Assembly: GCA_008632985.1 (NCBI GenBank)
Contig: QPGO01000027.1
Span: 310,001 to 374,000, forward strand
Reading direction: 5' to 3'
DNA length: 64,000 bases
Origin: Psammoneis japonica
Taxonomy: Eukaryota
The position numbers were made by a program, and so were the translations under genes. Below, piece by piece: positions 1-64,000 of the stretch (the stretch's first letter is position 1; every line of letters starts with the position of its first letter). Under the pieces are notes generated by a model. It had not been told where the DNA came from. It saw nothing but the letters and a program-made list of their open reading frames with translations, and did no database searches.

Positions 1-1470
1 GCTGGACACTCAGGGACTGAGCAGACCACATGATCAGAGTTTAAACTGATTGTGTGGTGATTGAGCAAAAGTGGAAGGTCAGTTGCATGTGAGCACTTGC
101 AAGGTGGGGGCAAAGTGCAATTGTCTTCAGTGCTCACATTTTTGTCAAGCACCAAATGATGGACATGGTGAGTGTGAGTGGGCAAGCGCTGATTGCTCAT
201 TGCACCACAGCAATGAGGACACAGCACTTTTGCAAGCTTCTGAGCATGACAAGCAGGAGTGTCGTCGGAATCAAAATGGTGCTTGCATGCAATGTTTGAC
301 ACAAAGTCAGGACAACGATGACCTGTGCTTGTCATTGCCTTTTTCTCAACAACATTCGGAAGCAATCCAACATGAGCAAACAAGCTCAGAAGTGCACCAA
401 AATCTTCCTGCACACTGCCCCTGTCAAAACCAGCGATTCAACCATCATCGGCATGAAACTTGCCAACAGCAACTCATTGAATCTGATGATGCCATTGAAG
501 GAGAACACAGTCAACAACAATGCTCAAAAACAAAGGAGAAAGGACATCTCCTTGCCAAACCCCTTGATCTGAGCCAACATGTGAACCGCGGTGCCCCATC
601 TGTCGAAGCACAAGACAGGCATTGTCCCAGCTCCAGCAGAGAAATTGTCAAACATTTGGGCCAAAACCTCAGGCTTGCAAAATGACAAGCAAACGTTCGT
701 GATCAACAGAGTCACACTCTTTTGTCAAGTCAAGAAATGTTTGGAAGTGTGGAATGGCATGGAAAGCTCAATGAAAGCCATGGATGTCAGGATGAAATCG
801 AATCACTTGAACCGCTTGCAGACACACAATCATTCCCCACAGCTTGTGCGGAATCTCCAAAAGAGTGGCACCACAAAATTTGCCGTGTTGATTCTTGGGA
901 ATGAGAGCCAGTGTTGCTTGTGAGTGGGCTGTCAGAATTTTGCACCCCAGAAACGAAATCTGAGCCAAACCAGTCATCAACTGTCGTGCATCAGGAGCTT
1001 TTTGTTCCCACTTGACGAGCAAATGCTTGACTTTCATTTTGGAAGGACCAGGGGCACAGCCCCTGCACAGACGATGCAAAGCCTCCCGAATTTTGTCTTC
1101 TTCCGGTGTCTCATTGGGGATGTCACAAGGAGTGATCTGTGGGACAAGAGGAAGAGCATCAGCAGGTTGCCATGAGTGCAATGTTTCACATTCATGACTG
1201 AGTCGTTGGAGATCTTCAAACAATGGTTTTGACTGGAGGTTGCTTCATTCATGACACCAACCAGATGTGGCTCGGCAAGCCTCATGAACTTGTCCATTCA
1301 CGAGATGACATTCAGCTTGCAAAGCTGTTCAAGCTGCATGTTCCTCGCGAGCCTTGCGAAGAGCAGCACGAATCTGGTGACCCAATGAGTGAAACCAAGA
1401 ACAACATTCCGCGTGACACAATCCCTGAGTGGGTCTCTCAATTTGAGTGTTGCCGCTGGTGAATCGTCAA
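1..1470 (-). mobile_element. Degenerate non-LTR retrotransposon (LINE) reverse transcriptase fragment, TpA- and CpG-depleted
   Basis: Minus-strand ORF 768-1223 reads EEDKIREALHRL..APGPS..LALIPK..GKFCGATLLE..IRFHPDIHGF (RT N-terminal motifs). GVWQGDVL lies at ~540-563 and FHADDG at 441-458 (mutated YADD). Frameshifted and running off the window edge; upper boundary approximate. Confidence 0.85.
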
Positions 1471-1539
1471 GATGATGATGAAATTTGTGCTGATGCACAA
1501 GAGCAGAGCGACAATCAATCAATCTCCACGTTTCTCGCA

Positions 1540-1541
<2 letters not shown>

Positions 1542-1607
<66 letters not shown>

Positions 1608-1614
1608 GTGTGCG
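1542..1614. repeat. (TG)n microsatellite
   Basis: About 30 uninterrupted TG units followed by TG units with occasional CG. Confidence 0.95.
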
Positions 1615-3940
1615 TTGCCTGCCACATTGCCTGCACATGCGCAGAGCCATGCCACAGTGGGCTGGCATTGCAGCAGCAGAGCGGCACAGCCGCCACACTG
1701 GCGACATGGATGACCATCACATTTCATGTCTCACGCCATTTTTGGGGCTGCTGCGAGGTGCGCGGACACTCTTTTTTTCCAATTCATTGCCAAAACAGTG
1801 CATCACACAAACACACTCATTGTTCGACATGTTTTTTCCAATGTGATTGTTTTGTGCACAATTCATGACAAATTGTCTTTGTCGAGGAAAGCTGAGTGCA
1901 TTTTTCAACATGCCACGCTGGCAATCCCAGTTTTGCAGCATTTTCAAGCTCTCCTGAAAAACCGTTCCATGCACCCATCACAGGGAATTTGTCGATTTTT
2001 TAGGATGTCCCCATGACCAATGTCCTCAGTGATCATTCCACGAATCCGAAGAATTCATTTGCACTGAACAACCCATGCCATTCCAAAATCCAAGGGACAC
2101 ATTTTCAAATTCGCTCGGACTGCCCTTGGTTTGGTTTTGCCCATTTGGGGATTCCCCACAATGGCCAGGGTGAGGGGGAGTTGCGCCTTGCCCTTTTGGG
2201 GAAAACCCGGGAAATGAGGGTAATTTTGCGGGAAGGAACACCTGAAAGGGCTCAGGGGAGGGGAACACAAAACAAATGGAGTGCGGCAATGTGCGGCAAT
2301 TGCAGTCAAGCGGTTGTGCTTTTGTCCCCCTGACGACCAAGCCAGCGAGCGATGCACGACAACGACAATGACTGGTGCATCCACACAAAAGCGGCTTCTT
2401 GTTGTGGTGGAGCAAGGAAAGAACAAACTTTACCATCAAATCAGCCATGTCAACATTGCTCACGCACGGTTCTGTTTTTGCCTCATCCTTTGCTCTAGAG
2501 CCCTTGTGGTTTGCATTTGCAACCACGTGACACAAGAAGGAACACATGGTGCACTGTGCTCTGCAAATGAGACAGGTCAAAGGGAAGAACAAGCACGACC
2601 ACTCAATCTGCCACATTTTCACCAGCCTTGTGAGATTCCACTTTTGCCTTGGCCTTCGCTCTGGACGCCTCACAGTTTGCATTTGCAGCTGCATGACAAC
2701 AGAGTGATTCCAAATGATCCGCTTCATTCTGCACATGAGATGTGTCAATTGGAAGAACAAACATGACCATTCAATCCGCCACATTTTTGTCAGTGACACA
2801 TGGTTCTGCTTTTGCCTTGGACTTTGCCACAAACGCCGCATGGCTCACATTTGTGACCGCAGGAAAGAAAAACAAGCACAATGATCAACGCACCAGTTTT
2901 CTGCTCAACATCATCTGTCACACTTCTGTTCATTTTTGTTTTGCACTTTTGATTGCAATCTCACTCACTGGATTGACTGGCGTCATTGTTGTTTGACAAG
3001 AGCCATCATAAATGGGGTGCAAACGCTCCATGGCATGTTGACCATTTTTGTTGCGGTCAGTCGATTGTGCATGGTTCCACACATGCCGGCATGCAGAACA
3101 CGTGGAAATGCATGAGAGGGGAAGCACGGGGAATTGCCAGTGTGTGATTTTTCATTCATGTGTCAAGCACATGTGTGACGAACGGCAATTCATGGCGATT
3201 CCCTGGGAATTCACCCTTCCTGTGGAAAAAAGGGCAAAAGGTGGTGATCCCGGGGAACTTTGAGAAGTTGCACGGCAAAACCAAACCAAGGGACTGCCCG
3301 ACCCCCCGACCGACACAAAACCAGGCCTGCGGGGAGCATTGACCACTTGTCTTTCTTTGTGGGTGTGGGTGTGTGCCGTTGCATGCTGTGTTGCCTGTGC
3401 GCACGCAGGGCCCCACCGCCAGGGCCGGCTCTGCATTGTGGCGGCAGAGCTGGAGTGGCGGGTGTGGCCACCGCACCGGTGACACGGATGACCGTTGTGT
3501 TTGATGTCTCATGCCATTTTTGGGGCTGCAGCAAGGTGCACAGACACTCTTTTTTTTTCGATTTGTTTCTACAACAGCGCATCGCACAAACTCACTTGTT
3601 CTTCGATGTGTTTTCCCCAATGTAACTGTTTCGTGTAGAACTCACGACAAATTGTCTTTGTCCACAACTGAGCACATTTTTCAACATGCCACGCCGGCAA
3701 TCCCAATTTTTCAGAACTTTCGAGCTCTCCTGAAAAACCGTTCCACGCACCCGTCGCAGGGAATTTGTCAATTTTTTAGGATGTCCCCACGACCTCTCAT
3801 GTCCTCAATGATCATTCTGCGCATCCGAAGAACCCATCTGCACCAAACAACCCATCCCACTCCAAAATCCAAGGGACACACTTTCAAATTCAGACGGACT
3901 GCCCGACTGACCGACGGACCGATGGACCGACACGAAAAAG
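1600..3940 (+). repeat. Two tandem copies of a ~550-600 bp non-coding repeat (A ~1600-2124 plus 3299-3320; B ~3360-3940)
   Basis: Shared blocks include gccatttttggggctgc, ctctcctgaaaaaccgttcca and tccaaaatccaagggacac...ggactgcc. Copy A is interrupted near its end by the 2125-3290 element. Confidence 0.85.
2125..3290 (+). mobile_element. Non-autonomous TIR DNA transposon with 8-bp TSD (hAT-like)
   Basis: TIR cttggtttggttttgcc at 2125 and its reverse complement ending at 3290. TSD ggactgcc at 2117-2124 and 3291-3298. Internal ~180-bp subrepeats; TpA-depleted. Confidence 0.85.
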
Positions 3941-3996
3941 TCTGCAATCACCAACCGCTGAGTGGTCAATGAAAGTCTGCAATCACCAGCCACTGA

Positions 3997-4786
3997 GGCT
4001 CGGTCTACAGGTGAACCGCGCCGGATCGGATCGCCGGATCGGATCGCGTCAGAATTCCGTTAGTCGACAGGTGGAACCGGATCGGATCGCGGATCGGATT
4101 CGACATTTTGATGAGTCGCAAAACGACGTAAGTTTCAAGATTCCAAATTCTCAAGAACAACAAAGCACTGAAATAGCGAACAACAGCCAGAGAGAGTGTG
4201 GCCATGATGCTTCACATCTTGTCATAACGAGACGATATGACGACAGAACTATGCTGTTATTACTGCTTTACATACTTACTTGACCGCATCATTGAGCATC
4301 ATTGTCACTCAGTGTTTGCAGCACGCTAAGGAAGAAAAAGCTATCACTTTTGCAATTCAGAAACTGACGCTATGTTTTCGTATTGAAATTTCGAATTACA
4401 TAATAAATACTTGTTATTTTGCTTATTCAATGTTTCTCCAACAAATCTTTACGGCATTATCGGTTTGACAAGCTATTCTATTGCCATACGACCTTTTTCA
4501 TCTCCATTTCAAGCATGGGAAGAGTAAGGCTGTAATGCTAAAGAAGTTCTGTGCCCTTATGGCTGAATGTTATGCCGCCCTGTATCATAATCGTGTGATG
4601 TTGCGCCATTGTCGTGATGACGGCACGGAATCTTCCAAATTCGATCCGACATCCGATCCGAGATGGCGGATCAGTCCCACGAAGGCCACGGATCGACTTT
4701 TTGACTCGATGGACTAATATTTTAATGGGTTATGAAGGAGTCGATCCGGCGATCCGATCCGGCTCGGTTCACCTGTAGACCGAGCC
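3997..4786. mobile_element. MITE, PIF/Harbinger-like (3-bp TNA TSD)
   Basis: About 45-bp TIRs ggctcggtctacaggtgaaccg... / ...cggttcacctgtagaccgagcc. TSD tga at 3994-3996 and 4787-4789. Inserted in the second unit of a 35-bp tandem duplication (3938-3972) that shows the empty site. Normal TpA content. Confidence 0.9.
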
Positions 4787-5127
4787 TGAGTGGTCAATGA
4801 CACCAGTTTTTCTCCCCACGGAATCACGCTTCGAACCCTGTGGGAGAAAAGCTGAAAACTCGGATTCCATTATTGACAATTCCATTATTTGCATGACGGA
4901 CGTACGATACGAAAGTGAACGTAGCCATTACATGAATGAATTTTCGGTACATTTTCTACGGCGTCAGCGCACTTCACTTTTTGCTCGTCAGCATCACACA
5001 CAGCCACACGACACGACAGGGAAATCGGGAACACACAACTTGATCATTCAATCAAGTGACAAAGTCCTTCTTTTCTGTCAGGTTGCCTGCAATCGGATCG
5101 GTAAAGCGCTCAACAGCTATATAAAGT

Positions 5128-7040
5128 ATGAAGCCTTCAACAGTTACTTACAGTGATCAGGAGCTAAAGGATGCTCTTGACTCTTGCATGGACGGAAGAA
5201 ACGCGAGTGAAGGCCAACACTTGCTTGGCTACGGAGATGCGGACCACAAATTGAGCATGTTGCAAATCGTGCAGGCGACTCAGATTCTTGACTATAGAAA
5301 AAAGTTGGTAAGTCAAGTCTATTGGAGGTGATTAATTTAGCGCAACTACGAACTCATGCATCTAATCATTTTTTTTTACCTGTCGTTTTGAATTTACAGA
5401 ATGACCCGGCGACACCTCCGCTGGAGGACTTGGTGAAGCAATCCCAAGACTTTAGCGACAAGCATGGTCCTATTTTGAATCTTCAAAAAGTCATTCAGTC
5501 ACAGTCACCGTCCATGGCCTTGGCCGCAGAGTTCAAACGAGCGTCTCCCTCCAAAGGGAACATTGCGACGCATCTTTCAGCGGGAAGTCAAGCCCTCAAG
5601 TATGCAAAAGCGGGTGCCAAAGTTATATCGGTTCTGACGGAGCCTCATTGGTTTTTGGGATCCTTGCAAGACATGCAGGAGGCCCGGTTGGAAACGAGTG
5701 AACAGAGGCCTGCTATTTTGCGTAAGGAATTCATTTCCAACAAGTATATGATTGCCGAAGGTGCAGCTTGGGGTGCGGACACGTGTCTCTTGATTGTGGC
5801 AGTTTTACCATTGGGTTTACTGAAGGAATTGATTGATTTTTCTAGGTCCATTGGTATGGAGCCTCTTGTCGAGATTCATGCGGATGCAGAGTTAAACGTC
5901 GCGCTGGAGGCTGGTGCTCGTGTAATTGGTGTAAACAATCGCAATCTCCACACCTTTCAGGTGGACATGAGTCGGACGCAGCAGGTTGCACAGCAATTGA
6001 CAGACCGCGGATTGAGCTATAGTCACGACGATCCAGATAACGCCGAATATACCATTTGCTCTTTATCTGGAATGTCAACCGCTATGGATGTGGATCGGTA
6101 TCGAAAGTCGGGCGTAGGAATGTGCTTGATTGGTGAATCTCTCATGAAGGCGGTCGATCCCGCCAGTGCAATTGCCGGTCTCTGCTTGGATCCAAGGGAC
6201 TTTGAAAACAGCAACCAAGCTCGCAGTGGTGGAGCGTACACACAGGGCACAAAGCTCATCAAAGTCTGCGGAATTACGAATGCGGAGGATGCGCTGGTGG
6301 CTTGTCGTGCGCATGCCAATCTGATTGGTGTAATTTTTGCGGAGAAGAGCAAACGACGTGTAACCGCCGAACAAGCACGAGAGGTGGTGCAAGCCGTCCG
6401 TAAATATGGAGAGCGAAGTGATCGAACTGCCCTTTCGATTGCTACCAATGGAAACATGACACCGCAAGCACGGTTGGTGGCGTCCGCACATGCCTTGGAA
6501 AATGCCGCACGTCGACCCATGGTGGTGGGAGTCTTTCAAAACCAAGAATCTGACTTTATCAAGGAAATGGTGGAAGTTTGTGGGTTAGATTTGGTCCAAC
6601 TCCACGGAAAAGAGGGTATGGCAGCTGCCAACCCCTCCCACTGCGGCGTTCCGGCGATTCGTGTTGTGGATATTGAAACGGACCCGGCAACCGGAAAAGC
6701 TGTTGCCGGAGCGTCGCAGCGCATTCTGTCCGCACTCACCTGTGATCCTGTGGCAATACTGCTGGATACGTCTATTAAGGGTAGCAAGGAGGGAGGAGGA
6801 ACAGGTGTAACGTTTGATTGGAATATTGTTCAGGAAGTACAAAATGCTGGAGTTCCAGTGATCATCGCTGGTGGTCTCAAACCTGACAATGTTGCAGATG
6901 CTGTCGGGACTATCCGCCCGTGGGGAATTGATTGTAGCTCGGGTGTAGAGCAAAGCCCAGGAAAGAAAAATACTGACAAGGTTGATGATTTCTGTCGTAA
7001 TGTACGCAAGTCGGCGTTGGAAGCGAGCAAAGGATTCTAG
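5128..7040 (+). CDS. trpC/trpF: Bifunctional indole-3-glycerol phosphate synthase / phosphoribosylanthranilate isomerase
   Basis: Exons 5128-5307 and 5400-7040, GT..AG intron 5308-5399, phase consistent. IGPS motifs AEFKRASPSKG, ISVLTEP, LRKEF, IGVNNRNL; PRAI motifs IKVCGIT, VQLHG, IIAGGL, GIDCSSGVE. Confidence 0.95.
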
Positions 7041-7160
7041 AGGTGTGTTGCATTTGGGCTTCGAGAGACTCAATTTTAATACTTACTAGCAGGAGTTCGA
7101 ACTCATCCTCTTCAACAAAGAGCCATCCTTCTCGATAATTGATCTCGAAGAACCTGAGGA

Positions 7161-8549
7161 TTACCATCTTGCAGTAGGAGCACGCTTGAATGCTCTTTCC
7201 ACGGTCGAATCATCCCCTTCCCAGCTTGTTTCGGTCACATTGTCCCACCACTTAGTGATAGATTTGGCTTCTCCGACGAGCTTTGATCTCGCCTCAACTT
7301 CGTAACCAAGAAATCTCATGAAGTGGTACAAGGCCACCTTCACGCACTCGTGGCCAGTTCGTATCTCACGAAAGCCAAAGCCAATACGAACCCACGTTTC
7401 TTTCTTCTTCCGATCGTACACAGCAAACCGAACCCCGTCTAATTGACGAATAATGTACTTGGCCTGTGCTTCGCTTGCTGTACCTTCGTGATAGGTATTC
7501 AAAATGTAGAGACTCATAAATCCTGCATTCAGAGGCGTCATGATTCCTGTCGATCTGTCGGCGGTCGCAATACTGTCTGCGACCCAAACTGGACAAACAT
7601 AGCCATCATCCAAAGATCTAACATCAAGTTCAAGGGTTTGTCCCCCAACTACATCAATGCTGCATGCCACAGAGGTCGTACCATCTCTTCCAACCTCTCT
7701 CATCCAAAGTTTGTTGGTAGCCTTGGCTCCTGTAAAAGTCTTGAAGTTGAAGTAGTTATTTGTAAACACGTCTTTAGATATGGGCATTCCGGTCCTGGCC
7801 GTCTTGCTACAGCCGCCAAAGGCCATTTCAGTAGGGGGTTGTGCAACACCCTGAAACGAGTTGGCAAATGCAATGGCGTGGCTCAAATTTCGAAACACGG
7901 GGCTCACTTGTGGTCTGGTATTCGGAAGAGATGATTCAAGCCCCGGCACCCGTGATTTCAAGTAATCAATAGCCAAGACTGCCTCTTCGACGTTTGTGGA
8001 CGAGTGGCATGCTATGTACTGTGGCTTAGTGTTGATCGCTTTTCGAATCAGACTCTTGTACGATCGTAAGCGAGTGTTCATGTACTGAGGCGGACTCGAT
8101 GGGTTTCCAGATTTGTGCCACTGGTAGGTTGGAAATGGATCGCGAAGTACAAGAACAATCGGAAATGGCAGTCCTTTCGCTTCCTTTCGACATCTCGGTT
8201 GTTTGGGTTGACCAGAATACATTTGAAAACACCACGTGCGTAAATCCGTTTCCCCAAGAGCACTGAGGTCTACTACTTCGACCAGCTCGAGTTGTTGTAG
8301 TTCAGCCGTTCGATTGAGGATCTCTAGTGCCTTTGCAATGTCGCGTTTGCCTCGCCAGAGAATGACAGCGTGGAGTTCTGGGGGTCGGATATAGTCGCAG
8401 GATAGACAAGAACTAACAACATGAGATAATGTAGCAATCCTGCGACTGGTTGCTTCAGTGTTCCGGCTGGATGAGGATGCGTGGAGATCGTGCAACATTG
8501 TCCCGTCAAATGCACAAAAGGATGAGAAGGAAACGTGTGATTTCTCCAT
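7161..8549 (-). CDS. Uncharacterised protein, 462 aa ORF; possibly the C-terminal part of a type II membrane protein starting near 9210
   Basis: Long ORF with normal composition including Tyr. Motifs ELHAVILW, LVLRDPFPTY, HSSTNVEEA, LDVRSLDDGY. Confidence 0.7.
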   Translation of the reverse strand: MEKSHVSFSSFCAFDGTMLHDLHASSSSRNTEATSRRIATLSHVVSSCLSCDYIRPPELHAVILWRGKRDIAKALEILNRTAELQQLELVEVVDLSALGETDLRTWCFQMYSGQPKQPRCRKEAKGLPFPIVLVLRDPFPTYQWHKSGNPSSPPQYMNTRLRSYKSLIRKAINTKPQYIACHSSTNVEEAVLAIDYLKSRVPGLESSLPNTRPQVSPVFRNLSHAIAFANSFQGVAQPPTEMAFGGCSKTARTGMPISKDVFTNNYFNFKTFTGAKATNKLWMREVGRDGTTSVACSIDVVGGQTLELDVRSLDDGYVCPVWVADSIATADRSTGIMTPLNAGFMSLYILNTYHEGTASEAQAKYIIRQLDGVRFAVYDRKKKETWVRIGFGFREIRTGHECVKVALYHFMRFLGYEVEARSKLVGEAKSITKWWDNVTETSWEGDDSTVERAFKRAPTARW

Positions 8550-8570
8550 GTCTGTCCCTGGAGATCAGCT

Positions 8571-9210
8571 TCAACTCTTTGATGGTAAAGGCTTTGAGAA
8601 TAGCCCTTCTAGTTTCCTTGGGAGAAGCTGATGTAGCATTAACCAGGTTAACTTGGGAAGCAGCAGTGCGAGTTTGACACACGTAGTGTCTTCATCTTCG
8701 CAATCACAAGTCATCATGTCTGGATTGTACATGCAGTCGCCAATCTGCCATCCTTCTTGTGCTTCTGCATTTGAGTAATTTTGTCTTGAGATCAGATTAG
8801 TGATTGACATACTACCTTCTCTATTGTTTTGGGGAGCAAACGGTATGTTGCTCCAGAAAGGACGTCGCTTGTGTATGCAATGGCAACGGAAAACACAGCG
8901 TCAGGCTGAGCTGTTGTGTTTTGTCTTGGATCCATAATCCACCTATTGAGAATCATATTGGCGCACGATTTAGATCCGTAAGCAAGAATATCCAGACTAA
9001 TCTGGGACAAAATGTCTTCCGAAACAATCTGATGAATTGTTTCATTGTTTCTCTCGTCTGCCAGCGTCGCAGTGAGCCAGCGGTAGGACTCAAAATTCTT
9101 TGTCAGCAGCGAAAGAGATCGCGTCTCGTACAGCAAAAATGAGATGCAGTTGTACAGCAAAATGACAATGAGAAGCTTCGCGAATCTACAGGGAGAGTTT
9201 GCTGCCGTCA
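8571..9210 (-). CDS. Possible 5' part (N-terminal signal anchor) of the 7161-8549 gene, linked via frameshifts or an intron
   Basis: MTAANSPCRFAKLLIVILLYNCISFLLYETRS hydrophobic stretch. Consecutive same-strand ORFs 8792-9286 and 8571-8810 lead into the 462 aa ORF. Confidence 0.4.
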
Positions 9211-10058
9211 TAGTCGCTTTGCCGCTTCGGGCTTCGGGACAAGGCTGTGTGCTGTGTTTCGTTGCAAGTAGTCTAAAAAGTTTCAAGTTGTTGCTTGTTG
9301 TTCGGTTTCAACGTTTTTCGAAAATTTCGAAAAATTGACGAAAATTCATACACCAACGTTTTATCAAATATAAATGTATTCAAGCCTGAATATATATAAC
9401 TTCAAAAAAATATATTGAGTCTAGAGTAGCTAGCTGTATGATACATAGATTCCAATACAACGCGGTCTTGCTTTCGCCCGTTCCGTTCGGATTCTTTCGA
9501 ATTCGAGAATGGGCTTTTGCTAGTCTAGCTAGAGGAGAGCTAGCGAGAGAGTCGTTCACAAAGTGGTCTTTAAGAGCGCATATTTATGGTACTCCTCTCT
9601 AGCTAGAGTAACACAATGTATGTGAAGAGAGAGAACGTGTTCTGTAATCCAGGGGTTTCCTTCACCGCACCGGAGGTTTTCATTGCGATACTCGAGTTTA
9701 TCCCAATTGCAGTTCGCTGGCTTTGATGACTGCGCCACCTTGGAAAACCCAAGCATTCGCGGAACTGAAATGCGCAGTGATGAGCCGAGGTTAAAGGGAC
9801 TGCCTTTTGAGGCGAGGAACTCAAACTGCCGGTAACCCAGAAATCCCACGAGTTCAAGAACCCCGGACACATTTGCGACCTGGCAAAAAAGAGCAATGCT
9901 GAAGATTCCTACAAACCTGATTATTAGGATCAAAGAGTAAGAATAATGCTAAATAAACTCGCCGCTGCTACGCCTACAAAGTCTTTCACAACAGCCGCAA
10001 ATCGAAATTTCCCGTTGCTCCAACCATAAACAAGAAGGTGCAAGTATGTGCGTACAGT

Positions 10059-10701
10059 CTAGGCATCGTCTCCCAAGGCAAACTTCTTCAAGTGATCAAT
10101 AGTGTCGTCCTTCTCCTTGACGGCCGATTTGATGAGATCCTTGATGGAGATCATCCCAACAACTTCATCCTTCTCGTCCAAAAGAGGCAAGTGACGAATG
10201 TCTTTGGTAATCATCTTCTGCATACAGGTTTCAACGGAATCCGAAAGGTATGCCGTAACCAGCTTGGACGCCGGAGTCGCAATCTGCTTGATTTGGGTGT
10301 CCTTGCTCTTCCTGCCGAGAAGTGCAATCTTTGTAATGTAGTCACGTTCACTAATGAGACCCTTCATGTTTCCTGGTATGACACAGACATGAGACATTTA
10401 AAAGCGATGAGAATCACCGTGAAATCAAATAATTTCACATATTTCATTCCAGGGAAGAGGAGCAAAAACAAAGGCACGACCTACCTTGCGGATCTTTTGT
10501 AATGAGACAACCAATCCCGTGCTTATGGAACCTTTCTACGGCGTCAAACACTGGATCCTCTTCGCATACGAAAAACTCAATATCTTCGTAGCAGCTAGAC
10601 TTCATGGCGTCAGCAGCTGTTTGCTCTGCTGTCGCGAGCGTCGAGAACATCGCTGCTGGCCTAGCAAAGGCACGGGCATGGCGGATCGTTGACAACATCA
10701 T
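10059..10701 (-). CDS. CBS-domain pair protein with mitochondrial-type presequence (CBSX3-like)
   Basis: Exons 10701-10485 and 10372-10059 with a GT..AG intron. Presequence MLSTIRHARAFARPAAMFST; CBS motifs GIGCL, GLISERDY, IRHLP, GMISIKDL. Confidence 0.9.
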
Positions 10702-11375
10702 GGTTACTACAGTTCCAAGATGATAACAAGTGTGGTTGTAATGGATGTCTTGCTGTAAACGAAGTAGAGTGTCAAGTAGTAGTAGTGGAAGCTGCAAGTT
10801 GCGGTGTCGATGGTCGATCTTCTTCGCGCGTTTTTGGATCTTGACGATCGGCACGCCGCACCGTGAAGAACACGGTGACGTCACGGATACGTAGTTCAAA
10901 TAAAGTTATGCGTCCTTGTAGATCGTATAGAAATTTCAAAAGTTGCGCGTGATCTGCAAAATGAGGGTAACGTGACAACGATGATCGTGAGGCAGGCCAC
11001 GAGGAGCGGAGATAAAGTTCTTGACTTCTTCTCTCTCATTATCACCATTGCTGCCACGCAAAGGGAACGGCCTTTTACGCTGTTGGATGCTTGGAATGAA
11101 GCTCACCTTCCTTCCATGAAACGTTGTGCGTCGCTGTATTTTTTTTCGTTTCTCGGTTTCCTACTGCGTCGACCTTTCCTCTTCTCTTCCTCTTGAGAGA
11201 TGCAACCCCTGAGTAAAGAAAGAGGACTGTAATGATAGCTAAATAATATTAATAAGGATGTCCATAAACACTAGCGGATAGAGTGTGATTGCGACGCACG
11301 CCAGTCAAATATTCACTCGTTTTCACAAATGCGCAGGCACAAAAAGTGCACTCTAGAACGCATGCCTTTCAAGAA

Positions 11376-11967
11376 TTAGGGAAACGTATTCATCAACGAC
11401 GGGAAGATATGGGCACGAACTTCTCCGGGAGGATTCTCTTCCGAGTGGACGTTGAGGTAAATCATGCCCATTTCCATGAGACCATAGAGTGCGGCGAGAT
11501 TGGGAATGGGGTGTCCGCACTCCTCACTGCCCTCGAAATCCTTATCTAAAATGTTCTCATTGAACTTCCTACCCACCTCAGCCTTACCATCAAAGTCGGT
11601 ACCAGGCTGCGAGCAAAATCAAACGTGAGAAAGACGACCTTCACTATTCAACACTGGATCAGTCGAGACAACATACCTCCTGCTTTGATTCAAAAAGAAC
11701 AAATATAGCCGACGGACCGTTGGCTCCAGGCTTGCCGCAATGCAAATGGGCTTGTGTGATCGCCTTACCGTTGAAGACATTTAGCTTGTAGTCCATGTAG
11801 GAGAAGTCTTCGGCAAATTTCAAGGTGAGGGTGGCAGATGTGTCACTTTCAACAGGAGGAACCTCTTGCGCGCCGCTTGCCTTCAGGAAAATCTTTGCCT
11901 TTTGGACTCCTTTTGATCCCGAGACCAAAGGAAGGATTACAGAGAGGAGGAGGGTTGAGACGCGCAT
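11376..11967 (-). CDS. Secreted CHRD-domain protein
   Basis: Signal peptide MRVSTLLLSVILPLVSG; CHRD motifs SGAQEVPPV, AHLHCG..GANGP, YLNVHSEENPPGEVRAHI. One intron at ~11610-11676. Confidence 0.9.
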
Positions 11968-12219
11968 GGTAGCTAAAATAATTGATGATTGTGTCAACTC
12001 TGGCGGCCTCGTGGCTGTGATAATGATCAGTTTTTTTATTGTTTGTGAGGCACAACAGGAAATTAGGGTACTCGACCGAGAAATGTGACTGTCGATTCCC
12101 CGCAGCGAAAATACGACTATTTAGTGCTGATGGTGTTCGAATGATCAGAGATCGCACACGCTTCCTCGCCATGCCGTGTGTTTAAGGACATTTACAGGGT
12201 GATGGCGGTTCACTTTTAA

Positions 12220-12721
12220 CCCTTCAACCACCAGGGGGAGCAAATCTCCACGGGTGAAGATTTGCTCTACTTAAGGATGTGTGACGTGTCATGCACTTTT
12301 ATAATAATATAATGTACATAGTATAAAAAAATGTCATATCGTGTACAATCTACGTAAAGCATACCACGTACATTTACTTTTTGGGAGCAAATCTCCACCG
12401 GTGGAGATTTGCTCCCAGGGTGTGGCATCATTGCTCTATTTGTGATGGTAATTCATGATAACCTGCATTGTTAAAGGTTGAGATTTAGTTCCTCTCTGTT
12501 CATAGATGAAGCTTGCAAAAAACCCGGTGTTAAAAGGCGACATTGAACTTTCTAAATTACAAAAAGGGTGCCTCCAGATTTTCGGCGAATGCGCGTTCCA
12601 GAACAAAAATCGCGCGAACAAAACATTGCACACATCTGAAATTACTTCATTTGCTGTGTTTGTGATGCAAGCGAGCAAATCTCCACCCGTGGAGATTTGC
12701 TCAAGTCCGGTGGTTGAAGGG
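12220..12721. mobile_element. piggyBac-like MITE
   Basis: TTAA TSD at 12216-12219 and 12722-12725. TIR cccttcaaccacc / ggtggttgaaggg with CCC..GGG termini. Three internal palindromes. Normal TpA content. Confidence 0.9.
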
Positions 12722-13324
12722 TTAAGTTCTCTTTTGTCGCAATCTGTGCCTTTGGGTTCGCCAGGCACTGAGCGAGTCGAGCATCTTGATCGCGGACTGC
12801 GACTGGACATTTGTCGCTGACTCGTGTCTCGGTCATGCGGTTTGTTGCGGCGATTGTTTTTGCTGAATTCTCTTGTCAAACATGACAAGCACAACACTTT
12901 ACAGCAATTTGGGATGAGAAGCAAAGGGAGAGCCCTTTTTGGAAAACGAGAATGTCAAGGTGTCAACAATTGTCAGGGTTCGAATCACTCTTCTCATTGG
13001 AATGGTGGCCAGTTTCTCATTTCAGAAACACTTGTTCGCTCTCCCTTCGTTTTGCTGACATCATCTCATAAAAAGTTGTGCCTTCGAAACTTTGTGAATG
13101 TCCTCTGCAACATCCATAATTTCACATTGTCTTGTCATGGCTTTTGAAGGATTCAAGCCTTTGGTCATTTTTTCTTTCCCTCCCACCCACCCGGTTGAGA
13201 CACCACAGATGCAAGGGTGTTGTGGCCAGCAGCTCATGCTTGGACCTCGTCGGTTGCATCTCAGCTCTTTGAGCAACTCTGTTGCTTTTCCATGCTGTTG
13301 TGTCAGCCAGAGCTGCAGAGGCTG

Positions 13325-14094
13325 TGCGGGAAATCCGCAAGCCATGCGGCGTTTGTGGCAACGTCCAAGGCAAAAGTTAGCCGTGCATCGCCAATGAAAA
13401 CATGGCGGGTTGAATGGTCATGTTCATTCTTCCCAATTGACACATCTCATGTGCAGAATGAAGTGGATCATTTGGAATCACTCTGTTGTCGTGCAGCTGC
13501 AAATGCAAACCATGAGGCAACTGGAGCAAAGACCAAGGCAAAAGCAGAACCTCACAAGGCTGACAAAAATGTGGTGGATTGAGTGGTCATGCTCAATCTT
13601 TCATTTGACCCATCTTGTTTGCAGAATGCAGTGCATCGCACATTCCTTCTTGTGTCGCGTGGTCACAAATGCAAACCACAACGGCTCCAGAGCAAAGGCC
13701 AAGGCAAAAATGGAGCCACGTGTGAGCAATGTTGACATGTGTGATTTAATGGCAATGTTTGTTCTTCCCTTGCTCTGCCACAAGGGGCCGCTTTGTGTCG
13801 ATTTGTCGATGGATTCATTGTCGTGCATCGTTTCTCGTCGCGTCGCCAACGCGCCGAGCGCCCACGCACGCGCGCACGCACTGGTCGCCATGAGGATAAA
13901 AGCACACCCGCCTGACCACAATTGCCGTACATTGCCGCACTCCATTCGTTTTTTGTTCCCCTCCCCTGAGCCCTTTCAGTCATTCCTTCCCGCCAAATCA
14001 CCCTCATTTCCCGGGAATTCCCCAAAAGGGCAAGGTAATTCCCCCTTGCCCTTGCCATTTTGGGGAATCCCCAAACGGGCAAAACCAAGCCAAG
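13325..14094 (-). mobile_element. Second, truncated copy of the 2125-3290 element in inverted orientation
   Basis: The reverse complement from 14094 aligns with 2125-2845 (cttggcttggttttgcccgtttggggattcccca..., gaaagggctcaggggagggga...). Confidence 0.9.
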
Positions 14095-14380
14095 TGCTGC
14101 ATTGGATGGGTGAGGCAGATGTGCCTTTGGGGGGCATGTCACCAGAAGATGAAAAATCAACTGTCGTGACATGCTGTGCTGCTGCAAGTTTTGCAGCCAC
14201 CATGGCACTGCATCACACTCTCAAGGGCACAAAGCAACAAGCTTCTGTGGCATTTTCTGCCATGTTTCTGTTCTCAGCTGGAGGAAAACTGATTGATCAT
14301 CAAAATTTTCACATTTGTGCAGATTGTTTCCACAATGATCAACTTGAGCAATTGTCAATTTTGTCTTGTGGTGGTTTTTT

Positions 14381-15923
14381 AAGGATGGATTGACATGCTG
14401 TGGTCTGTTTTTTGGGAGCTTGCAATTTTTGTAAAAACAACCCGGGTGCATCACAGCAAATGCGTGTGTGTTCACAAAAAAATTCAGTGATGGGTTGACA
14501 TTTGTCCACTCGCAAGACATCACAGAGTGCTCAAACAACAGATGTGGCCATGCATGGCTTTTGACTTGTCAACTGCAGACATCTCTGTGGCCAGTCAAAT
14601 GCCCCTTGTCAGCATTCCCTGGAAAGCTGCAGCTTGCCTCCCACAAGAAGCATGACTTCAGCAAAAGTTGGCAGCTTTCTGACCTGACAACAAGGTGCAG
14701 GCACCAACAAGTGGCACATTTGAAGCACCAAATGTGCAGCTCTTGCAGCCATCTGGTGCTGGCAGTTTTGGGAGGGTTTGAAAAATGTGCAAGCGTCCAG
14801 GGATGTTTCGAGGCAGGTCAACAAGACACGGTGAAGCATGGGAAATGTGAGCCATTTTAAGGATGGATCTGGGTGGGTGCTGCAATCTAATTTAAAACAG
14901 CTTGCATTTCCCACACTTCACCATGTTGTTTTGACCTCTGCCTTGGAGATCCCCAAGCACTTGTGCATTCGTCAAGCCCTTCTTCCAGGGCTGCTGTTGT
15001 GCCTGCATGAGAGCTGCAAACTCAACACTTCAAATGCCACTTGTCAGCCCATGACCTGTTGCCAGGTTGAAAAACTGCCAATTGTCTCTAAAATTGGGCT
15101 TTTTGTGGGAGACAAGCCACAACTTTTTGGAAAGATCCAACAAGTGGCACTTGGCTGGCTGCAGACACATGTCTGCAGTTGACAAGGTGAAAGTTGCACA
15201 TGGTCACAACTGTTGTTCATGCACTCTGCAGTGTCTTTGAAGCAGACAAAGTTTGACCTGTCAACAAAACTTTGTGTTTGGCAAATGCGTGCATTTGGTG
15301 TGAAAAATCCGGGTCATTTTTGTGACAATTGTGAGCTCCCAAAAAAACAGATCTCAGCACACAGATCCATCCTTGGGTCATGATTGATTGAACATTTTTT
15401 GTTTGTTTGAGGATGAGTCATTGTTTGGCGGTTGGTTTCATTCAGAGCTCACAAATGTTCAAAAATGACCCAGACTCATTGCGCTCAATGTGCGCATTTG
15501 CCAAAAAATTCAGCAACAGGTCCAACTTTGTCCTTTTGTGAGACATGGCAGAATGCGTTGACAGTGAATGTGAAAGTTTGGGATCTCTGGAATGACAACT
15601 GCAGACATGTGTCTGCAGCCACCAGTCAAATGACAATTGTTGGCCTTTCCTGGAAAGTTGCGGCTTGTCTGCTGCAAACAGCCTGATTTTGGCAAAATGC
15701 GGTGGTTTGTTGAACATGACAACAGCACCAAATGCAACAATTGGTGTTTGAAAGTTGACAAGTGCAGTTCACACACGAGTCTGACAGCCCTGATGGGGGC
15801 CAGTCATGCTCACAAGTGTTTGGGGTTGCTCAGAGGCATCACAAAATGACACCAGCAAAGTGCGAGAAAATAAAAAAAACATGAACCATTTGAAAAATGC
15901 CGCTGAACAATGATCCATCCTCA
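14381..15923. repeat. Foldback cluster: ~480-bp inverted arms (14381-14860 / 14892-15374) plus a third related copy (~15440-15923)
   Basis: aaggatggat...tttttgggagct mirrors agctcccaaaaaaacag...atccatcctt; cttgtcaactgcagaca mirrors tgtctgcagttgacaag. The motif ggatggat(c) / gatccatcc recurs at unit ends. Confidence 0.8.
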
Positions 15924-16632
15924 AGTTGCCTGCATCGCTCATTTTCCCTCATTTAAACTTGTTAAGAACAACTTCATTTTCTCCCTTTTTCTTCCATTTG
16001 TCAGATCTCTGCCTTTGCTTGAGTCGCCTGTGTGGCTCATTTTGTCCTCATTTTGAACTTGTTAAGAACAGCTTTGTTTGTTCCCTTTTCCTTCCATTTG
16101 TCAGCTCTCTGCCTCTGTTTTGCTCTGTTGCTGCTGCACTTGTCCTTTTTTCCTGCTGGACACTGCACAACTCATCTTCCGATCTAACGCCCCCCAACAA
16201 CAATGGCACACCCCTGTCACAATCCTTTCTGTCTCCTGGTTGGGTGTCTGACAACAACAACAACAACAGCAACAAGCATGGACACAACCTGTTTGATGGG
16301 CAGACAGATGAATTGCTGTGACCACCTTGCTCAGATTCCATTTTTCTTTTCACGGCACTGCCATGGGCCAATCCGATGACACTGTCTTGATGACGGTGGT
16401 GCTCAACAAGAACATGAATCTGCGATGCCACTCGCGCTCTTGACAACAAATGCGGGGAACTTTCGTTCTGTCAAGCAACATCCTGCTTGGGTCAGCCACT
16501 TCAATGGGGGACAACGAACAACTCCAAGACACTCATACTTCGTCCATCAAAAAGGTGTGGTGGACATGACTATGTCGGCCAAAAAATAAGAACAAAAATG
16601 GGTCATTCAATGTCATGATACACTCTATCATC

Positions 16633-19600
16633 TTATCTTCTTTGGCAGCAACAAACATTATTAGAAGGACCAGCTGCGCATGCACCTCCAGAGACGGGAA
16701 CCATGCCAACATCGCAGACGGAACCAATGCTCCCAACCGACGAAATTTGGCAGTTACAAAAGAGATAATTGTTGTTGTCGAATGGCAAAGTATGACAAGC
16801 AGGAGGACCACCACCGCCACCTCCTCCTCCTCCTCCTTGGGGGGGAGGAGGTGTTGGAGCAGGAGTGGGTCTTCTACGGCAGCAACAAGCATTGTTAAAG
16901 GGACCTGTGGGGCACGCAGCGGTCGCAACGGGGACCCGACCTTGACTACAGGGTGGGGCTAGGGATCCAACGGACGATATTTCGCAGTTGCACAAGTCAA
17001 AGGCGTCGTCTTGTGCAGCATAAGCCGAACAAGAAGGTGCAGCAGGCGTGCCAGGTTCTTGGCAGTCAATGTCTGGCGCAGATAAAAAAGGGCATCCTGT
17101 GGCAACTTCCCAGCCTGTGTCGGGATTGTTGGAGGTGATGCGAAAGTCCACTCTGGTGGAACGTCCATTATCAAAAACGACATCGATATCTGTATGGCAT
17201 CCCGAGATGGGCGTCGCACCAGAATCGTAGATGCGACCGCCTTCGTCGAAAACTTCGATACGGTCTGGTATATCAAAGAAATTAAACGACATTTCAAACC
17301 TTCCCCACGTCCTTCCCATTTCCACCGAGAATTCTGTGGAAACACCTTCCCCTGGTGTAACAACAGCAGAACAAGGACGAGCTGGGGGTGGCGGGGGTGG
17401 TGTCGGTCTTGGTGTTGGTATCGGCGCAGGTGTGGGCCTTGGTGTCGGCTCGGGTGTCACAAGGCATTTTCCTCTTGACAAGGAATGGGGCTTGACAAGT
17501 CGCAACAAATGCAAATTTTGACCACTTCGTAGGAAAATCCATCGAATATAGTGTATGAGCCCGACAGCGATAGCGGAAGCGTCCCAGCAAAGTCAACTTT
17601 GTAGGACAAATCAACCTTCTCGATGCCAACCGACGCTTTGAATTCACCATCGTGCGCTGCGGCGCAAGCTGGGCTTTCATTTTCGCAGTTATTGGTACAA
17701 GCTGGGAATTGCGGTACTTGGAATGCCGCATTTACAAATACGCCAGCTGGGATTTGTTTGTTGAATGAAAAATTCTCCGTGAAGAGATATCCTGATAGGG
17801 TGGGGCTCAATCCAATGAAGCCATCGACTCCGAGAGTTCCAGTTAAGGATGATTGGGATGTCACGCCCCCATTCACTTGTGCGTCGGCACCGTCAACCCT
17901 TGTATTGAAATTTTGCCCGTCGAACTGAAAAGTCACAGTTTGAACTGGAAGATTAGCTGAGATGCTTGATTCATAGGAAAAGGCAGCTGAAGGTTGCAGC
18001 TTTATCACGATTTCAGGTTCCAGGAAGAAACCGACTTGGACATCAGGCAGCAAACCGCCAAGCCATTTGGTCTGAATTCCATAAATTGCCCTTCGAAGAA
18101 GTCGGATCTTTCGGTCGAGGATACTTGGCAGGTCACGCGACAACGTTGCCTTTCCTGACACCATTGCTTCCACCCCAAACGAGAATACCGCATCAATCCT
18201 AAGCTGACCGTCGTAATCAATGTCCATCCTTTGAAGGTTGGCAATCGCACAAACGGAGCCTTGTACCTCGGCCGTTAGCAAACGATTGTCAGTCTGTGCA
18301 TCATAGTTCAGATTAAGACAAATCTTTTCTCCTGCATTATTCCGTTCCAGTGGATCAATGTTGTTTACGATCGAAATCCTGGACGTTTCAAATAAATCAA
18401 ATGGGGACACCGATCGACCTAGCACCAACATGGAATTGCTTCCGTTCTGTCTTTTGGAATCGATGAACATATACCCATTGACGCTCAAATATTCAAACTG
18501 CTGATTTTCGTCCAGCAAACAGGAACCAAAAATGTTACCATCCACCACAAGCACTTCTGAGTTGAACAAGGAATAGCTCCACGAGGATATATCTCTATTG
18601 AAAAGAATCGAGACGCGAGCTTGACCAATGACTACGTCACACGTGACATCTTCAATCTGATCACGCAAAGGCGTCAAAGACGAAATTCCTCGTCCACGGG
18701 TGGTGACGTTATATAGCACCTCCATACTGTCTCCGGACTCTTCATCCGTAATGATTCCCGTGTCTAGGTAGTTGCTTGGCCCATCAGGATTATCGACAGT
18801 TGCCACGTTGGACAAGATGTTACCCCTTTCCTCTGGAGGACAAGGTGGCGCAGTGGCCGAAGTAAAAGACACAAAACCACTGGTTGGAAGACGCTCCGCG
18901 CGGATTTGGTCGGCTGTTCTCACCCAGATATTCTTCCTGCCAATATCGGGCATTAGCTCCAGCGGAAAGACAAGACGAACTGTGCGCCCATCAAAGGCCA
19001 TCTGTCCTTCATAGATTTTGTTATCGCGGAAGGAATTATCTTCTTCGACATCGCGGTAGAGCCCGAACTTATTCGCGGTGAAACTGATGGCGTCTAAGTG
19101 TTCGGCGTTCATGTAGATATGAGCGCCAGGTACTTCCCACTGCTGGTGCAATTCTAGTTTGATTGAGATATATTCCTCGTCGTAACGAAGAGTCAAAGAT
19201 TTCAAGTCAGCATGTGGGCCTTCATCAGTTCCATCCGAACCGAAAGCGCAGTATGTCGGCGGATCGGGTGGACAGGACGCAAACTCGCGTTACCCGAGCT
19301 TGGAAGGCGATCTGGACTGTCGGTAGCAGACGTCAGCCACATCTTTTTGGAAGCAATATCTTCAAATTGGTCAAGAGAAATCCGAAACGAAATAACCTGC
19401 TGCGATCCAACAGAATACTCGGTACTTGGGCCACCGGAAATGATGTCGTAGCTATCATCTCTGTCAGTTTGTCGAGTCAGGATAAAGCCAGTTCTGGAAA
19501 TCACAACGAGATCGTTGTGAAGATCACCGGTCATATATAGCCAGTGAAATGCCTTTTCTAACAGCGTGTGAAGATAAACATCGATGTCGAGCCATCCGTC

Positions 19601-19809
19601 CCTGTATGTTACGTCGAGCTTGTTATACTCAGGATCTGGTCCTCCAGCAGCACCAGAAGGGTCCTTGGCAAGTGAAAGAATTCCACATCCATTGGCATTT
19701 TGGGGGCTCCTCGCAAACGTCGTTCCGTTGCAAGGATGCACTTAGCCGAAAGACTGAGCAAGAGCAAGAAGAAAGAAGATTTACAATTGAACTTGGTCAG
19801 CATTTTCAT
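16633..19809 (-). CDS. Large secreted mosaic protein (~1050 aa) split by about 3 frameshifts
   Basis: Signal peptide plus ERRLRG motif, then consecutive same-strand ORFs 19202-19741, 17457-19205 and 16633-17514. Pro/Thr linkers, an IPDRIEV...DSG domain and two C-terminal modules ending CCCxR. Confidence 0.75.
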
Positions 19810-20219
19810 TTTGTTACTTCTTGATTTTGTGAGAAATGTGGTTTTGCTTTGTGTGTTTTGCTTCTTGTGTTTCCGCAACCGATTGAGTCCTGCATCGACT
19901 CTGCCACGTTGGTGGTGACGTCACATGTTTCAGTCACGAGTGTTTCTCCTGCCGGGCATCATGCAGTCACCAATCCTGCGCGAGCAGCTTGGTGATGATT
20001 CTGAGCGGGCATTGGCCATTGGTTCTCGGAGGGACGGCATGCACGTCCGTGTCCGACCGCCCCCCAACCCAAGCCAGAAAACATCATGCAGACTGCAGAC
20101 GACACGATGTCCTCACTCATGGGCCTGGGTGGGCCCAGGGGCCTGGGCTTCCTGAGCATGGAGCACCATGATGACGGCGCAGAATCTGTTGTCCTTTTCA
20201 ACGAGGCTCACATCGAAAA

Positions 20220-23200
20220 AAGTTGGCTCTGCTGAGAATCTTGATGGCGTGCTCTGCCTCATCACTGGCCATCATCTTGCATCATTTTGATGCTGCTGGC
20301 GTGCACGTGTGCAGCAGCGCCACAGTCAACGCGAGGTTCGTCATGCAAAAAAGTCTCCACACTCGAGTGGAGTGCATTTTTTTCTCTGTAGAAATTTCCA
20401 CTGGCACTGTGTGGCTCTCTTTTGAGCTGTTTCATCAGACACTTCACTCAGACTTCACTTTGTCAAATTGTCATTTTTGTCAATGCACTGTGTTGTGCCA
20501 GTTTTTTTTGTTTCAGTTGGCTCTTTTTTGCTTCGTGGCCAGCAAACTTTGTGGCATTGCAGAGAACAAAGACGAGACAATCTCCTGGAGCAAAAAACAA
20601 GAATTTTGACATCCAGAATTTCTGCAAAGCTTGGGCCTGGCCAGCAGCAGTCATTTGGGAGCCACTGCACCAAGACTTGTGCAGCCCACTTTGCAAAAAC
20701 ACACTTGCACCCCACTTTGTGAAAAATGTCACTTGATTGCTCAAACGACATTTTGGCAAAATGCAGAAGTCTCAGCAGTTGTTCCAGAACAACTGCTGGT
20801 GCTCTGCCCAGACTTTCTGGAAATCCTGGAGATGATTCCATCTTCCAGCTCAGTTTTCCAAAGCTCGCGGCATGACCAGCAAAAAAGGAGAGTCGATGCG
20901 GTGCGGCACATTTTCAAAAACAACAATTTGTCAAGGTGAGGTCTGAGTCAAGTGCTGGGCAGCACCAATGGAAATTTTTGCAGAGAAAAAAAATGTGTGA
21001 AAGCAAAGCAAAAGCCAGCGAACAATGTGCAGCGGATGGCAAATCTGTGAAGGACCCAAGCTGGGCATCAAAAAAGAACATGTGCAGCTGTGTGACTCAT
21101 GCTGAACAACATGCAGAGGATTCATGAATTGATGGTCACACCACAAACATGCAATGAGAAATGGGAGCCTTTGGAATTTCTTGTGTTTTTGTGTGTGAGA
21201 TTTCAGCAGATGATGACAATGCACGCAAAGTTTCCTTTGACTGGATGACGGCGACTCTTGGACAGCAAGCGCGCCCTTGTTTTCCAACAAACAGAGGCAA
21301 TGTTCACTTCCCCATCATCATTGTCACCACTCTCCCAGTTGACCAAAACATTCACATGAAATGACACAAGCACCCAGTGCCGCCACACACAAAAACAAGA
21401 AGGACTTTGTGGGAGGGAAAATGAAACCTCCATTCTGGCATCATGTGTCTGCTGTGGAGCAGGTTTTGAAGAAAAAAAAGGTCATTTTGCAAACTGAGGC
21501 AATGCAAGAGTGGCCATTCAACAAGCCTTGGTGGCAAAGCTTGGTCACTGAGATGTTTTGAGTTGAGCATGCATCCTCAAAAATTTGCTGCTCTCCCTCT
21601 TGGATGTCAAACAATGACAAAGAGTCTGGTGCATCATTTTCCTGTTTTCATCATCCGATGATGACTCCTCCTCTGCAATGTCTTGAAGCTTGGTCCAGTC
21701 ATCTTTTTTGCTTTGAGTGCACTTCCTTGAAAATTTTTCCTTTTCTTTTTGCAAGAAGGTGATTCACATGCTCAGCTTGATCCGCTGCTTCAAGCATTTT
21801 TTCACTCTGTTGGAGAAGATGCAACAAGGTTGAGTCTTTTGTGTCATTTTTCTGGCAACTGCCCATGTGCTCATCATCTGGCAACTCTTCCATTGTGTCT
21901 TGTTGTTTCTTCCAGGCCATTGTTTTGAGACCTTGCAAAGATTGTCCCACATGTTGCTGCCAGGACAAAGCCTCCAAAAAAGCCTCCAAGATGACCCGCA
22001 TGGTTGCGACACTGTCATTGTTTTCACAATCAGAAGTTGCTTGAGCAAGAATGGTGTGCTCCTGATGCCCTTGATGATTCTGCATGCATTCATCACAAAG
22101 TTGATGACTTTGAGTCTCAGAGAATGATCTGCACAAAATGCGCTGACATGGAGACAGGTGTCCCATCAACACACCACACATTGCTGGGCCAGATCCAATG
22201 ACAGGTTTGATTGCCTCCACACAAGAAGTGCATGAAATGGTGAACCATGGACAAGAAGGATTGAAAAAACAACTCTCATTTCATGAGTGAGGAAACTTTT
22301 GGACAGCTGAGTCTTGCCAGAGGTTTTTCTCATGATCATTTCCACAAATTCTTTGTCAAATTGACTGCAAAGAAATTGACAAAACTGGGTGCAAAGATGG
22401 CAGACCCAAAATGCACCCAACAAAAAGCCGCTTCAAACTCCATTTTGCTTTCTGATTCAAAAACAATGGCCTTCCCAAGGCACACACTCCGATCATGTCA
22501 GGTGCAAGATGACCAAGATCTCTGTGCAAAAACATGGCCACCGTCAGGCACCCAAGATTGGTTTTCTGCTGAGTGTGATGCAGTCCATGCTTCTTGTGAA
22601 TTGGGCAGAAAAAGAAGCAAAGATTGGCAACAAAGGTTGCGCCAATCATTGTCATGGATGTGATCTTCCTCAACATCCCTTCAAACATCTGCTTTCCTCC
22701 CTTTTGCCACTTTTCACTGCTCCTCTGTTTGTCTTTGTGCCACAAAGCTTTTGGAGCTTTGTGGATCCGTGTCTTTTGAAAGACATGGTTGGAAATTTTT
22801 GTGCTGATGCAGAGAATCTTTTGTGACAGATTTGACTGTGTTGGTGGGAGAGATCAGTGGTGTGGGAACAAAATGTGGGTGCAGAAATGGCCTGGAACAA
22901 TGCAACTTTCAATGAGATCCAAGAAAGTGGCCAAGACAGTGCACAGGATGATGACTTGTTCAATCAACAGCATCCTGTCCCACTCTCTTGCTGTTGAGAG
23001 TTCAAGTGGCAGCCCATTTGAGTGGGCTGCTCAACACTTGTAAAGACAAGCAACAACTTGAAAAGCACAAATGAGTCTCCATGTGTTCACTCATTCTTTG
23101 CACACCACCATCCATGAGGCAGTGTCACCTGCTCCCATGCCCCCTGTTTGACAGCATGGAGAATGTGGTGTGCACACATCAGCCAAAGTGTCCGCGGTTT

Positions 23201-24600
23201 CACCAAATCACAGTCTGGCAGATTTTCCCACATGGTGTCGGAGATGCTTGCATTCTTTCACATTGAATGTGGCACCAGCAAGATTCTTGAACACAAACGT
23301 GCTCAAAGATTTCAGCCTCTTTTCTTTTTTGCTTCAGCAGCACAGCACTTTTTGATTTTGCAAACACTGGCAAAGCCTTGTTTTAACTTGGGGTGAGATC
23401 TGGAGCTTGTTGACCCAGTTGGCATTGCAGCGGTGGAGTCCAGAGGCATGTGCCATCCAGTGGGTGGCATTGGTGGTGGAGTCAGTGATGCGCCACATGC
23501 CAAAGACATTGTCAACAAACCAGCCATCATGGCAGGTGAGATTGGTGCCAAACTCCTCCAGAAGCATGGCTTTGTAGAGCGCACAGCAGAGAGTTGCTCA
23601 TGATGGTGTGGGCAGTGCACCCACAGCAGTGTTGTTGCATTGGAGCCAGGCAGTGTCTCCAAAACATCTTGAAGGCCTTTTTTGTTGGTGCTCTCTTGGC
23701 GGAGCAACATGCCTCAGTGTGTTGGACATGCAAAGAGGAGAGCCAGTTGGGCGGGTCTTTCATTTGGACCAGTTCTCACTTCTTGAGGTCCAGAGAGCTT
23801 TTGAAGTGTGAATTCTGGTTTTGTGCAACTTGGCGCAGCTTGCAATCTGCCCAGATGCCAAGCTGTGGAGCAGGCTGGATCACTTGCTGAAACAACTGGG
23901 GGAAAAGATCACAGCGGCAGGGGCTTGTGCTCAATGGGAGCTGTTCAGAGCTGCCCTTTTGCCAGAGGCAAAACTCTACAAATCTGCCCCCCTTGTTGTG
24001 CTTTGCACACCAGCTGTGCCCTGCGTGCACTGGCCACAAAGATGTGGCCTTTGCCAGATCATCTCATGAGAGGCGCACATTTTTTGCCAGCAAGCTGAAA
24101 TTTTTTGAGCCATGGTGCACACTGTGTTCTTGGCACTGTTTGAGAGGCTGCTTTTCTTCCAACAACCCAGAACACTTTGTCAGACAACAATTTTGTTGCT
24201 TGCCTTCAGAGACAGGCAACCAGCTTCTGAAAAGCGCTCTTTTTGCCTCCACTTGGTTGGGGGCTTGTTGTTTTTGTTTGTGTTGCGCTGATTGCTCTCA
24301 CACACAATTCGCAGATTTGAGAATTGAGAAGAGAGTGTGTCACTTTTCAGTGTTTCAGATTGGAGGCATTTTCTCCAGAAGGATGGCATTCTCATCTTTG
24401 CACCCGATTTCAGCCAGCCACTTCTGCCAGATGTTTTTTCGGAATGTTCCGAACGCTTCCAGCTTGGGCTCAAGACGGCGTGCGCCAGTCGACGAACTTT
24501 TGATACGACTGCGCCTGCGCCTCCGGCTGGTTGCGCTTCCCTCCACCCTCCACCCTGCAGCTGCAGCACCACAAAAGAAGAGACAAAAACACGGACCTTG
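20220..24600. mobile_element. Heavily mutated repeat block, possibly a DNA transposon relic (family not identified)
   Basis: About 4.4 kb almost devoid of TpA and mostly poor in CpG. Only broken C/H/Q-rich ORFs; no termini found. Confidence 0.5.
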
Positions 24601-24648
24601 AACAACCTTGAAAACTATCTCCCGTACATGAGAGCATTTGTTTCACCA

Positions 24649-26724
24649 ATGGCGTCGTTTAGAATCATCATTGGGGCGGTGCTAGTTTTATCCGCGTTTG
24701 GTGGCTCAGATAGGTTGCGCAGAAGCAACGGAGAGGTTGTGGAATCACCCCATAGTACCACGGCATATTCTTCTGCAGAAATTGCTGAACGTCGGTATCA
24801 CGCTTCGGGTGGACAACGGCGACACCTTCAAGGGTTCCAGTTTCCACGAGAGCCTGTTGACTATGATGAAAGCAATGATGATTTAAACCAATTCGAATCG
24901 GCTTCCTGACAGAGCCACTTGAAGACATACGAGGAACTAGCCCAGAGATTAACACCACCATTGACACTATATTGGAGGTGAGTTCTTCGAACAAGAAATC
25001 GAACGATGTTGAACTTATACGAATTGCTTCAACTATCTTTATATCGCGTTTCTCCGGCATCTTGATCAAACGCAGATTCTTCCTCTGGTTCAAGAGAGGT
25101 GGTCCCGGCATTTGTTTGTGAATCCATCGACCGGTGCAGTACCGGTTACCATGATGATTGCAGATTTGCCATAAATTATGACACTTTTTCACTTCCCGAG
25201 AGTGTAAACAATACGGATCTCTTGATTGGGGTCTTTCTTGACTTGGAGTCTGATGGCTGTACTGCAAGTTCCGTTGCTTTTGCAACAGCATGCACCTTGG
25301 ACCAACACGATCGGCCTATTTTTGGCATTATCAATTTCTGCAGATTATTAGATGACTCGAGAGAAAAGCGAATGGAAGCAACGCTTGTTGCTCTTCACGA
25401 GACAGCTCACGCGCTCGGCTATGATTCTCGCTTGTTCAAATATTTCAGAAACGCCACAACAGGTGAACCTTTGACGCCACGACCCTTTATGCAAAGCACC
25501 GTCCAATGCGTGGACAACACCACAAGATCAATGCTATTTCCAGCACAAAACACCTTGCGAGTGGGACAATCAAGCCTCGGTCTGCTTCACTATGAGCTTG
25601 TGACACCCCGCGTTCAAACGGTAGTCCGCAATCACTTTAACTGCCAAACCTTGGAGGGAGCGAGACTGGAAAACCAACCGACAAACCCTCTCGATTGCAC
25701 GGGATCGCATTGGGATGAACGTTTATTCTTGAATGAGCTCATGTCGCCCATTGTTGATTTAGGCGGCGAAGCAAAAGGCAACGTCCTTTCGCCGCTTACC
25801 CTTGCGCTGTTTGAGGACAGTGGCTGGTATAGAGTGTGGTATGGCGATTCTGAAAAACTCTCCTTTGGACAAGGACGAGGCTGTGACTTCGTCACTAAGG
25901 ATTGTATAGTTGACAACAAGATACCTGATTATGGAGCGGACGTGTTTTGTGACCATCCTTTAATCTTTAATGGAGAACTACCACGAGACTGGGACAACCC
26001 GGTCACCTGCAACCCCTCGCACACCAATTTGGCTTTCTGTGATTTGTTGGATCGCTCTACAGTACCCCCTCGTTACAACCTTGAGGGAATTCCAAGCTAC
26101 TTTGACAATTCAAACTTGGTGAGCCTGAATCAGCGAGCTGACTTTTGTCCGCTTCCACTTGAGAAACTGAGAAACGGCCAGTGTGACAGCGATGATACCC
26201 GTGACCGGTCTATATTCTTTCTTGAAGAAAATTATGGTCCAGGGAGCCGTTGTGTCAATGCAATACTCGATAGATCTCTCATTGCACCAAACGGAACATC
26301 AGTTCCTGGACCGCATCGACGAGGAGCCTGTGTTCAGCTCGTTTGTGACCATGAAAACTTTCGAGTTGTAGTGGCTGGAAAAGTTTGTGAATTTGATGGG
26401 CAGACGATTCAGGCGTCGCAAGGTCGTGGTTCCTTGATATGCCCTCCACTTGCAACAGTATGCCCAGACATGTTCTGTCCAGGTAGCTGTTCAGGTCGAG
26501 GTGTCTGTAACTACGACGTCGTTCCTCCTTCGTGTGAATGCTTTGACACGGCAGACGTCTCGCCATCCTGCAGCAAACCAACAACGGGTCCATCATTTCC
26601 TCCCAACGTATCACCTTCTCCCACTGCAGCGCCTCAAGCCAACTTGGGAAGCTCTATGGCATCAAGAAGGAGTTCCACGCTTGGTGTTATCGCAATGCTT
26701 TGGGTCATGGTTGCGGGTATGTGA
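24649..26724 (+). CDS. Leishmanolysin-like (peptidase M8 / GP63) zinc metalloprotease, probably GPI-anchored
   Basis: Signal peptide; HETAHALG zinc motif, GSHWDER, NELMSP, LSPLTLALFEDSGWY, RADFCP; EGF-like module and hydrophobic C-terminus. The 5' part has an intron (~24978-25075) and frameshifts. Confidence 0.92.
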
Positions 26725-27084
26725 TGCCCCCATTTTTGCATATTAAACCGTGCTGTGTTGTGCTATCGAAAACGCACTGCTCATTCTACTACTTCTATAT
26801 CGGGGGATAGTGTCTGAAACTGAAGGACCTTTGCAGTTAGTCTACTGCAATTTGATAATACTGCAATTTGATAAGCCGCCATGCGGCACTTGGGTGAAGG
26901 CCCTAATACATGACGTGTGTGCCTATGCCGTTTCGCTGTTGACGACTAGCGAGTAGAAGACTCACTCTTTTGGGACGCTGTTTTATGTTTTTCTACTTTC
27001 GATTACGCTAGACTCTCGATCTAGCCGTAGAGAGTAGAGTGAACTGTAGACCAGTCTTTCGTTCGGGGGGGGGGGGGGGGGGGG

Positions 27085-27790
27085 GACGTCTCTGAACAGC
27101 TGTCCAAAGAATCTCGTTGCTGTTCCACCATAAACCTGCAAATCTTTTGCCACATTCACCACTCAAACATCCTGCAGATGTTGGCATCAAGCTCAGGCCT
27201 GCATCTCCGCACTCAAGCATGTGGCCCTTCTTCTTGACACAGCCATTCCAAAGCAACCACCACCTCCTCCACCTCTGGTTGCTGGCTTGCCTGCCCTTCC
27301 ACCAACCCTTCAACTGACACACCACAAAACAACATGCAGACCTAACATGACCACATGTCTCAACCAAGCAGATGTTTGGGTTTTCTGATTGGTGGCTGAC
27401 CACCTGGGCTCCATGCTCCATCGGGCGCTTCGTGCTCTTTTGTGTCTCCATCTCACACCTCCTTTTTGTTGGCGCACCTCCTCTGACTCCCCTTGCTCCA
27501 CCCTGGACCTCTGCTTCTTCCCCTTTCAATGCCCATCTGCCTGTGATTCCTTCTCCTTTGCAACCAACTCCCCCCTGAGGCCTGCTTTCCTGGGCTTCAG
27601 CCATCTGGGATTGCCGGCCACGCTCGCTGCCTGGGGCAGCGCTGCTGCTCCCACTGTGGTCTTCAGAGCATTGGCCATGCTGTCACCTGGCCCCTCTTTG
27701 GTTCAGCATGCCTGACATGCCCCAAAACTCGACAAATCACTTGCTTCACCCTCTCAAACAACCTGCCGCTGTTTCCATCCCCGTGTGACT
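27085..27790. repeat. TpA-depleted repeat fragment preceded by a poly-G run
   Basis: Abrupt loss of TpA relative to both flanks; G-run at 27065-27086. Confidence 0.5.
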
Positions 27791-28713
27791 GCACTGTCGC
27801 TTATCTCGCGCCCGTGTGCGCGGTTATTAGACTGTGTAGGCGTGTGTGCGTGTGTGAGGTGTAAGTAGAATATACGTAGAATTACTACTGATGAGTTGAC
27901 AGGCGGTGGATTTTCCGCCGGTACACAATCTACGCGGTCTACATGGAACATAAATTTATGTGGGTCTCTGAGGATTTTACATATCATTAACATTTCTTTG
28001 GTCTTTAAAATATACATACCCAAATTCAAAAAAGTGAGGAACACCCCGAAACACATTTTAGAATCTGTATAAAAAAAATTTCTATTTAACGGTCCGAACA
28101 GGTTCGCCCCGAAGCGCTTCTCAAAATATCCTCATTTTGTATATAGTAAAACATCTACTATTACCAAAACAGAGTCACTATCGGATAAATAGATCCCGTG
28201 TTCTTCGCGCGCAAACAACACGATAACGCACAACAACACCATGGCGAGAAACGCGAACGCCGTCCCCTCATCTACAAGTTGGGAATACGAGATACTATTG
28301 AAGTGGTTGGACAATATGTATGCGCTGTATTCATGGGTCAAGTTGGGTTTCTTCTCGTTGCTTGTTGTTGCGTCATTTTACTACGTTTTGACCCACGCCG
28401 TGTTCTTTGCTTTGTTGCTTCTGCTCGCGCGCGCGCCACCAACAGCTCTTCCTGCAGGGTATGGCTAGTTGCTCATCACATCGAACCCAAACGTGCGCGA
28501 CCAACTAGCCCTACCCCGGCTAACTCATAGCTTCGCTTTTATTTGCTCGCTCAGCTCGCTTTTGCCAACCCGTCACCGTCTGCACTCCATCCGTACCCCT
28601 TGGTGACGTTTCGTTTTTCATAGGAGTATTTTATTTTGAAGAGCGGCATTGTTGTTTTCAGTTTGTTGTTGGTATTGGTTTCCTTCGGCTTTTGATTGAT
28701 AAAGTATACGACT

Positions 28714-30514
28714 ATGCTTTACAATAATGCTTTGAGACGACCGAGAAGCCGCAGGAGAAGACATGCGTCTCATGACGATGTGGAGGCTGCTGTTTCTTCC
28801 GAATGGTGCGATACAGCATCGAGTCGTCGGAATGCCAACGTCGCTGCTTGTGACGGTGCCAAGGGCAACAAAGTGGCTTCGAGATACACAATGGTGTATA
28901 AGCGAAAGGTCTATTCAGTCCGAAAAATTGATTTGCATCTTGTAATGCTGATGGCAATGTGCATCAGTGTTCTGATATTCTCCTCTAACTACGCTGCGAC
29001 AAATTCACATTTGAAAGAATCTGTTTCCGACACGACGTTTCGTCCACGTACTGTTCGACAACTCGACGAAATTCCTACATCAACGTCTAAACAAGAAGCG
29101 AACCCAGACTATGGTGGTCTCGAGTTTGTTTCACTAAAGAATGCAAAAGGAGACCTGTTCACCCGCTTCCTTGATCCGTTGAGTGAGGCTGCATATGAGG
29201 CGAAAAGAATGGATATGATCATGAAATCCAACGAAACTGAAAATGAAATGACGAAACAGATGATTGTCGAGCTCCCAACTGGGAATCGGATTACTATCCC
29301 AATTGCAACACCTTTCACGAAATCGACATGTCATGGTCACACAACGACGGGAAAACTCCAGGCATCAACATTGCATCACGCCTCTTGGGTCAAGGTGGTT
29401 ATCGAAACTCCTGGAAACTCGTATCCTACACGAATGATCCTTGGATACTAAAGACTATCCGAATGTGGAGAAGAATTGGAATGCGAGACGCGACTATCGT
29501 TAAGCGCGATGCCTTGATTATGGACAAGCTGAGCTCATCAAACAGAATCGTAGATATGTATGGTCATTGTGGCACATCAGTTTTTGTTGAAGAATTGGAT
29601 GACGGCTTGGAGGATTACGTTGTTCCTGGTACAGGCTACATAAATCCCGAAGATTTGGACGATGAAAAGGAAGTGAAGCCGAAAAACAATTTGACAGTGA
29701 CAGAAAAGCTAGACATTGCCCTAAAAATGGCTGAATCAATTGCCGAGATGCATGGCTACAAGGTAAGACATTCGTTGACTCCGAAATTGCTGTAAGAAAA
29801 ATCGAACAAAAGTGCATATGACAGTTTCTAATCTTCTTTGACTAGGATGGCGTAATCGTCCATGGAGACATTCAGATCATACAGTGGATGAGAACAAAAC
29901 ATGGTGAACTAAAACTGGGAGATTTTCATCGTTCACAAATCATGGAGTGGAGCGAAAGTAAGCAAGAATACTGCTCATTCATTCTCGAAGGTGGAGGAAA
30001 TGTAAGTGTTTTTCCGCCATCATTTTTGCAGTTTACTGTTGCAATCTCATTGCCTCACACAGCCCGACTTGATTTGCCTGTGGATCTTCGTCGATCACAA
30101 ATAGCAACGTTCTCCTGAAGAATACGACGAAGGACAATGCACTGAAGCCATCGATGTCTTCAGTTACAGTAACATAATTTACTCCCTATTAACTGGCCTG
30201 TGGATGTTCTACGACAATGACGACTACGATGAAGTTCAGGTACGTTGAAGGCGAAGTTGCGAATGCTGGCTGACTTTTCGCAAAGCCAGCTACTAACATT
30301 GTTTGTGGCTTTGACACTTCAGAAACTTGTTGTCGCCGGAAAGCTTCCTTATGTAGATGACCGATACCGGACAAGAAGCTTTGTGGAAAGCAAGCTTGTG
30401 TCTGTAATGGAACGCGGCTGGAAATACAATGCGTCTGATCGGATTGGGATATTTGAAGTTGTGTCGATCCTGCGACAAGTAAAAGAAGAGAACAAGAAGC
30501 GGTCGAAAGCATGA
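28714..30514 (+). CDS. Type II membrane protein kinase-like (PKDCC/VLK-like architecture), copy 1
   Basis: Basic N-tail, TM segment, YYPNCNTFHEID, LGQGGYR, LKTIR, VHGDI, LKLGDF, RSPEEY, IDVFS. Introns at ~29763-29846, ~30002-30103 and ~30240-30321; one frameshift near 29245. Confidence 0.85.
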
Positions 30515-30539
30515 TGCACCCCGTACATAGCTGAGCCCT

Positions 30540-30940
30540 CTAGAGTCGAGTGCAATGGCCTGGTCCTCAGCAACAGCCATAGTGTGAACCGCGGTGAAGC
30601 TTGTGTCTCTGTCGTCGCTTCTCCAGCTTGAATATAATCCACGTCTCCCAACCTTTCCGCGGAGAAAAGCAAACACAATGGCTGCGTGACCCAGCATCTG
30701 TAGAAGCAATTATTAAAGTAACAGTGAGACTCTCTTTAGAAGAGGCAACCCCAGTGACAAGCACTGGGTTTGAGACGATGTTACGGCATGGAGATGTCAT
30801 CTGCCTATACTTGCTGTTTGAGCTATCGTGTTGTGCATGTGCAACAGATCTGATGTAGTCAGTGTAGCCCCTTCCATAAATCAAAGATGAAACACAGTTA
30901 ACGATGACTTCGAAACAGCAACATGTCCAATTGTCTTCCA
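30540..30940 (-). pseudogene. Orphan duplicated last exon of the GH3 gene
   Basis: Aligns with 46109-46510 (MTSPCRNIVSNPVLV.., FLRGKVGRRG..FTAVHTM). Frameshifted, with no upstream exons. Confidence 0.75.
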
Positions 30941-33471
30941 TTTTGAATTTGGATGCTGTCCTTCTCCCGAATTTTCAAATGCACACACATCCAAAAAACA
31001 GTTTGCGGGGAATGCAATGCCATGACATGCCAAACCTGGTCATCACCAACATCAACAATGCCATGTTCAGAATGTAGATTCAGAAACATTGGGATCCTGA
31101 ACGGACAGAAATCCAATTCTGTGCAGCAGGAAGAGGTGCAGTTTCTTCCAGTCAATTTTTTTGCCGGATCCAAGATTTCAGTGTGAGAGAGATAAGAATC
31201 ATGGCTGGCATTGTTGTTTTGACTTTTGTTGTGTTGATTGGGGGTTTCCTTTGGCCATTGTTTGATGAGGTCAGAAAGCATGTGAATGCATTTTGGAACA
31301 ATGCTTTGAGATGACCAAAAAGCCACAGGAGAAACATTTGAAGTGGAGAAAGCTTCTGCCATTTCTTCTGCACTGTGCTGTGATGACACAGCACTGAACG
31401 GGGCCAGGATGAGGAATGTCCTTCTAACCACCACCCTTGCAAAGCTTTGCTCTGCAGTCAATGCAGTGCAGTCCACAAGGACACTGCTGCTCATTTTTGA
31501 CTTGTTCCAGACTTAGGTGGCGCGCACATGCCCCTTTTCGCAGAAAAAAAATTTTTTATGCTTTATACAACATCGTACATATTTCATCATTTTGATCATA
31601 TTTTAATTGCTTATAAGTAAAATAAACAGAATAAACTCGAACAAACAAACAGCCAAACCGGCCATGGCTTTCAGTGACCATGACGGCCCACTTTTTTCAG
31701 CCTTATGGAAAATTTAATGTCATGACGAGGACCTCCGTATTTGATATAGTCTATGGCATCAACAACAATAGTGAAAATGCTTGTTACAGGTTGCAGCGCG
31801 GCACAATAACACTGAATCTGTCAGCAACAACAATTGAGCCTCAATTCACTCACAATTTGCCTCTAAGGACCATTTCTTTGCCATTACCATGTATACTTCC
31901 TCAATATATTCGACGGATTCAAGTGTCTCAATTGTTTATGCCTCTTAAACAGTGAAAAATGGTCCGAAGTCGACGCCATTGCGTGGGCTGAGCTACCCTT
32001 CTTCTCACGTCGTCCGAAACTTATTAATCAACGTATGTTTTATTCGATCCGTTGAATCAAAGTTGTATTCGCGCATTGTAACCAAAGATTAATTATGTTA
32101 TGTTAGAGGGTTAATTTATATATAAGAATAATATTTTATACGTTTCTACACACATTTAGACATCTATAAATCGCTCCTCGGAAAACAGAGCTCTCAACTT
32201 GCGGTACAATTTAGGGACTAATAACTGAGTCCATCGACAGTTTCGAATACATGGGTACACGCACAAGACCTTTCTGTATGTACCCATAACAACACATTTG
32301 AAAATTGTTATGTTTTTACTATCGAAAATGGTGCCGCAAGTGTGGACCGCGCGTTTCATGCGAAAAGGGTCATTTTTTCGCGCGTGAGGGCACCTAAGTC
32401 TGGAACAAGTCTTTTGCAAGAGCCAGAGATTCAGCAATGGGGCCTCATGTGGGTGCCTCAGTGACAGCCAGCCTGTGAGCCTGAAGGACTTGTTTTGGAC
32501 ACAGAGGCTGCAACAGCCACAGCAGTCTGTTGAGCCTGCATGTCAAGCCATTGTCAGGATCAAGTGCAAGCTGCACTGCCTTGTGCACCAACAGCCAGCG
32601 TCATGGGCTCCTCTCTTCAACTTAAACAGGAGCACACCACTTTGCAGTGCAGCCAGCAAAAAAAACACAAGGAAAAAGCTCTGTTGGGTCATCAGCCAAA
32701 GTTCCTAGAGATTGTGATTGCAAGAGGGCCGAGACTCAAACACTTGGCCACATGGGTGAAGCATGGCTCCAACTTTGTTTGGGCAGCAGCAGATTTGAAC
32801 AAGACAAGCTGACATTGAGAGGAGGCAGTGACAGTCCAAAGATTTCACAATGAAACAAAGTCAACAGCACCAGTGTTGCATGGCAGAATCTGAGCTCTGC
32901 TCTGCAAGCAGAGTGAGACAGAAGCCACAGACATGATGGGGTGCATGGCTCATGGTTGTGATGAGCCCACCAGAAGCATCATGATGCACGGTTTGTTTTT
33001 GGGTTGTTCTGAGATTGCCGCAAAAGCAGAAACTTGCTCACATGTGCACATTCATTGTGCACCTCCTGTCTGCATCTGAGTGGGAGCCATCTTGGCCTTG
33101 GTTGCATGACAACAGATGCTGGCCTCTTTCAAACATTTTTGAGGTCTTCTTTCTGGCAACACACGCTGGTGTTTGTCCAACCTTGAGGACTTTGCTCATG
33201 AGATTTTGCAGCCAGCCTAGATGCTCTGCCATCACATTCAAGAATTTGAGGGGAAGTTGAATTTGAAGATGTGTTTGGGTTGATGGCTGTGCACATGGGC
33301 TTGTGTGTGTGCGCACTGCCAAGGATGCAGAGCCCAGGTCCAAACACTCTTTTTTTTTTCAGGAAAGCTGCCACAAGCACATGGCACATGACAACAGAAC
33401 TTTGTCAGCATTGTTCCAGTGCTGTCATCAACAGGATGCCCCCAGCTCAAGTGTTTTGAGGATGGAGTGCC
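30940..33471. repeat. Old TpA/CpG-depleted repeat hosting the MITE and the Gypsy; continues at 43426-~43990
   Basis: Composition. The Gypsy TSD tgcc joins 33471 to 43426. A weak minus-strand CPFRI...W.V...H motif might be Mutator-related. Confidence 0.55.
31499..32411. mobile_element. MITE with perfect 21-bp TIRs
   Basis: gacttgttccagacttaggtg (31499-31519) / cacctaagtctggaacaagtc (32391-32411). Flanked by tttt on both sides (probable TSD). AT-rich and TpA-rich interior. Confidence 0.88.
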
Positions 33472-33997
33472 TGCAGCATGCCTCGCCACTGGACAACACG
33501 GCGAGACCGTGCACAAGCCTCTTGTGCGTGGCAACGCAGTGTTGTCAACACGCACCTGGGAAGCACGACCACAGGAGGGCGTGGCTCTGGGTCTCAGGCA
33601 ATTCCAGAAGGATGCCAAGAGAGCATCCGTGTGAAGCACACTGGCCCGTCGTCTGGCCCACGATGGCAGCGTGATTCCACATGATGACATCACTCGTGCA
33701 TGGCGCGTGATGGCTTGATTCGCACGATCCACAATGCGAACGCACGATCGACCCAATGCGATCCAAATGCAAACGAATGGGGATTTGGCAAGATTCCCTG
33801 TTTGCACGATCCCATTTTCTCCACTCTAAACTAGCTCACAATTTTCACAACGACAAAGTCGCAACACATCTTCTTTTTCAGTGCCTGGCACATGCACAGG
33901 GCACAGCAATGTCACTCCCGCACATTGTGCGAGGTGATGAAATCTGCAGAAACGAAACTACGAAATGTTGGTGGGACCGACAAATCTTAAAACGACA

Positions 33998-34428
33998 ATG
34001 AAGAAGCGGATTGAGCCGCCGATTCCGTTCGCACGGCCGGAGAAGAAAGAGCTGCAGCAGGGCGAGCACCAGATGTTCAAGCTGCGTAACAACCCCACTG
34101 ATCCGGATGGTCCAACACACGAGATGGGCATTCCCCACCTTTCTGCGGCTGCATGCGAGACACTCCCAATCTTTCTGCGCAACGTGGATCGCGTGCACGA
34201 AGGACAAAACATCACGACCGGGCCAGCGAAATTTGCCCTCATGCGTGACCCACTGCAGGGCAATGCTCTGATGTCATTTGACAATGCCGCTGACAAGCAG
34301 GCATCCCAAGCCAACGCTGCGCATGCAGCATGCGTCGTGAAGCTAAAGGAAAGCATCTTCCCACATGGGGCAGTGCTGCTGCAGAAGCGTTGTCTGAGGC
34401 GCTTCATGCGCAAGCCCGCAGAGGCTTC
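33998..34428 (+). pseudogene. 5' part of gag of the outer Gypsy
   Basis: MKKRIEPPIPFARPEK...QKRCLRRFMRKPAEAS joins in frame to 39162 (ARDCVARAVEING..QFPP) once the inner element and one TSD are removed. Confidence 0.85.
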
Positions 34429-37400
34429 TGCAGTGTGCGACTGTTGTGTGCACATTTGTGATTACACATTGTTTGTGTGTCAATCGCACCACAGTCGTGG
34501 ATGCGCACAAAGGACAGAACGATCACACAGAGTTGATCGGATGTCGAGAATTGCAAATACGATCGATTGACGATGTTGACATCTTGCGTGTCAATGGCAA
34601 TCGCATCCGGACAATCTGTTGTCACGAACATGTTCTCCGAAAGGCCTTTTGTCTGTAGAAGCAGCACAGAAGCTTTAGGCCATTGAGAACTCATTCGGAG
34701 AAACCAAAAATCACAGAGTAAAATCTAATCTCATAATTTCCACTTTTCGTACACTGTTCTACTTTCGTTTACACTCGTTCTTCGAGCACAGTGCATTGTG
34801 CACACACACCACAGAAGGTAAAAAGCACGGAAAATGAAGATTTTAACTAATGTGCCTTTGTAAATTCTTCTACAAACAGGAACGAATCGCATCAGTTCTG
34901 CTGGAATCGATTTCCGAGCGGAAGAAGCTCAAGCCGAGCAGCACCTCAAGATGGAACGCTGTTTTTCGTCTACCAGACAAGAGGATTCGCTCTGGTGCGG
35001 TCTGTTCCAAGCACCCAAGGATCAAGGGCTCTCAAGCACACCGCATTATCAAAAAAATCTACACCAAGTCATGGTTGCAGAGAATGCAAGTTCCGAGTCG
35101 ATCAGATCCGAGAAATGCGTCTACCATGCAAGGAGAGACTGTTGGAGAGTTTTTTGAGACCGAATCGATGATCCTCGAGTCCAAGGAGCAAGATGGAACC
35201 GTTGAAAAGCACCTCAAGAGTCTCGTGTCTCATGTCTTTCCAAGAATTGCACTTCAGAATCAGAGTTGTCATTTTCAAGACGACCTGAAGAAACCAGAGC
35301 TGCTTGACAGCAAGAAAGCCTCTGTTAGACCCAAGAGGTCAATGATGAGAGTCTGTGCGACCCTCAGATGGATTCTAAGTCGAATCTAGCGGGAAACCGA
35401 GCACTGATTTGTCAGCTGTCACTCGCACCGCAAGGATGGCAGCACCAGTCTACTGTCCAAAACAATCAACTGTTGCAACTCATCCTTGATGAGCTGATTA
35501 AGTTTTGAGTCATCTGTGGGTCGTTCATGACGTCCGTGACGAAAAAACACATCAACTCAGGCTCTGACAGCGCAGTTGGTTCCAAAATAAAAAAGGTTCC
35601 AAATTTGGTTCCAAAAATGGTCTCCCACATGGCACCAGAACAATCCAAAGTGAATGCAAGGTCTCATCTTTGAAAAAAGAATACCCACATCACGGATTGA
35701 AGCCATTCTAAAAATGAACTGGCAAAAGAGTGCAAGGGTGACTCTGAAAGAGACCCAAAAATGCGCCGTTCAAATGGCAATCGCACGCGGTCGCGTCGCG
35801 ACAACGAAAATGCCGCTCGCAAAAAAAGAGATGAACGTCATGATTGATCAGGCGGTTCAAAAAATGCTCAAAGCGAGTTCCTTGAACAAAGAAAAAGAGC
35901 ACAAGGGCAAAGAATCAGATTCTGATGCCCTCAGTGAAGAAAAGTGCCAATTTGATCGGATGATCCAGACTGAATCCGAAGAATGATTTTGGTCTGTTCA
36001 CGAATTGCATGCTTTACTGGACATCAGGAAGCCTAGAAAAAAGGCAGAAATAATTCACACTGGTCCAGGAGTCATCATTTATGTGAACACTTCCTTGGGA
36101 AAGGAGAAAAAAAAAAAGCATCTGCGTGTTCCTATCGACAACGGAACATCGTCAACCACAATTTTGCGCAAATTCGTGCGAAAGTTGAGAACACAAGAAT
36201 CCGCCACCAAAAACTTGGGAAACCAAGGGTGAGCTCTTTACGACTGGTGGTAAACACCGAATTCAGTTCTCACCATGCGAAATTTAAGGCATGCTGACAT
36301 GCAAACAGCATGTGTTGAAAACACCAAATTTTCTTCAGGTTCAAATGATGTGATCATGGGACGCGACTTAATGTCCAGTCCTGCAAGTCATGTTGGACTA
36401 CGCAAATGAAGAAATCTAATGGGAAGAAGCAATTGCCTTATGAAGAATGTTCGTGCACTCTTCGATGCCGATGTTTTCAAGCTGAAAACCGATCACATTG
36501 AAAAATGTGACGCCGTGAATAGAGTCAACAACGGAACCAATGGTCCTCAACTCACATTGTCACGCCATCGATCTTAATCAAGTGACAACTACGGTGATGC
36601 ATCTAACCCAAATGAACACAACCAACTCAATCTTCTTCTTAAGAGGTTGAAATCGTTTTGAAAAGTTCCTCAGACGAATGCATGGGAAGCATCAGTGGAT
36701 CTCATCGTGGAAAATCTGACGCGATTCCACAACGCGTGAGAACCTTCTCCTATCATAGTCTTTGGAGGCGTCCAATCAAAAGGAGTTTGACCTGTTATGA
36801 AAGATTGAAGTCTCAAGAATGAAATTGCTCTGAACAAGTCGCTCTGAGACTCATTGTCTAAAGAAAACAGGTCGAGTTCGACCGCATCCGACACTCAGAA
36901 GCTTAGCACAAGGTTCATACAGGTGGCGCATCCTTTACCCAATATTCAGGAAATACTGTTGAAGCAAGAACGTTTCATACATGCAATCTATTTGATTCAA
37001 ACATGGAATGCCACCATGTCAAATAAAAAAAGCACACGTTGTGCTCACACAAAAATCATGCCGTGGGGAGAAAATGAGTACTATGGACTTCCAATGAGAA
37101 TCTATAGAGCCCCAGATAATTTTATACAACACTTGAGTGAACTCACAACAGGTTTGAAGTTGTCAGAACGACCACATGTGATCGTTTGTGCCTGACAAAA
37201 GTAACTTCAAAATATCACCTGCACAAGTAACAGCTTAATGCGGCATTCAAACGACTAGAACAGTCGCTTAGAAGGTTAACAACAAAAGTCCTTCACTATT
37301 TAACTTGAAATAAACTATCAAGACTTCCATACGTAACGACATGCAATCGATTACAAAGAAAATGGAGGCGATTCAAGCAATCGCAACACGAGAAAAACGT

Positions 37401-39157
37401 AAAGAACACTACGACATCTCGTTGTCATACGTTACTATTATCGAGACATGTAGTCTCAACGATCTCCTGTACAATACTAGCCAAATTCACCTCAATAAAG
37501 GTCAAACGGCAAAAGTACAAGTACGGAACGAAAAGTCTCCGAAAATATGGAGCGTATCAAATCAAAAACTATGTTGTTATCATACACGTATTTCAATATT
37601 ATACGTTACAACGGAAAAAAGAACTTCTGTCCATAGTGAAAACACTTATAAAATTCCGAAATATACTGTTTGGCCAACAGATTTATACATATACGGATCA
37701 TAAGACACAACGGACAAAGTCATACGTTGACAACTTCAGTCCCGAATTAGAATACAACGAGGGCAAGGCGAACATCGTCGCGATAGACGCGATCAGCCGA
37801 CTTACTATAGAAAATTGAATCCTACGACAATGTCCTACCGTTAAAACGGGATAAAGACATTCCCTCCAAATTGTCGGACGCGACATATCATACGAACACT
37901 TTTCGTGGAGGCGAGCGAGATCGAAAAATGCTCATGTCACAAGGATAAAATCGCCTTTTTAAAGGACGATTTAGGAAAAAACAGTGACAGATTGGTGCAC
38001 ATTATACGCATCCACTTCACACTGGCAAAAGACAATCTCACAACACCCGTACGGTTGTATTGTACAATGTACGAGGCAAGACATTAAAACACACATCATG
38101 TCGACACACGAGATGTGCCAAAGATCTAGAAAAAGAAAAGAAAAATGGACATTTGTCCACTTGGTGCACGAAACCAATGCCTTCGGAATGACAAAATGAC
38201 ACCGGCATGTCAGAAAGAAACGTCCAAATGACGATTAAAATCCAACTGACAGATGGTTGAAGTGCAAAAAAAAAAATCCACAATGGAATTCACAACCATC
38301 ACAGGATTGATCATCAAGACGAAATGGTCACAATGTCTTTGACCATCGTTTGTTGTTGCTTGTGAAACGTGGCAGTGCAGCAGAGCAACATGGCGTGTAA
38401 AGTGAGCCTGCCAAACTGCATGAAATCCACAAGCAAGCAAGTGAACGCCACAATTGAGAGTGCACATCAAGCACTGGGCACGATGCCATGCACAATCGAC
38501 ATCAGGAAAAACACTTGCTCCAGGACAATTGGTCCTTGTGTTCACATCAACAAGAACGTCAATGAGAATGCTCGACGCAATGCCACGTGCACACATGTTA
38601 AGTGAGAAACAAACAATGTCACTCTCAAAAGACATTCGGAAATTGGAACGGCCCCACATGGCCTGTACAAAACGACAACAGTCATTGCCAATGGCACAAT
38701 GCAGTGAACGTGGAGACATTGTTGGCACTGTCAACATCCGTCGAACAATCCACTTAACAAATGACTCTAATGTGCAGTTGGGGAGGCGAATGCAGTGCGC
38801 GACTGTTGTGTGCATGTTTGTGATTGCACGTCATTTGTGTGTCAATCGCACCACAGTCGTGGATGCGTGCAAAGGACAGAACGATCACACAGAGTTGATC
38901 GGATGTCGAGAATTGCAAACACGATCGATTGACGATGTTGACATCTTGCGTGTCAATGGCAATCGCATCCGGACAATCTGTTGTCACGAATGTGTTCTCC
39001 GAAAGGCCTTTTGTCTGTGGAAGCAGTGCAGAAGCTTTGGGCCATTGAGAACTCATTCGGAGAAACCAAAAATCACAGAGCAAAATCTAATCTCATAATT
39101 TCCACTTTTCGCACACCATTCTACTTTCGTTTACACTCGTTCTTCGAGCATGGTGCA
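34429..39157 (+). mobile_element. Nested, internally degenerate Ty3/Gypsy element (inner element)
   Basis: 367-bp LTRs 34429-34795 and 38791-39157. TSD cttc at 34425-34428 and 39158-39161. PPT ggggaggcgaa. Broken protease (PIDNGTSST), RT (HPLPNIQEILLK, MPWGENEYYGLPM) and RNase H (YTDHK, GKANIV..DAISRL). Confidence 0.93.
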
Positions 39158-39159
39158 CT

Positions 39160-42100
39160 TCTGCTCGTGACTGCGTCGCGAGGGCTGTTGAAATTAATGG
39201 CTGTGTCTCTCAGTTTCCACCCGTGACGGAGGATGGAGAAGCACCGGCACCATTGCCTGGCGACGAACCATGTGATGTGTTCGAGTGCGGTGTGCCGAAC
39301 GCATGGCAGAAGTTCATGACGCTACAGAATTTTGACCCGTTGGCGCATGCTGTCGCCGAATTTGTGCAGTTCTGCGAGCGCACCGAGCAGGTCGAGCTCA
39401 CCGAAGGTAACCGCGACCAACATGCCAGGGTCCCACGCAAGCGGGGACGTAGAACGGACAATCATGAGTCGTTGATCACGACCCAACCGAACACCCATGT
39501 GAAACGTGTCAAAACTGGACATTCCAGTAACGGAGGCAGCAAGCCTAATATAAAACCTCGGAATGAGGAAGACATCAACACACTCATCGGATCGAAGGTC
39601 GAGGAGTTCTTTGCCAACGCTCAGAAAAAGCGCAAGGCACGCGAGGAGGAGCTCAATCACTTCCGCGACCTCAACTTAAGTGATTCCGAAGACTCGGACA
39701 CTTGCCGACACGACACAGGTAGTTTTAATACATTAGATGAATGTATTAATGAACAATTGAATTACCATCGTACACGTGTTGTAAGCCAATCCCGCAAACG
39801 AGTTAAAAAGACTCATCTTACTCCAATCTTGTTTATAGCTATGAACACTAAACATGGCAAGGGCAAGACTCAAACTATTAAGGCACTACTAGATAGTGGC
39901 GCCAGCAGTGCTCTACTCGACAGTCGATACTGTAAACGTCTGCGAAGCCATTCAACGGCTGAGACAAACTGGACTACGGTAGCAGGCTCGTTCAGTACGT
40001 CTAACGACTGTACCGTTAAATTTTGGTTACCAGAATTATACGAAACTGCAGAACTTAAACATACCGTCCACGTACACAACGGAAAGTTGGGCAAGTACGA
40101 TATGATTATTGGACGTGACATTCTGGAGACACAAGGCATTGATATTGTCTTCTCTAAACAGATGATAGAGTGGCCATTAGTCAATGGAGAAGTACCAATG
40201 AGGCACGTAGATGCTACGGTAGAAACCTCCTTCTATCTTCAAGATCCAGAAGCCTTATCTTCGGAAACCAACCGGATTTCGCGTATTTTAGACGCTAAGT
40301 ACGCGCCGGCCTGCCTCGAGGACATAACGAGAGAGGCAATAGAACTTTCTATAGTTCAACAAAACGACCTTTTGGCACTATTGAAACGCCATGAGTCCTT
40401 ATTTGATGGGACATTAGGAGAATGGAAGGGAGAACCCTACCATATCCAACTCAAGGAGGGTGTAGAACCACACCACGCTCGTCCGTATAAAGTACCTCGT
40501 GCGTACGAAGTTACGCTACGTAAAGAAGTAGAACGCCTAGCACGCATCGGTGTTCTCAAACGCGTTAACCGATCCCAATGGGCAGCTCCATCATTTATCA
40601 TACCGAAGAAAGATTTAACGGTACGCTTTATTAATGATTTCAGAGAGCTGAATAAACGGATCAAGCGATTGCCTTGTCCGATTCCTCACATCCAAGATGT
40701 GCCACTCAAGCTCGAAGGCTTTGTGTGGGCTGCATCGCTGGATTTAAACATGGGCTGTCATCACATCCGATTGGATGCTGATGGCAAGAAGCTCTGCACG
40801 CTCATCTTCCCGTGGGGCAAGTGTGAGATGCAGGCATTGCCCATGGGATTGTGCAACTCGCCAGACATTTTCCAAGAACGCATGTCAGGCTTGTTTGAAG
40901 ATCTGTCGTTCGTTCGAACGTGCTTGGATGACCTTCTCGTCGTGACGAAAGGCACCTGTGAAGATCACCTCAACAAACTTGAAGAAGTCTTGTTGAGGGT
41001 CCAGAAAGCAGGGCTAAAAGTTGATGCAACTAAATCTCATTTCTGTCAAACCCAATTAGAGTGCTTGGGCCATCTGGTTGACAGAGACGGAGTGCGACCA
41101 ACACCTGACAAAGTCGACGCCATTGAGCGAATCGTGGCCCCAACCAATGAACGCGACCTCCGCTCATTCATTGGCATGGTGAGCCACTGCCACGACACGT
41201 GGATCAGACGTTCTGAAGTCTTGGCTCCGCTGACACGACTCACAAGCGAGACTGTCAAGTGGGAGTGGACGTCCGTTGAAGATGAGGCATTCGAAACCGT
41301 CAAACGGGTGATGTCGGATGATGTTTCATTGTCACATCCTGATTTTAACAAACCCTTTGAGATGCATGCCGATGCCTCTAAACATCAATTGGGAGCAGCT
41401 GCATCCCAAGACAACAAACCTGTCGCCTTTTGCAGCAGAAAGCTCAACAGTGCGCAATTAAATTGTGCAGCAACGGAGAGAGAATCACCCGCCATTGTGG
41501 AGACGTTGAAAGAATTTCGAACCACTCTCCTTGGTCATCGTGCAATTGTGCACACTGATCATAAAAATCTCACGCACAAAGCATTCAATGCCGAGCGCGT
41601 CATGCGCTGGCGGTTGACATGCGAAGAATGCGGTCCCGAATTATGCTGTGTCAAGGGTGCCCACAACCCAGTCGCTGACGCTCTTAGTCGCCTTCGGCTG
41701 GCACCCAGCTTGCCTTCCCAGGCCAATCCAGATGTGAAAGACACTCCATCGAGTCGTCCTTTACATGAAGCCTTTAATGCAGACGCTCAAGATGAGCCAT
41801 CTCTGCCTGTTGGCTTCAAGCGCATTCAAAAAGCACAACAAAAGGACAAGCGCCTGCTCTCACGAGCTGAGGACTCGTCCGACTGCTCCATTCGCGCATG
41901 TCGTGGGGGAGGGTCATCACGACAGTTGGTCTGTCATAAAGACAAAATTGCAGTGCCACAGTCATTGCAGGTTCCGCCAACTGAATGGCACCATGAGACA
42001 CTGTGTCATCCAGGTGAGACACGTACGGAAATGTCCATTGCCCAGCACTTCTGTTGGCCTGGCATGAGGTCTAAGGTGCACTCTACATGCGTTGAGTGCG

Positions 42101-42954
42101 ATCAATGCCAGAAGACAAAACGCCGAACGCAGCGCTGTGGGAAGCCACCAGAAAAGGTCGCAGAGACAATTCCATGGGAGACTCTGTGCATGGGTGTGAC
42201 AGGGCCATGTAAAATTCAAAGACGCGGAAAGGACACCTTGCAATTGTGGGCAGTCACAATGATTGACCCAGCAACCGGGTGGTTCGAGATTAAAGAAGTG
42301 TCCACGAAACGCGCAGACGTCGCAGCAAACGTCGTGGAACAAACTTGGCTGTGCAGACATCCATGGCCAACCCAGGTGGTTCATGACCGTGGGACAGAAT
42401 TTATGGCAGAATTTGGCCAGATGATTAAAAATGACTGTGGGATTTTGAAGAAACCCATGAGGAAACGGAATCCACAGGCGAATGCCACAGTGGAACGTGT
42501 GCACCAGACACTTGGTGACATGGTGCGTTCCTTTTCAGTGCAGGGTGTGGAACTGGACAAAGATGACCCATGGAGTGGCGTCCTCTCCACAGTGGCCTTC
42601 GCCATTGGAGCTGCGGCACATGCGACCACGCGTGCAAGTCCCATGCAATTGGTCTTCGGACGCGATGCGGTTTTGTCTGTTGCCCATCGTGCCAAGTGGA
42701 AGCACATAGAAACCAGAAAGCAGAAGCTTGTCCACTCAAACAACAAGCGTGAAAATCAGAAACGCAAGGAGCATCAATGTGCCGCAGGGCAATTGGCACT
42801 CATCAAACAGGAACAATCCTCTAAATGCGGTTCTGACAGCTGTGCAGGACCCGCCAGAGTTGTCCGCATGTGTGACAACGGCACGTTGCGCATCCAGAAC
42901 GGAGCGCTGACAGACACGCACAATCTGCGGCAGGTTGCACCCTGTCACCAGTGA
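39160..42954 (+). pseudogene. gag (3' part)-pol ORF of the outer Gypsy; open but with catalytic motifs mutated
   Basis: Protease LLDSGAS; RT LPMGL and CLDD (for YLDD); RNase H ADAS, TDHKNL, VADALSR; integrase HHCC, DRGTEF, VERVHQT. Confidence 0.95.
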
Positions 42955-44223
42955 GACATTCTGTCACTTGACGGCCCTGATCAAGGGGGAGTGTGCAGCA
43001 TGCCTCGCCACTGGACAACACGGCGAGACCGTGCATGAGCCTCTTGTGCATGGCAACGTAGCATTGTTGACATGCACCTGGGAAGCACGACCACAGGAGG
43101 GCGTGGCTCTGGGTCTCAGGCAATTCCAGAAGGATGCTAAGAGAGCATCCGTGTGAAGCACACTGGCCCGTCGTCTGGCCCACGATGGCAGCGTGATTCC
43201 ACACGATGACATCACTTGTGCATGGCGCGTGATGGCTTGATTTGCACGATCCACAATGCGAACGCACGATCGATTCAATGCGATCCAAATGCGAACGAAT
43301 GGGGATTTGGCAAGATTCCCTGTTCGCACGATCCCATTTTCTCTGCTCTAAACCAGCTCATAATTTTCACAACGACAAAGTCGTAACACATCTTCTTTTT
43401 CAGTGCCCAGCACATGCACAGGGCATGCCACATGCAAGACAAAACATGCACACATCTCTGCAGTGGACACCAGCGGTTGACACGTTGTTGGCAATTGACG
43501 AGCTGCAGGGTGCAACATGCCACATCACTGCAATCTGACATGTGCCAACTGTTGCTGCAACATGCAAAAAAAATTCTTAGAGTTGTGCAAAAAAAGTTTG
43601 GTCATTTTAATGTGCGAGTGCTTGTTTTGGTGTTGACATTTTTGCGCCGACTTTTTGACAAAAGCCAAGTTTGGCGCGCTGGTGTCTCCCCCCCACCCCA
43701 CCCCTTTGCCACATTGTTGGTGCTTCTCTAGCAGTTTCTGCTGTGGTGTGAGATGGCTGAGTGCTCATCTTTGTCGCCATTGCTTTTGTGATTGAAGTTT
43801 CTCATGCAGGGAGATTTTGCCCTTTGAATGGCTTCAGACAAAATGTTCGGAGAATGAAAAGAAAAAGATGTGGCACTTGGGCCACCCCAAAGCAGACTTG
43901 CTGCATTTGTTTTTTTTCAAAGCCATGTTACACTCTGGACCTGTCCATGGTTGTGGTTTGAAATGAAAGGACACTCAGGCGTGACCACGCTTTACACAGG
44001 CAGCAGATCTCAAGAGTCAGTCGTGCAATTTTTGGGTAATGGGCCTCCTCGATGTTGTTGACCGTTTTTGGTGGTGTTTGTATTCTTGGACAAGACTGCT
44101 CGAGGGAATAATAAAGCAAAAAAGTGAGCGTGTGTTTGCCCTCATGAGAGGGCGTTGTCGTTTCCGTTGGTTGGTGGTTTCCTTGCATACCCTGGTCGGG
44201 TCACAAAGCACGCTACTAATACT

Positions 44224-46083
44224 ATGTTGTATTATGATGCCATGAGACGGCCGGGAAGCCGCAGGAGGAGACATTCGTCTCATGACGATGTAGAAGCTGT
44301 TGTTCCTTCAGAATGTGAAACCGGGAGTCGAATTGTTGCCGTCGCCGTTGGTGACCATGCCAAGAAGAAAGAAGTGGCTATGATGTACAGGAGGTACAGT
44401 CTTGAGTGTAAACAAAAGGTCTACTCATTTCGAAAGGCTGATTTGTTTCTGATAGTGGCGATGGCAATACGCATCAGTGTACTGATAATCTCCGCTTCCT
44501 CGGCGACGTCAGCTGTGAAAGAGTCCTTTTCCAACATGTCGTTTCGACCACGTACTGTTCCACAACTTGACGAATTTCACTTGTCAGTCAGTTTGGTTGG
44601 TAAATCAGTCGCCCCAGTCCTTTCGCTGCCTTTCAATGAATTGCCTAAATCAACGTCGAAACAAGAAGTTGGCCCTGACTTTGGTGATCTCGAGTTCATT
44701 TCCCTAGGAAATGCAAAAGGGGACTTGTTCAGTCGATTTTTCGATCCTGTTAGTCAGGCTGCTTACGAGGTAACGAAAATGGAAATGATCAAGATGAAGT
44801 CCAACGAAACTGAAAACGATGATAGCGAAACAGATGACTGTCGATCTCCCAACTGGAAATCAGATTACTACCCCAATTGCAATAGCTTTCACGAAATCGA
44901 TGCATCGTGGTCACACAACGACGGCGAAACTTCAGGCGTCAACATTGCATCCCGCCTTGTGGGTCGCGGTGGCTATCGAAACTCCTGGAAGCTCGTATCC
45001 TATACTAATGATCCGTGGATACTAAAGTCGCTCAGAATGCGGAGAAGATTTGGGAAGCGAGACGCCTCTATCGTTCAGCGCGATGCCTTGATTATGGACA
45101 AGTTGAGCTCATCAACAGAATTGTAGATATGTTTGGTCACTGTGGCACATCGGTGTTCGTTGAAGAATTGGATGACGGCTTAGAGGATTGCATCATCCCT
45201 GGTACCGGCTTTATGAATCCGGTCGACCTGGACGATGAAAAGGAAGTGAAGCCGCAAAACAATTTCACGGTGACAGAAAAGCTAGACATTGCCTTAGAAA
45301 TGGCTGAATCGATTGCGGAGTTGCATGGTTACAAGGTGAGATATTTGGTGGATCTAAAATGCTCGAGGTTAGCGAGAAAGAACAAAAGTGCATCCGACAA
45401 CTCATTCCTTTCTTCTTTGATCAGGATGGAGTTATCGTCCATGGAGACATTCAGCCCATACAGTGGATGAGAACAAAACACGGAAAGCTTAAACTGGGGG
45501 ATTTCCATCGTGCAAAAATAATGGATTGGAGCGAAAGCAAGCAAGAATACTGCAAGTTTATTCTCGAAGGCGGTGCAAATGTAAGTGTGTTTCCGCCGTC
45601 ACGATGGGAAAAAATGTGTCCACTACTTCTTCTCACCTAAGACCGTCTCGCTTTGTTTGTTTCACCCATGACAATAATAGCAAAGATCTCCTGAAGAATA
45701 CGACGAAAGAGAATGCAATGAAGCTATCGACGTTTTCAGTTATAGCAACATTATTTACTCCCTTCTAACAGGGCTCTGGATGTTTTACGACAACAAAAAC
45801 TACGATGAAGTTCAGGTACGTCGAATGCTGGGGCTGATTTTCCTTGTAGCAAACAACTAACACAACGAAAAATATGGCTTTGACACTGCAGAAACTTGTT
45901 GTCGCCGGGAAGCTTCCTTATGTAGACGACCGATACCGGACAAGAAGCTTCGTGGAAAGCAAGCTTGTGTCGGTAATGGAAAGAGGCTGGAAATACAATG
46001 CGTCTGATCGGATTGGGATATTTGAAGTTGTGTCGATCCTGCGCCAAGTAAAAGAAGCGAACAAGAAGCGGTCGAACGCATGA
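44224..46083 (+). CDS. Type II membrane protein kinase-like, copy 2
   Basis: Paralogue of 28714-30514 with the same motifs and intron positions; frameshift near 45112. Confidence 0.85.
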
Positions 46084-46108
46084 TGTACGCTGTACACCAC
46101 TGAGTCAT

Positions 46109-49100
46109 CTAGTCCAATGCAATGGCTTGGTCCTCAGCAACAGGCATAGTGTGGACCGCGGTGAAGCTTATGTCTCCGTCGTCGCTTCTCCAGCTTGAGT
46201 TTACTCCACGTCTCCCAACCTTTCCGCGGAGAAAAGCAATAGCAATGGCTGCTGCACCCAGCAACCCAGCAACTGTAGACGCAAATATTGAAGTAGCACT
46301 CAGACTATCCGTAGAAGAAGCAGCCCCAGCAATAAGCACTGGATTCGAGAGGACGTTGCGACATTGAGAAGTCATCAACCTACAGTTGCTGTTTGAGCTA
46401 TCTTGTGCATACGCAACAGATTCGATGCAGTTGACATAGTTCCATCCCCTAATCGAAGATAAAACATAGAGTTAAGGACAACATCGAAATAGCATATCCA
46501 ATGGTCACATTTACTTACCATCCTTCTTCTTGTTCTGGCCGTTAAATGGGGGTGCGGTTTCGCTCGTACACATGTCCCAACAACGGCTTGCAGACAGAGA
46601 CAACTCCTTACCACATCCACTTTCGGTCCATAGTGTACAGGCGGCATCGCAGGCGGCAACATAGTCATCACCAGCGTCAACGGTAACATATTCAGAACAA
46701 AGACCAGAGTTTTCTGTTCGATCGCATTCTGCGAAAGGCCCTACACCCAAGCGGAATCGCAGTCCGTGCTGCAGAATGAGGTGCTTTTTATCATGAGCAC
46801 CCACAAATCGAAGGTCGTTGACTGAAATCGTGACCGTCACTGTTTTCGTTTCACTGGGCAATAGCGTCACTTTTTCAAAGGCTCGTAGGCGCTTGTTCTC
46901 AGGGGTCACCTGCCTGCTCTCATCAAAGGTGAAAAACATTACAACCTCTGAACCTTCCCGGTCACCAGTATTCTGAACGTCCACAGATACGGTCAATGTG
47001 TCATCAAGCTCCTCGACAGCTCGTCGGTCCTGGCCTTCCGATCTATAACGAATTGTGTTGGTACTAATGACTAGATTCGAATACTGAAACGAAGTGTAGC
47101 TCAGACCATGACCAAACGGCCACTGGACCTCACACGGAACATAATTGAAATGCGGCAACTCGCCTTCTCCCTCGGTACACTGCTCTGACACAGCGTGAAA
47201 ATAGGGCGAACCTGCTCCATCTTCAAACTTTGGATACGTAATTGGCAGCCGCCCGCTTGGATTGGCTTTCCCGGCAATCAAGTTCGCAACTGCACGACCA
47301 GCGTCCGGTCCTGGGAGAAAACCGACCAGGACGCCATCGGCAACATCCTATCGAAAAAGAAGATAAAGTAGTCGACCGACAAGAAATATGAATGCGACAA
47401 AAGGTGTAAAACAACAGTCTCTCTTACCACCATGTCTTTGAGGAGTCGGGGACGTCCACCAAAGTATACTAGGATAATCTTTGTATTTGTCTTCTTGATC
47501 GCTCGAAGCAACTCGTACTGTCCATCGGGCAGTGTCAATGATCTAATGTCTCCCGGTTTCTCTGCGTAATCCTCTTCACCGACACAAACCACTACGTAGT
47601 CCACATGAGACGCCTGATCAGAAGCACGCTGAATGGAGCTAGAGTCGTCACTATCGCCAAGACCTATCCAATTTTCAACCGTGTCGACAATGCCTGAATC
47701 ATGCTGACTCCAACCATCTTTGTTTTCATCATCGCTGCATTCGTTTCCAAGAATGTCAACCCCACAACTGGTCGTGACATGCCAAGATTGGCTGGTGCTA
47801 CCAATAGCTTCTACAACGGTTGTACCATACGAGAACCATTTGTCGTCATTGGACGGCACACCGTGAGCTCCTTGCCACTGCCAAGTCCATCCTCCACTCT
47901 GGTACCGCAACGAATTGGAAGTGGGACCCGTGACATGAATCTTAATATCTTCTTGTATATTCAAGGGAAGTACATTGTCTTTGTTCTTTGTCAAGACAAT
48001 ACTCTGCTCGGCTGCATCCAACGCGTCTTGACGCCCTTGGCCGACAACATCCAGATTGGCATTATCCATCGAAATCGTTTCCTCCATCATGCCGAGCTGT
48101 TCCTTGAGAGCCAAGACACGTTGGGCACTTGTATCGATGCGCTTCATGTCTATCAAATTGCTCTTGACTCCATCCAAAACGGCAACTCGAAATCCTTCTG
48201 GATCCAATGGAATCATGCTCATGTCAACAGAACCTTCTTGGAGAGCATGAATGGTTGCATCCGTGTCGGACGACGACACCCTGTGCCAGCTGTGTAGATT
48301 GAGATTTCGGAAAGTCCGTAACTAAAACACCCTCAAATTGCAATTCGTGCCGCAAGAGCCCCACCAGCATGTCGTGGTTTGCCACATTGGGAACGCCGTC
48401 CGTCTCGGTGTAGCTCTCCATAACGGTCAACGGTGCATAATCCTTATCCGTCAGCGCATGACGCCACGGCGGAACAAAGTATTGATACAAGTGCCTTGTC
48501 GGTATCCAACTCGGACTACGATCATGTCCGTGGAGTGGTTTGCTGTATCCAACAAAGTGCTTGGCACAGGCAGCGGCACGAGAAGGAATTACACCCTTTT
48601 CTGCCTTTTGAATACCCGAAATCTGTGCCAAAGCCATGGCACCCGTTAAGTAGGATCTTCTCCAAAGGTTTCATAGACACGACTCCAATTGGGTTCCAGA
48701 GCAATTCCCAGTAGAGGAGAAAAGAGCCATGTAATGCCCGCGCTCGTGTATCGCGACTGGCCATTTCTCCCGCGATCCGTGCGGTTGTTGTGTTCCAAGT
48801 CGCGGCTAAATTGATGGGCTGTGGCGATAGAACCGCACCCTTGATGTAATTGGCACCATGAATGCTATCCAAGCCCCAAATTACGGGAGGTCGATTGTGC
48901 TTTTTTGCAATGGTTTGTATATCAATTATGATTTTCGATAGTCGTTTGCGGATTTGCTCTGACCTACGAAATTGTTGAGTAATGAACCAATTCCAGCGTT
49001 CCAAAGTAGTGTTCAAGTTTCTCGGGGTCAACATTCTTGTCGTCATCCAAGAGAATCGAGACATCAATCTGTGACATTTGACCAATCTTTTCTTCGAGTG

Positions 49101-49233
49101 ACATTTTTTCGACAAGCTTGACGACACGACTCGAGGGCTTTTTTTTCGTGTTGGACGCTTTCTTCAGGCTGAGAGGGTGTTGGCCCATGTTGCTGTGCTC
49201 GTGAGAATGCGCTTCGGTATCGTCGCCTGCCAT
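46109..49233 (-). CDS. Glycoside hydrolase family 3 beta-glucosidase with Fn3-like domain and C-terminal TM helix
   Basis: MSLEEKIGQMSQID, GLDSIHGANY, AACAKHFVGY, FEGVLVTD, GEEDYAEKPGDI, NPSGRLPITYP, PFGHGLSYT, KRLRAFEKV. Introns near 47340-47425 and 46450-46517; several frameshifts; start uncertain. Confidence 0.93.
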
Positions 49234-49708
49234 GGTGGTCCTTTCTTTCAAAAGAGAACAGCAATCTATGAAGCAAACAGTATGTGGATAGAAACTCTCT
49301 CTACTAGCTAGAGACTAGCTAGCCTTTAAAAGGAGAGCAGGCTATTACTTTATGCCCCTGCTGCGTGCTGTTTCGCGGTTCGCGGTTTGGGTTTGTTGAT
49401 TTTTTCCTTTTTTTTGATTTTTTGGATTATGTAGATGTTCTCATATGATATGTATCATCATTCCTCGTTCATCATCGTCGATACGTCGACCGTTTTCCTG
49501 CGCGCTCGCCTCGCTTGCGCGCGGAGAGTTCCAGAGTGTTTGGAAAGTTGGAAAGAGGATTGTGAGAGAGCAAAAAAGCAAAAGGATCGCAGATCGCAGT
49601 TTTGCTCAATGAACGCAGCGAGAGCGCCATGGAAATCGATCCAGAACTTCTAGACTCTGACGGCAGTGATTATGACATAGAGGTTGATGATGGAATGCCG
49701 ATGAGGAC

Positions 49709-51318
49709 ATGAGCGATTGCGAGAGCTTGGCTTCGTTTGAATCTGAAGAATTCTTCCCCCCACCCGAAACGCCAGATCACGTCAACATTTCTGTTGAAGA
49801 ACTTGAGCGGATTCTTCGTACCCACAAGGAAGAAGGAACAGTTCGGAGTTTCCTTACGAACGTCGATACATCTGATGAAAGAAATGGTTTTATTGCTACG
49901 TATGCAAATCCTACCGTGCTGTTTGAGCGTCCCAAGCCCATACGTAAGATTTATGGAAACGTTCTTCACTTTGCTTGTCACGATCCCGATGCTCAAAGGC
50001 AGCTTGAAAAGATCAAACTGATTTTGAATGCTGCAAAGAGAGCCCACATTGATTGTGCATATTTGCTAGCTTTAAAAGAAGTTGTTTACAACCGGGACGA
50101 GACGGTCTGGTCCCGTCCTGGTCCGACGAAAATCAATTGAAAATGGTGGAAGGGGAATGCATGACTCCGCTCCGTATACTCTTGCAAGACATGCGCCGTT
50201 GCAATTTGGAATCGGTGAAGCTCCTCTGCGATACTTGGCCAGATGCAGTTTGCTGTCGGCCCACAGAGAAGACTTTGAATCCACCACTCTCATGGATGTC
50301 TTCAACCACCGTTTTGACTTGAGCGAAAATGCTGTTGAAAAGCGCGTCGCAGTTTCAAAGATTCTTTTGGATGCAGCAGAAAAGACTCCTCTCGGAGCTC
50401 GAGGTCTCGTTTCTGCAACACAAAGTTTGAAATGTGGCGTAAATATTGGAACTGTTCATTGGGGGGATGTTCGAGAAAACCACACCGTATCCACATTATC
50501 TGCTCCCATGAGAAAGTCCAGAGCGCTTCCTGCCAATGTTTCTCCAAGCTTGGCCTGAAGCACTCAAAATATGCAATGAATGCTCTGATTACGAGGTATC
50601 TTTTCCTTTCCACGACCTGGCGAGTTGGGGACACGCACGCTTCACAAGATCCTTGGAGGTAGTTTTGTCGTACTCAACTATTGAAGCCATTGCTGTTGCG
50701 TTACTGCAAGTTTCTTGTGATAAGACGGGGTTTCATGTAATGCAGCAATGCATTGAACACGAATGGAATGTCACTACAAAGATACAAATGCAACGTCTCC
50801 TCGTCGACTACGTGCACAAGAAGGACCCGCATGGCCGAAGTCTGCTCCACTATGTGGCAGCTGCCGAGCCCACGGTTTCGCCAGACAAAGAACATAAATT
50901 GTCAAACTTGGCACATGGAGAATTGCTCCGAAACGGTGTCGCCGTCGACCACGACAAAGACCCTTCCGACGCTGTTCATTTGCGTTTTGAGAAGAAGCTT
51001 GAAACCGAGAAAATAAGGCAGAAAGATTACATCGACGAGGTTTGCCAGTGGATCCTTGGCATTGATCCATCCCTTGCATATGCAGTCGACAAGGACGGCA
51101 TGAATCCATTTCACTTTGCCATACGCCAAGGTAAACAGTGGGACGACGGTCTCAAACGTCTTTCAGAGTGTGTCCCGGAGTGGCCAATGTCGCGTGAAAA
51201 GTCGAACGGACTTTTTCCATCCTTGTTGGCGGCATCCTCTCCAACCCCGGACCTGAACACGATTTTCGAGCTGTTGCGCTACAACGTTGGATCAACATTT
51301 TCTTCGTTCAGTAGTTAG
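49709..51318 (+). CDS. Ankyrin-like repeat protein (frameshifted)
   Basis: GNVLHFAC, ESVKLLCDTWPDAV, GRSLLHYVAA, DGMNPFHFAI and GLFPSLLAA..DLNTIFELLR across consecutive + ORFs. Confidence 0.7.
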
Positions 51319-51493
51319 GTCTTCAATGGTCGGCACGTGATTGATAAGCTCTATCTAGGCACTCTTCCGTGGCTGCATTGATTCGCGCCTTGCATGAACT
51401 TTGCAAAGAGAACAGGTTGTAATTTTCTTTTCTATGTGTCTACAGCATATAGTTTGATTTCTCATAGCAAGACAGGCCATTTGTAGTTCTCCA

Positions 51494-52510
51494 TCAGCGC
51501 TTTGAAAATAGCGCTTCTTCCAAGGCACAACTCCTTGACCTCTCGCCTTGCTTCAAATCAACCGTAAGGTCTCTGAGTACCCTTCCAGATGCTTCATTGG
51601 GTAAGTAGCTCTTAGAAACTATTTTTCGAAATTTTCCTTGCTTGCAGAGTAGCAACGGCGTTGTCTCTCTATCGTGACAGTCAATTCTTCTTTTTATTGT
51701 TTGGCATTTGAAGGTGAGCAAGCCACACCGCAATGCCCAGAAAACTAAAGGCGCAACCCCAAAAGACCAAGTTTGACGCTTGGAATAGATCCAACGATGT
51801 AGTCCCAAATGTTCGACACAGTTTTGCGTCCAGGGTTATACCAATCAAGCAAGTGCAACGCCCACTGCCACAAAAAGACAAGCTGTACGATGCTCTCCAC
51901 GACTCTTTCCCAACATCATGAGAGACACTGGACCCGACGCCATGACAAGCGGTAGAATGTACCACAATTCCAAAAAGAGCGATTGTTTTCTGGTGTAAAA
52001 TAAAATCACCGCCAATATTCCAAATGCGTTTCCAACCAGAAAGCACGAGTCAATCACTGCATAGTATCTTCTTCTTCTTGTAACTATATGCTTCATACTG
52101 CCCGTCCACAAGGCCAGACCCGACACTCCTGTAAAGTAGCATCGGTCCACCACCAATGCGGAGATTCCCGTGGATAGTCCGTGATTGGCGCTTCCGTGAG
52201 ACAATGCAAGAATATCGCACTAACATTCATGAGACCAAAACTACTCAAGCCCAACAAGAAAAACAAGCCGTGCTTGTCTCTGCGGTTTTGCAATTTCCAC
52301 GCTCCTCCAAGCCCAATGCCTATACCAACAAGCGCCGCCATGCCGAGTAGTGGTGATCGTATCCAACCAAGCAGTACAACTTGAGGGCATTTCAACGCCA
52401 CGTCGTGCGGAAGGAACGCATCCACGCACCCGGGCACAAATCGTTGAAGAATGTGCTGAGACAGGTCCGGAAAAAAGCTCATAAGCATTTGTCGTGACAT
52501 GACTCATATT
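51494..52510 (-). CDS. Putative multi-pass membrane protein (frameshifted)
   Basis: Chain of minus-strand ORFs (52093-52500, 51845-52204, 51494-51808) with several hydrophobic segments. Confidence 0.55.
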
Positions 52511-52884
52511 ACAGCAAATACATATGGGATAGTGACAGCGCCTTGGTTTGCTTTGCAATCTCTTCACGAGGAGTAGTTATACGCTGTCATGGTCGTGGAG
52601 ATGTGTGTCTCGCCTCCGCGCTGTTGGAGGGAGTTTTAGTCACGAGTTGGAATCTTTTCGTCAGTCACGAGTCGTCACGGGCTTGGTCGACGACGGACAG
52701 TCGGTGGGAATCAAATCTGGCTGCTCCGGTACTTATTGTACGTAGAATCTACGTGACAAGCGCAAATCTTGCATCAAGCATCCCCTTGTTTTGTTCATAG
52801 CTTTGCTGTCAACACATCAAACAGCGTTGCGTTGCTGTTATTCTCCTCTCATCTATTAGATTATTTCCGTCCCTTGCTGAAGTC

Positions 52885-53724
52885 ATGTGTATTCCATGCT
52901 TCTTTACGATTTCGACCGCAGAAGTAGGCGTCGTTGAACGGTTCGGCAAGTACAGTCGGCTTGTGCAACCGGGACTTGGCTATACTTGTTGTCCATGTGA
53001 ACAGCTCGTGGGTCGCTTAAGCTTTCGCGTACAGCAACTTGACGTTCGTGTCGAACCAAAACGCTTGATAATGTATTCTTGACGGCGGTGGTGAGTGTGC
53101 AGTACCAAATCTTGCGCGAAAAGGTCTACGAAGCCTTTTACGCTCTGACGAATCCCACGCAACAAATCACGGCGCACGTCTACGATGTCATGCGTGCCCA
53201 GCTGCCCACGTTGGAACTCGACGCGGTCTTTGAAGCCAAAGAGGACTTGGCGTTGGCGGTCAAGAATGCCCTGTCGGAAACCATGACGGGATATGGATAT
53301 CAGATTCTGCAGGCTCTCATCACGGATCTGGATCCCGATCAGCGTGTCAAGAACGCCATGAACGAAATCAACTCGTCCAAGCGACTCAAGTATGCCGGTT
53401 GCGGAGCGTGCTGAGGGAGATAAGATTCTTCAAGTCAAATCAGCAGAGGCTGAAGCAGAAGCCAAGTACCTGAGTGGTGTTGGTGTGGCCAAGCAGCGCA
53501 AGGCCATTGTGGATGGATTGCGAAGCAGTATTGTGGACTTTTCAGACGGAGTCAAGGGATCGTCCACCAAGGAAGTGATGGATCTGTTGCTCTTGACGCA
53601 ATACTTTGACATGGTGAGGGATGTGGGAAGTGAGAATCACTGCAAGACAACCTTTGTGCCGTCTTCGCGCAGTGTGGGAGACGATGTACGCAACAGTTTT
53701 CTTCAGGCAAACTCTGCCATTTAG
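52885..53724 (+). CDS. SPFH / band-7 protein, hypersensitive-induced-response (HIR) type
   Basis: VGVVERFGKY, RVQQLDVR, QITAHVYDVMRA, GYQILQALITDLDPD, AEAEAKYLSGVGVAKQRKAIVDGL, LLTQYFD. Two frameshifts. Confidence 0.92.
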
Positions 53725-53903
53725 GAAACTGTGGGTACCAGTATGTATTGTATGATTAGTGTTTTGATCAATGGGGTCAATTGTGTCGTATCAAGGATGA
53801 CTAAGTAATGATGGATTGTCATCTAAGTAGAATTGAGAACTGAAACACTGTGTAGTACGCGAAGAGTAGCTGATAACTTAGACATGCTGCCTTACAGCCT
53901 GCT

Positions 53904-56900
53904 TCACTCGTCGCCGTCTGAATCCGAGCCCGAGGAGGAAGAAGAGGAATCATCACTGTCTCCGAGTGTCACCACCTCATCGTCCGACTGACTATCCGTG
54001 TCAGATCCCATAGCATTGCCTCGCGCTCCAACAATTGGCATGCCTCCCACTTGAATCCTTCCGTCAATGTGTTTGGGCGGCAACACGAGCTTGCTTGTTG
54101 ACTCCCACGCAGCAAAGTTCTTTTCCGTTTCACTCTCATCTGCGTCTAGGCCTCCCATGGAAAAGAGCGTAAAGTCCAACAAATACGAAGACGTGTACAA
54201 CCGGTCCAATCGTTCAAAGTGTCGTTCGGCATAGGGAGTAATACCCGCAAGGATTTCGGAATGCCATCGGCCGCCGCCAAATCGTGAGCTGGAATCGACG
54301 TGACAATGGCCTTGACCACCAGCATGGCCATGTGACAGTTGCGAGCGCGGGTGTTCCACTCACGACAAAAACGTAGCACCTGAGTGACTCGGTTCATGGG
54401 CCAGCTCTTGGCGTGGCGCTGCAACGTCTCCAAGCCGCTCTGTCCCTTTTGACGTCATTCTCGACTAGCGACGTAAGCACCTGGAATGAATATCAAAGGC
54501 AAGAGACGGTGGGTCAGATTGAAACTTTGAATTAGAAATGAACTGATGAAGTCAATTCAACTTCAACTCACCTTGAGAGCCTGTCTTGGCTTGTCTAACT
54601 CTAAAGCGATCTCCAATGCTTGTTCAAACTCCTTGTGTCTCAAATGGTTTGAAAGTCGCTGCTCCATCAAAATGTTCTGTTCCTCTGCCTCACGCTTGGC
54701 GTCTTCGACTTCTTGGGTCGTGTCCCGCCAGACCACGATTTGCGAATCAGCCCCACCACTCACCAGAGTTTCACCATCCGGGGAAAGATCGAGCGCCCAT
54801 ACCTTGTCACTGTGACCGTCCATGGTTGATTCGCATTCATTGGTACGAATCGTCCATAGCTTGACAAGGCCGTCGGCCCCAGAAGTTACCAGCTGCAGTC
54901 CTCCGGCGAGGAATCTTACACGAAGTGCACTGGCTACGTGACCCTGGAAGGTTCGGACACAGCTGTAATCACCAAGAGACCAAAGCTTGACAGTTCGATC
55001 GCCGCTGCAGGATGCAAGGACTCGATCATACGGAGAAAATTGACAATCCCATACACCGCGTTTGTGACCCTTAAGCGTAACCTGTAGTGACAAATCTGTC
55101 GATTTCCAAAGTTTAATCGTCTTGTCTTGAGATCCGGTCGCAATCAATGAATCGTTGGGAGCAATCGACACAATATTGATATCCTTCTCGTGCGCTCGTG
55201 CACTGGCAGAAGCGCGGAGTTCAATCGGTTTTGCAGCCTTATCCAATTCATCAGCACCAGGCAAATTCCATCGTTTCAGCGTACGATCTTTGCTGGCCGT
55301 GACGCAAAACGCCCCACCCCCATTCTTGGCAGCCTTTCCTCCAACCTCGTAACGACCAACTTTGCGAGAAAGCGCCGCGGCACCCACGGCTTCGGTGTGC
55401 CCCGTCGCCACCGCTGCGCAAGCTTGTCGTGACAAATTCCACAAGCGCATCGTCTTGTCCTTGCCGCATGTGGCCAAATACCGACCACATGGACTGACAT
55501 TGACACACAAGACGGTAGCGCCGTGTCCATCTAGAACGGTACAAGAAAACGTGCCCAATTCAAACAGTCGAACCTGAGCACTGTTGGTTGCAACAGCAAT
55601 ACGCTTGGTAGTGTCAGTCTTGTCGGAGGGAATGATTGCAAGATCCAAAATTTCATCGTTATGACCCACAATAGTTCTGTTGACGGATAGCAATCTTTTC
55701 TCATCATTGAGAGACAAAAAGGACAGGTTGTGTTCAGCATCGGCAACAATCAACTGATTTTGGAGCGTTTCGTCTTCTTGGTCACGCGAATGAGCTAGAT
55801 GAGACAGCTGCAAATATCCTCCACGCTCCGTACCAAAGGCTTCATCGGAAGGCTGCTCAGCAAGAAGTGTGAAACCCGAGACATTCTCTTCCTCAACGGT
55901 TGCCTTCCACAATCGAACAATTCCTTTGCTTCCGGCTGTAGCTACCACAATGTCATTTCGTGCATTAGGCAACACAACCATACCTTCGACTTGCTCGTAA
56001 ATAGGCAGTGTATGAATGCGCTGATATGAAATCTCCGACTCTGCACCCTTCTTTTTTGATTTCTTGTTCTTGGGCTGCGGTTGCTTTCCGATTCTGTACG
56101 TGTTGATAACCGCATCACGTCCGCTCGAGACAAACACAGATTCCCCAACCCATTCGAAACAAGTGACGGCACTGACATGGTCCTTTAGTAAGACTACCGA
56201 GTCTTCGTTTCTCAAGTCATGAATGACTGTGGAACCATTGTCCCGTCCAATCGCCAAAAACAATTTCGAAACATCCAGACGCCATTGCAACGACGTGACG
56301 GCTTGCATGCCGCCACTTTCGACTCCCATGGGTCGAAACACATGAGTCACAAACCCACCCCGTACATCCCATATTCGAACAATTCCATCGACCGATCCCG
56401 TTGCCAAGAATACATTGGAAATATGAAACTCCATGTGTGTTACGGGAAGCACGTGTCCCGATTTGCCCAACATCTTGGTCACGGGTGCGGAAGTGGAGTC
56501 CCAAGTCTGGCACGAAATCAACGAATATTGTCGAATCAATTGATTCGGACTGCAGGTTATCAATATCTCATCGTTCCATGAAAGAGCATAACTAGTAATG
56601 GCGTCTCCATCCATGCCCTCGTCGTCGTCGTCGTCTTCGTCGTCTTGTTGAACAAAGTTCGTCGTTATTCCGCTGCGAATGGTGCGAGCTTTGGTCCCGC
56701 GTTGAGCATCCATGATTGCTAAATCACCACCGACGGGTAACAATACAAATGGTGTCCGAGTTGGCTCTGCATCTTTTTCATCATTGCTGTCGTCGTCGTC
56801 ATTGTCGTTTGGATACAAGTGTCGAATACCCTTGCCACGACAGTGAGATACCTTGCCACCGGAATAGGTTGGTACGTGTGCCGATGAGACGGACCACGAT

Positions 56901-57019
56901 TTTGAGAGCGTCACAGCAGCAGACGTTACTTGCTCTGTATCATTTGTCGTTTCATCTTGATCCATTGGTTGCAAGTCATCATTCTCGTCCGTCGTCATGG
57001 TGTCATGTTGTTCTGTCAT
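53904..57019 (-). CDS. UTP13: U3 snoRNA-associated WD40 protein UTP13 / TBL3
   Basis: Many WD40 repeats (GHNDEILD, AVATNS, AHEKDIN, GHKRGVW) and Utp13 C-terminal motifs EWNTRARNC and PYAERHFERLDRL. Intron at ~54481-54571; small frameshifts in the last exon. Confidence 0.92.
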
Positions 57020-57270
57020 GTTTGCTCTCCCAAAACTAAAAAGTTGCAACAGAAAAAAAAAATGAGGAGAAAATTCGATGGCTCGAGGAAGATTTGTCGC
57101 AGGATTCCTTTGCGATTTTATTAGCTAAGAAAAGCTCTATAAATTCAGTCCCGCGTAGATCCGTGGATGAAATCTCAAACTTGGGACAGAACTGCCTCCA
57201 CCAATTTGAAATTTTCGAAATCTCAACGGCAACGAGCAACGACATACTACAAAAAAAGGCCACAAGCATA

Positions 57271-58410
57271 ATGGGCGAAGACGACTCTTTAAGTTCTACT
57301 GTAATAGAAAGACTCGTTGACGACGGCGAAAGCAAGGGTGACGACGCAATTGATGGAGACGGGAATGTGGAACAGCAACAAGACAATGATGACGAAGGAT
57401 TGTGCTGGTTTGCAAATCTTCTTGGCTCCCATCACGACGACGACTCGAGCTCAGCAGTAGAGGAATGCGATAGTAACGGAACAGAAATATTGGATTTAGA
57501 CGAAGCAATACACCGTTTGAAGCAACAAGTTGATACTGAATCGTTATGTAGGGACTGTCGAGAGCGCACACAAGCCATTGCTGTGCACATGGGCAGCATG
57601 GCATTGTGCCGTGGAGAGCGAGGAGATTTGTTGAGAGAGGCTGGTGCCATGGATGCTCTCTTGTCCATGTTGAGCCAATTAAAGGACTTTATTCCGCCGA
57701 TAAACAGTGACCAAGAAGAATACAGTGAATCGTCGGAAACAACAACAGCAACTCTGGAACTTGCCACGGCTTGCTTGGGCGCTTTGCGCGACTTGGCTTG
57801 TGGCAATGCGCTGAATCGATCTGCCGTGAAACAGTATCAAACGGAAAAAGGAAGCGGATTATGGCTTTTGGCGTTCTATGTAGAGCGATATCATGATATT
57901 TCGTGGCAAGCGATTGGACAATGTCGTCATTTGAAGCTCTTGACCGGCTTGATGGGTGCACTTCGAAATGTGACACACTCTGCCGCTTGTAATTGCGCCG
58001 AGTTGCATCATTTGGGTGTCTCGTCCATGTTGATTTGGCGTTTGGTACATGGTGATGAAAGCAGATCTCCCGCAGTGTCACTTCCAGATTCGGAAGAACC
58101 ATGGAGAGAGGCCGCGTTCCGCGCAGCGGGGACACTGATTAATCTTTCTGAAAAGTGCCCAGAATGTGCCGCACTGTGTGGGTCAGACCCGTTGCTTATT
58201 CCGCTTTTGATTGAGGCTTGGGGTGGGAAGAATGGAAAGCAGCCGCTTCTTCATTTAGGTTTGGCGGCAATTCTCCATGCGGCGCAACAAGCAGAGCTTC
58301 CAGAATATGATACGAGTTGGAATGACATTTTGCGAAAGGAGAAACAACGAAAACGTGCTGCACAAGCTAGAGAAGAACAACGGAAAGAGAAACTGCTTTC
58401 TATAACCTAG
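57271..58410 (+). CDS. ARM-repeat protein, divergent from UTP13
   Basis: ACLGALRDLACGNALNR, GALRNVTH and RAAGTLINL armadillo-like helices; acidic N-terminus. Confidence 0.75.
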   Translation: MGEDDSLSSTVIERLVDDGESKGDDAIDGDGNVEQQQDNDDEGLCWFANLLGSHHDDDSSSAVEECDSNGTEILDLDEAIHRLKQQVDTESLCRDCRERTQAIAVHMGSMALCRGERGDLLREAGAMDALLSMLSQLKDFIPPINSDQEEYSESSETTTATLELATACLGALRDLACGNALNRSAVKQYQTEKGSGLWLLAFYVERYHDISWQAIGQCRHLKLLTGLMGALRNVTHSAACNCAELHHLGVSSMLIWRLVHGDESRSPAVSLPDSEEPWREAAFRAAGTLINLSEKCPECAALCGSDPLLIPLLIEAWGGKNGKQPLLHLGLAAILHAAQQAELPEYDTSWNDILRKEKQRKRAAQAREEQRKEKLLSIT

Positions 58411-58623
58411 AGCTACTTCTATAGATAGACAAGGATCGTAGTTTGTTTCGACGGTTGCAGAGCCGTACTGAATCAAATTGTTTTGAGTCAAAGAATGAAG
58501 CGGGACTGGCGGTAGCTCAATCCCGGATCCGAGATCCGACACCTGCTTTTTCGCTGTTTTGTTTCGCTTCATTCTCACTTCTTCTCCAACAATCGACCAT
58601 CGACAACCGTCTACCGCATAACC

Positions 58624-59433
58624 ATGTTTCGCTTATCGTTTCTCCTGTGCGTTCTTGCTCTTTTGTCGCCCACTGCAAAGGGGGAATGTGACATGTGCTT
58701 CTTCACGACGCAAGATGCCGACGACTGCAAAGTCTATGGAAAGATTGACAATAGACGACTCGTCGCGTGGACAAAGGCGTCGCAGGAATGTCTGGATGCT
58801 TACAACATCAAGATTACGGGCGTCGACCCGTTTAGTGTTGGATGCGATCCTAGAAATGTCAATACTTTTGTGAATAATGGTGTCAAGGGTGGTGCGCTCG
58901 CGAATTCAATTCGTGCGGGGCTTGGAGTTGCCGAGGGTGGGTTTTTTGAAATGTCGGGTAATCAATACGTTCTCAAAGACAGCATCACTGTAGACGGCAT
59001 GACTTATAATTGCGAAGAATCGGAGAGTTCATGCTACAATGCCATGAAGAGCTACTTTAAAGTGGACGGCAAAGGCGAAACTGAAATGGATCAAGTGTGC
59101 GAGACGGTCCTCAACAAGGTTGCCTTGGATAAAGAACAAGAGCAAAGCAACGTGCGGAATAGGATTTGCCAAGATATTCAAGCCGGAACTGCTCCATCCT
59201 GTGACAAGTTAGGTAGCGAGGTTAAAGTTGAGGTGGACGCAGCAACTCAAGGAAGAGACTGTGCGTTTGTTGCATTTGGTCCTGGCTCAACAACGATTCC
59301 AGGTTGTGACGGAATTACGGGTCCCAGTGGTAAGGGTCCCAGTGGCGGTGGAGGTTCAGGAAGTGTCTCTTACAAATCTTCAAAGTTGGCACTGGCATCC
59401 ATTATTGCTGTTGTAATAACTCTATTTGTTTGA
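58624..59433 (+). CDS. Secreted Cys-rich protein, probable GPI anchor, unknown function
   Basis: 269 aa intact ORF with signal peptide, Gly/Ser linker and terminal hydrophobic tail. Confidence 0.8.
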   Translation: MFRLSFLLCVLALLSPTAKGECDMCFFTTQDADDCKVYGKIDNRRLVAWTKASQECLDAYNIKITGVDPFSVGCDPRNVNTFVNNGVKGGALANSIRAGLGVAEGGFFEMSGNQYVLKDSITVDGMTYNCEESESSCYNAMKSYFKVDGKGETEMDQVCETVLNKVALDKEQEQSNVRNRICQDIQAGTAPSCDKLGSEVKVEVDAATQGRDCAFVAFGPGSTTIPGCDGITGPSGKGPSGGGGSGSVSYKSSKLALASIIAVVITLFV

Positions 59434-60012
59434 ATATATTCGGTGGGTGAGGTCCGTGTGTTCTGAAGGTTGCTAGTTAATAAATTAAAACTCTCTAGAG
59501 CATGCAAATAGAAGGGCCACGACCCCTCTGGAATAGTAAAGAACAAAAGGAGGGAATGACCATCACACTCTACTCTAGCTAGAGAGTAACCTTACCTACC
59601 TACCGTCAAATTGCTTGGCAAAGGATTTGACACGATCGCTTCGTCGTACAGTATGGTACAGTACGAGTACCGTACGATGACAGGCAATCGGATCTTTGCG
59701 AAAGATTTCGCGCGCCGGCACGTTGCTTTTCGTTTTCCGTTGAAATATGACGTAATGAACAAAAAGAGAGTCCTCAGGTTGAACTTATCGATCGAGTGTC
59801 GAAATGCAACCATTTCGAAACGTCAAACGAAATGTCGGAGGACACTCTAAAGCCACGCGTCGGATCAAGCACATCACGCGTCTCCCCGTGCGCAGTATTG
59901 ATTTCGCGTACAATCTACACGTAAGAAGCCAGGCGCCTCACGATGTTGAAAATTGAATTTTTGATGGCTCCCTCCTTTCACAATTTCGCGGCGACTGCTA
60001 TTGGTTGCAAAG

Positions 60013-61846
60013 ATGTTGTTCTTGAAGTCCATTTCCGCCGCGTTGCTTGTGGCTGGGGCCAGTGCCCAGTCTCTTCGTAGCGATAAATCGCACAGACAGC
60101 TTTCCTTTGAATTAATTGCTGGATACACTCCCGGATCTCAAGTAACCGATCATGTGAGTGAAAAATGAGATGGAAGTCGAAAAAGTGTCTATGATGAGTA
60201 TTCGTTTGCTGACACTTTTTTCTTGAACTACGCTTTTATCCGCCAGAATGCCGTTGACTTGGATCAGGCTAGTATTGAAACGCATCTCGCTGCGGGTACC
60301 TCTCAGTCTTTCGGCGTCGCTCAGGCGATTTACGAGAAAGGGGCCCACTCTAAGTCGTTTGCACGCATCAAGCTGAAGACAGGTCTCACCGCGGCAGTGG
60401 CCAAGGGCACGAAAATTGAGGGCAAGACAGCCGAGGGAAACGATGTTGTCGGTAAGGCTTACAAACAGTTCGACTCTGGAATCACCGAGATTGATGTTCA
60501 GTACCAGACCAGCGACATTCAGTCTTCGTATGTCACTTGCCAGGTTGGTGGTTTGGTGACTCCCATCCTTGACGGATGCTTGGCGAACAACGGAACTATC
60601 ACGATTGGATCGGATACTTACGAATACGAATACAACCGAAGGACTGACAACAAGAATGGAAGGACCATCCAAGGATTCAGTCTTCAAGCCGAGGAGAAGA
60701 TGAGCAGCTACGACGACTACAAGAAATTCTTGGCCTACTACAGAGAACCCGATTACGCCAACCAGTGGATTCTTGCTGCGTTTGGCGGCTCAGCCACTAA
60801 TTTCAGGAACGGAAACGCCAACTTTGCCTTGTACGGAGAAACTGGAAAGACTGGTATGTACCGTTTCGCCTCTGTCGGTTCTTCCTATTGTTTTTTCGAT
60901 TGACTTGTTTCTCACCGTTGCTCTTGCTTTCGATTTGCGTTGATCGAATTCAGAGGCCATCAAGAAGGCTACTGCTTACATGGCCATTTACATGTACGTG
61001 ATCAGGGAGTTCGAAGATGCTCTTGATGATTGCAAGAAAGGTTGCATCCGCTGTAACGACGATCCCGTTCATGCTTGGGACGAAGGCGTTGCCTTTTACA
61101 CTGGTTCCTTGGAAGGACAGGATGGCGCCGGCGATGGTGTTTTGCTTTATGCGCTCGCCGACAAGAGATGCGAGAACTTTGGCACCTGCGGGTTCTCGGG
61201 CAGTGACACCGCGGGAACCGCCAAGGTCAACTACGATATCTTTTCTCAGTTCGCTCTTGGACAGCAGAATCTTGTTCAAGGAAACTGCGACGCGGCGCGC
61301 GTACAGAAGAATGTTATTGCCAATATTATGAAGGTTCCTCTCGTCCAAGGAACTATTCGATATGCATACATTACTGGAGAGCTGGAATTTTCTGAAAAGG
61401 CTGAATCCGAGGGGGCCGTCTTTGCCGCTTCCGTCCTTCCTTATGTGCATGCTTGTAACGCGAACGATGCCAAGATCATTTATGACAACATGGCCGTCGG
61501 CTCTGGAGCCGCTGATTTTGCGGCTGTCAAGGGCGCTTTTGAGAGAAACTACGAATGCATGGGTATCTCTTGTGAAGACGTAGGCGCCTACACCAACCCT
61601 GCCACTGGAAAGCCTTACCCCGGTGCCTCTGCATGCACTATGGTCCTTGCAAGCGCAAACGGAGAAGCTCCGCCGGACGGCGGTAGCAGTGGTGGCAGCG
61701 ACAACACTGTCGGCATTGCTCTCGGTGTCACATTTGGCGTTATTGCTGTTCTTGCCATTGGTGTTATCCTCTACATGCGGAGGAGAGAGATTCAAGGAAA
61801 GCCCGTCTTTGCCGGCGAAGTCAAGGGAAGCGGTGTCGCTACGTAA
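60013..61846 (+). CDS. ISIP2a: Phytotransferrin-like / low-iron-inducible protein (ISIP2a/FEA1 family)
   Basis: Exons 60013-60153, 60247-60853 and 60954-61846. Signal peptide, AGYTPGSQVTDHNAVDLDQ, HAWDEGVAFYTGSLEG, LYALADKRCENF, VPLVQGTIRYAY, C-terminal TM. Family call is firm; exact orthologue uncertain. Confidence 0.8.
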
Positions 61847-62013
61847 AGAAAGTGTACAAATAAATAGTGCTTTTAAGATGATTTCATAAGATTCTCGTAG
61901 TCATTGCCAATGCCAGCGTTTCCCTAATAGATGCCGTATCCTCTACAGCAAACCTCTCTGGCTCTAGTGGAGACAGCAGGAGAAACAGCTCCGTTCTCTG
62001 TTCTCTCTACTAG

Positions 62014-64000
62014 CTAGCGGGTGTTACAAGCCATGCTATAACTGCAAGTGGCCTCGCAGTCTGCAGAGCAGCAAAATGAAAAACCATCAGCTTCGCAATC
62101 ATCGCCACATTTCACGTTGATGCAGTGTGGGCCTTCAATCGCAACCCTCTCGTAAACGCTGCACAGCACATGCTGGCGGCACCGGTCCCAGATCTCGTTC
62201 TCGACGGACGTTTCGGCCTCAGCGTCATATCCAGTGCGACACAAATATGATTCACTGCATTGGGGGCACACATCCGTGTCTGGAACAGCTACCCAGCCTG
62301 TCATTATTACTTCATGTCTCCAGTCACTACCACAATCACTTGTGGGACTTGGTGTGCTTATCTCACGGTCGCATAATTCACCTTCATAGCCATCAAAGCA
62401 GTCGCAGTCGAAACTTCCCCCTTGGTTGACCCACCATCCCCAATAAGTGTCGCCGTGACGAGTGCAGTCTCCATTGATACAGGACTCGCAAGGATCAGAA
62501 ACGCATTGGACATCGTCAACGTCGTCTTCCTCAGGAAGGCAAAGCTCACCAGACCCGCATGGATTGGGGCTGCACCGCTCGTATATGCTCCGACATTCAC
62601 AATTCACGCAAGCATAACCTTCAGAGCAATCACTGTGGCCATCGGGACACTCACATTTCGGCACACACTGGTTGGTGTTGTAATTGCACTCTTCGTCATC
62701 ACCTCCGCAAGGATGGCCATAACAGCATTCATATTTGCAGACACACTTATTTTCAATGCACTCTTCGCCTTCGTCGGTGTCGCAAGTCGAGTCACCGCAG
62801 CAATTAGGATATTCGACTAGTTCCTCTCTGCAGACACAACGTCCTCCCTCGCACACCTCGTAATGTTCGCAAGAAACAGCACAACCAACACACTCATGAT
62901 TCTGGCACTCCATCGCACCATCGCAGTCATCATTCCCGCAGCAATCATAACGACACACACACTGATGGCCGCTATCGCTACATCTCTCATCCGCGCCACA
63001 GTCACTGTTGCTGCAGCAATCATGACGACAAACACACAGATGGCGGCTGTTGCTGCATCTCTCGTCGTCATTGGGACAATCGCTTTCGCTACAGCATTCA
63101 TGACGGCAGACGCACGCGTTGCTACTGTCGCATCTATGGTCCTCATCACAGTCACCGTCACTGCAGCACTCGTGGCGACAGGAACAGGTGTTACTCAAGC
63201 ATGTCTCATCACTTCCGCAATCACTGTCGCTGCAACATTCGTGGCGACATTTACATTCATTGTCTTTGCACTCCTCGTCAACTGCGGGGCAGTCGCCATC
63301 GCTACAACATTCGTGGCGGCAGGCGCAAACGTTGTTTGAGCATGTCTCGTCGCTCTGGCAGTCGGCATTGCTGCAACACTCGTGGCGACAGGTGCAACTA
63401 TTGCTTGAGCACATTTCATCGCTTCTGCAGTCATCATTGCTGCAGCACTCAAAGCCACAAATACAGCCGCCCGGGTCTTGACATTCATAGTCTGGAGGGC
63501 AATCATTGTCAGTTACACAGACCGGTGTGCATTGACAATCGACGCAAATGTCACTTCCAGAGCAATCGCTACTGCCGTTGGGGCATTCGCATGCTTTCAA
63601 GCACTCATTGACGTCCGAGCAATACTCGTCACTACCACAATCGCCATCAGTACAGCATTCATGACGACAGACGCATTTGTTCGTGGAGCACATCTCGTTA
63701 CTTTCACAATCACCGTCGCTGCAACATTCATGGGGGCAAATATCGGTTTCCTTTACTATTTCATCACCGACGGCCTTGAAACTGTGCTGCGCCTCACTCC
63801 CAAAGTCACCAGATTCGTCAACAAGCAGTTTCCTATCATCCGAAATGTCGGGGCTATCGTAGATTTTATACCACCCGTCAACGATCCCATTTTGGCCCGT
63901 GTCGAATATTTTGAAAACACATTCAGTTCCTTTCACTGCTTTGACTTGCGTGGTGATCTGGCTGCGGGCTTGTCCAGCGTATGTGCCGGGAGGAAACTCA
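62014..64000 (-). CDS. Cys-rich tandem-repeat extracellular protein with EGF-like module (5' end beyond window)
   Basis: More than 10 repeats of ~24 aa (CRHECCSDxDCxxxExCxxNxCx); EGF-like CDCFDGYEGELC. Confidence 0.85.
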   Translation of the reverse strand, partial: EFPPGTYAGQARSQITTQVKAVKGTECVFKIFDTGQNGIVDGWYKIYDSPDISDDRKLLVDESGDFGSEAQHSFKAVGDEIVKETDICPHECCSDGDCESNEMCSTNKCVCRHECCTDGDCGSDEYCSDVNECLKACECPNGSSDCSGSDICVDCQCTPVCVTDNDCPPDYECQDPGGCICGFECCSNDDCRSDEMCSSNSCTCRHECCSNADCQSDETCSNNVCACRHECCSDGDCPAVDEECKDNECKCRHECCSDSDCGSDETCLSNTCSCRHECCSDGDCDEDHRCDSSNACVCRHECCSESDCPNDDERCSNSRHLCVCRHDCCSNSDCGADERCSDSGHQCVCRYDCCGNDDCDGAMECQNHECVGCAVSCEHYEVCEGGRCVCREELVEYPNCCGDSTCDTDEGEECIENKCVCKYECCYGHPCGGDDEECNYNTNQCVPKCECPDGHSDCSEGYACVNCECRSIYERCSPNPCGSGELCLPEEDDVDDVQCVSDPCESCINGDCTRHGDTYWGWWVNQGGSFDCDCFDGYEGELCDREISTPSPTSDCGSDWRHEVIMTGWVAVPDTDVCPQCSESYLCRTGYDAEAETSVENEIWDRCRQHVLCSVYERVAIEGPHCINVKCGDDCEADGFSFCCSADCEATCSYSMACNTR

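Follow-up and report, generated by a model that had tools for sequence, protein, structure and literature searches.

Hypermutation of mobile or foreign sequences is known from several systems. RIP of ascomycete fungi requires duplicated sequence; C:G becomes T:A, chiefly at CpA, which raises TpA, lowers GC, and creates stop codons. APOBEC3 and ADAR work before integration, on cDNA or RNA, and leave their changes on one strand. For A:T>G:C hypermutation directed at TpA in foreign DNA there is one earlier description, a 2026 preprint on a chlorarachniophyte (bioRxiv 10.64898/2026.01.13.699255). According to the available part of that preprint, mutation-accumulation lines of Bigelowiella natans gave 231 mutations in two viral insertions, of which 230 were A>G or T>C. 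The GC-biased mutations are all placed on TpA in its text, and "almost exclusively" in the legend of its Figure 2; LTR, retrotransposon, and CpG are not mentioned in the available text (bioRxiv 10.64898/2026.01.13.699255). Diatom transposons are known to be CpG-methylated (PMC9998398, available part of the text).

The window, i.e. the whole 64-kb stretch of DNA analysed here, contains nested LTR retrotransposons with the same TpA to TpG/CpA signature as in B. natans. The most probable reading (a probability of about 0.8) is a post-integration host process on chromosomal DNA, which changes A:T to G:C specifically at 5'-TpA-3'.

Structure of the nested retrotransposons

The outer (host) element is the middle Ty3/gypsy element of the window, and has the following features:

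33472..33903, + strand: 5' LTR of the host element; target-site duplication TGCC at 33468-33471
39091..42954, + strand: open pol frame of the host element, with RVT_1, RNase H, and integrase
42994..43425, + strand: 3' LTR of the host element; target-site duplication TGCC at 43426-43429

The Pfam domains of the host pol follow the order RVT_1, RT_RNaseH, Integrase_H2C2, and rve. Excision of the inner element together with one copy of its target-site duplication joins 39091..42954 to 33904-34428, and gives a gag-pol ORF of 1426 aa. This frame is open, yet Tyr>Cys/His changes are saturated from 40471 onward. The features of the inner element are:

34425..34428, with a second copy at 39158-39161, no strand: target-site duplication CTTC, 4 bp
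34429..34795, + strand: inner 5' LTR, 367 bp, TG..CA ends; the less mutated copy
34796..38790, + strand: internal region; gypsy-like gag-pol, degenerate (44-53 stops in each frame)
~36854-37597, + strand: similarity to RT (24-50% identity, a range that includes RNase H)
~37615-37845, + strand: similarity to RNase H (24-50% identity, a range that includes RT)
38791..39157, + strand: inner 3' LTR, 367 bp, TG..CA ends; the more mutated copy

Within the inner element, a TA-rich island (36900-38100) lies between TA-depleted tracts. At a few conserved columns of this island, the change is in the direction of a TA codon (C>Y at 37103, W>stop TAG at 37451); these columns are weak evidence either way, because the inner family is only ~29% identical to its homologs. 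Outside the inner LTRs, three transversions separate 34426-34428 from 38788-38790, where flank is compared with polypurine tract.

Differences between the LTR pairs

The inner LTRs can be aligned without gaps. They differ at 15 sites comprising 22 bases, with equal numbers of A/G and C/T differences (11 each) and no transversions. The changed steps are CA/TG (5), TG/CA (2), TA/TG (3), TA/CA (3), CA/CG (1), and TG/CG (1); the unchanged steps are CA/CA (32), TG/TG (29), CG/CG (20), and TA/TA (4). All 22 differing bases fall in columns with a pyrimidine-purine (YR) step in both LTRs. Such columns make up 54.5% of the LTR, and the chance of 22/22 differences there is ~1.6e-6. The remaining 289 columns of the inner LTR, all AA steps included, showed no difference. 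The original prediction of about 15 differing sites, all pyrimidine-purine, was therefore borne out. Its six examples of TA against TG or CA were all found (34464, 34558, 34657, 34677, 34719, and 34750). Most other sites were expected to be reciprocal CA versus TG, and seven are; the last two have CG against TG or CA, and are better read as ordinary CpG decay.

Seventeen TA sites are visible in the inner pair. Seven are converted in the 5' LTR, and 13 in the 3' LTR (8 to TG, 5 to CA). This corresponds to a relative rate of 20 hits in 34 TA site-copies (0.59), versus 0 in the 289 other columns. The host LTR pair has 24 differences at 18 sites; all are transitions, 22 of the 24 lie in YR steps, and CG is involved at 7 of the 18 sites. 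An older repeat pair (29068-30935 and 44638-46506; 1.9 kb, 80% identical) has an ordinary spectrum of 161 transitions and 144 transversions, so the YR pattern is not a general property of repeats in the window.

TA-depleted tracts and context preference

Nine tracts, with a TA o/e of 0.03-0.2, occupy ~23 kb of the 64-kb window. They cover the nested retrotransposons and unannotatable blocks, and three of them cross element borders. The main tracts and islands, none of which has a strand, are:

1-4150 and 12551-16600: TA-depleted blocks similar to 19651..24650
19651..24650: older block, TA o/e 0.03, CpG o/e 0.33
32400..34700: TA-depleted tract, starts in the upstream flank, covers the host 5' LTR and gag, and reaches into the inner 5' LTR (border-crossing)
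34901..36350: TA-depleted tract, 5' half of the inner element
38101..39650: TA-depleted tract, from the inner element through its 3' LTR into the host gag (border-crossing)
39700..40700: TA-rich island within the host element, unmutated (7.9 TA per 100 bp, GC 0.44)
40701..44100: TA-depleted tract, host RT, RNase H, integrase, 3' LTR, and ~0.7 kb of downstream flank (border-crossing)

The last tract has its first hits at 40471, and is saturated by ~40700. The host island shows the composition before mutation. Between the island (39700-40699) and the tract (40700-42993), TA falls from 7.9 to 0.96 per 100 bp, and CA+TG rises from 11.7 to 19.35; CpG does not rise (5.7 to 5.19), and GC goes from 0.439 to 0.52. 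The loss of 6.9 TA per 100 bp is matched by a gain of 7.7 in CA+TG. Over 64 one-kb windows, the correlation between TA and CA+TG is -0.89. Three host genes are spared, with TA of 2.7-3.4 and CpG of 5.1-6.6 per 100 bp. The old blocks have a CpG o/e of 0.14-0.5, and no Pfam family was found in 16 ORFs from TA-depleted blocks. The families are highly repeated (10889 contigs at >=80%); the 1.9-kb pair is unmutated, and TA-rich islands persist inside repeated elements.

A context hierarchy is visible in two data sets. Among the residual TAs of the tracts, TTAA and CTAA are enriched 3.9x and 3.4x, and ATAT is depleted to 0.08x; T is the 3' neighbour of 9 of 146 residual tract TAs, versus 484 of 1677 elsewhere. 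In the LTRs, both copies have lost TA at ATAT, TTAT, GTAC, ATAT, GTAC, CTAT, and ATAG, and both have kept it at CTAA, ATAA, CTAC, and TTAC.

Direction of the changes

The host pol has 25 Tyr (TAY) columns that are conserved in at least 80% of 60 outgroup homologs. The conserved Tyr is kept in 3/3 columns at 40096-40438, and lost in 22/22 at 40471-42943, with 14 changes to Cys and 8 to His (TAY to TGY/CAY). The homologs have Cys or His in 16 of 1482 such cells, with a maximum of two per protein (Fisher 8e-36 versus the host element). No His/Cys to Tyr change was seen at the conserved host pol columns. From 40451 onward, the single-step codon changes of the host pol comprise TA>TG (25, plus 2 ambiguous), TA>CA (16), CG>CA (5), CG>TG (1), 8 other transitions, and 11 transversions. 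Polarised by the 60 outgroups, A>G or T>C at TA accounts for 41-43 of the 68 changes; 14 more codon changes in the whole host ORF are multi-step. The 11 transversions may be lineage differences, the family being 51-61% identical to its homologs. Both strands are hit in an interleaved manner (read on the + strand, A>G 27 times and T>C 16 times; 22 runs versus 21.1 expected).

For the inner LTR, the polarity from TA to TG/CA is supported indirectly by a CG-ancestor test, a third copy, and the family depth, in addition to the host element. With a CG ancestor, 7/7 hits in the 3' LTR must coincide with hits in the 5' LTR among 29 CpGs, with 20 CpGs untouched (p = 2.3e-5). With a TA ancestor, no hotspots are required (p = 0.088). 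Contigs from runs X2 and X3 contain a third LTR copy; it covers 9 of the variable sites, and 8 of these read TA. Family copies have TA at 8-77% of depth at nine variable 3'-LTR sites among the differences listed. About 13 TG/CA sites common to both LTRs are TA in the third copy, versus 4 reciprocal sites over the same span. The source copy was therefore probably mutated already, and passed some of its load on to this insertion.

The original prediction had taken TA as the older state and TG/CA as derived, which the outgroup test of the host element and the three inner-LTR lines support. Its further claim, that the changes came from a DNA process after insertion and not from RNA editing or RT error, agrees with the presence of both A>G and T>C in each LTR and with the tracts that cross element borders.

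Proposed mechanism

These comparisons establish the signature, its direction, the post-integration timing, the organisation in tracts, and the fact that both strands are used. The two LTRs of one element are identical at insertion; hence, every LTR difference arose after insertion. Since TpA reads the same on both strands, top-strand hits would give TpG and bottom-strand hits CpA. After one hit the site would no longer be TpA on either strand, so that CA/TG would be the end state. The LTRs would differ only at YR steps because TpA hits yield these end states, and at the reciprocal CA versus TG sites, the two copies would have been hit independently, on opposite strands. Conversion of TpA to TpG/CpA would also explain why TA falls and CA+TG rises with flat CpG. 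The process is proposed to act in saturating tracts of ~1-5 kb with fairly sharp edges, ignoring element borders and sparing host genes. In the open frames here, proteins would be damaged by Tyr>Cys/His, Ile>Thr/Val/Met, and Leu>Ser/Pro changes with almost no stops, and long frames would stay open.

A second, slower process strips CpG from the same silenced DNA. It would most simply be deamination of methylated CpG, also ending in TG/CA, and covers 2/15 inner LTR sites, 7/18 host LTR sites, and the CpG loss of the old blocks. The enzyme acting on TpA is probably a DNA adenine deaminase. The most likely route, also proposed for B. natans, would be a TadA/ADAT2-like DNA deaminase that is recruited to silenced foreign DNA and turns adenine into hypoxanthine; the purpose would be genome defence. 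An unlikely extension is a diatom RIP-like defence with the opposite chemistry. A chromatin- or small-RNA-directed DNA adenine deaminase would erase TpA (TAT/TAC preferred, TAA spared) in 1-5 kb tracts over silenced retrotransposons; CpG would be changed to TpG/CpA by the same dual A/C deaminase, acting on both palindromic YR steps, and not by passive methylcytosine decay.

Alternative explanations

RIP-like or CpG-decay cytosine deamination would start from an LTR ancestor with CG at the reciprocal sites and CA/TG elsewhere, and C>T changes on either strand would lead from CG to TG/CA and then to TA. This single process covers 15/15 inner LTR sites in 22 steps, equal to the TpA model plus CpG decay. 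Six codon changes in the host tract are CG>TG/CA, one LTR copy is very rich in TA, the old blocks have indeed lost CpG (o/e 0.14-0.5), and diatoms have RID-related DNMT4 genes (PMC9998398, available part). However, 22/22 conserved Tyr codons changed from TAY to TGY/CAY with 0 in reverse, and GC rose from 0.44 to 0.52 in the tract. TA is depleted to an o/e of 0.03-0.2, whereas RIP enriches TA. The required hotspots are left without explanation (p = 2.3e-5), with 20 CpGs untouched in both LTRs. As the source of the pattern, cytosine deamination is already largely refuted by the Tyr test, and is extremely improbable. A different alternative keeps the chromosomal TpA process, and replaces the deaminase by repeated error-prone repair synthesis in heterochromatin, with a Pol-eta-like polymerase misinserting G opposite T at WA. 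Pol eta is responsible for A>G changes at WA, especially TA, in immunoglobulin hypermutation, and the tract-like distribution fits patch repair. The specificity observed is for TA only, however. The other 289 inner columns, all AA steps included, have 0 differences, the host tract has 8 other transitions versus 41-43 TA hits, and the loss of conserved Tyr is saturated at 100%. Such repair synthesis is quite improbable as the source of the changes.

Editing before integration might be ADAR-like A>I on the element RNA, or a deaminase or error-prone RT acting on the cDNA; the LTRs would then be unequal at insertion. ADAR prefers a 5' U, and minus-strand DNA deamination between strong-stop synthesis and completion can make LTRs unequal. 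The ~13 shared TG/CA sites that are TA in the third copy also indicate that part of the load was probably inherited. On the other hand, the host pol (27 A>G, 16 T>C; 22 runs versus 21.1) and each LTR contain both A>G and T>C in interleaved order, which does not fit the editing of sense RNA in one direction only. The LTRs differ at 15 (inner) and 18 (host) sites, with both directions within each, in contrast to the one strand and identical LTRs expected of such editing. The tracts also continue over LTR borders into the host element and flanking DNA, and T is the preferred 3' neighbour, with G not favoured, whereas ADAR favours a 3' G. In B. natans, the available part of the preprint describes the same signature arising de novo in chromosomal, transcriptionally silent DNA (bioRxiv 10.64898/2026.01.13.699255). 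There is hardly any probability left for pre-integration editing. A technical artefact might arise if a modified base at TpA/CpG in silenced DNA were misread and the consensus picked TG or CA. Opposite-strand misreads of a modified site would give exactly CA versus TG; the best run contains only 0.51 of the sampled words, and the letter of the window is absent from the contigs at a few places (e.g. 39784 and 41470, among the differences listed). However, an artefact would leave ~0.3 of the words by the author's own estimate, versus the 0.51 observed, and 2086 of 10889 contigs are at least 99% alike to the window. The contigs differ from the window mainly by the same four transitions (833 versus 78 transversions), so the variation is present in read-derived words; this read support consists of contigs from one sample, possibly the source of the assembly, and is partial, with 40 of 917 differences listed. 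A 60-nt X3 contig is identical to the host 3' LTR tract at 43140-43199, and TA-rich islands (7-8 TA per 100 bp) adjoin tracts within the same elements. Moreover, the biology has been documented in another alga by mutation accumulation with Illumina sequencing (bioRxiv 10.64898/2026.01.13.699255, available part). An artefact is thus very improbable.

Significance

The saturated signature in diatom LTR retrotransposons suggests that TpA-directed hypermutation is widespread in SAR lineages, on transposons and viral insertions. LTR pairs provide a built-in clock and an internal control. Because LTR differences are all post-insertion, any assembled genome is enough to measure how fast the process runs, which context it prefers, and how long its tracts are; mutation-accumulation lines are not needed. 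TA-free tracts lack TAA and TAG stops, and therefore give long false ORFs. Homology is masked by the Tyr>Cys/His changes, and LTR-divergence ages would be many-fold too high unless YR steps are masked. If the dual A/C deaminase defence were true, the system would be common to stramenopiles and rhizarians, and so old within the SAR group; the long open but dead frames would be miscalled as genes by gene finders.

Comparison with known systems

Like fungal RIP, the process here is post-integration and chromosomal, makes transitions at one dinucleotide on both strands, disables transposons without deletion, and can reach into flanks. The changes run the other way: they destroy TpA and raise GC, frames stay open, and Tyr codons are lost, not gained. 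RIP also needs duplication; the families hit here are highly repeated, yet the 1.9-kb duplicated pair is untouched. As with APOBEC3 (G>A) and ADAR (A>G), retroelements are hypermutated by transitions of the deaminase type, next to a fixed base. In contrast to both, the LTRs diverged after integration, the two strands were hit at random, and flanks outside the elements were included. With 5-methylcytosine CpG decay it shares CG>TG/CA changes at 2/15 inner and 7/18 host LTR sites, and an old-block CpG o/e of 0.14-0.5. However, CpG decay leaves unexplained the TA loss, the Tyr>Cys/His changes, and the 20 CpGs untouched in both inner LTRs.

The closest system is that of B. natans, as described in the available part of the preprint (Mettrop et al., 2026). 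Both systems show only A:T>G:C at TpA, giving TpG or CpA by strand, and in both the changes are restricted to foreign blocks of nuclear DNA. Long-term TpA depletion with a matching CpA+TpG gain, clustered in 1-kb windows, is also common to both. The depleted genes of B. natans are enriched in RT and DDE domains, and many of its depleted regions are unannotatable, as here. The host here is a diatom by gene similarity, not a rhizarian, and the targets are LTR retrotransposons dated by their LTR pairs, whereas those in B. natans are viral insertions. The LTR pairs give a relative rate only; the rate in B. natans was measured in mutation-accumulation lines. The depletion is far deeper here (o/e 0.03-0.2, 22/22 Tyr lost) than in the viral region of B. 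natans (Rho 0.45). Compared with B. natans, the present locus also shows CpG loss alongside TpA loss, tract edges resolved to tens of bases, and a wider context preference, in which TAT is favoured and TAA is spared.

Retrotransposon nest and neighbouring genes

The window contains a nest of LTR retrotransposons amid ordinary, intron-poor host genes. The best named relatives of the IGPS-PRAI fusion gene are diatoms only, with 60-70% identity (Ditylum, Nitzschia, Cylindrotheca, Skeletonema, Fragilaria, and Bacillariaceae genomes), and the host was accordingly treated as a diatom.

Main features of the window
5298-7040: IGPS-PRAI fusion gene
25066-26724: leishmanolysin gene
33472-33903 and 42994-43425: LTRs of the Ty3/gypsy host element, target duplication TGCC
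34429-39157: inner element, with 367-bp LTRs, TG..CA ends, and the 4-bp target duplication CTTC
46511-49163: GH3 glycosidase gene
53904-57124: Utp13/WD40 gene

The inner element is inserted within the gag region of the host element. When the inner element and one CTTC copy were excised in silico, a 1426-aa gag-pol frame of the host element was regained. Self-comparison of the window found no copies of either LTR besides the two pairs, and a search pattern for the LTR core, degenerate at every pyrimidine-purine (YR) step, gave 0 matches in metagenomes. Read-derived contigs were taken from three sequencing runs (X1, X2, and X3) of one sample, from which the assembly itself may derive; of the sampled words, the best run contains 0.51. 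Positions at which no listed contig has the letter of the window were left out of the evidence. A total of 10889 X1 contigs aligned to 33400-43500 at an identity of at least 80%, which shows that the genome carries many copies of both retrotransposon families. Diverged, tandem-like direct repeats were also observed at the right end of the window (62924-63450 and 63147-63738, 68-74% identity, units of about 70-280 bp).

Differences between the paired LTRs

The original prediction held that the inner LTRs differ at about 15 sites, all of them pyrimidine-purine dinucleotides. Gap-free alignment confirmed this: the 22 differing bases, at 15 sites, are without exception transitions and fall within YR steps, which make up 54.5% of the LTR columns (p ~1.6e-6 for all differences to fall there by chance). 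Six sites have TA in the 5' LTR and TG or CA in the 3' LTR; seven are reciprocal CA/TG; two have CG in the 3' LTR and TG or CA in the 5' LTR. Every sequence example quoted in the prediction was found, and most of the differences without TA are indeed reciprocal (7 sites, against 2 involving CG). Counted as hits, 20 fell on 34 TA site-copies (0.59 per site) and 2 on 44 CpG site-copies, with 0 differences across the remaining 289 columns. Judged by ordinary mutation, the lack of differences outside YR steps indicates a very young insertion.

The host LTR pair has 24 differences, all of them transitions, with 22 in YR steps; five sites are reciprocal, five are TA versus CA, and seven are CG versus TG/CA. 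The sole non-YR difference is an adjacent CC versus TT at 33752-33753, where all eight aligned contigs read TT, plus G at 33755. The older 1.9-kb direct repeats flanking the nest (29068-30935 and 44638-46506) differ by 161 transitions and 144 transversions. This ordinary spectrum shows that the restricted spectrum is specific to the two LTR elements. The 1.9-kb repeats are 80.5% identical and have normal TA, being duplicated yet without hypermutation; they could represent a segmental duplication or, alternatively, the LTRs of a larger and much older element.

TA-depleted tracts and TA-rich islands

The LTR differences are a small part of a wider pattern of TA depletion. In the dinucleotide profile, about 23 kb of the 64 kb lie in tracts with TpA at 0.03-0.2 of expectation and CA+TG at 1.6-1.7.

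TA-depleted tracts and TA-rich islands
1-4150: TA-depleted tract, older block
12551-16600: TA-depleted tract, older block
19651-24650: TA-depleted tract, older block
27051-27800: TA-depleted tract, older block
30851-31550: TA-depleted tract, older block
32400-34700: TA-depleted tract
34901-36350: TA-depleted tract
36900-38100: TA-rich island, inner element
38101-39650: TA-depleted tract
39700-40700: TA-rich island, host element
40701-44100: TA-depleted tract

Depletion extends over the whole nest (32400-44100), interrupted by two islands, each of about 1 kb, and by a small patch at 34700-34900. Both islands have 7-8 TA per 100 bp and a GC content of 0.39-0.44 inside otherwise saturated elements, and they cover different protein domains in the two elements. 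The host genes retain 2.7-3.4 TA per 100 bp. The tracts cross the LTR borders uninterrupted, from element to element and into the flanks. A reverse process, from CA/TG to CG and TA, was considered for the inner island (37001-38000; CpG o/e 1.40, TpA 0.82); it was rejected because the composition of this island matches that of the unmutated host-element island.

The older blocks contain 11-26 TA per 4-5 kb, have a CpG o/e of 0.3-0.6, and include many long ORFs. No Pfam family was found in 20 ORFs, of which 16 came from TA-depleted blocks and four lie largely outside them (12436-12954, 24328-24909, 16633-17592, and 19202-19741). When the 331-aa ORF at 13398-14390 was used as query in a full HMMER search, a single match was obtained, weak and repetitive (E 4.8e-16, 11 stretches). 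A repeat family is common to 2122-2845 and 13340-14097 (78.6% identity, inverted). Within a TA-free block, 14381-15725 aligned in the self-comparison with its reverse complement (66% identity, about 1 kb); the CA/TG-rich composition could have caused this, or the stretch may be an inverted repeat that has degraded.

Direction of change

A reciprocal CA/TG site can be derived from TA or from CG. The LTR pair alone thus has no polarity, and outgroups were used. The 60 best homologues of the host pol, found in other genomes and metagenomes (51-61% identical), were aligned with it, and 25 columns with Tyr in at least 80% of the homologues were scored as conserved. The three conserved Tyr at 40096-40438 are still Tyr; all 22 at 40471-42943 are replaced, 14 by Cys and 8 by His (TAY to TGY or CAY). 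When the homologues were scored likewise one by one, Cys or His occurred in 16 of 1482 cells, with a maximum of two per protein (Fisher 8e-36). No conserved His or Cys was replaced by Tyr in the host pol relative to the 60 homologues. From 40451 on, the single-step codon changes comprise 25 TA>TG (plus 2 ambiguous), 16 TA>CA, 5 CG>CA, 1 CG>TG, 8 other transitions, and 11 transversions; the whole host ORF has 14 more multi-step changes.

The edge of the host-element tract lies between 40438, the last Tyr kept, and 40471, the first Tyr lost, and saturation is reached by about 40700. From island to tract, TA per 100 bp declines from 7.9 to 0.96 and CA+TG rises from 11.7 to 19.35; CpG is nearly flat (5.7 to 5.19), and GC increases from 0.439 to 0.52. 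This is the balance expected with one TG or CA for each TA lost. The host pol (39091-42954) remains a 1287-aa open frame that a gene finder would call intact; with 22 of 25 conserved Tyr replaced, it is protein-dead. Its rve integrase domain scores below the Pfam cut-off (22.1 versus 32.6 bits). The inner coding region is a weak test, since its homologues are 24-30% identical and alignable only in the TA-rich island; conserved Tyr was kept in 7 of 12 columns, with one Tyr to His.

The two possible ancestors were also compared within the inner LTRs. With CG as ancestor, 20 of 29 CpGs are intact in both LTRs, and all seven 3'-LTR hits must fall among the nine sites hit in the 5' LTR (p = 2.3e-5). 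With TA as ancestor, 17 TA sites are visible, and the overlap between the 7 and 13 hits on them agrees with expectation (p = 0.088). A third copy of the inner LTR was found in X2 and X3 contigs (38757-39054). It differs from the 3' LTR at 24-26 places, having TA where the window has TG, CA, or CG, and all of the differences listed are G>A or C>T. The unmutated LTR was therefore very TA-rich. The third copy has TA at eight of the nine covered LTR-variable sites. Given the direction established in the host pol, it is a little-mutated copy. That this TA-saturated contig might be a product of repeat-induced point mutation (RIP), as in fungi, was considered and dropped, as a near-ancestral copy is the simpler reading. 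Among the sites listed, TA states account for 8-77% of the family depth at nine variable 3'-LTR sites. About 13 sites with TG/CA in both inner LTRs have TA in the third copy, whereas that span contains 4 reciprocal sites; the source copy was probably partly mutated before transposing, and some of the load was probably inherited.

Sequence context of TA loss

The residual TAs of the tracts are enriched in TTAA (3.9x), CTAA (3.4x), and TTAG (2.2x), and depleted in ATAT (0.08x), GTAT (0.11x), and ATAG (0.11x). T is the 3' neighbour of 9 of 146 residual TAs, versus 484 of 1677 elsewhere. In the inner LTRs, the sites lost from both copies are ATAT, TTAT, GTAC, ATAT, GTAC, CTAT, and ATAG; those retained by both are CTAA, ATAA, CTAC, and TTAC. 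This order of loss fits the context rule seen independently in the tracts. TA before T and TA after A vanish earliest; TTAA, CTAA, and TTAG survive longest. The order suggests a target preference of 5'-TAT > TAC > TAG > TAA.

Timing and possible mechanism

The conversion of TpA to TpG or CpA is chromosomal and post-integration, affects both strands, and proceeds in tracts to saturation. Because a single template gives rise to both LTRs, which are identical at integration, the differences within a pair post-date insertion. RNA editing or reverse-transcription error is argued against as their source, because A>G and T>C occur together inside each LTR and the tracts disregard element borders. In the host pol, 27 A>G and 16 T>C are also randomly interleaved (22 runs versus 21.1 expected), and this runs analysis found no processivity or strand clustering of hits. 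The post-insertion DNA process proposed in the original prediction is supported. It is unlikely that modified bases produced an artefact: 2086 contigs are alike to 99% or more, the read-derived contigs are dominated by those same transitions, and TA-rich islands adjoin the tracts. By place, the X1 contigs aligned to 33400-43500 differ by 833 transitions and 78 transversions. A polymerase that makes errors at WA motifs is a weaker explanation, as TA alone is hit and the hits reach 100%.

Adenine is probably deaminated enzymatically to hypoxanthine, which pairs with C. The likely actor is a DNA-acting deaminase of the TadA/ADAT2 kind, aimed at silenced foreign DNA. In nature, TadA/ADAT2 act on A34 of tRNAs, a base invariably preceded by U33, so a DNA-acting relative would be expected to prefer 5'-TA. 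Because TpA is palindromic, a single hit on either strand removes the site on both, and CA/TG is the end state. The tracts show no enrichment of CpG, which means that a second hit, from CA to CG, is rare. Stop codons are almost never created in these open frames; only CGA>TGA, from the CpG side, could do so. This near-absence of new stops accounts for the open but heavily mutated pol frame and for the many long ORFs without Pfam families in the TA-free blocks.

CG versus TG/CA is seen at 2 of the 15 sites of the inner pair and at 7 of the 18 sites of the older host pair, and the old blocks have lost most of their CpG (o/e 0.14-0.5) along with nearly all TA. The simplest reading is that ordinary decay of methylated CpG in silenced repeats proceeds more slowly beside the TpA process; alternatively, one enzyme may produce both changes.

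Comparison with known systems

RIP enriches TpA; the tracts of the window are depleted in TpA, which is the opposite. A paper on diatom DNA methyltransferases notes that RID, the RIP enzyme of fungi, has a relative in DNMT4 of diatoms (PMC9998398). A full-text literature search for the TpA>TpG/CpA signature found only a 2026 preprint on Bigelowiella natans, and none for diatoms. In the mutation-accumulation lines of B. natans, 231 of 302 nuclear mutations fell within two integrated viral regions, at rates about 1000x background (10.64898/2026.01.13.699255). A>G and T>C accounted for 230 of them; according to the Results text all A>G/T>C mutations were at TpA, and according to the Figure 2 legend "almost exclusively". 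The genome also has 124 clusters of windows with TpA depletion and CpA+TpG enrichment, the depleted genes are enriched in RT and DDE domains, and an ADAT2-like deaminase was proposed (10.64898/2026.01.13.699255).

The present case shows all the sequence-level features by which the preprint text describes the phenomenon. However, the host here is a stramenopile, whereas B. natans is a rhizarian. The targets are LTR retrotransposons, in which events are dated by paired LTRs; the process has reached saturation; tract edges and islands are resolved; and a context hierarchy is seen. The text of the preprint is silent on LTRs, retrotransposons, CpG, diatoms, and wider sequence context (10.64898/2026.01.13.699255). 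The phenomenon was recently described, and the P. japonica nest adds a second, independent case in which selfish DNA has undergone TpA-directed hypermutation; both the lineage and the class of target are new.

Follow-up and report, generated by a model that had tools for sequence, protein, structure and literature searches.

The window (the whole 64-kb stretch of diatom DNA that was analysed) contains eight blocks from which the dinucleotide TpA has nearly disappeared. Together they comprise 20,171 bp (20.2 kb) with 96 TpA, i.e. 0.48 per 100 bp, whereas the remaining 43,829 bp contain 1,727 (3.93 per 100 bp). The longest runs without TpA inside the blocks measure 2,652 and 1,959 bp, and, given the density outside the blocks, a TpA-free run of 2,652 bp has a chance of about e^-104. 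The blocks are intergenic, two of them being LTR elements, and the gene regions retain a TpA observed/expected ratio (O/E) of ~0.4-0.8. This agrees with the first-pass annotation of the sequence, which had reported TpA loss from repeat blocks and not from genes, and whose list of blocks was reproduced with boundaries agreeing within about 100-450 bp. The blocks, none of which has an assigned strand, are the following:

42..4006: old depleted block, 10 TpA in 3,965 bp
12723..16536: old depleted block, 20 TpA in 3,814 bp
19815..24504: old depleted block, 6 TpA in 4,690 bp, containing the 2,652-bp TpA-free run
27131..27802: short depleted block, 2 TpA in 672 bp
30899..31498: old block depleted of TpA and CpG by composition, with a sequencing-run contig over 30959-31494
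32395..34344: depleted block as delimited here by TpA density
38236..39530: depleted block as delimited here by TpA density
40745..43929: depleted block as delimited here by TpA density

The blocks 42-4006 and 12723-16536 have an inverted repeat of ~750 bp in common. Compared with the rest of the window, the blocks differ per 100 bp by -3.45 in TA, -2.47 in CG, +3.09 in TG and +3.14 in CA, the TA and CG lost being equal to the TG and CA gained. In the blocks ApA/TpT is not depleted (AA -0.46, TT +0.91 per 100 bp), the G+C content is not lowered (0.49 vs 0.47 in the rest), and in the old blocks the CpG O/E is 0.1-0.6. The ratio TG/(TG+CA) lies between 0.46 and 0.51 in all eight blocks, which indicates that both strands are affected. 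As regards coding content, 37 ORFs of the repeat blocks, with those of the TpA-normal stretch 34800-38236 counted in, were compared with Pfam and none was convincingly matched; the sole matches, both under the curated cut-offs, were Ribosomal_S30AE (35654-35983) and RT_RNaseH (37309-37815), the latter in the TpA-normal part of the nested element B described below. The ORFs 17460-19289 and 13398-14390 had no usable match in the protein atlas. In the adjoining paralogous gene no clear excess of changes pointing to leakage of the mutator was seen, with three copy-1-derived sites in the last 50 bp beside the block edge.

The stretch 33472-43425 is an LTR retrotransposon (element A), into the gag region of which a second LTR retroelement (element B) has been inserted:

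33472..43425, plus strand: outer Ty3/Gypsy LTR retrotransposon A, ~5.2 kb excluding B, defined by LTRs, target-site duplication (TSD) and tblastn
33468..33471 and 43426-43429, no strand: TSD TGCC of A, read from the sequence
33472..33903, plus strand: 5' LTR of A, 432 bp, TG..CA ends, aligning without gaps to 42994-43425
42994..43425, plus strand: 3' LTR of A, 432 bp, with the polypurine tract AAGGGGGAG just before it
34429..39157, plus strand: nested LTR retroelement B in gag of A, defined by LTRs, TSD and an empty-site contig
34429-34795 and 38791-39157, plus strand: LTRs of B, 367 bp, TG..CA ends
34425-34428 and 39158-39161, no strand: TSD CTTC flanking the LTRs of B
36900..38090, plus strand: unmutated patch inside B, 5-12 TpA per 100 bp
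39091..42954, plus strand: open gag-pol frame of A, 1287 codons, with homology beginning near 39154
39677..40653, plus strand: unmutated stretch within A, 6-11 TpA per 100 bp, bounded by edges less than 100 bp wide
40745..42954, plus strand: hypermutated Tyr-free RT/RNase H/integrase tract, 0-3 TpA per 100 bp, Tyr columns lost
32412..33471, no strand: old saturated block forming the left flank of A, TpA 0-1 and CpG 0-2 per 100 bp
43426..43929, no strand: old saturated block forming the right flank of A, from TpA counts and a run contig

The nested structure emerged from a tblastn search with a long homologue (P0022), residues 39-179 of which match at 34013-34432 and residues 176-1494 at 39154-42942; an earlier interpretation of 33464-34795 as a solo LTR was rejected on these grounds. 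The LTRs were not revealed by exact or RY-coded repeats or by three-way alignment, and RY local alignment remained at noise level. Single-copy contigs assembled from a public sequencing run end at 33428 and resume at 43426, thereby bracketing element A, while another contig joins 34425 to 39159 and corresponds to copies of A whose B insertion site is empty. Element B contains a degenerate RT/RNase H at 36065-37842. In the frame 39091-42954 the Pfam domains RVT_1 (504-661), RNase H (726-843) and integrase (955-1128) follow one another, and this order, together with the TG..CA LTRs, the polypurine tract and the short TSD, identifies A as a Ty3/Gypsy element. No primer-binding site of element A was recognised.

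The gag-pol frame carries nine Tyr codons, all within codons 225-472, and Tyr is absent from codons 473-1287 (815 codons) as well as from codons 1-224. The Tyr-free pol tract noticed in the first-pass annotation is thus real, and every Tyr loss named there was verified: Y611C (TGC, 40921), 556C/557H, 658C/661H, 781C and 1040C. Among the 120 best homologues Tyr makes up 2.9-4.5% of residues, none of them being Tyr-poor. The frame was further aligned with 31 metagenome homologues (50-58% identity), and columns with Tyr in at least 60% of sequences, 32 in total, were taken as Tyr columns. The window keeps Tyr at four of the first five and at none of the 27 located after codon 472, where 17 Cys (TGY), 8 His (CAY), 1 Trp and 1 Ala are found instead; 25 of these 27 lost codons are TGY or CAY. 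The Cys and His outcomes alternate even between adjacent codons (13 runs vs ~12 expected). Within the tract 40745-42954, conserved residues are replaced at 75 of 389 positions, 27 of the replacements corresponding to TA>TG and 14 to TA>CA (41 single TA-type changes), and 6 to CpG decay, while in the unmutated patch 39677-40653 the replacements number 6 of 99, a single one being TA-type. Since A>G and T>C changes never create stop codons and destroy TAA and TAG, the pol frame is still open; its product is nevertheless predicted to be enzymatically dead, as the YxDD motif now reads CxDD.

The LTR pairs of the two elements record when the changes took place. The pair of A differs by 24 transitions, with no transversions or gaps in 432 bp, and 22 of the 24 lie in YpR dinucleotides; that of B differs by 22 transitions, again with no transversions or gaps, in 367 bp, all of them in YpR. 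Both pairs together thus yield 46 transitions, 0 transversions and 0 indels (44/46 in YpR), including 12 sites with CA in one LTR and TG in the other, whereas gene paralogues examined as a control gave 165 transitions and 146 transversions. Because the LTRs of single, TSD-flanked insertions differ by transitions only, the mutation occurred in place, after integration. An origin from CG is conceivable for the CA/TG doubles, and the CG/CG and CG/x counts suggest that fewer than one such case is to be expected per LTR pair. From these pairs it was estimated that ~0.74 of TpA and ~0.085 of CpG have been converted per LTR, with only two non-YpR transitions in roughly 359 nt. As a relative estimate from the footprints, TpA change outpaces CpG decay roughly 15-fold and change at other sites more than 100-fold. 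Part of the YpR changes is attributable to CpG decay. Inside element A there are 6-10 CpG per 100 bp and almost no TpA, and its flanks are depleted of both.

The neighbouring bases were taken into account by a multiplicative, per-strand context model fitted to the 10 NTAN classes. The fitted rates by the 3' neighbour of the target A are 2.35 (T), 1.51 (C), 0.86 (G) and 0.18 (A), so that the order is TAT > TAC > TAG >> TAA, with TAY preferred and TAA spared. The model is favoured over a context-free one (likelihood-ratio test, p = 4.5e-23), and the order is identical when young elements and old blocks are analysed separately.

As to the direction of change, among 22 listed places at which other copies of the family in the public run differ from the window, 10 carry TA where the window has TG or CA, and one is a CA/TG double. 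TA is the ancestral state, and TG or CA of the window is derived. At 75 related metagenome loci the TpA O/E ranges from 0.59 to 1.18 with no TpA-free run longer than 241 bp, hence the family is not natively TpA-poor; a family consensus itself devoid of Tyr and TpA had been named beforehand as an alternative, and the relatives carry normal Tyr and TpA. The signature of TpA loss was detected at none of the 75 related loci and in none of the 120 homologous proteins, a search biased to unmutated copies because one of its two patterns contained Tyr. Some related loci have lost CpG but not TpA, e.g. L071 with CpG at 0.04 and TpA at 0.73. With the direction given both by the Tyr codons and by the other copies, the core of the first-pass annotation, i.e. 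local A:T to G:C change at TpA on either strand of mobile and intergenic DNA but not of genes, was substantiated.

Its description of the process as repeat-targeted, on the other hand, found no clear support. The high-copy MITE at 31499-32411 is untouched, the patches 36900-38090 and 39677-40653 are spared within high-copy elements, and at a likeness of at least 85% two depleted blocks (30959-31494 and 32412-33428) are close to single copy, a threshold past which old copies may have diverged. The tracts are probably selected by a silencing mark or a guide and not by copy number. Episodic action, tract by tract, would agree with the sharp unmutated patches; alternatively, these could stem from later gene conversion by unmutated copies.

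These observations make it very probable that an in-place DNA mutator acts on selected chromosomal stretches of this diatom and turns TpA into TpG/CpA. Such a mutator would attack LTR retrotransposons and older intergenic blocks in place on the chromosome, changing the A:T pair of 5'-TA-3' to G:C on either strand to give TpG or CpA. It would proceed tract by tract, in sharp-edged tracts which end short of genes and in which the strand outcomes are not clustered. Ordinary 5mC decay (CpG>TpG/CpA) would run in parallel, causing the old blocks to drift jointly towards TG/CA. With regard to the chemistry, the leading guess, to which somewhat less than even weight is given, is that adenine may be enzymatically deaminated to hypoxanthine, which would then be read as G. 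In the natural targets of ADAT2/3, A34 is followed by G, A or C, and the order TAT > TAC > TAG >> TAA does not resemble this. A broader proposal is more tentative still: a DNA-editing defence of diatoms, shared by no fewer than two widely separated SAR branches, in which an A/T editor of 5'-TAY-3' in silenced DNA would work at roughly ten times the pace of 5mC decay, by means of an enzyme other than an ordinary ADAT2/3.

The most serious alternative, albeit an unlikely one, concerns the opposite base of the same pair. The T of TpA might be modified (5hmU or 5fU, made by a TET/JBP-type dioxygenase) and mispair with G, resulting in T>C, the tract-wise process in situ being otherwise identical. 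The strand symmetry leaves A>G and T>C indistinguishable, and the context preference reads equally well as ATA > GTA > CTA >> TTA for a target T. Dinoflagellate 5hmU prefers TpA; 5hmU itself, however, pairs normally with A, so a further oxidised or other miscoding form would be required. In dinoflagellates, 5hmU made by TET/JBP enzymes is reported to silence transposons (PMC11572971), while a thymine modification of this kind was not found for diatoms in the literature searched.

Much less probable is editing prior to integration, whereby the RNA or cDNA of the retroelement would have undergone ADAR- or APOBEC-like deamination before being inserted. The best-studied target is indeed a retroelement, and at some sites the mutated state is common to many copies, e.g. 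at 38812, where TA accounts for only 145 of 1,434 depth units. Yet 46 sites distinguish the LTRs of single insertions, both strands are equally affected with their outcomes intermixed, and non-retroelement flanks and old blocks bear the same signature; ADAR, moreover, is not known outside animals. RNA hyperediting of the ADAR type fixed by retrotransposition was therefore rejected, the changes being on both strands and post-integration.

It is also very improbable that the signature is a base-calling or assembly artefact, in which true TA carrying a modification was miscalled as G or C by a native-DNA long-read caller, even though the signature is confined to probably silenced DNA, where modifications are to be expected. 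Contigs of the public run at 59-65x, the single-copy level, agree with the window, apart from 3-4 differences each, over the depleted blocks 30959-31494, 32412-33428 and 43426-43929:

32412-33428: contig over the block, 1017 nt, depth 64.5, 3 differences
43426-45908: contig covering the right flank of A, depth 59.4, 4 differences
30959-31494: contig covering the old block, depth 61.4

Noisy native reads would not repeat three blocks in this way in ~60x k-mer contigs of up to 2.5 kb, although the run (X1) is possibly from the sample behind the window assembly and hence not independent. The individual confirmation by contigs covers these three blocks; in the tract 40745-42954 the contigs uniformly have A where the window has G, both at 41023 (13 contigs) and at 41470 (18 contigs), contigs being prone to drop rare variants. 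The LTR copies of one insertion that show TG and CA at the same site, the unmutated family copies in the same read set and the sharp unmutated patches within the elements, together with the run contigs, largely refute an artefact.

Error-prone patch repair by a Y-family polymerase in methylated chromatin, one of the candidates of the first-pass annotation, is just as improbable. A>G at TA belongs to the WA signature of pol-eta, and CpG decay is present in the same DNA; the fit is nonetheless poor because there is not one transversion among the 46 LTR differences and no loss of ApA/TpT, and TAA is the most protected context. A native composition or selection against TpA, without any mutator, might be considered for the old blocks in view of the 37 repeat-block ORFs, none of which had a convincing Pfam match, but its probability is negligible and for elements A and B it is refuted by the replacement of catalytic and other invariant Tyr, by the TpA-normal relatives and by the balance between TA+CG lost and TG+CA gained.

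The only prior report that we could find of TpA-directed A:T>G:C hypermutation is a 2026 preprint on one chlorarachniophyte, Bigelowiella natans, in which the same signature is shown experimentally; the earlier remark that the pattern did not belong to a described system has thereby been overtaken. That ordinary LTR retrotransposons of a diatom bear this footprint too suggests a process not peculiar to a single alga or to inserts of giant viruses, and TpA-directed hypermutation may be a general route of genome defence in marine protists. If the broader proposal were true, there would exist a natural, double-strand-competent, TpA-specific A:T>G:C editor, a mirror image of RIP, so old that it would have shaped the remains of transposons and giant viruses throughout the marine protists. 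As diatoms include genetically tractable species, the enzyme becomes findable, and the features to look for in an assay would be action in situ, preference for TAY with TAA spared, pure transitions, absence of strand bias, sharp edges and a rate ~15 times that of CpG decay. Two practical consequences follow: since no stops arise in the tracts, long ORFs persist and are open to mis-annotation as genes, and dating by LTR divergence is distorted, the divergence here being 5-6% with zero transversions.

Among known systems, RIP of ascomycete fungi resembles the process described here in its saturating, dinucleotide-specific transitions made in place on mobile DNA, in the destruction of coding capacity and in its edged tracts. 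RIP changes C:G to T:A, mostly CpA to TpA, creates TpA and stops, lowers GC, and requires duplication and a C5-methyltransferase of the RID type. The direction here is the opposite, TpA being destroyed at a block G+C of 0.49 vs 0.47, and a dependence on copy number finds no support. Diatom DNMT4 has been described as RID-related (PMC9998398). Deamination of 5mC gives the same end products, TpG and CpA, and is active in the same blocks, but CpG decay cannot remove TpA and is here ~15-fold slower. APOBEC3 (on cDNA) and ADAR (on dsRNA, with a preference for 5' U) likewise hypermutate by base deamination as a defence. They act on replication intermediates, on one strand and before integration, whereas the target here is chromosomal DNA, on both strands and after integration. 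The natural target of TadA and ADAT2-ADAT3 is A34 following U33, i.e. a UA step. TadA/ADAT2-ADAT3 and the editors derived from TadA share this step with the present process, and some of them are reported to act on DNA (PMC10354150). Among ADAT2 enzymes, only that of amphioxus is reported to act on adenine in DNA, and it prefers GAA (PMC10354150), the context here being TA.

The closest counterpart is the TpA-specific hypermutation of integrated NCLDV/virophage DNA in mutation-accumulation lines of B. natans (Mettrop et al., bioRxiv 10.64898/2026.01.13.699255). According to the accessible part of that preprint, two integrated viral regions accumulated 231 mutations, of which 230 were A>G or T>C, invariably at TpA and at a rate of ~6e-7 per site per generation, ~1000-fold above background and in some lineages only; the genome has TpA-poor, CpA+TpG-rich clusters enriched in RT and DDE domains, and an ADAT2-like protein is proposed as the enzyme. 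The same part of the text makes no mention of diatoms, stramenopiles or trinucleotides, and no report of TpA hypermutation in diatoms was found in the literature. Both cases, as far as the accessible text goes, have in common that nearly only A>G/T>C changes occur, at TpA and on both strands, in foreign DNA beside normal genes, and the two systems are probably of the same kind. They differ in the host, B. natans being a rhizarian and the present one a stramenopile, and in the targets, which here are LTR retrotransposons and intergenic blocks instead of viral inserts, the process being known from its footprints alone. New relative to B. natans are the proof of change in situ from LTR pairs, the TAY >> TAA rule, the comparison with CpG decay and the sharp unmutated patches.

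Two classes of DNA can be distinguished across the window by observed/expected (O/E) dinucleotide ratios in 500-bp windows: gene regions, with TpA O/E of ~0.4-0.8 and CpG O/E of ~0.7-1.5, and eight depleted blocks, in which TpA O/E is 0-0.2, TG+CA O/E is 1.4-2.2 and CpG is mostly low. The claim of the first-pass annotation that TpA loss marks the repeat blocks but not the genes is thereby borne out. Of 1,823 TpA in the 64 kb, 96 lie inside the blocks (20,171 bp). The longest TpA-free runs span 2,652 bp (20389-23041) and 1,959 bp (42-2001), the former having a chance of ~e^-104 at the outside density of 3.93 TpA per 100 bp. Losses and gains balance between the blocks and the rest of the window, the differences per 100 bp being -3.45 for TA, -2.47 for CG, +3.09 for TG and +3.14 for CA.

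Since TGA is the only stop codon left in TpA-free DNA, all six frames of 1-4006, 12723-16536 and 19815-24504 are crowded with overlapping ORFs of 100-330 codons; these ORFs gave no Pfam match and could be mis-annotated as genes. An inverted repeat of ~750 bp with internal tandem units of ~166 bp is common to two old depleted blocks (2122-2845 and 13340-14097; 79% identity), its copies differing by 90 transitions and 27 transversions, with 24 CA/TG doubles. A TpA-free block also contains, at 1300-1870, a long microsatellite of (CA)n/(TG)n, which gives HTHT.. and CVCV.. runs in the translated frames. As for the host genes, the organism-named matches of two housekeeping ORFs, IGPS-PRAI (5298-7037; 61-70% identity) and Utp13 (54566-57124; Fragilaria 61%, raphid pennates 53-57%, Thalassiosirales 47-51%), are all from diatoms, and none of the matches approaches 100% identity. 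The product of ORF 60944-61843 exhibits a weak match, under the curated cut-off, to the low-iron-inducible periplasmic protein Fea1 (E = 1.2e-4), and this ORF may be an iron-starvation-type protein gene.

The longer homologue P0022 matches the window in two separate parts (residues 39-179 at 34013-34432, residues 176-1494 at 39154-42942), which indicates that the Gypsy element is interrupted by an insertion. The features of the locus are as follows.

28711-30935 and 44221-46506: tandem paralogous gene pair, 71-81% identical, function unassigned, flanking the whole 13-kb transposon nest
31499-32411: MITE-like element of 913 bp, T-rich at its flanks, whose 21-bp terminal inverted repeats are perfect
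33472-43425: element A, the outer Ty3/Gypsy retrotransposon, flanked by the TSD TGCC; its LTRs are 432 bp long with TG..CA ends, and a polypurine tract precedes the 3' LTR
34429-39157: element B, nested in the gag of A, with 367-bp LTRs, TG..CA ends, the TSD CTTC and a degenerate RT/RNase H

Three public sequencing runs of one sample contain the window sequence (0.63 of the sampled words in run X1), and their k-mer contigs were compared with the window over 30001-48000, where single-copy depth is 50-65; no library type is recorded for them, and the sample may be that of the assembly itself. In a run contig, 34425 is fused directly to 39159, the B-empty site of other A copies. Single-copy contigs begin precisely at 43426, the first base past A, and around the MITE they end at 31494 and restart at 32412, the first base past it. 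The MITE, which lies inside an old TpA-free block, has normal TpA, and its summed run depth of 2,600-5,000 marks it as high-copy.

The pol ORF of element A (39091-42954) is open over 1287 codons and encodes RT, RNase H and integrase domains. The last ~760 codons had been described as Tyr-free, with 9 Tyr upstream; all 9 were indeed found at codons 225-472, and every Tyr-to-Cys/His motif quoted in that description is present in the ORF. In an alignment with 31 homologues (50-58% identity; 32 mostly-Tyr columns), Tyr survives in the window in 4 of the first 5 of these columns and in none of the 27 beyond codon 472; the 27 now read Cys TGY (17), His CAY (8), Trp (1) and Ala (1). At positions that 80% or more of the homologues share, the hypermutated tract from 40745 on has replacements at 75 of 389 residues, versus 6 of 99 in the TpA-normal stretch 39700-40650. 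Single TA>TG and TA>CA changes account for 27 and 14 of the 75 replacements, CpG decay for 6, other A:T>G:C transitions for 9 and transversions for 8, while 11 need more than one change; this spectrum identifies TA as the ancestral state. Changes of A>G and T>C create no stop codon and abolish TAA and TAG, hence the pol frame is still open.

A newly inserted element starts out with two identical LTRs. Over 799 aligned bp, the pairs of A and B now differ by 24 and 22 transitions, respectively, with no transversions and no gaps; 44 of the 46 transitions fall inside YpR dinucleotides, and only 2 outside them, in roughly 359 nt.

States of dinucleotides in the two LTRs of elements A and B.
TA in both: pair A 1, pair B 4
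TA versus TG or CA: pair A 5, pair B 6
CA versus TG: pair A 5, pair B 7
CG in both: pair A 24, pair B 20
CG versus TG or CA: pair A 7, pair B 2

These differences exclude, for the bulk of the changes, that the elements were edited before integration, and together with the replacement spectrum they uphold the proposed A:T to G:C change at TpA. The control, the two gene paralogues at 28711-30935 and 44221-46506, shows an ordinary spectrum of 165 transitions and 146 transversions. If double conversions to the same state, which go unseen, are as numerous as the observed CA/TG doubles, ~0.74 of TpA and ~0.085 of CpG would have been converted per LTR, a ratio of ~15 in -ln terms. Inside A, CpG still amounts to 6-10 per 100 bp and TpA to ~0, while the flanks that received A have lost both, in agreement with TpA loss outpacing CpG decay. 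The two are separable, since metagenome Gypsy relatives (L071, L015, L067, L010) have lost CpG (O/E 0.04-0.19) and kept normal TpA (0.62-0.73).

Both strands are affected alike, TG/(TG+CA) being 0.46-0.51 in 8 of 8 blocks, and the Cys and His outcomes are unclustered by strand: they alternate at adjacent codons (556/557, 699/700) and form 13 runs against ~12 expected. The in/out ratio of surviving TpA is lowest in ATAT (0 of 138), ATAG (0.005) and ATAC (0.008), and highest in CTAA (0.18) and TTAA (0.30). Presuming that the blocks started out with the same NTAN composition as the DNA outside them, a model of independent A loss on each strand, with its rate set by the 3' neighbour (T 2.35, C 1.51, G 0.86, A 0.18; LRT p = 4.5e-23), fits all ten NTAN classes. 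The order of contexts repeats when young elements and old blocks are taken apart, TTAA and CTAA being essentially intact in the young elements. The process works tract by tract: unmutated patches in A (39677-40653) and B (~36900-38090) both keep TpA at its native density of 7.5 per 100 bp and have edges of <100 bp. Because these patches and the high-copy MITE are unmutated, copy number does not seem to predict targeting, and the designation "repeat-targeted" is not demonstrated. The patches may either never have been hit or have been brought back by gene conversion.

A base-calling artefact of native reads is very unlikely to be the source of the TpA loss, as contigs of single-copy depth reproduce three depleted stretches: 32412-33428 (1017 nt, 3 differences), 30959-31494 (3 differences, 4 gaps) and 43426-45908, which includes a depleted block (4 differences, 1 gap). 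The pol tract itself is not individually confirmed, because the window's letter at 41023 and 41470 occurs in none of the contigs covering them. The summed depth of 10,000-32,000 over the Gypsy region implies hundreds of copies. Transitions prevail among their differences (A>G 201, T>C 188, G>A 176, C>T 172), with 157 transversions. At 10 of 22 listed difference places, other copies have TA where TG or CA stands in the window; one further place is the reverse case. Another, at 33314-33315, is the hallmark CA/TG double: a single-copy contig (depth 64.5) reads TG and the assembly CA, and two alleles or strains could have resolved one TpA oppositely.

The hypermutation noticed in the first-pass annotation is thus confirmed and the inference drawn from it supported: a post-integration, DNA-level, TpA-specific A:T>G:C change operates on both strands, prefers TAY, proceeds tract-wise and is much faster than CpG decay. 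Its chemistry could be enzymatic adenine deamination, a reading put forward tentatively, and tracts are probably chosen through a silencing mark or a guide. A miscoding thymine modification is a less likely source of the same changes. Pol-eta-type error-prone repair, once listed as a candidate, fits poorly, because transversions are absent, ApA is retained and TAA is protected.

The process had not been recognised as a described system, but the same TpA signature is reported for Bigelowiella natans (bioRxiv 10.64898/2026.01.13.699255), the single paper with this signature that a full-text search brought up. According to the text of this preprint, 231 of 302 nuclear mutations in mutation-accumulation lines fell in integrated giant-virus and virophage regions, and 230 of these 231 were A>G or T>C, all 230 at TpA; the mutation rate was ~6e-7, with mutations in some lines only. 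The genome contains 124 TpA-poor, CpA+TpG-rich clusters, its TpA-poor CDS show an enrichment of RT and DDE domains, and the enzyme is proposed to be an ADAT2-like protein. Diatoms, stramenopiles and trinucleotide context are not mentioned in that text, and our literature search found no report of TpA hypermutation in diatoms. Amphioxus ADAT2 is described as a deaminase of DNA adenine that favours GAA (PMC10354150), unlike the TAY preference seen here, and diatoms have the RID-related DNMT4, given as of unknown function (PMC9998398). The process in P. japonica is probably related to that of B. natans and, given the priority of the preprint, does not count as a new type of system; the host here is a diatom, not Bigelowiella, and what is new is the host lineage, the target class and several properties without earlier report.

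Follow-up and report, generated by a model that had tools for sequence, protein, structure and literature searches.

A step-edged island of normal TpA content within a TpA-hypermutated Ty3/Gypsy retrotransposon of Psammoneis japonica

How can a single retrotransposon copy be mutated almost to saturation along most of its length and still carry, within one reading frame, about 1.1 kb that look untouched? This question is raised by a Ty3/Gypsy element of Psammoneis japonica (GenBank assembly GCA_008632985.1), which lies in a 64,000-nucleotide stretch of contig QPGO01000027.1 (positions 310,001 to 374,000, forward strand), referred to below as the window and used for all coordinates. A first-pass annotation of the bare sequence had placed an unmutated island at 39540-40665, inside a single unbroken frame and between hypermutated flanks. 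It had offered three possible causes: targeting guided by homology or small RNAs, processive patches, or later gene conversion from an intact copy. The parts of the locus are as follows.

39223..42954, + strand: gag-pol ORF of a Ty3/Gypsy LTR retrotransposon (ORF, Pfam, 39 relatives)
39528..40654, + strand: unmutated island, comprising the gag C-terminal part, protease and first ~20 RT residues (TpA o/e 0.99)
38128..39527, + strand: left TpA-depleted tract (TA o/e 0.13-0.26)
40655..43992, + strand: right TpA-depleted tract (HMM, composition, relatives)
38791..39159, + strand: final 369 bp of the family LTR, which lacks the first ~957 of its 1,326 bp here
42994..43430, + strand: first 437 bp of the family LTR, downstream of a polypurine run, with the other ~890 bp absent
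33472..34797, + strand: second family LTR copy, 1,326 bp, plus ~50 bp of upstream internal sequence
43431..43992, strand not assigned: DNA beyond the element, poor in TpA and CpG (4 TpA, TA o/e 0.10, CG o/e 0.40)

The gag-pol ORF has Pfam matches to RVT_1, RT_RNaseH and RT_RNaseH_2, Integrase_H2C2 and rve, and its pol order of protease, RT, RNase H and integrase is that of Ty3/Gypsy (Metaviridae) elements. Its closest relatives have the same domains at 50-59% identity. As first described, the frame is unbroken, running open for 1,243 aa, yet it is crippled (for example, YxDD has become CLDD). The element does not have two complete LTRs and is a truncated member of its family. Its left LTR piece (38791-39159) is 100% identical to 34429-34797 of the second LTR copy in a purine/pyrimidine-coded BLAST. 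In the left depleted tract, 663 bp of an unrelated high-depth repeat come first, then the LTR-end fragment, and finally the leader together with the N-terminal part of gag; the right one covers RT, RNase H and integrase and continues through the LTR-start fragment into 562 bp of flanking DNA. The 663-bp and 562-bp blocks beside the truncated LTRs showed no similarity above shuffles to each other or to the LTR middle.

The contrast in TpA content between the island and its flanks is confirmed. A two-state HMM on TpA starts called 39528-40653 "normal" and both 38128-39527 and 40654-43992 "low," so that the bounds first proposed were correct to ~12 bp. The island contains 83 TpA in 1,126 bp (o/e 0.99, and 1.06 in the core at 39720-40653), compared with 45 in 4,739 bases of the flanks (o/e 0.15). 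Counted as TA versus CA+TG, this is 83/128 against 45/949 (Fisher p=6.7e-38), which bears out the view that hypermutation is seen in the flanks and not in the island. Each 100 bp contains 6 to 11 TpA across 39700-40699 and 0 to 3 on either side. In other respects the island has a CA o/e of 0.98, a TG o/e of 0.82 and 45% GC, and the flanks have a TA o/e of 0.05-0.26, CA/TG o/e of 1.2-1.8 and 50-56% GC; in the low-TpA tracts called by the HMM, CA o/e reaches 1.5-1.7 and TG o/e 1.6-1.8. The two states are discrete and near-saturating, as had been suggested: the family-homologous flanks keep 35 TpA where ~259 would be expected at island density, a loss of ~86%.

The encoded protein displays the same contrast. 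There is not one Tyr in the 766 aa of the right flank, and all 30 columns in which Tyr is the majority residue among 39 relatives are changed there (17 to Cys, 10 to His, 3 to other residues). In the core of the island, 9 of 312 aa are Tyr, and 4 of 6 such columns retain it. These columns rule out amino-acid or codon bias as the cause of the contrast. Among the conserved columns of the right flank, 44 of 423 differ in ways explained by TA>TG/CA. In the island, by comparison with the same relatives, 105 of 116 conserved columns are identical, and the protease motif DSGAS is intact.

Two copies of the LTR, compared over 803 aligned nt, show how the mutations arose. They differ at 13 sites as CA versus TG and at 11 as TA versus CA or TG; the remainder comprises 9 CpG-type differences and 3 other transitions, with no transversions and no indels. 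Expressed as differing nucleotides, 37 of 49 are TA-derived, alongside the 9 CpG-type and 3 other transitions; in a duplicate with normal TpA that served as a control, 145 transversions occur over 1,836 nt. A site that reads CA in one copy and TG in the other implies one ancestral TA that each copy lost through a separate hit, the two falling on opposite strands. The changes are thus almost only A:T>G:C transitions at TpA, both in the LTR pairs and in the 27 of 30 Tyr columns that became Cys or His, and both products, TpG and CpA, are present. Because neither product can create a stop codon, the ORF remains open.

Since Tyr to Cys records a hit on the + strand and Tyr to His a hit on the - strand, the order of hits along the right flank can be read from the protein. 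Both strands are affected (Cys 17 : His 10, binomial p=0.25), and the order is random (15 runs against 13.6 expected, z=0.59). In the adjacent codons 512/513 and 655/656, opposite strands were hit. This random order and these neighboring opposite-strand hits speak against processive patches and imply that the tract is the sum of many independent single-site events. The hits prefer a 3' neighbor in the order T>C>G>A, and TTAA as well as CTAA/TTAG sites are resistant.

Both edges of the island are steps. On the right, the final TpA is at 40653, and the first inferred mutated site is either 40662 (possible) or 40676, which is Tyr485 changed to Cys in a column with Tyr in relatives. The switch that had been described as abrupt is therefore placed inside 8-22 bp, and at most ~21 bp of sequence are held in common at this junction. 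The last 150 bp of the island hold 14 TpA and the following 347 bp hold one, with a TA o/e of 0.05, the most saturated part of the flank. On the left, a CA at 39525 is followed by the first TpA at 39528; this edge is placed by composition, as the relatives do not align in gag. For comparison, the mutated state of the independently mutated LTR at 33472-34797 fades over its last ~140 bp: the final 142 bp contain at least 11 TA sites, 3 of them mutated and interspersed with intact ones. An editing gradient of the polypurine-tract kind is ruled out by the two step edges, across which no gradient is present. A nested insertion is likewise ruled out, as relatives align with the island collinearly and in the same frame across its right edge. 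A 6-nt direct repeat marks both edges, for which a post hoc test gives a chance of 3.5%.

39529..39534, + strand: AACGGA, left copy of the repeat, at the left edge of the island
40655..40660, + strand: AACGGA, right copy, 1,126 bp from the left copy

Depletion is confined to mobile or foreign DNA, and the adjoining host genes are normal. Host ORFs next to low tracts (IGPS-PRAI, leishmanolysin, WD40) have a TA o/e of 0.53-0.65, and the neighboring high-depth repeat at 37500-38127 also has normal TpA. In a protein atlas, the IGPS-PRAI protein falls closest to a eukaryotic cluster dominated by diatoms (score 0.86), which is no more than a lead. Among 49 ORFs drawn from eight low-TpA stretches and one normal-TpA repeat, no host domain was found; the normal-TpA repeat gave a single RT_RNaseH match, and Ribosomal_S30AE was matched once, below the cutoff. 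On the right, depletion passes the end of the element into DNA that is single-copy, to judge from a 2,484-nt contig of run X1 (depth 59.4) that covers 43426-44500 with 3 differences.

Several well-studied processes leave dinucleotide-specific transitions in repeats. Repeat-induced point mutation, or RIP, in Neurospora and other fungi changes C to T at CpA, which makes TpA and stop codons, and its borders follow the extent of the duplication. The tracts described here resemble RIP in that near-saturating, dinucleotide-specific transitions occur in repeats in place and leak into single-copy DNA. They differ in that A:T>G:C changes destroy TpA without making stops, and in that abundant repeats can stay unmutated. 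With TpA lost, GC raised from 45% to 50-56% and a frame of 1,243 aa still open, fungal RIP is ruled out. APOBEC3 (C>U in cDNA) and ADAR (A>I in double-stranded RNA) work while the element replicates and leave their marks on one strand; with APOBEC, the edits form gradients that are reset at polypurine tracts, and ADAR favors a 5' U and a 3' G. These enzymes, too, yield hypermutated retroelement copies with one transition type in a preferred dinucleotide context. In contrast, both strands are equally hit here, an LTR fragment and single-copy flank are affected, the edges are two steps, and the 3'-neighbor order is T>C>G>A, where ADAR prefers G. The random strand order and the depleted single-copy DNA outside the element rule out ADAR- or APOBEC-type editing during retrotransposition.

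The closest counterpart comes from Bigelowiella natans, in which integrated DNA of giant viruses and virophages is hypermutated specifically at TpA (Mettrop et al., bioRxiv 10.64898/2026.01.13.699255). As far as the main text of that preprint goes, the two systems have in common that only TpA>TpG and TpA>CpA transitions occur, on both strands, that foreign or mobile DNA alone is affected next to normal host DNA, and that long-term TpA loss with a gain of CpA and TpG forms kilobase-scale clusters. The same text finds reverse-transcriptase Pfams enriched among TpA-depleted coding sequences, and measures de novo hits in two viral regions that are still only half depleted (3.3% TpA), compared with tracts in the window that are 84-97% depleted. 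Its main text does not contain the words "LTR," "retrotransposon," "patch" or "clustered," and a mosaic copy is accordingly undescribed there. This preprint is so far the one report of a TpA-directed A:T>G:C mutator acting on invading DNA, and a literature search for other reports of TpA>TpG/CpA found only this preprint and RIP papers.

What do other copies of the family look like? Contigs from run X3, an independent metagenome, differ from the window at 1 of 151 positions within the island (40376-40526) and at 4 of 151 where a contig (40535-40685) runs 32 nt beyond the right edge. In the flanks the differences rise to 12/151, 14/150, 6/54 and 9/77. The flanks are ~8% different from unmutated copies. 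This near-identity of the island, set against the larger flank differences, marks it as master-like. In run X1, summed contig depth across the element is 9,000-20,000, against 59 for the single-copy flank; summed depth is not copy number and is unsuited to ranking parts, so the roughly flat profile over the island borders is a weak hint. Among the 40 of 275 variable places listed, the LTR sites 38920, 39019 and 39087 carry the unmutated T or A in >90% of X1 depth. Taken together, the high depth and these mostly unmutated LTR sites imply that donors of unmutated sequence are plentiful. Protein, metagenome and viral collections yielded no copy of the same family: the best identity was 59% for residues 1-800 and 77% for a query of 100 aa spanning the right junction (lengths 55-175), the metagenome scan found three loci at 47-53%, and the viral scan found none.

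Our tentative preference, held at somewhat less than even confidence and drawn from the shape of the pattern, is that the island arose by homologous replacement, that is, by ectopic gene conversion from an unmutated copy. The element, a structurally decayed member of a very abundant Ty3/Gypsy family, would be old. Once it had integrated, a TpA-specific A:T>G:C mutator, behaving like adenine deamination in a 5'-T-A context and identified with the process reported from B. natans, would have struck it site by site on both strands until ~85-95% of its TpA had become TpG or CpA. We infer both the deaminase chemistry and the timing in situ; the truncation of both LTRs and a TpA loss that reaches single-copy flank point to mutation in place, and that flank together with the independent hits in two integrated LTR copies lends indirect support to hits that would have arisen de novo in chromosomal DNA at a much increased rate. 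The 1.1-kb island would be family sequence that never passed through the mutator, placed there recently when one of many unmutated copies replaced the mutated segment, and the mutator would have yet to touch it. Independent single-site hits could not leave 83 consecutive sites untouched beside ~86% saturation, which supports replacement, and of the three causes first listed, later conversion from an intact copy best suits step-like edges. Ectopic conversion between dispersed retrotransposons, as in yeast Ty, overwrites a kilobase-scale tract with sharp junctions and leaves the element collinear and in frame.

Some observations count against conversion. Unlike in yeast Ty, donor and recipient would be ~8% apart outside the tract, a divergence at which the anti-recombination activity of mismatch repair should strongly suppress homologous recombination, and the right junction offers no more than ~21 bp in common. 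Simple conversion also does not predict the 6-nt repeat at the edges. Nor does anything independent show the flanks to be older than the island: raw CpG density per 100 is similar (5.6 in the island, 5.1 in the right flank), as are the differences from relatives that TA changes leave unexplained (9/116 against 49/423). CpG decay was discarded as a clock, since higher G+C in the flanks accounts for their lower CG o/e, and a surplus of non-TA divergence in the flanks is rejected as a sign of age, as it is not significant.

The island could instead be an artifact, the true locus being mutated throughout and ~1.1 kb of an unmutated copy having been written in by gap filling, read misassignment or polishing. 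We consider such a chimera of assembly or consensus unlikely. With a family this abundant and mostly unmutated at the listed LTR sites, reads from the wrong copy would be plentiful, and the island is almost identical to other copies. X1 contigs matching the element are 140-340 nt long and none spans the island, so no long record confirms either junction; both LTRs stop abruptly, and an X1 contig ends at 43426. Furthermore, none of the matched X1 contigs has the window allele at 39582, 40511 or 41383. That absence cuts the other way as well, since the A at 39582 and the T at 40511 are not the majority states in X1 and the island is thus not the majority family consensus; at these two sites the absence fits a particular donor, but also a sequencing error. 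The ≤21 bp in common at the right junction are too short for a graph join at k>=31, a read from an unmutated copy ought to align better at its own locus than at one that is 8% different, and the window crosses several high-depth repeats without an N, which suggests long-read support. Still less probable is a mosaic at birth, in which reverse transcriptase switched between co-packaged mutated and intact RNAs; we regard this as highly improbable. Two template switches ~1 kb apart are ordinary for retroelements, and the C or G state of the window makes up 50-70% of depth at 38849, 38948, 38958 and 38966, as if partly mutated lineages had kept amplifying and could have been co-packaged. However, this copy looks old, with truncated LTRs and depleted single-copy DNA adjoining it, most hits differ between copies, and a newborn mosaic would have had to escape the mutator in the island alone.

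An explanation that we rate on a par with the chimera, and so also as unlikely, is that the island was never targeted: the mutator would be aimed below the resolution of whole elements, in a RIP-like manner, by homology or small RNAs, and the island would have lacked a guide, for instance if the copies abundant at that time had lost it by deletion. Window states are bimodal and tract-like, and depletion ignores element ends, stopping ~140 bp inside one LTR and entering single-copy DNA for ~560 bp, which matches leaky domain targeting. AACGGA lies at both edges, as if the guide copies had undergone a microhomology deletion of exactly the island, although that test was post hoc. Mean summed depth is somewhat lower in the island (~12,900) than in the right flank (~15,800), in a measure unfit for ranking. 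On the other hand, the island sequence is today about as abundant as the flanks, and none of the 15 joints listed (of 24) skips 39528-40654. The edges of other domains are graded, whereas those of the island are steps. Abundance alone does not trigger the mutator, given that the high-depth repeat at 37500-38127 is unmutated and that most family copies are unmutated at the listed LTR sites. A stronger version, in which guides would set borders to near base-pair precision and the system would be an adenine-deaminating counterpart of RIP, strikes us as rather improbable. We are just as doubtful that the island is the footprint of a segment without a guide when this copy was attacked, and would put the idea that the AACGGA repeats are the deletion junction of the guide copies no higher. 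If guides were at work, mosaic copies would map what the defense system "sees."

The island adds a new example to a very recently described process. The window extends the signature to an LTR retrotransposon family, on which it acts to near saturation, and reveals single-site hits on both strands together with the resistance of TTAA and CTAA/TTAG. As no stops are created, gene finders will call the long frames that stay open in dead elements. A step-edged copy that is part saturated and part pristine can, given all copies and long reads, separate models based on domains, guides and recombination; were the island just a patch left by conversion, or a chimera, it would be ordinary. Across the 64-kb window, LTR-retrotransposon and unclassified repeat tracts that are 84-97% TpA-depleted account for about one third of the sequence, and a TpA-normal block at 31499-32411, bounded by perfect inverted ends of 21 nt, is a genuine nested element.

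The Ty3/Gypsy element is carried by a single frame of 1,243 aa (39223-42954) with protease, RVT_1, RNase H, Integrase_H2C2 and rve domains. Within this gag-pol frame, the first-pass annotation had described a sharp-edged, TpA-rich island between flanks nearly free of TpA, and our analysis bears this description out: the frame is continuous across island and flanks, the island (39528-40653) holds 83 TpA in 1,126 bp (observed/expected [o/e], 0.99; GC, 45%), and the flanks (38128-39527 and 40654-43992) hold 45 in 4,739 bp (o/e, 0.05 to 0.26; GC, 50 to 56%). Counts per 100 bp were 6 to 11 over 39700-40699 versus 0 to 3 on each side, and TA compared with CA plus TG was 83/128 in the island versus 45/949 in the flanks (P = 6.7e-38). 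The right edge is a step: TpA in the island end at 40653, the earliest hit inferred beyond them lies at 40662 or, on firmer grounds, at 40676, where Tyr485 became Cys, and 14 TpA in the island's last 150 bp are followed by 1 in 347 bp. The left edge, with CA at 39525 and TpA at 39528, has composition as its sole basis. For comparison, the one other within-element edge that could be polarised, in the second copy of the family LTR (33472-34797), is graded, with 3 of at least 11 sites hit in the last 142 bp.

The same division was seen when we aligned the frame with 39 of 120 listed protein relatives (P0001 to P0040 minus P0024, which had 5% query cover), which are 50 to 59% identical. In the right flank, all 30 columns in which at least half of the relatives have Tyr were changed (17 to Cys, 10 to His, and 1 each to Trp, Phe, and Ala), and its 766 aa include no Tyr; in the core island (39720-40653), whose 312 aa include 9 Tyr, 4 of 6 such columns were kept. 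Conserved columns differed at 93 of 423 positions in the right flank, 44 of them attributable to a TA>TG/CA change in the codon, versus 11 of 116 in the island, where 2 were attributable to such a change. These two, His at 40390 and 40471, are probably family features, because the metagenome contig covering them differs at only 1 of 151 positions.

To characterize the mutation itself, we compared the two LTR pieces of the Gypsy copy with the LTR at 33472-34797, to which they are 98 to 100% identical in purine/pyrimidine code. The 803 aligned nucleotides contained 13 CA-versus-TG sites, 11 TA-versus-CA/TG sites, 9 CpG-type sites and 3 other transitions; transversions and indels were absent. A CA in one copy and a TG in the other trace back to one ancestral TA that, once the copies had parted, was hit in each of them on a different strand. 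As a control for the spectrum, an old direct duplication with normal TpA (28701-30935 and 44221-46506; ∼80% identical) contained 145 transversions in 1,836 nt. Along pol, the order of Cys and His is random (15 runs versus 13.6 expected; z = 0.59) and neighbouring codons were hit on opposite strands, so the tract built up from many separate hits at single sites rather than from a processive event, and the processive patches suggested in the first-pass annotation were not supported. The 104 TpA surviving in low-TpA tracts concentrate in TTAA (0.45 of the normal-DNA count), CTAA/TTAG (0.25) and GTAA/TTAC, and ATAT, ATAG/CTAT and ATAC/GTAT are nearly gone (0 to 0.01), implying that 3' neighbours are preferred in the order T>C>G>A, a testable footprint of the enzyme. 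Read from the genetic code, the change can remove TAA and TAG and has no power to create a stop codon, since the sole stop-yielding change is TAA>TGA; the frame has thus stayed open despite a YxDD motif that reads CLDD.

This signature is the same as that reported for integrated giant-virus and virophage DNA in Bigelowiella natans, where the preprint describes TpA>TpG/CpA changes only, at some 1000 times the background rate, counts 124 depleted clusters and puts forward an ADAT2-like enzyme as a candidate (10.64898/2026.01.13.699255). The terms "LTR," "retrotransposon," "patch" and "clustered" are absent from the main text of that preprint (10.64898/2026.01.13.699255). Our literature search found no further report of TpA>TpG/CpA hypermutation besides this 2026 preprint, and the hypermutation here adds a new case to a process with a single earlier description.

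Along the window, which is eukaryotic DNA, genes of host-like character alternate with nearly TpA-free tracts. Host-like open reading frames (ORFs), including an IGPS-PRAI fusion, a leishmanolysin, a WD40 protein and GH3 pieces, have TpA o/e of 0.53 to 0.65, and a two-state HMM run over the whole window called nine low-TpA tracts (o/e, 0.03 to 0.16).

Low-TpA tracts called with the two-state HMM
1-4128, low-TpA tract
12559-16535, low-TpA tract
19627-24615, low-TpA tract
27048-27801, low-TpA tract
30900-31513, low-TpA tract
32321-34655, low-TpA tract
34872-36014, low-TpA tract
38128-39527, low-TpA tract (left flank)
40654-43992, low-TpA tract (right flank)

In these tracts, CpA and TpG o/e are each ∼1.5 to 1.8 (weaker in 34872-36014), and CpG is frequently low too. 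Strong CpG depletion (o/e, 0.1 to 0.3) marks TpA-free 14001-16500, 20501-24500, 31001-31500 and 32501-33500, and the Gypsy copy is without it; some TpA-free tracts bear the mark of a second process, which is probably 5mC deamination, and these are possibly the older ones. Three tracts of 4 to 5 kb (1-4128, 12559-16535 and 19627-24615) contain many long ORFs. TGA is the sole stop codon in TpA-free DNA, no Pfam domain was found in the 40 ORFs of at least 110 aa scanned in these three tracts, and their long ORFs are probably spurious. Pieces of the first two are mutual inverted copies. Within TpA-free 30900-34655 sits a 913-bp nested element (31499-32411; 21-nt perfect terminal inverted repeats; normal TpA at o/e, 0.82; GC, 37%), which looks like a younger nonautonomous DNA transposon that either inserted after the mutation or was not targeted.

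Sampled window words were present at 49% in DNA run X1, possibly from the source organism, and at 5% in X3, a marine-sediment metagenome from another study. Among 6,517 short X1 contigs matching at ≥88% likeness, summed depth, which is not a copy number, was 9,000 to 20,000 for the internal region, 32,000 to 71,000 for LTR pieces and 59 for the contig at 43426-44500. Unmutated T/A made up >90% of X1 depth at LTR sites 38920, 39019 and 39087, and the window's C/G was shared by 50 to 70% at 38849, 38948, 38958 and 38966. The family is therefore very abundant, the unmutated state prevails at many of its sites, and lineages carrying some of the mutations have amplified too. A second, degenerate Gypsy-like element (36015-38127; weak RT and RNase H matches, many stops) is TpA-normal at a summed X1 depth of ∼8,700 to 11,600 over its covered part (37500-38201), so abundance by itself does not trigger the mutator. 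Next to the truncated LTR and beyond the family-homologous part, the block at 43431-43992 belongs to a single-copy-depth contig and is poor in TpA (o/e, 0.10) and CpG (o/e, 0.40), which favours in situ mutation with leakage into adjacent DNA. The mutated state seems to reach ∼560 bp past the repeat, or else this block is an unrecognised older remnant.

Of the 1,326-bp LTR, the Gypsy copy retains 369 bp from the end and 437 bp from the start and nothing more; the adjoining blocks showed no match to one another or to the middle of the LTR. Both LTRs (38791; 43430) stop at the same point of the LTR, at which a middle part of 523 bp (33906-34428) is found in the other copy, and in X1 contigs, as loose ends, the end of this middle part runs straight into 39159/39164. 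The Gypsy copy may be truncated, or LTR architecture may vary within the family.

How did the island arise? Independent hits reaching ∼86% saturation cannot spare 83 consecutive sites, so the island was either exempt or a later arrival. Nested insertion is excluded, as the island is collinear with its relatives. Given this, and the step edges where the other edge is graded, we tentatively favour replacement, in which an unmutated copy would have supplanted the mutated segment by homologous recombination; this reading is the likeliest of those considered, but it is unproven and a little short of even odds. X3 contigs differ from the window at 1/151 positions within the island (40376-40526), at 4/151 in a piece running 32 nt past its right edge (40535-40685), and at 12/151, 14/150, 6/54 and 9/77 in the flanks, so that the island is almost identical to copies from an independent sample and the flanks are 8 to 12% different. 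Against replacement, the flanks diverge by 8%, no donor copy was seen, and no separate evidence dates the flanks as older than the island.

An assembly chimera of different copies appears unlikely, as the shared junction stretch is short (≤21 bp) and two island alleles are non-majority in X1. We consider an exemption defined by a guide or by chromatin to be just as doubtful: an AACGGA repeat at both island edges (chance, 3.5%, post hoc) and slightly lower depth over the island lend it some support, but abundant repeats can be unmutated. That the element was a template-switch mosaic from birth is highly improbable.

Elsewhere in the window, the GH3 glycosidase pieces (46511-49163) are spread over three frames, suggesting introns or a pseudogene. 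BLAST self-matches also revealed a tandem-like repeat array with ∼70- to 75-bp units (62916-63743); at the end of the window, the array falls within a long ORF on the minus strand.
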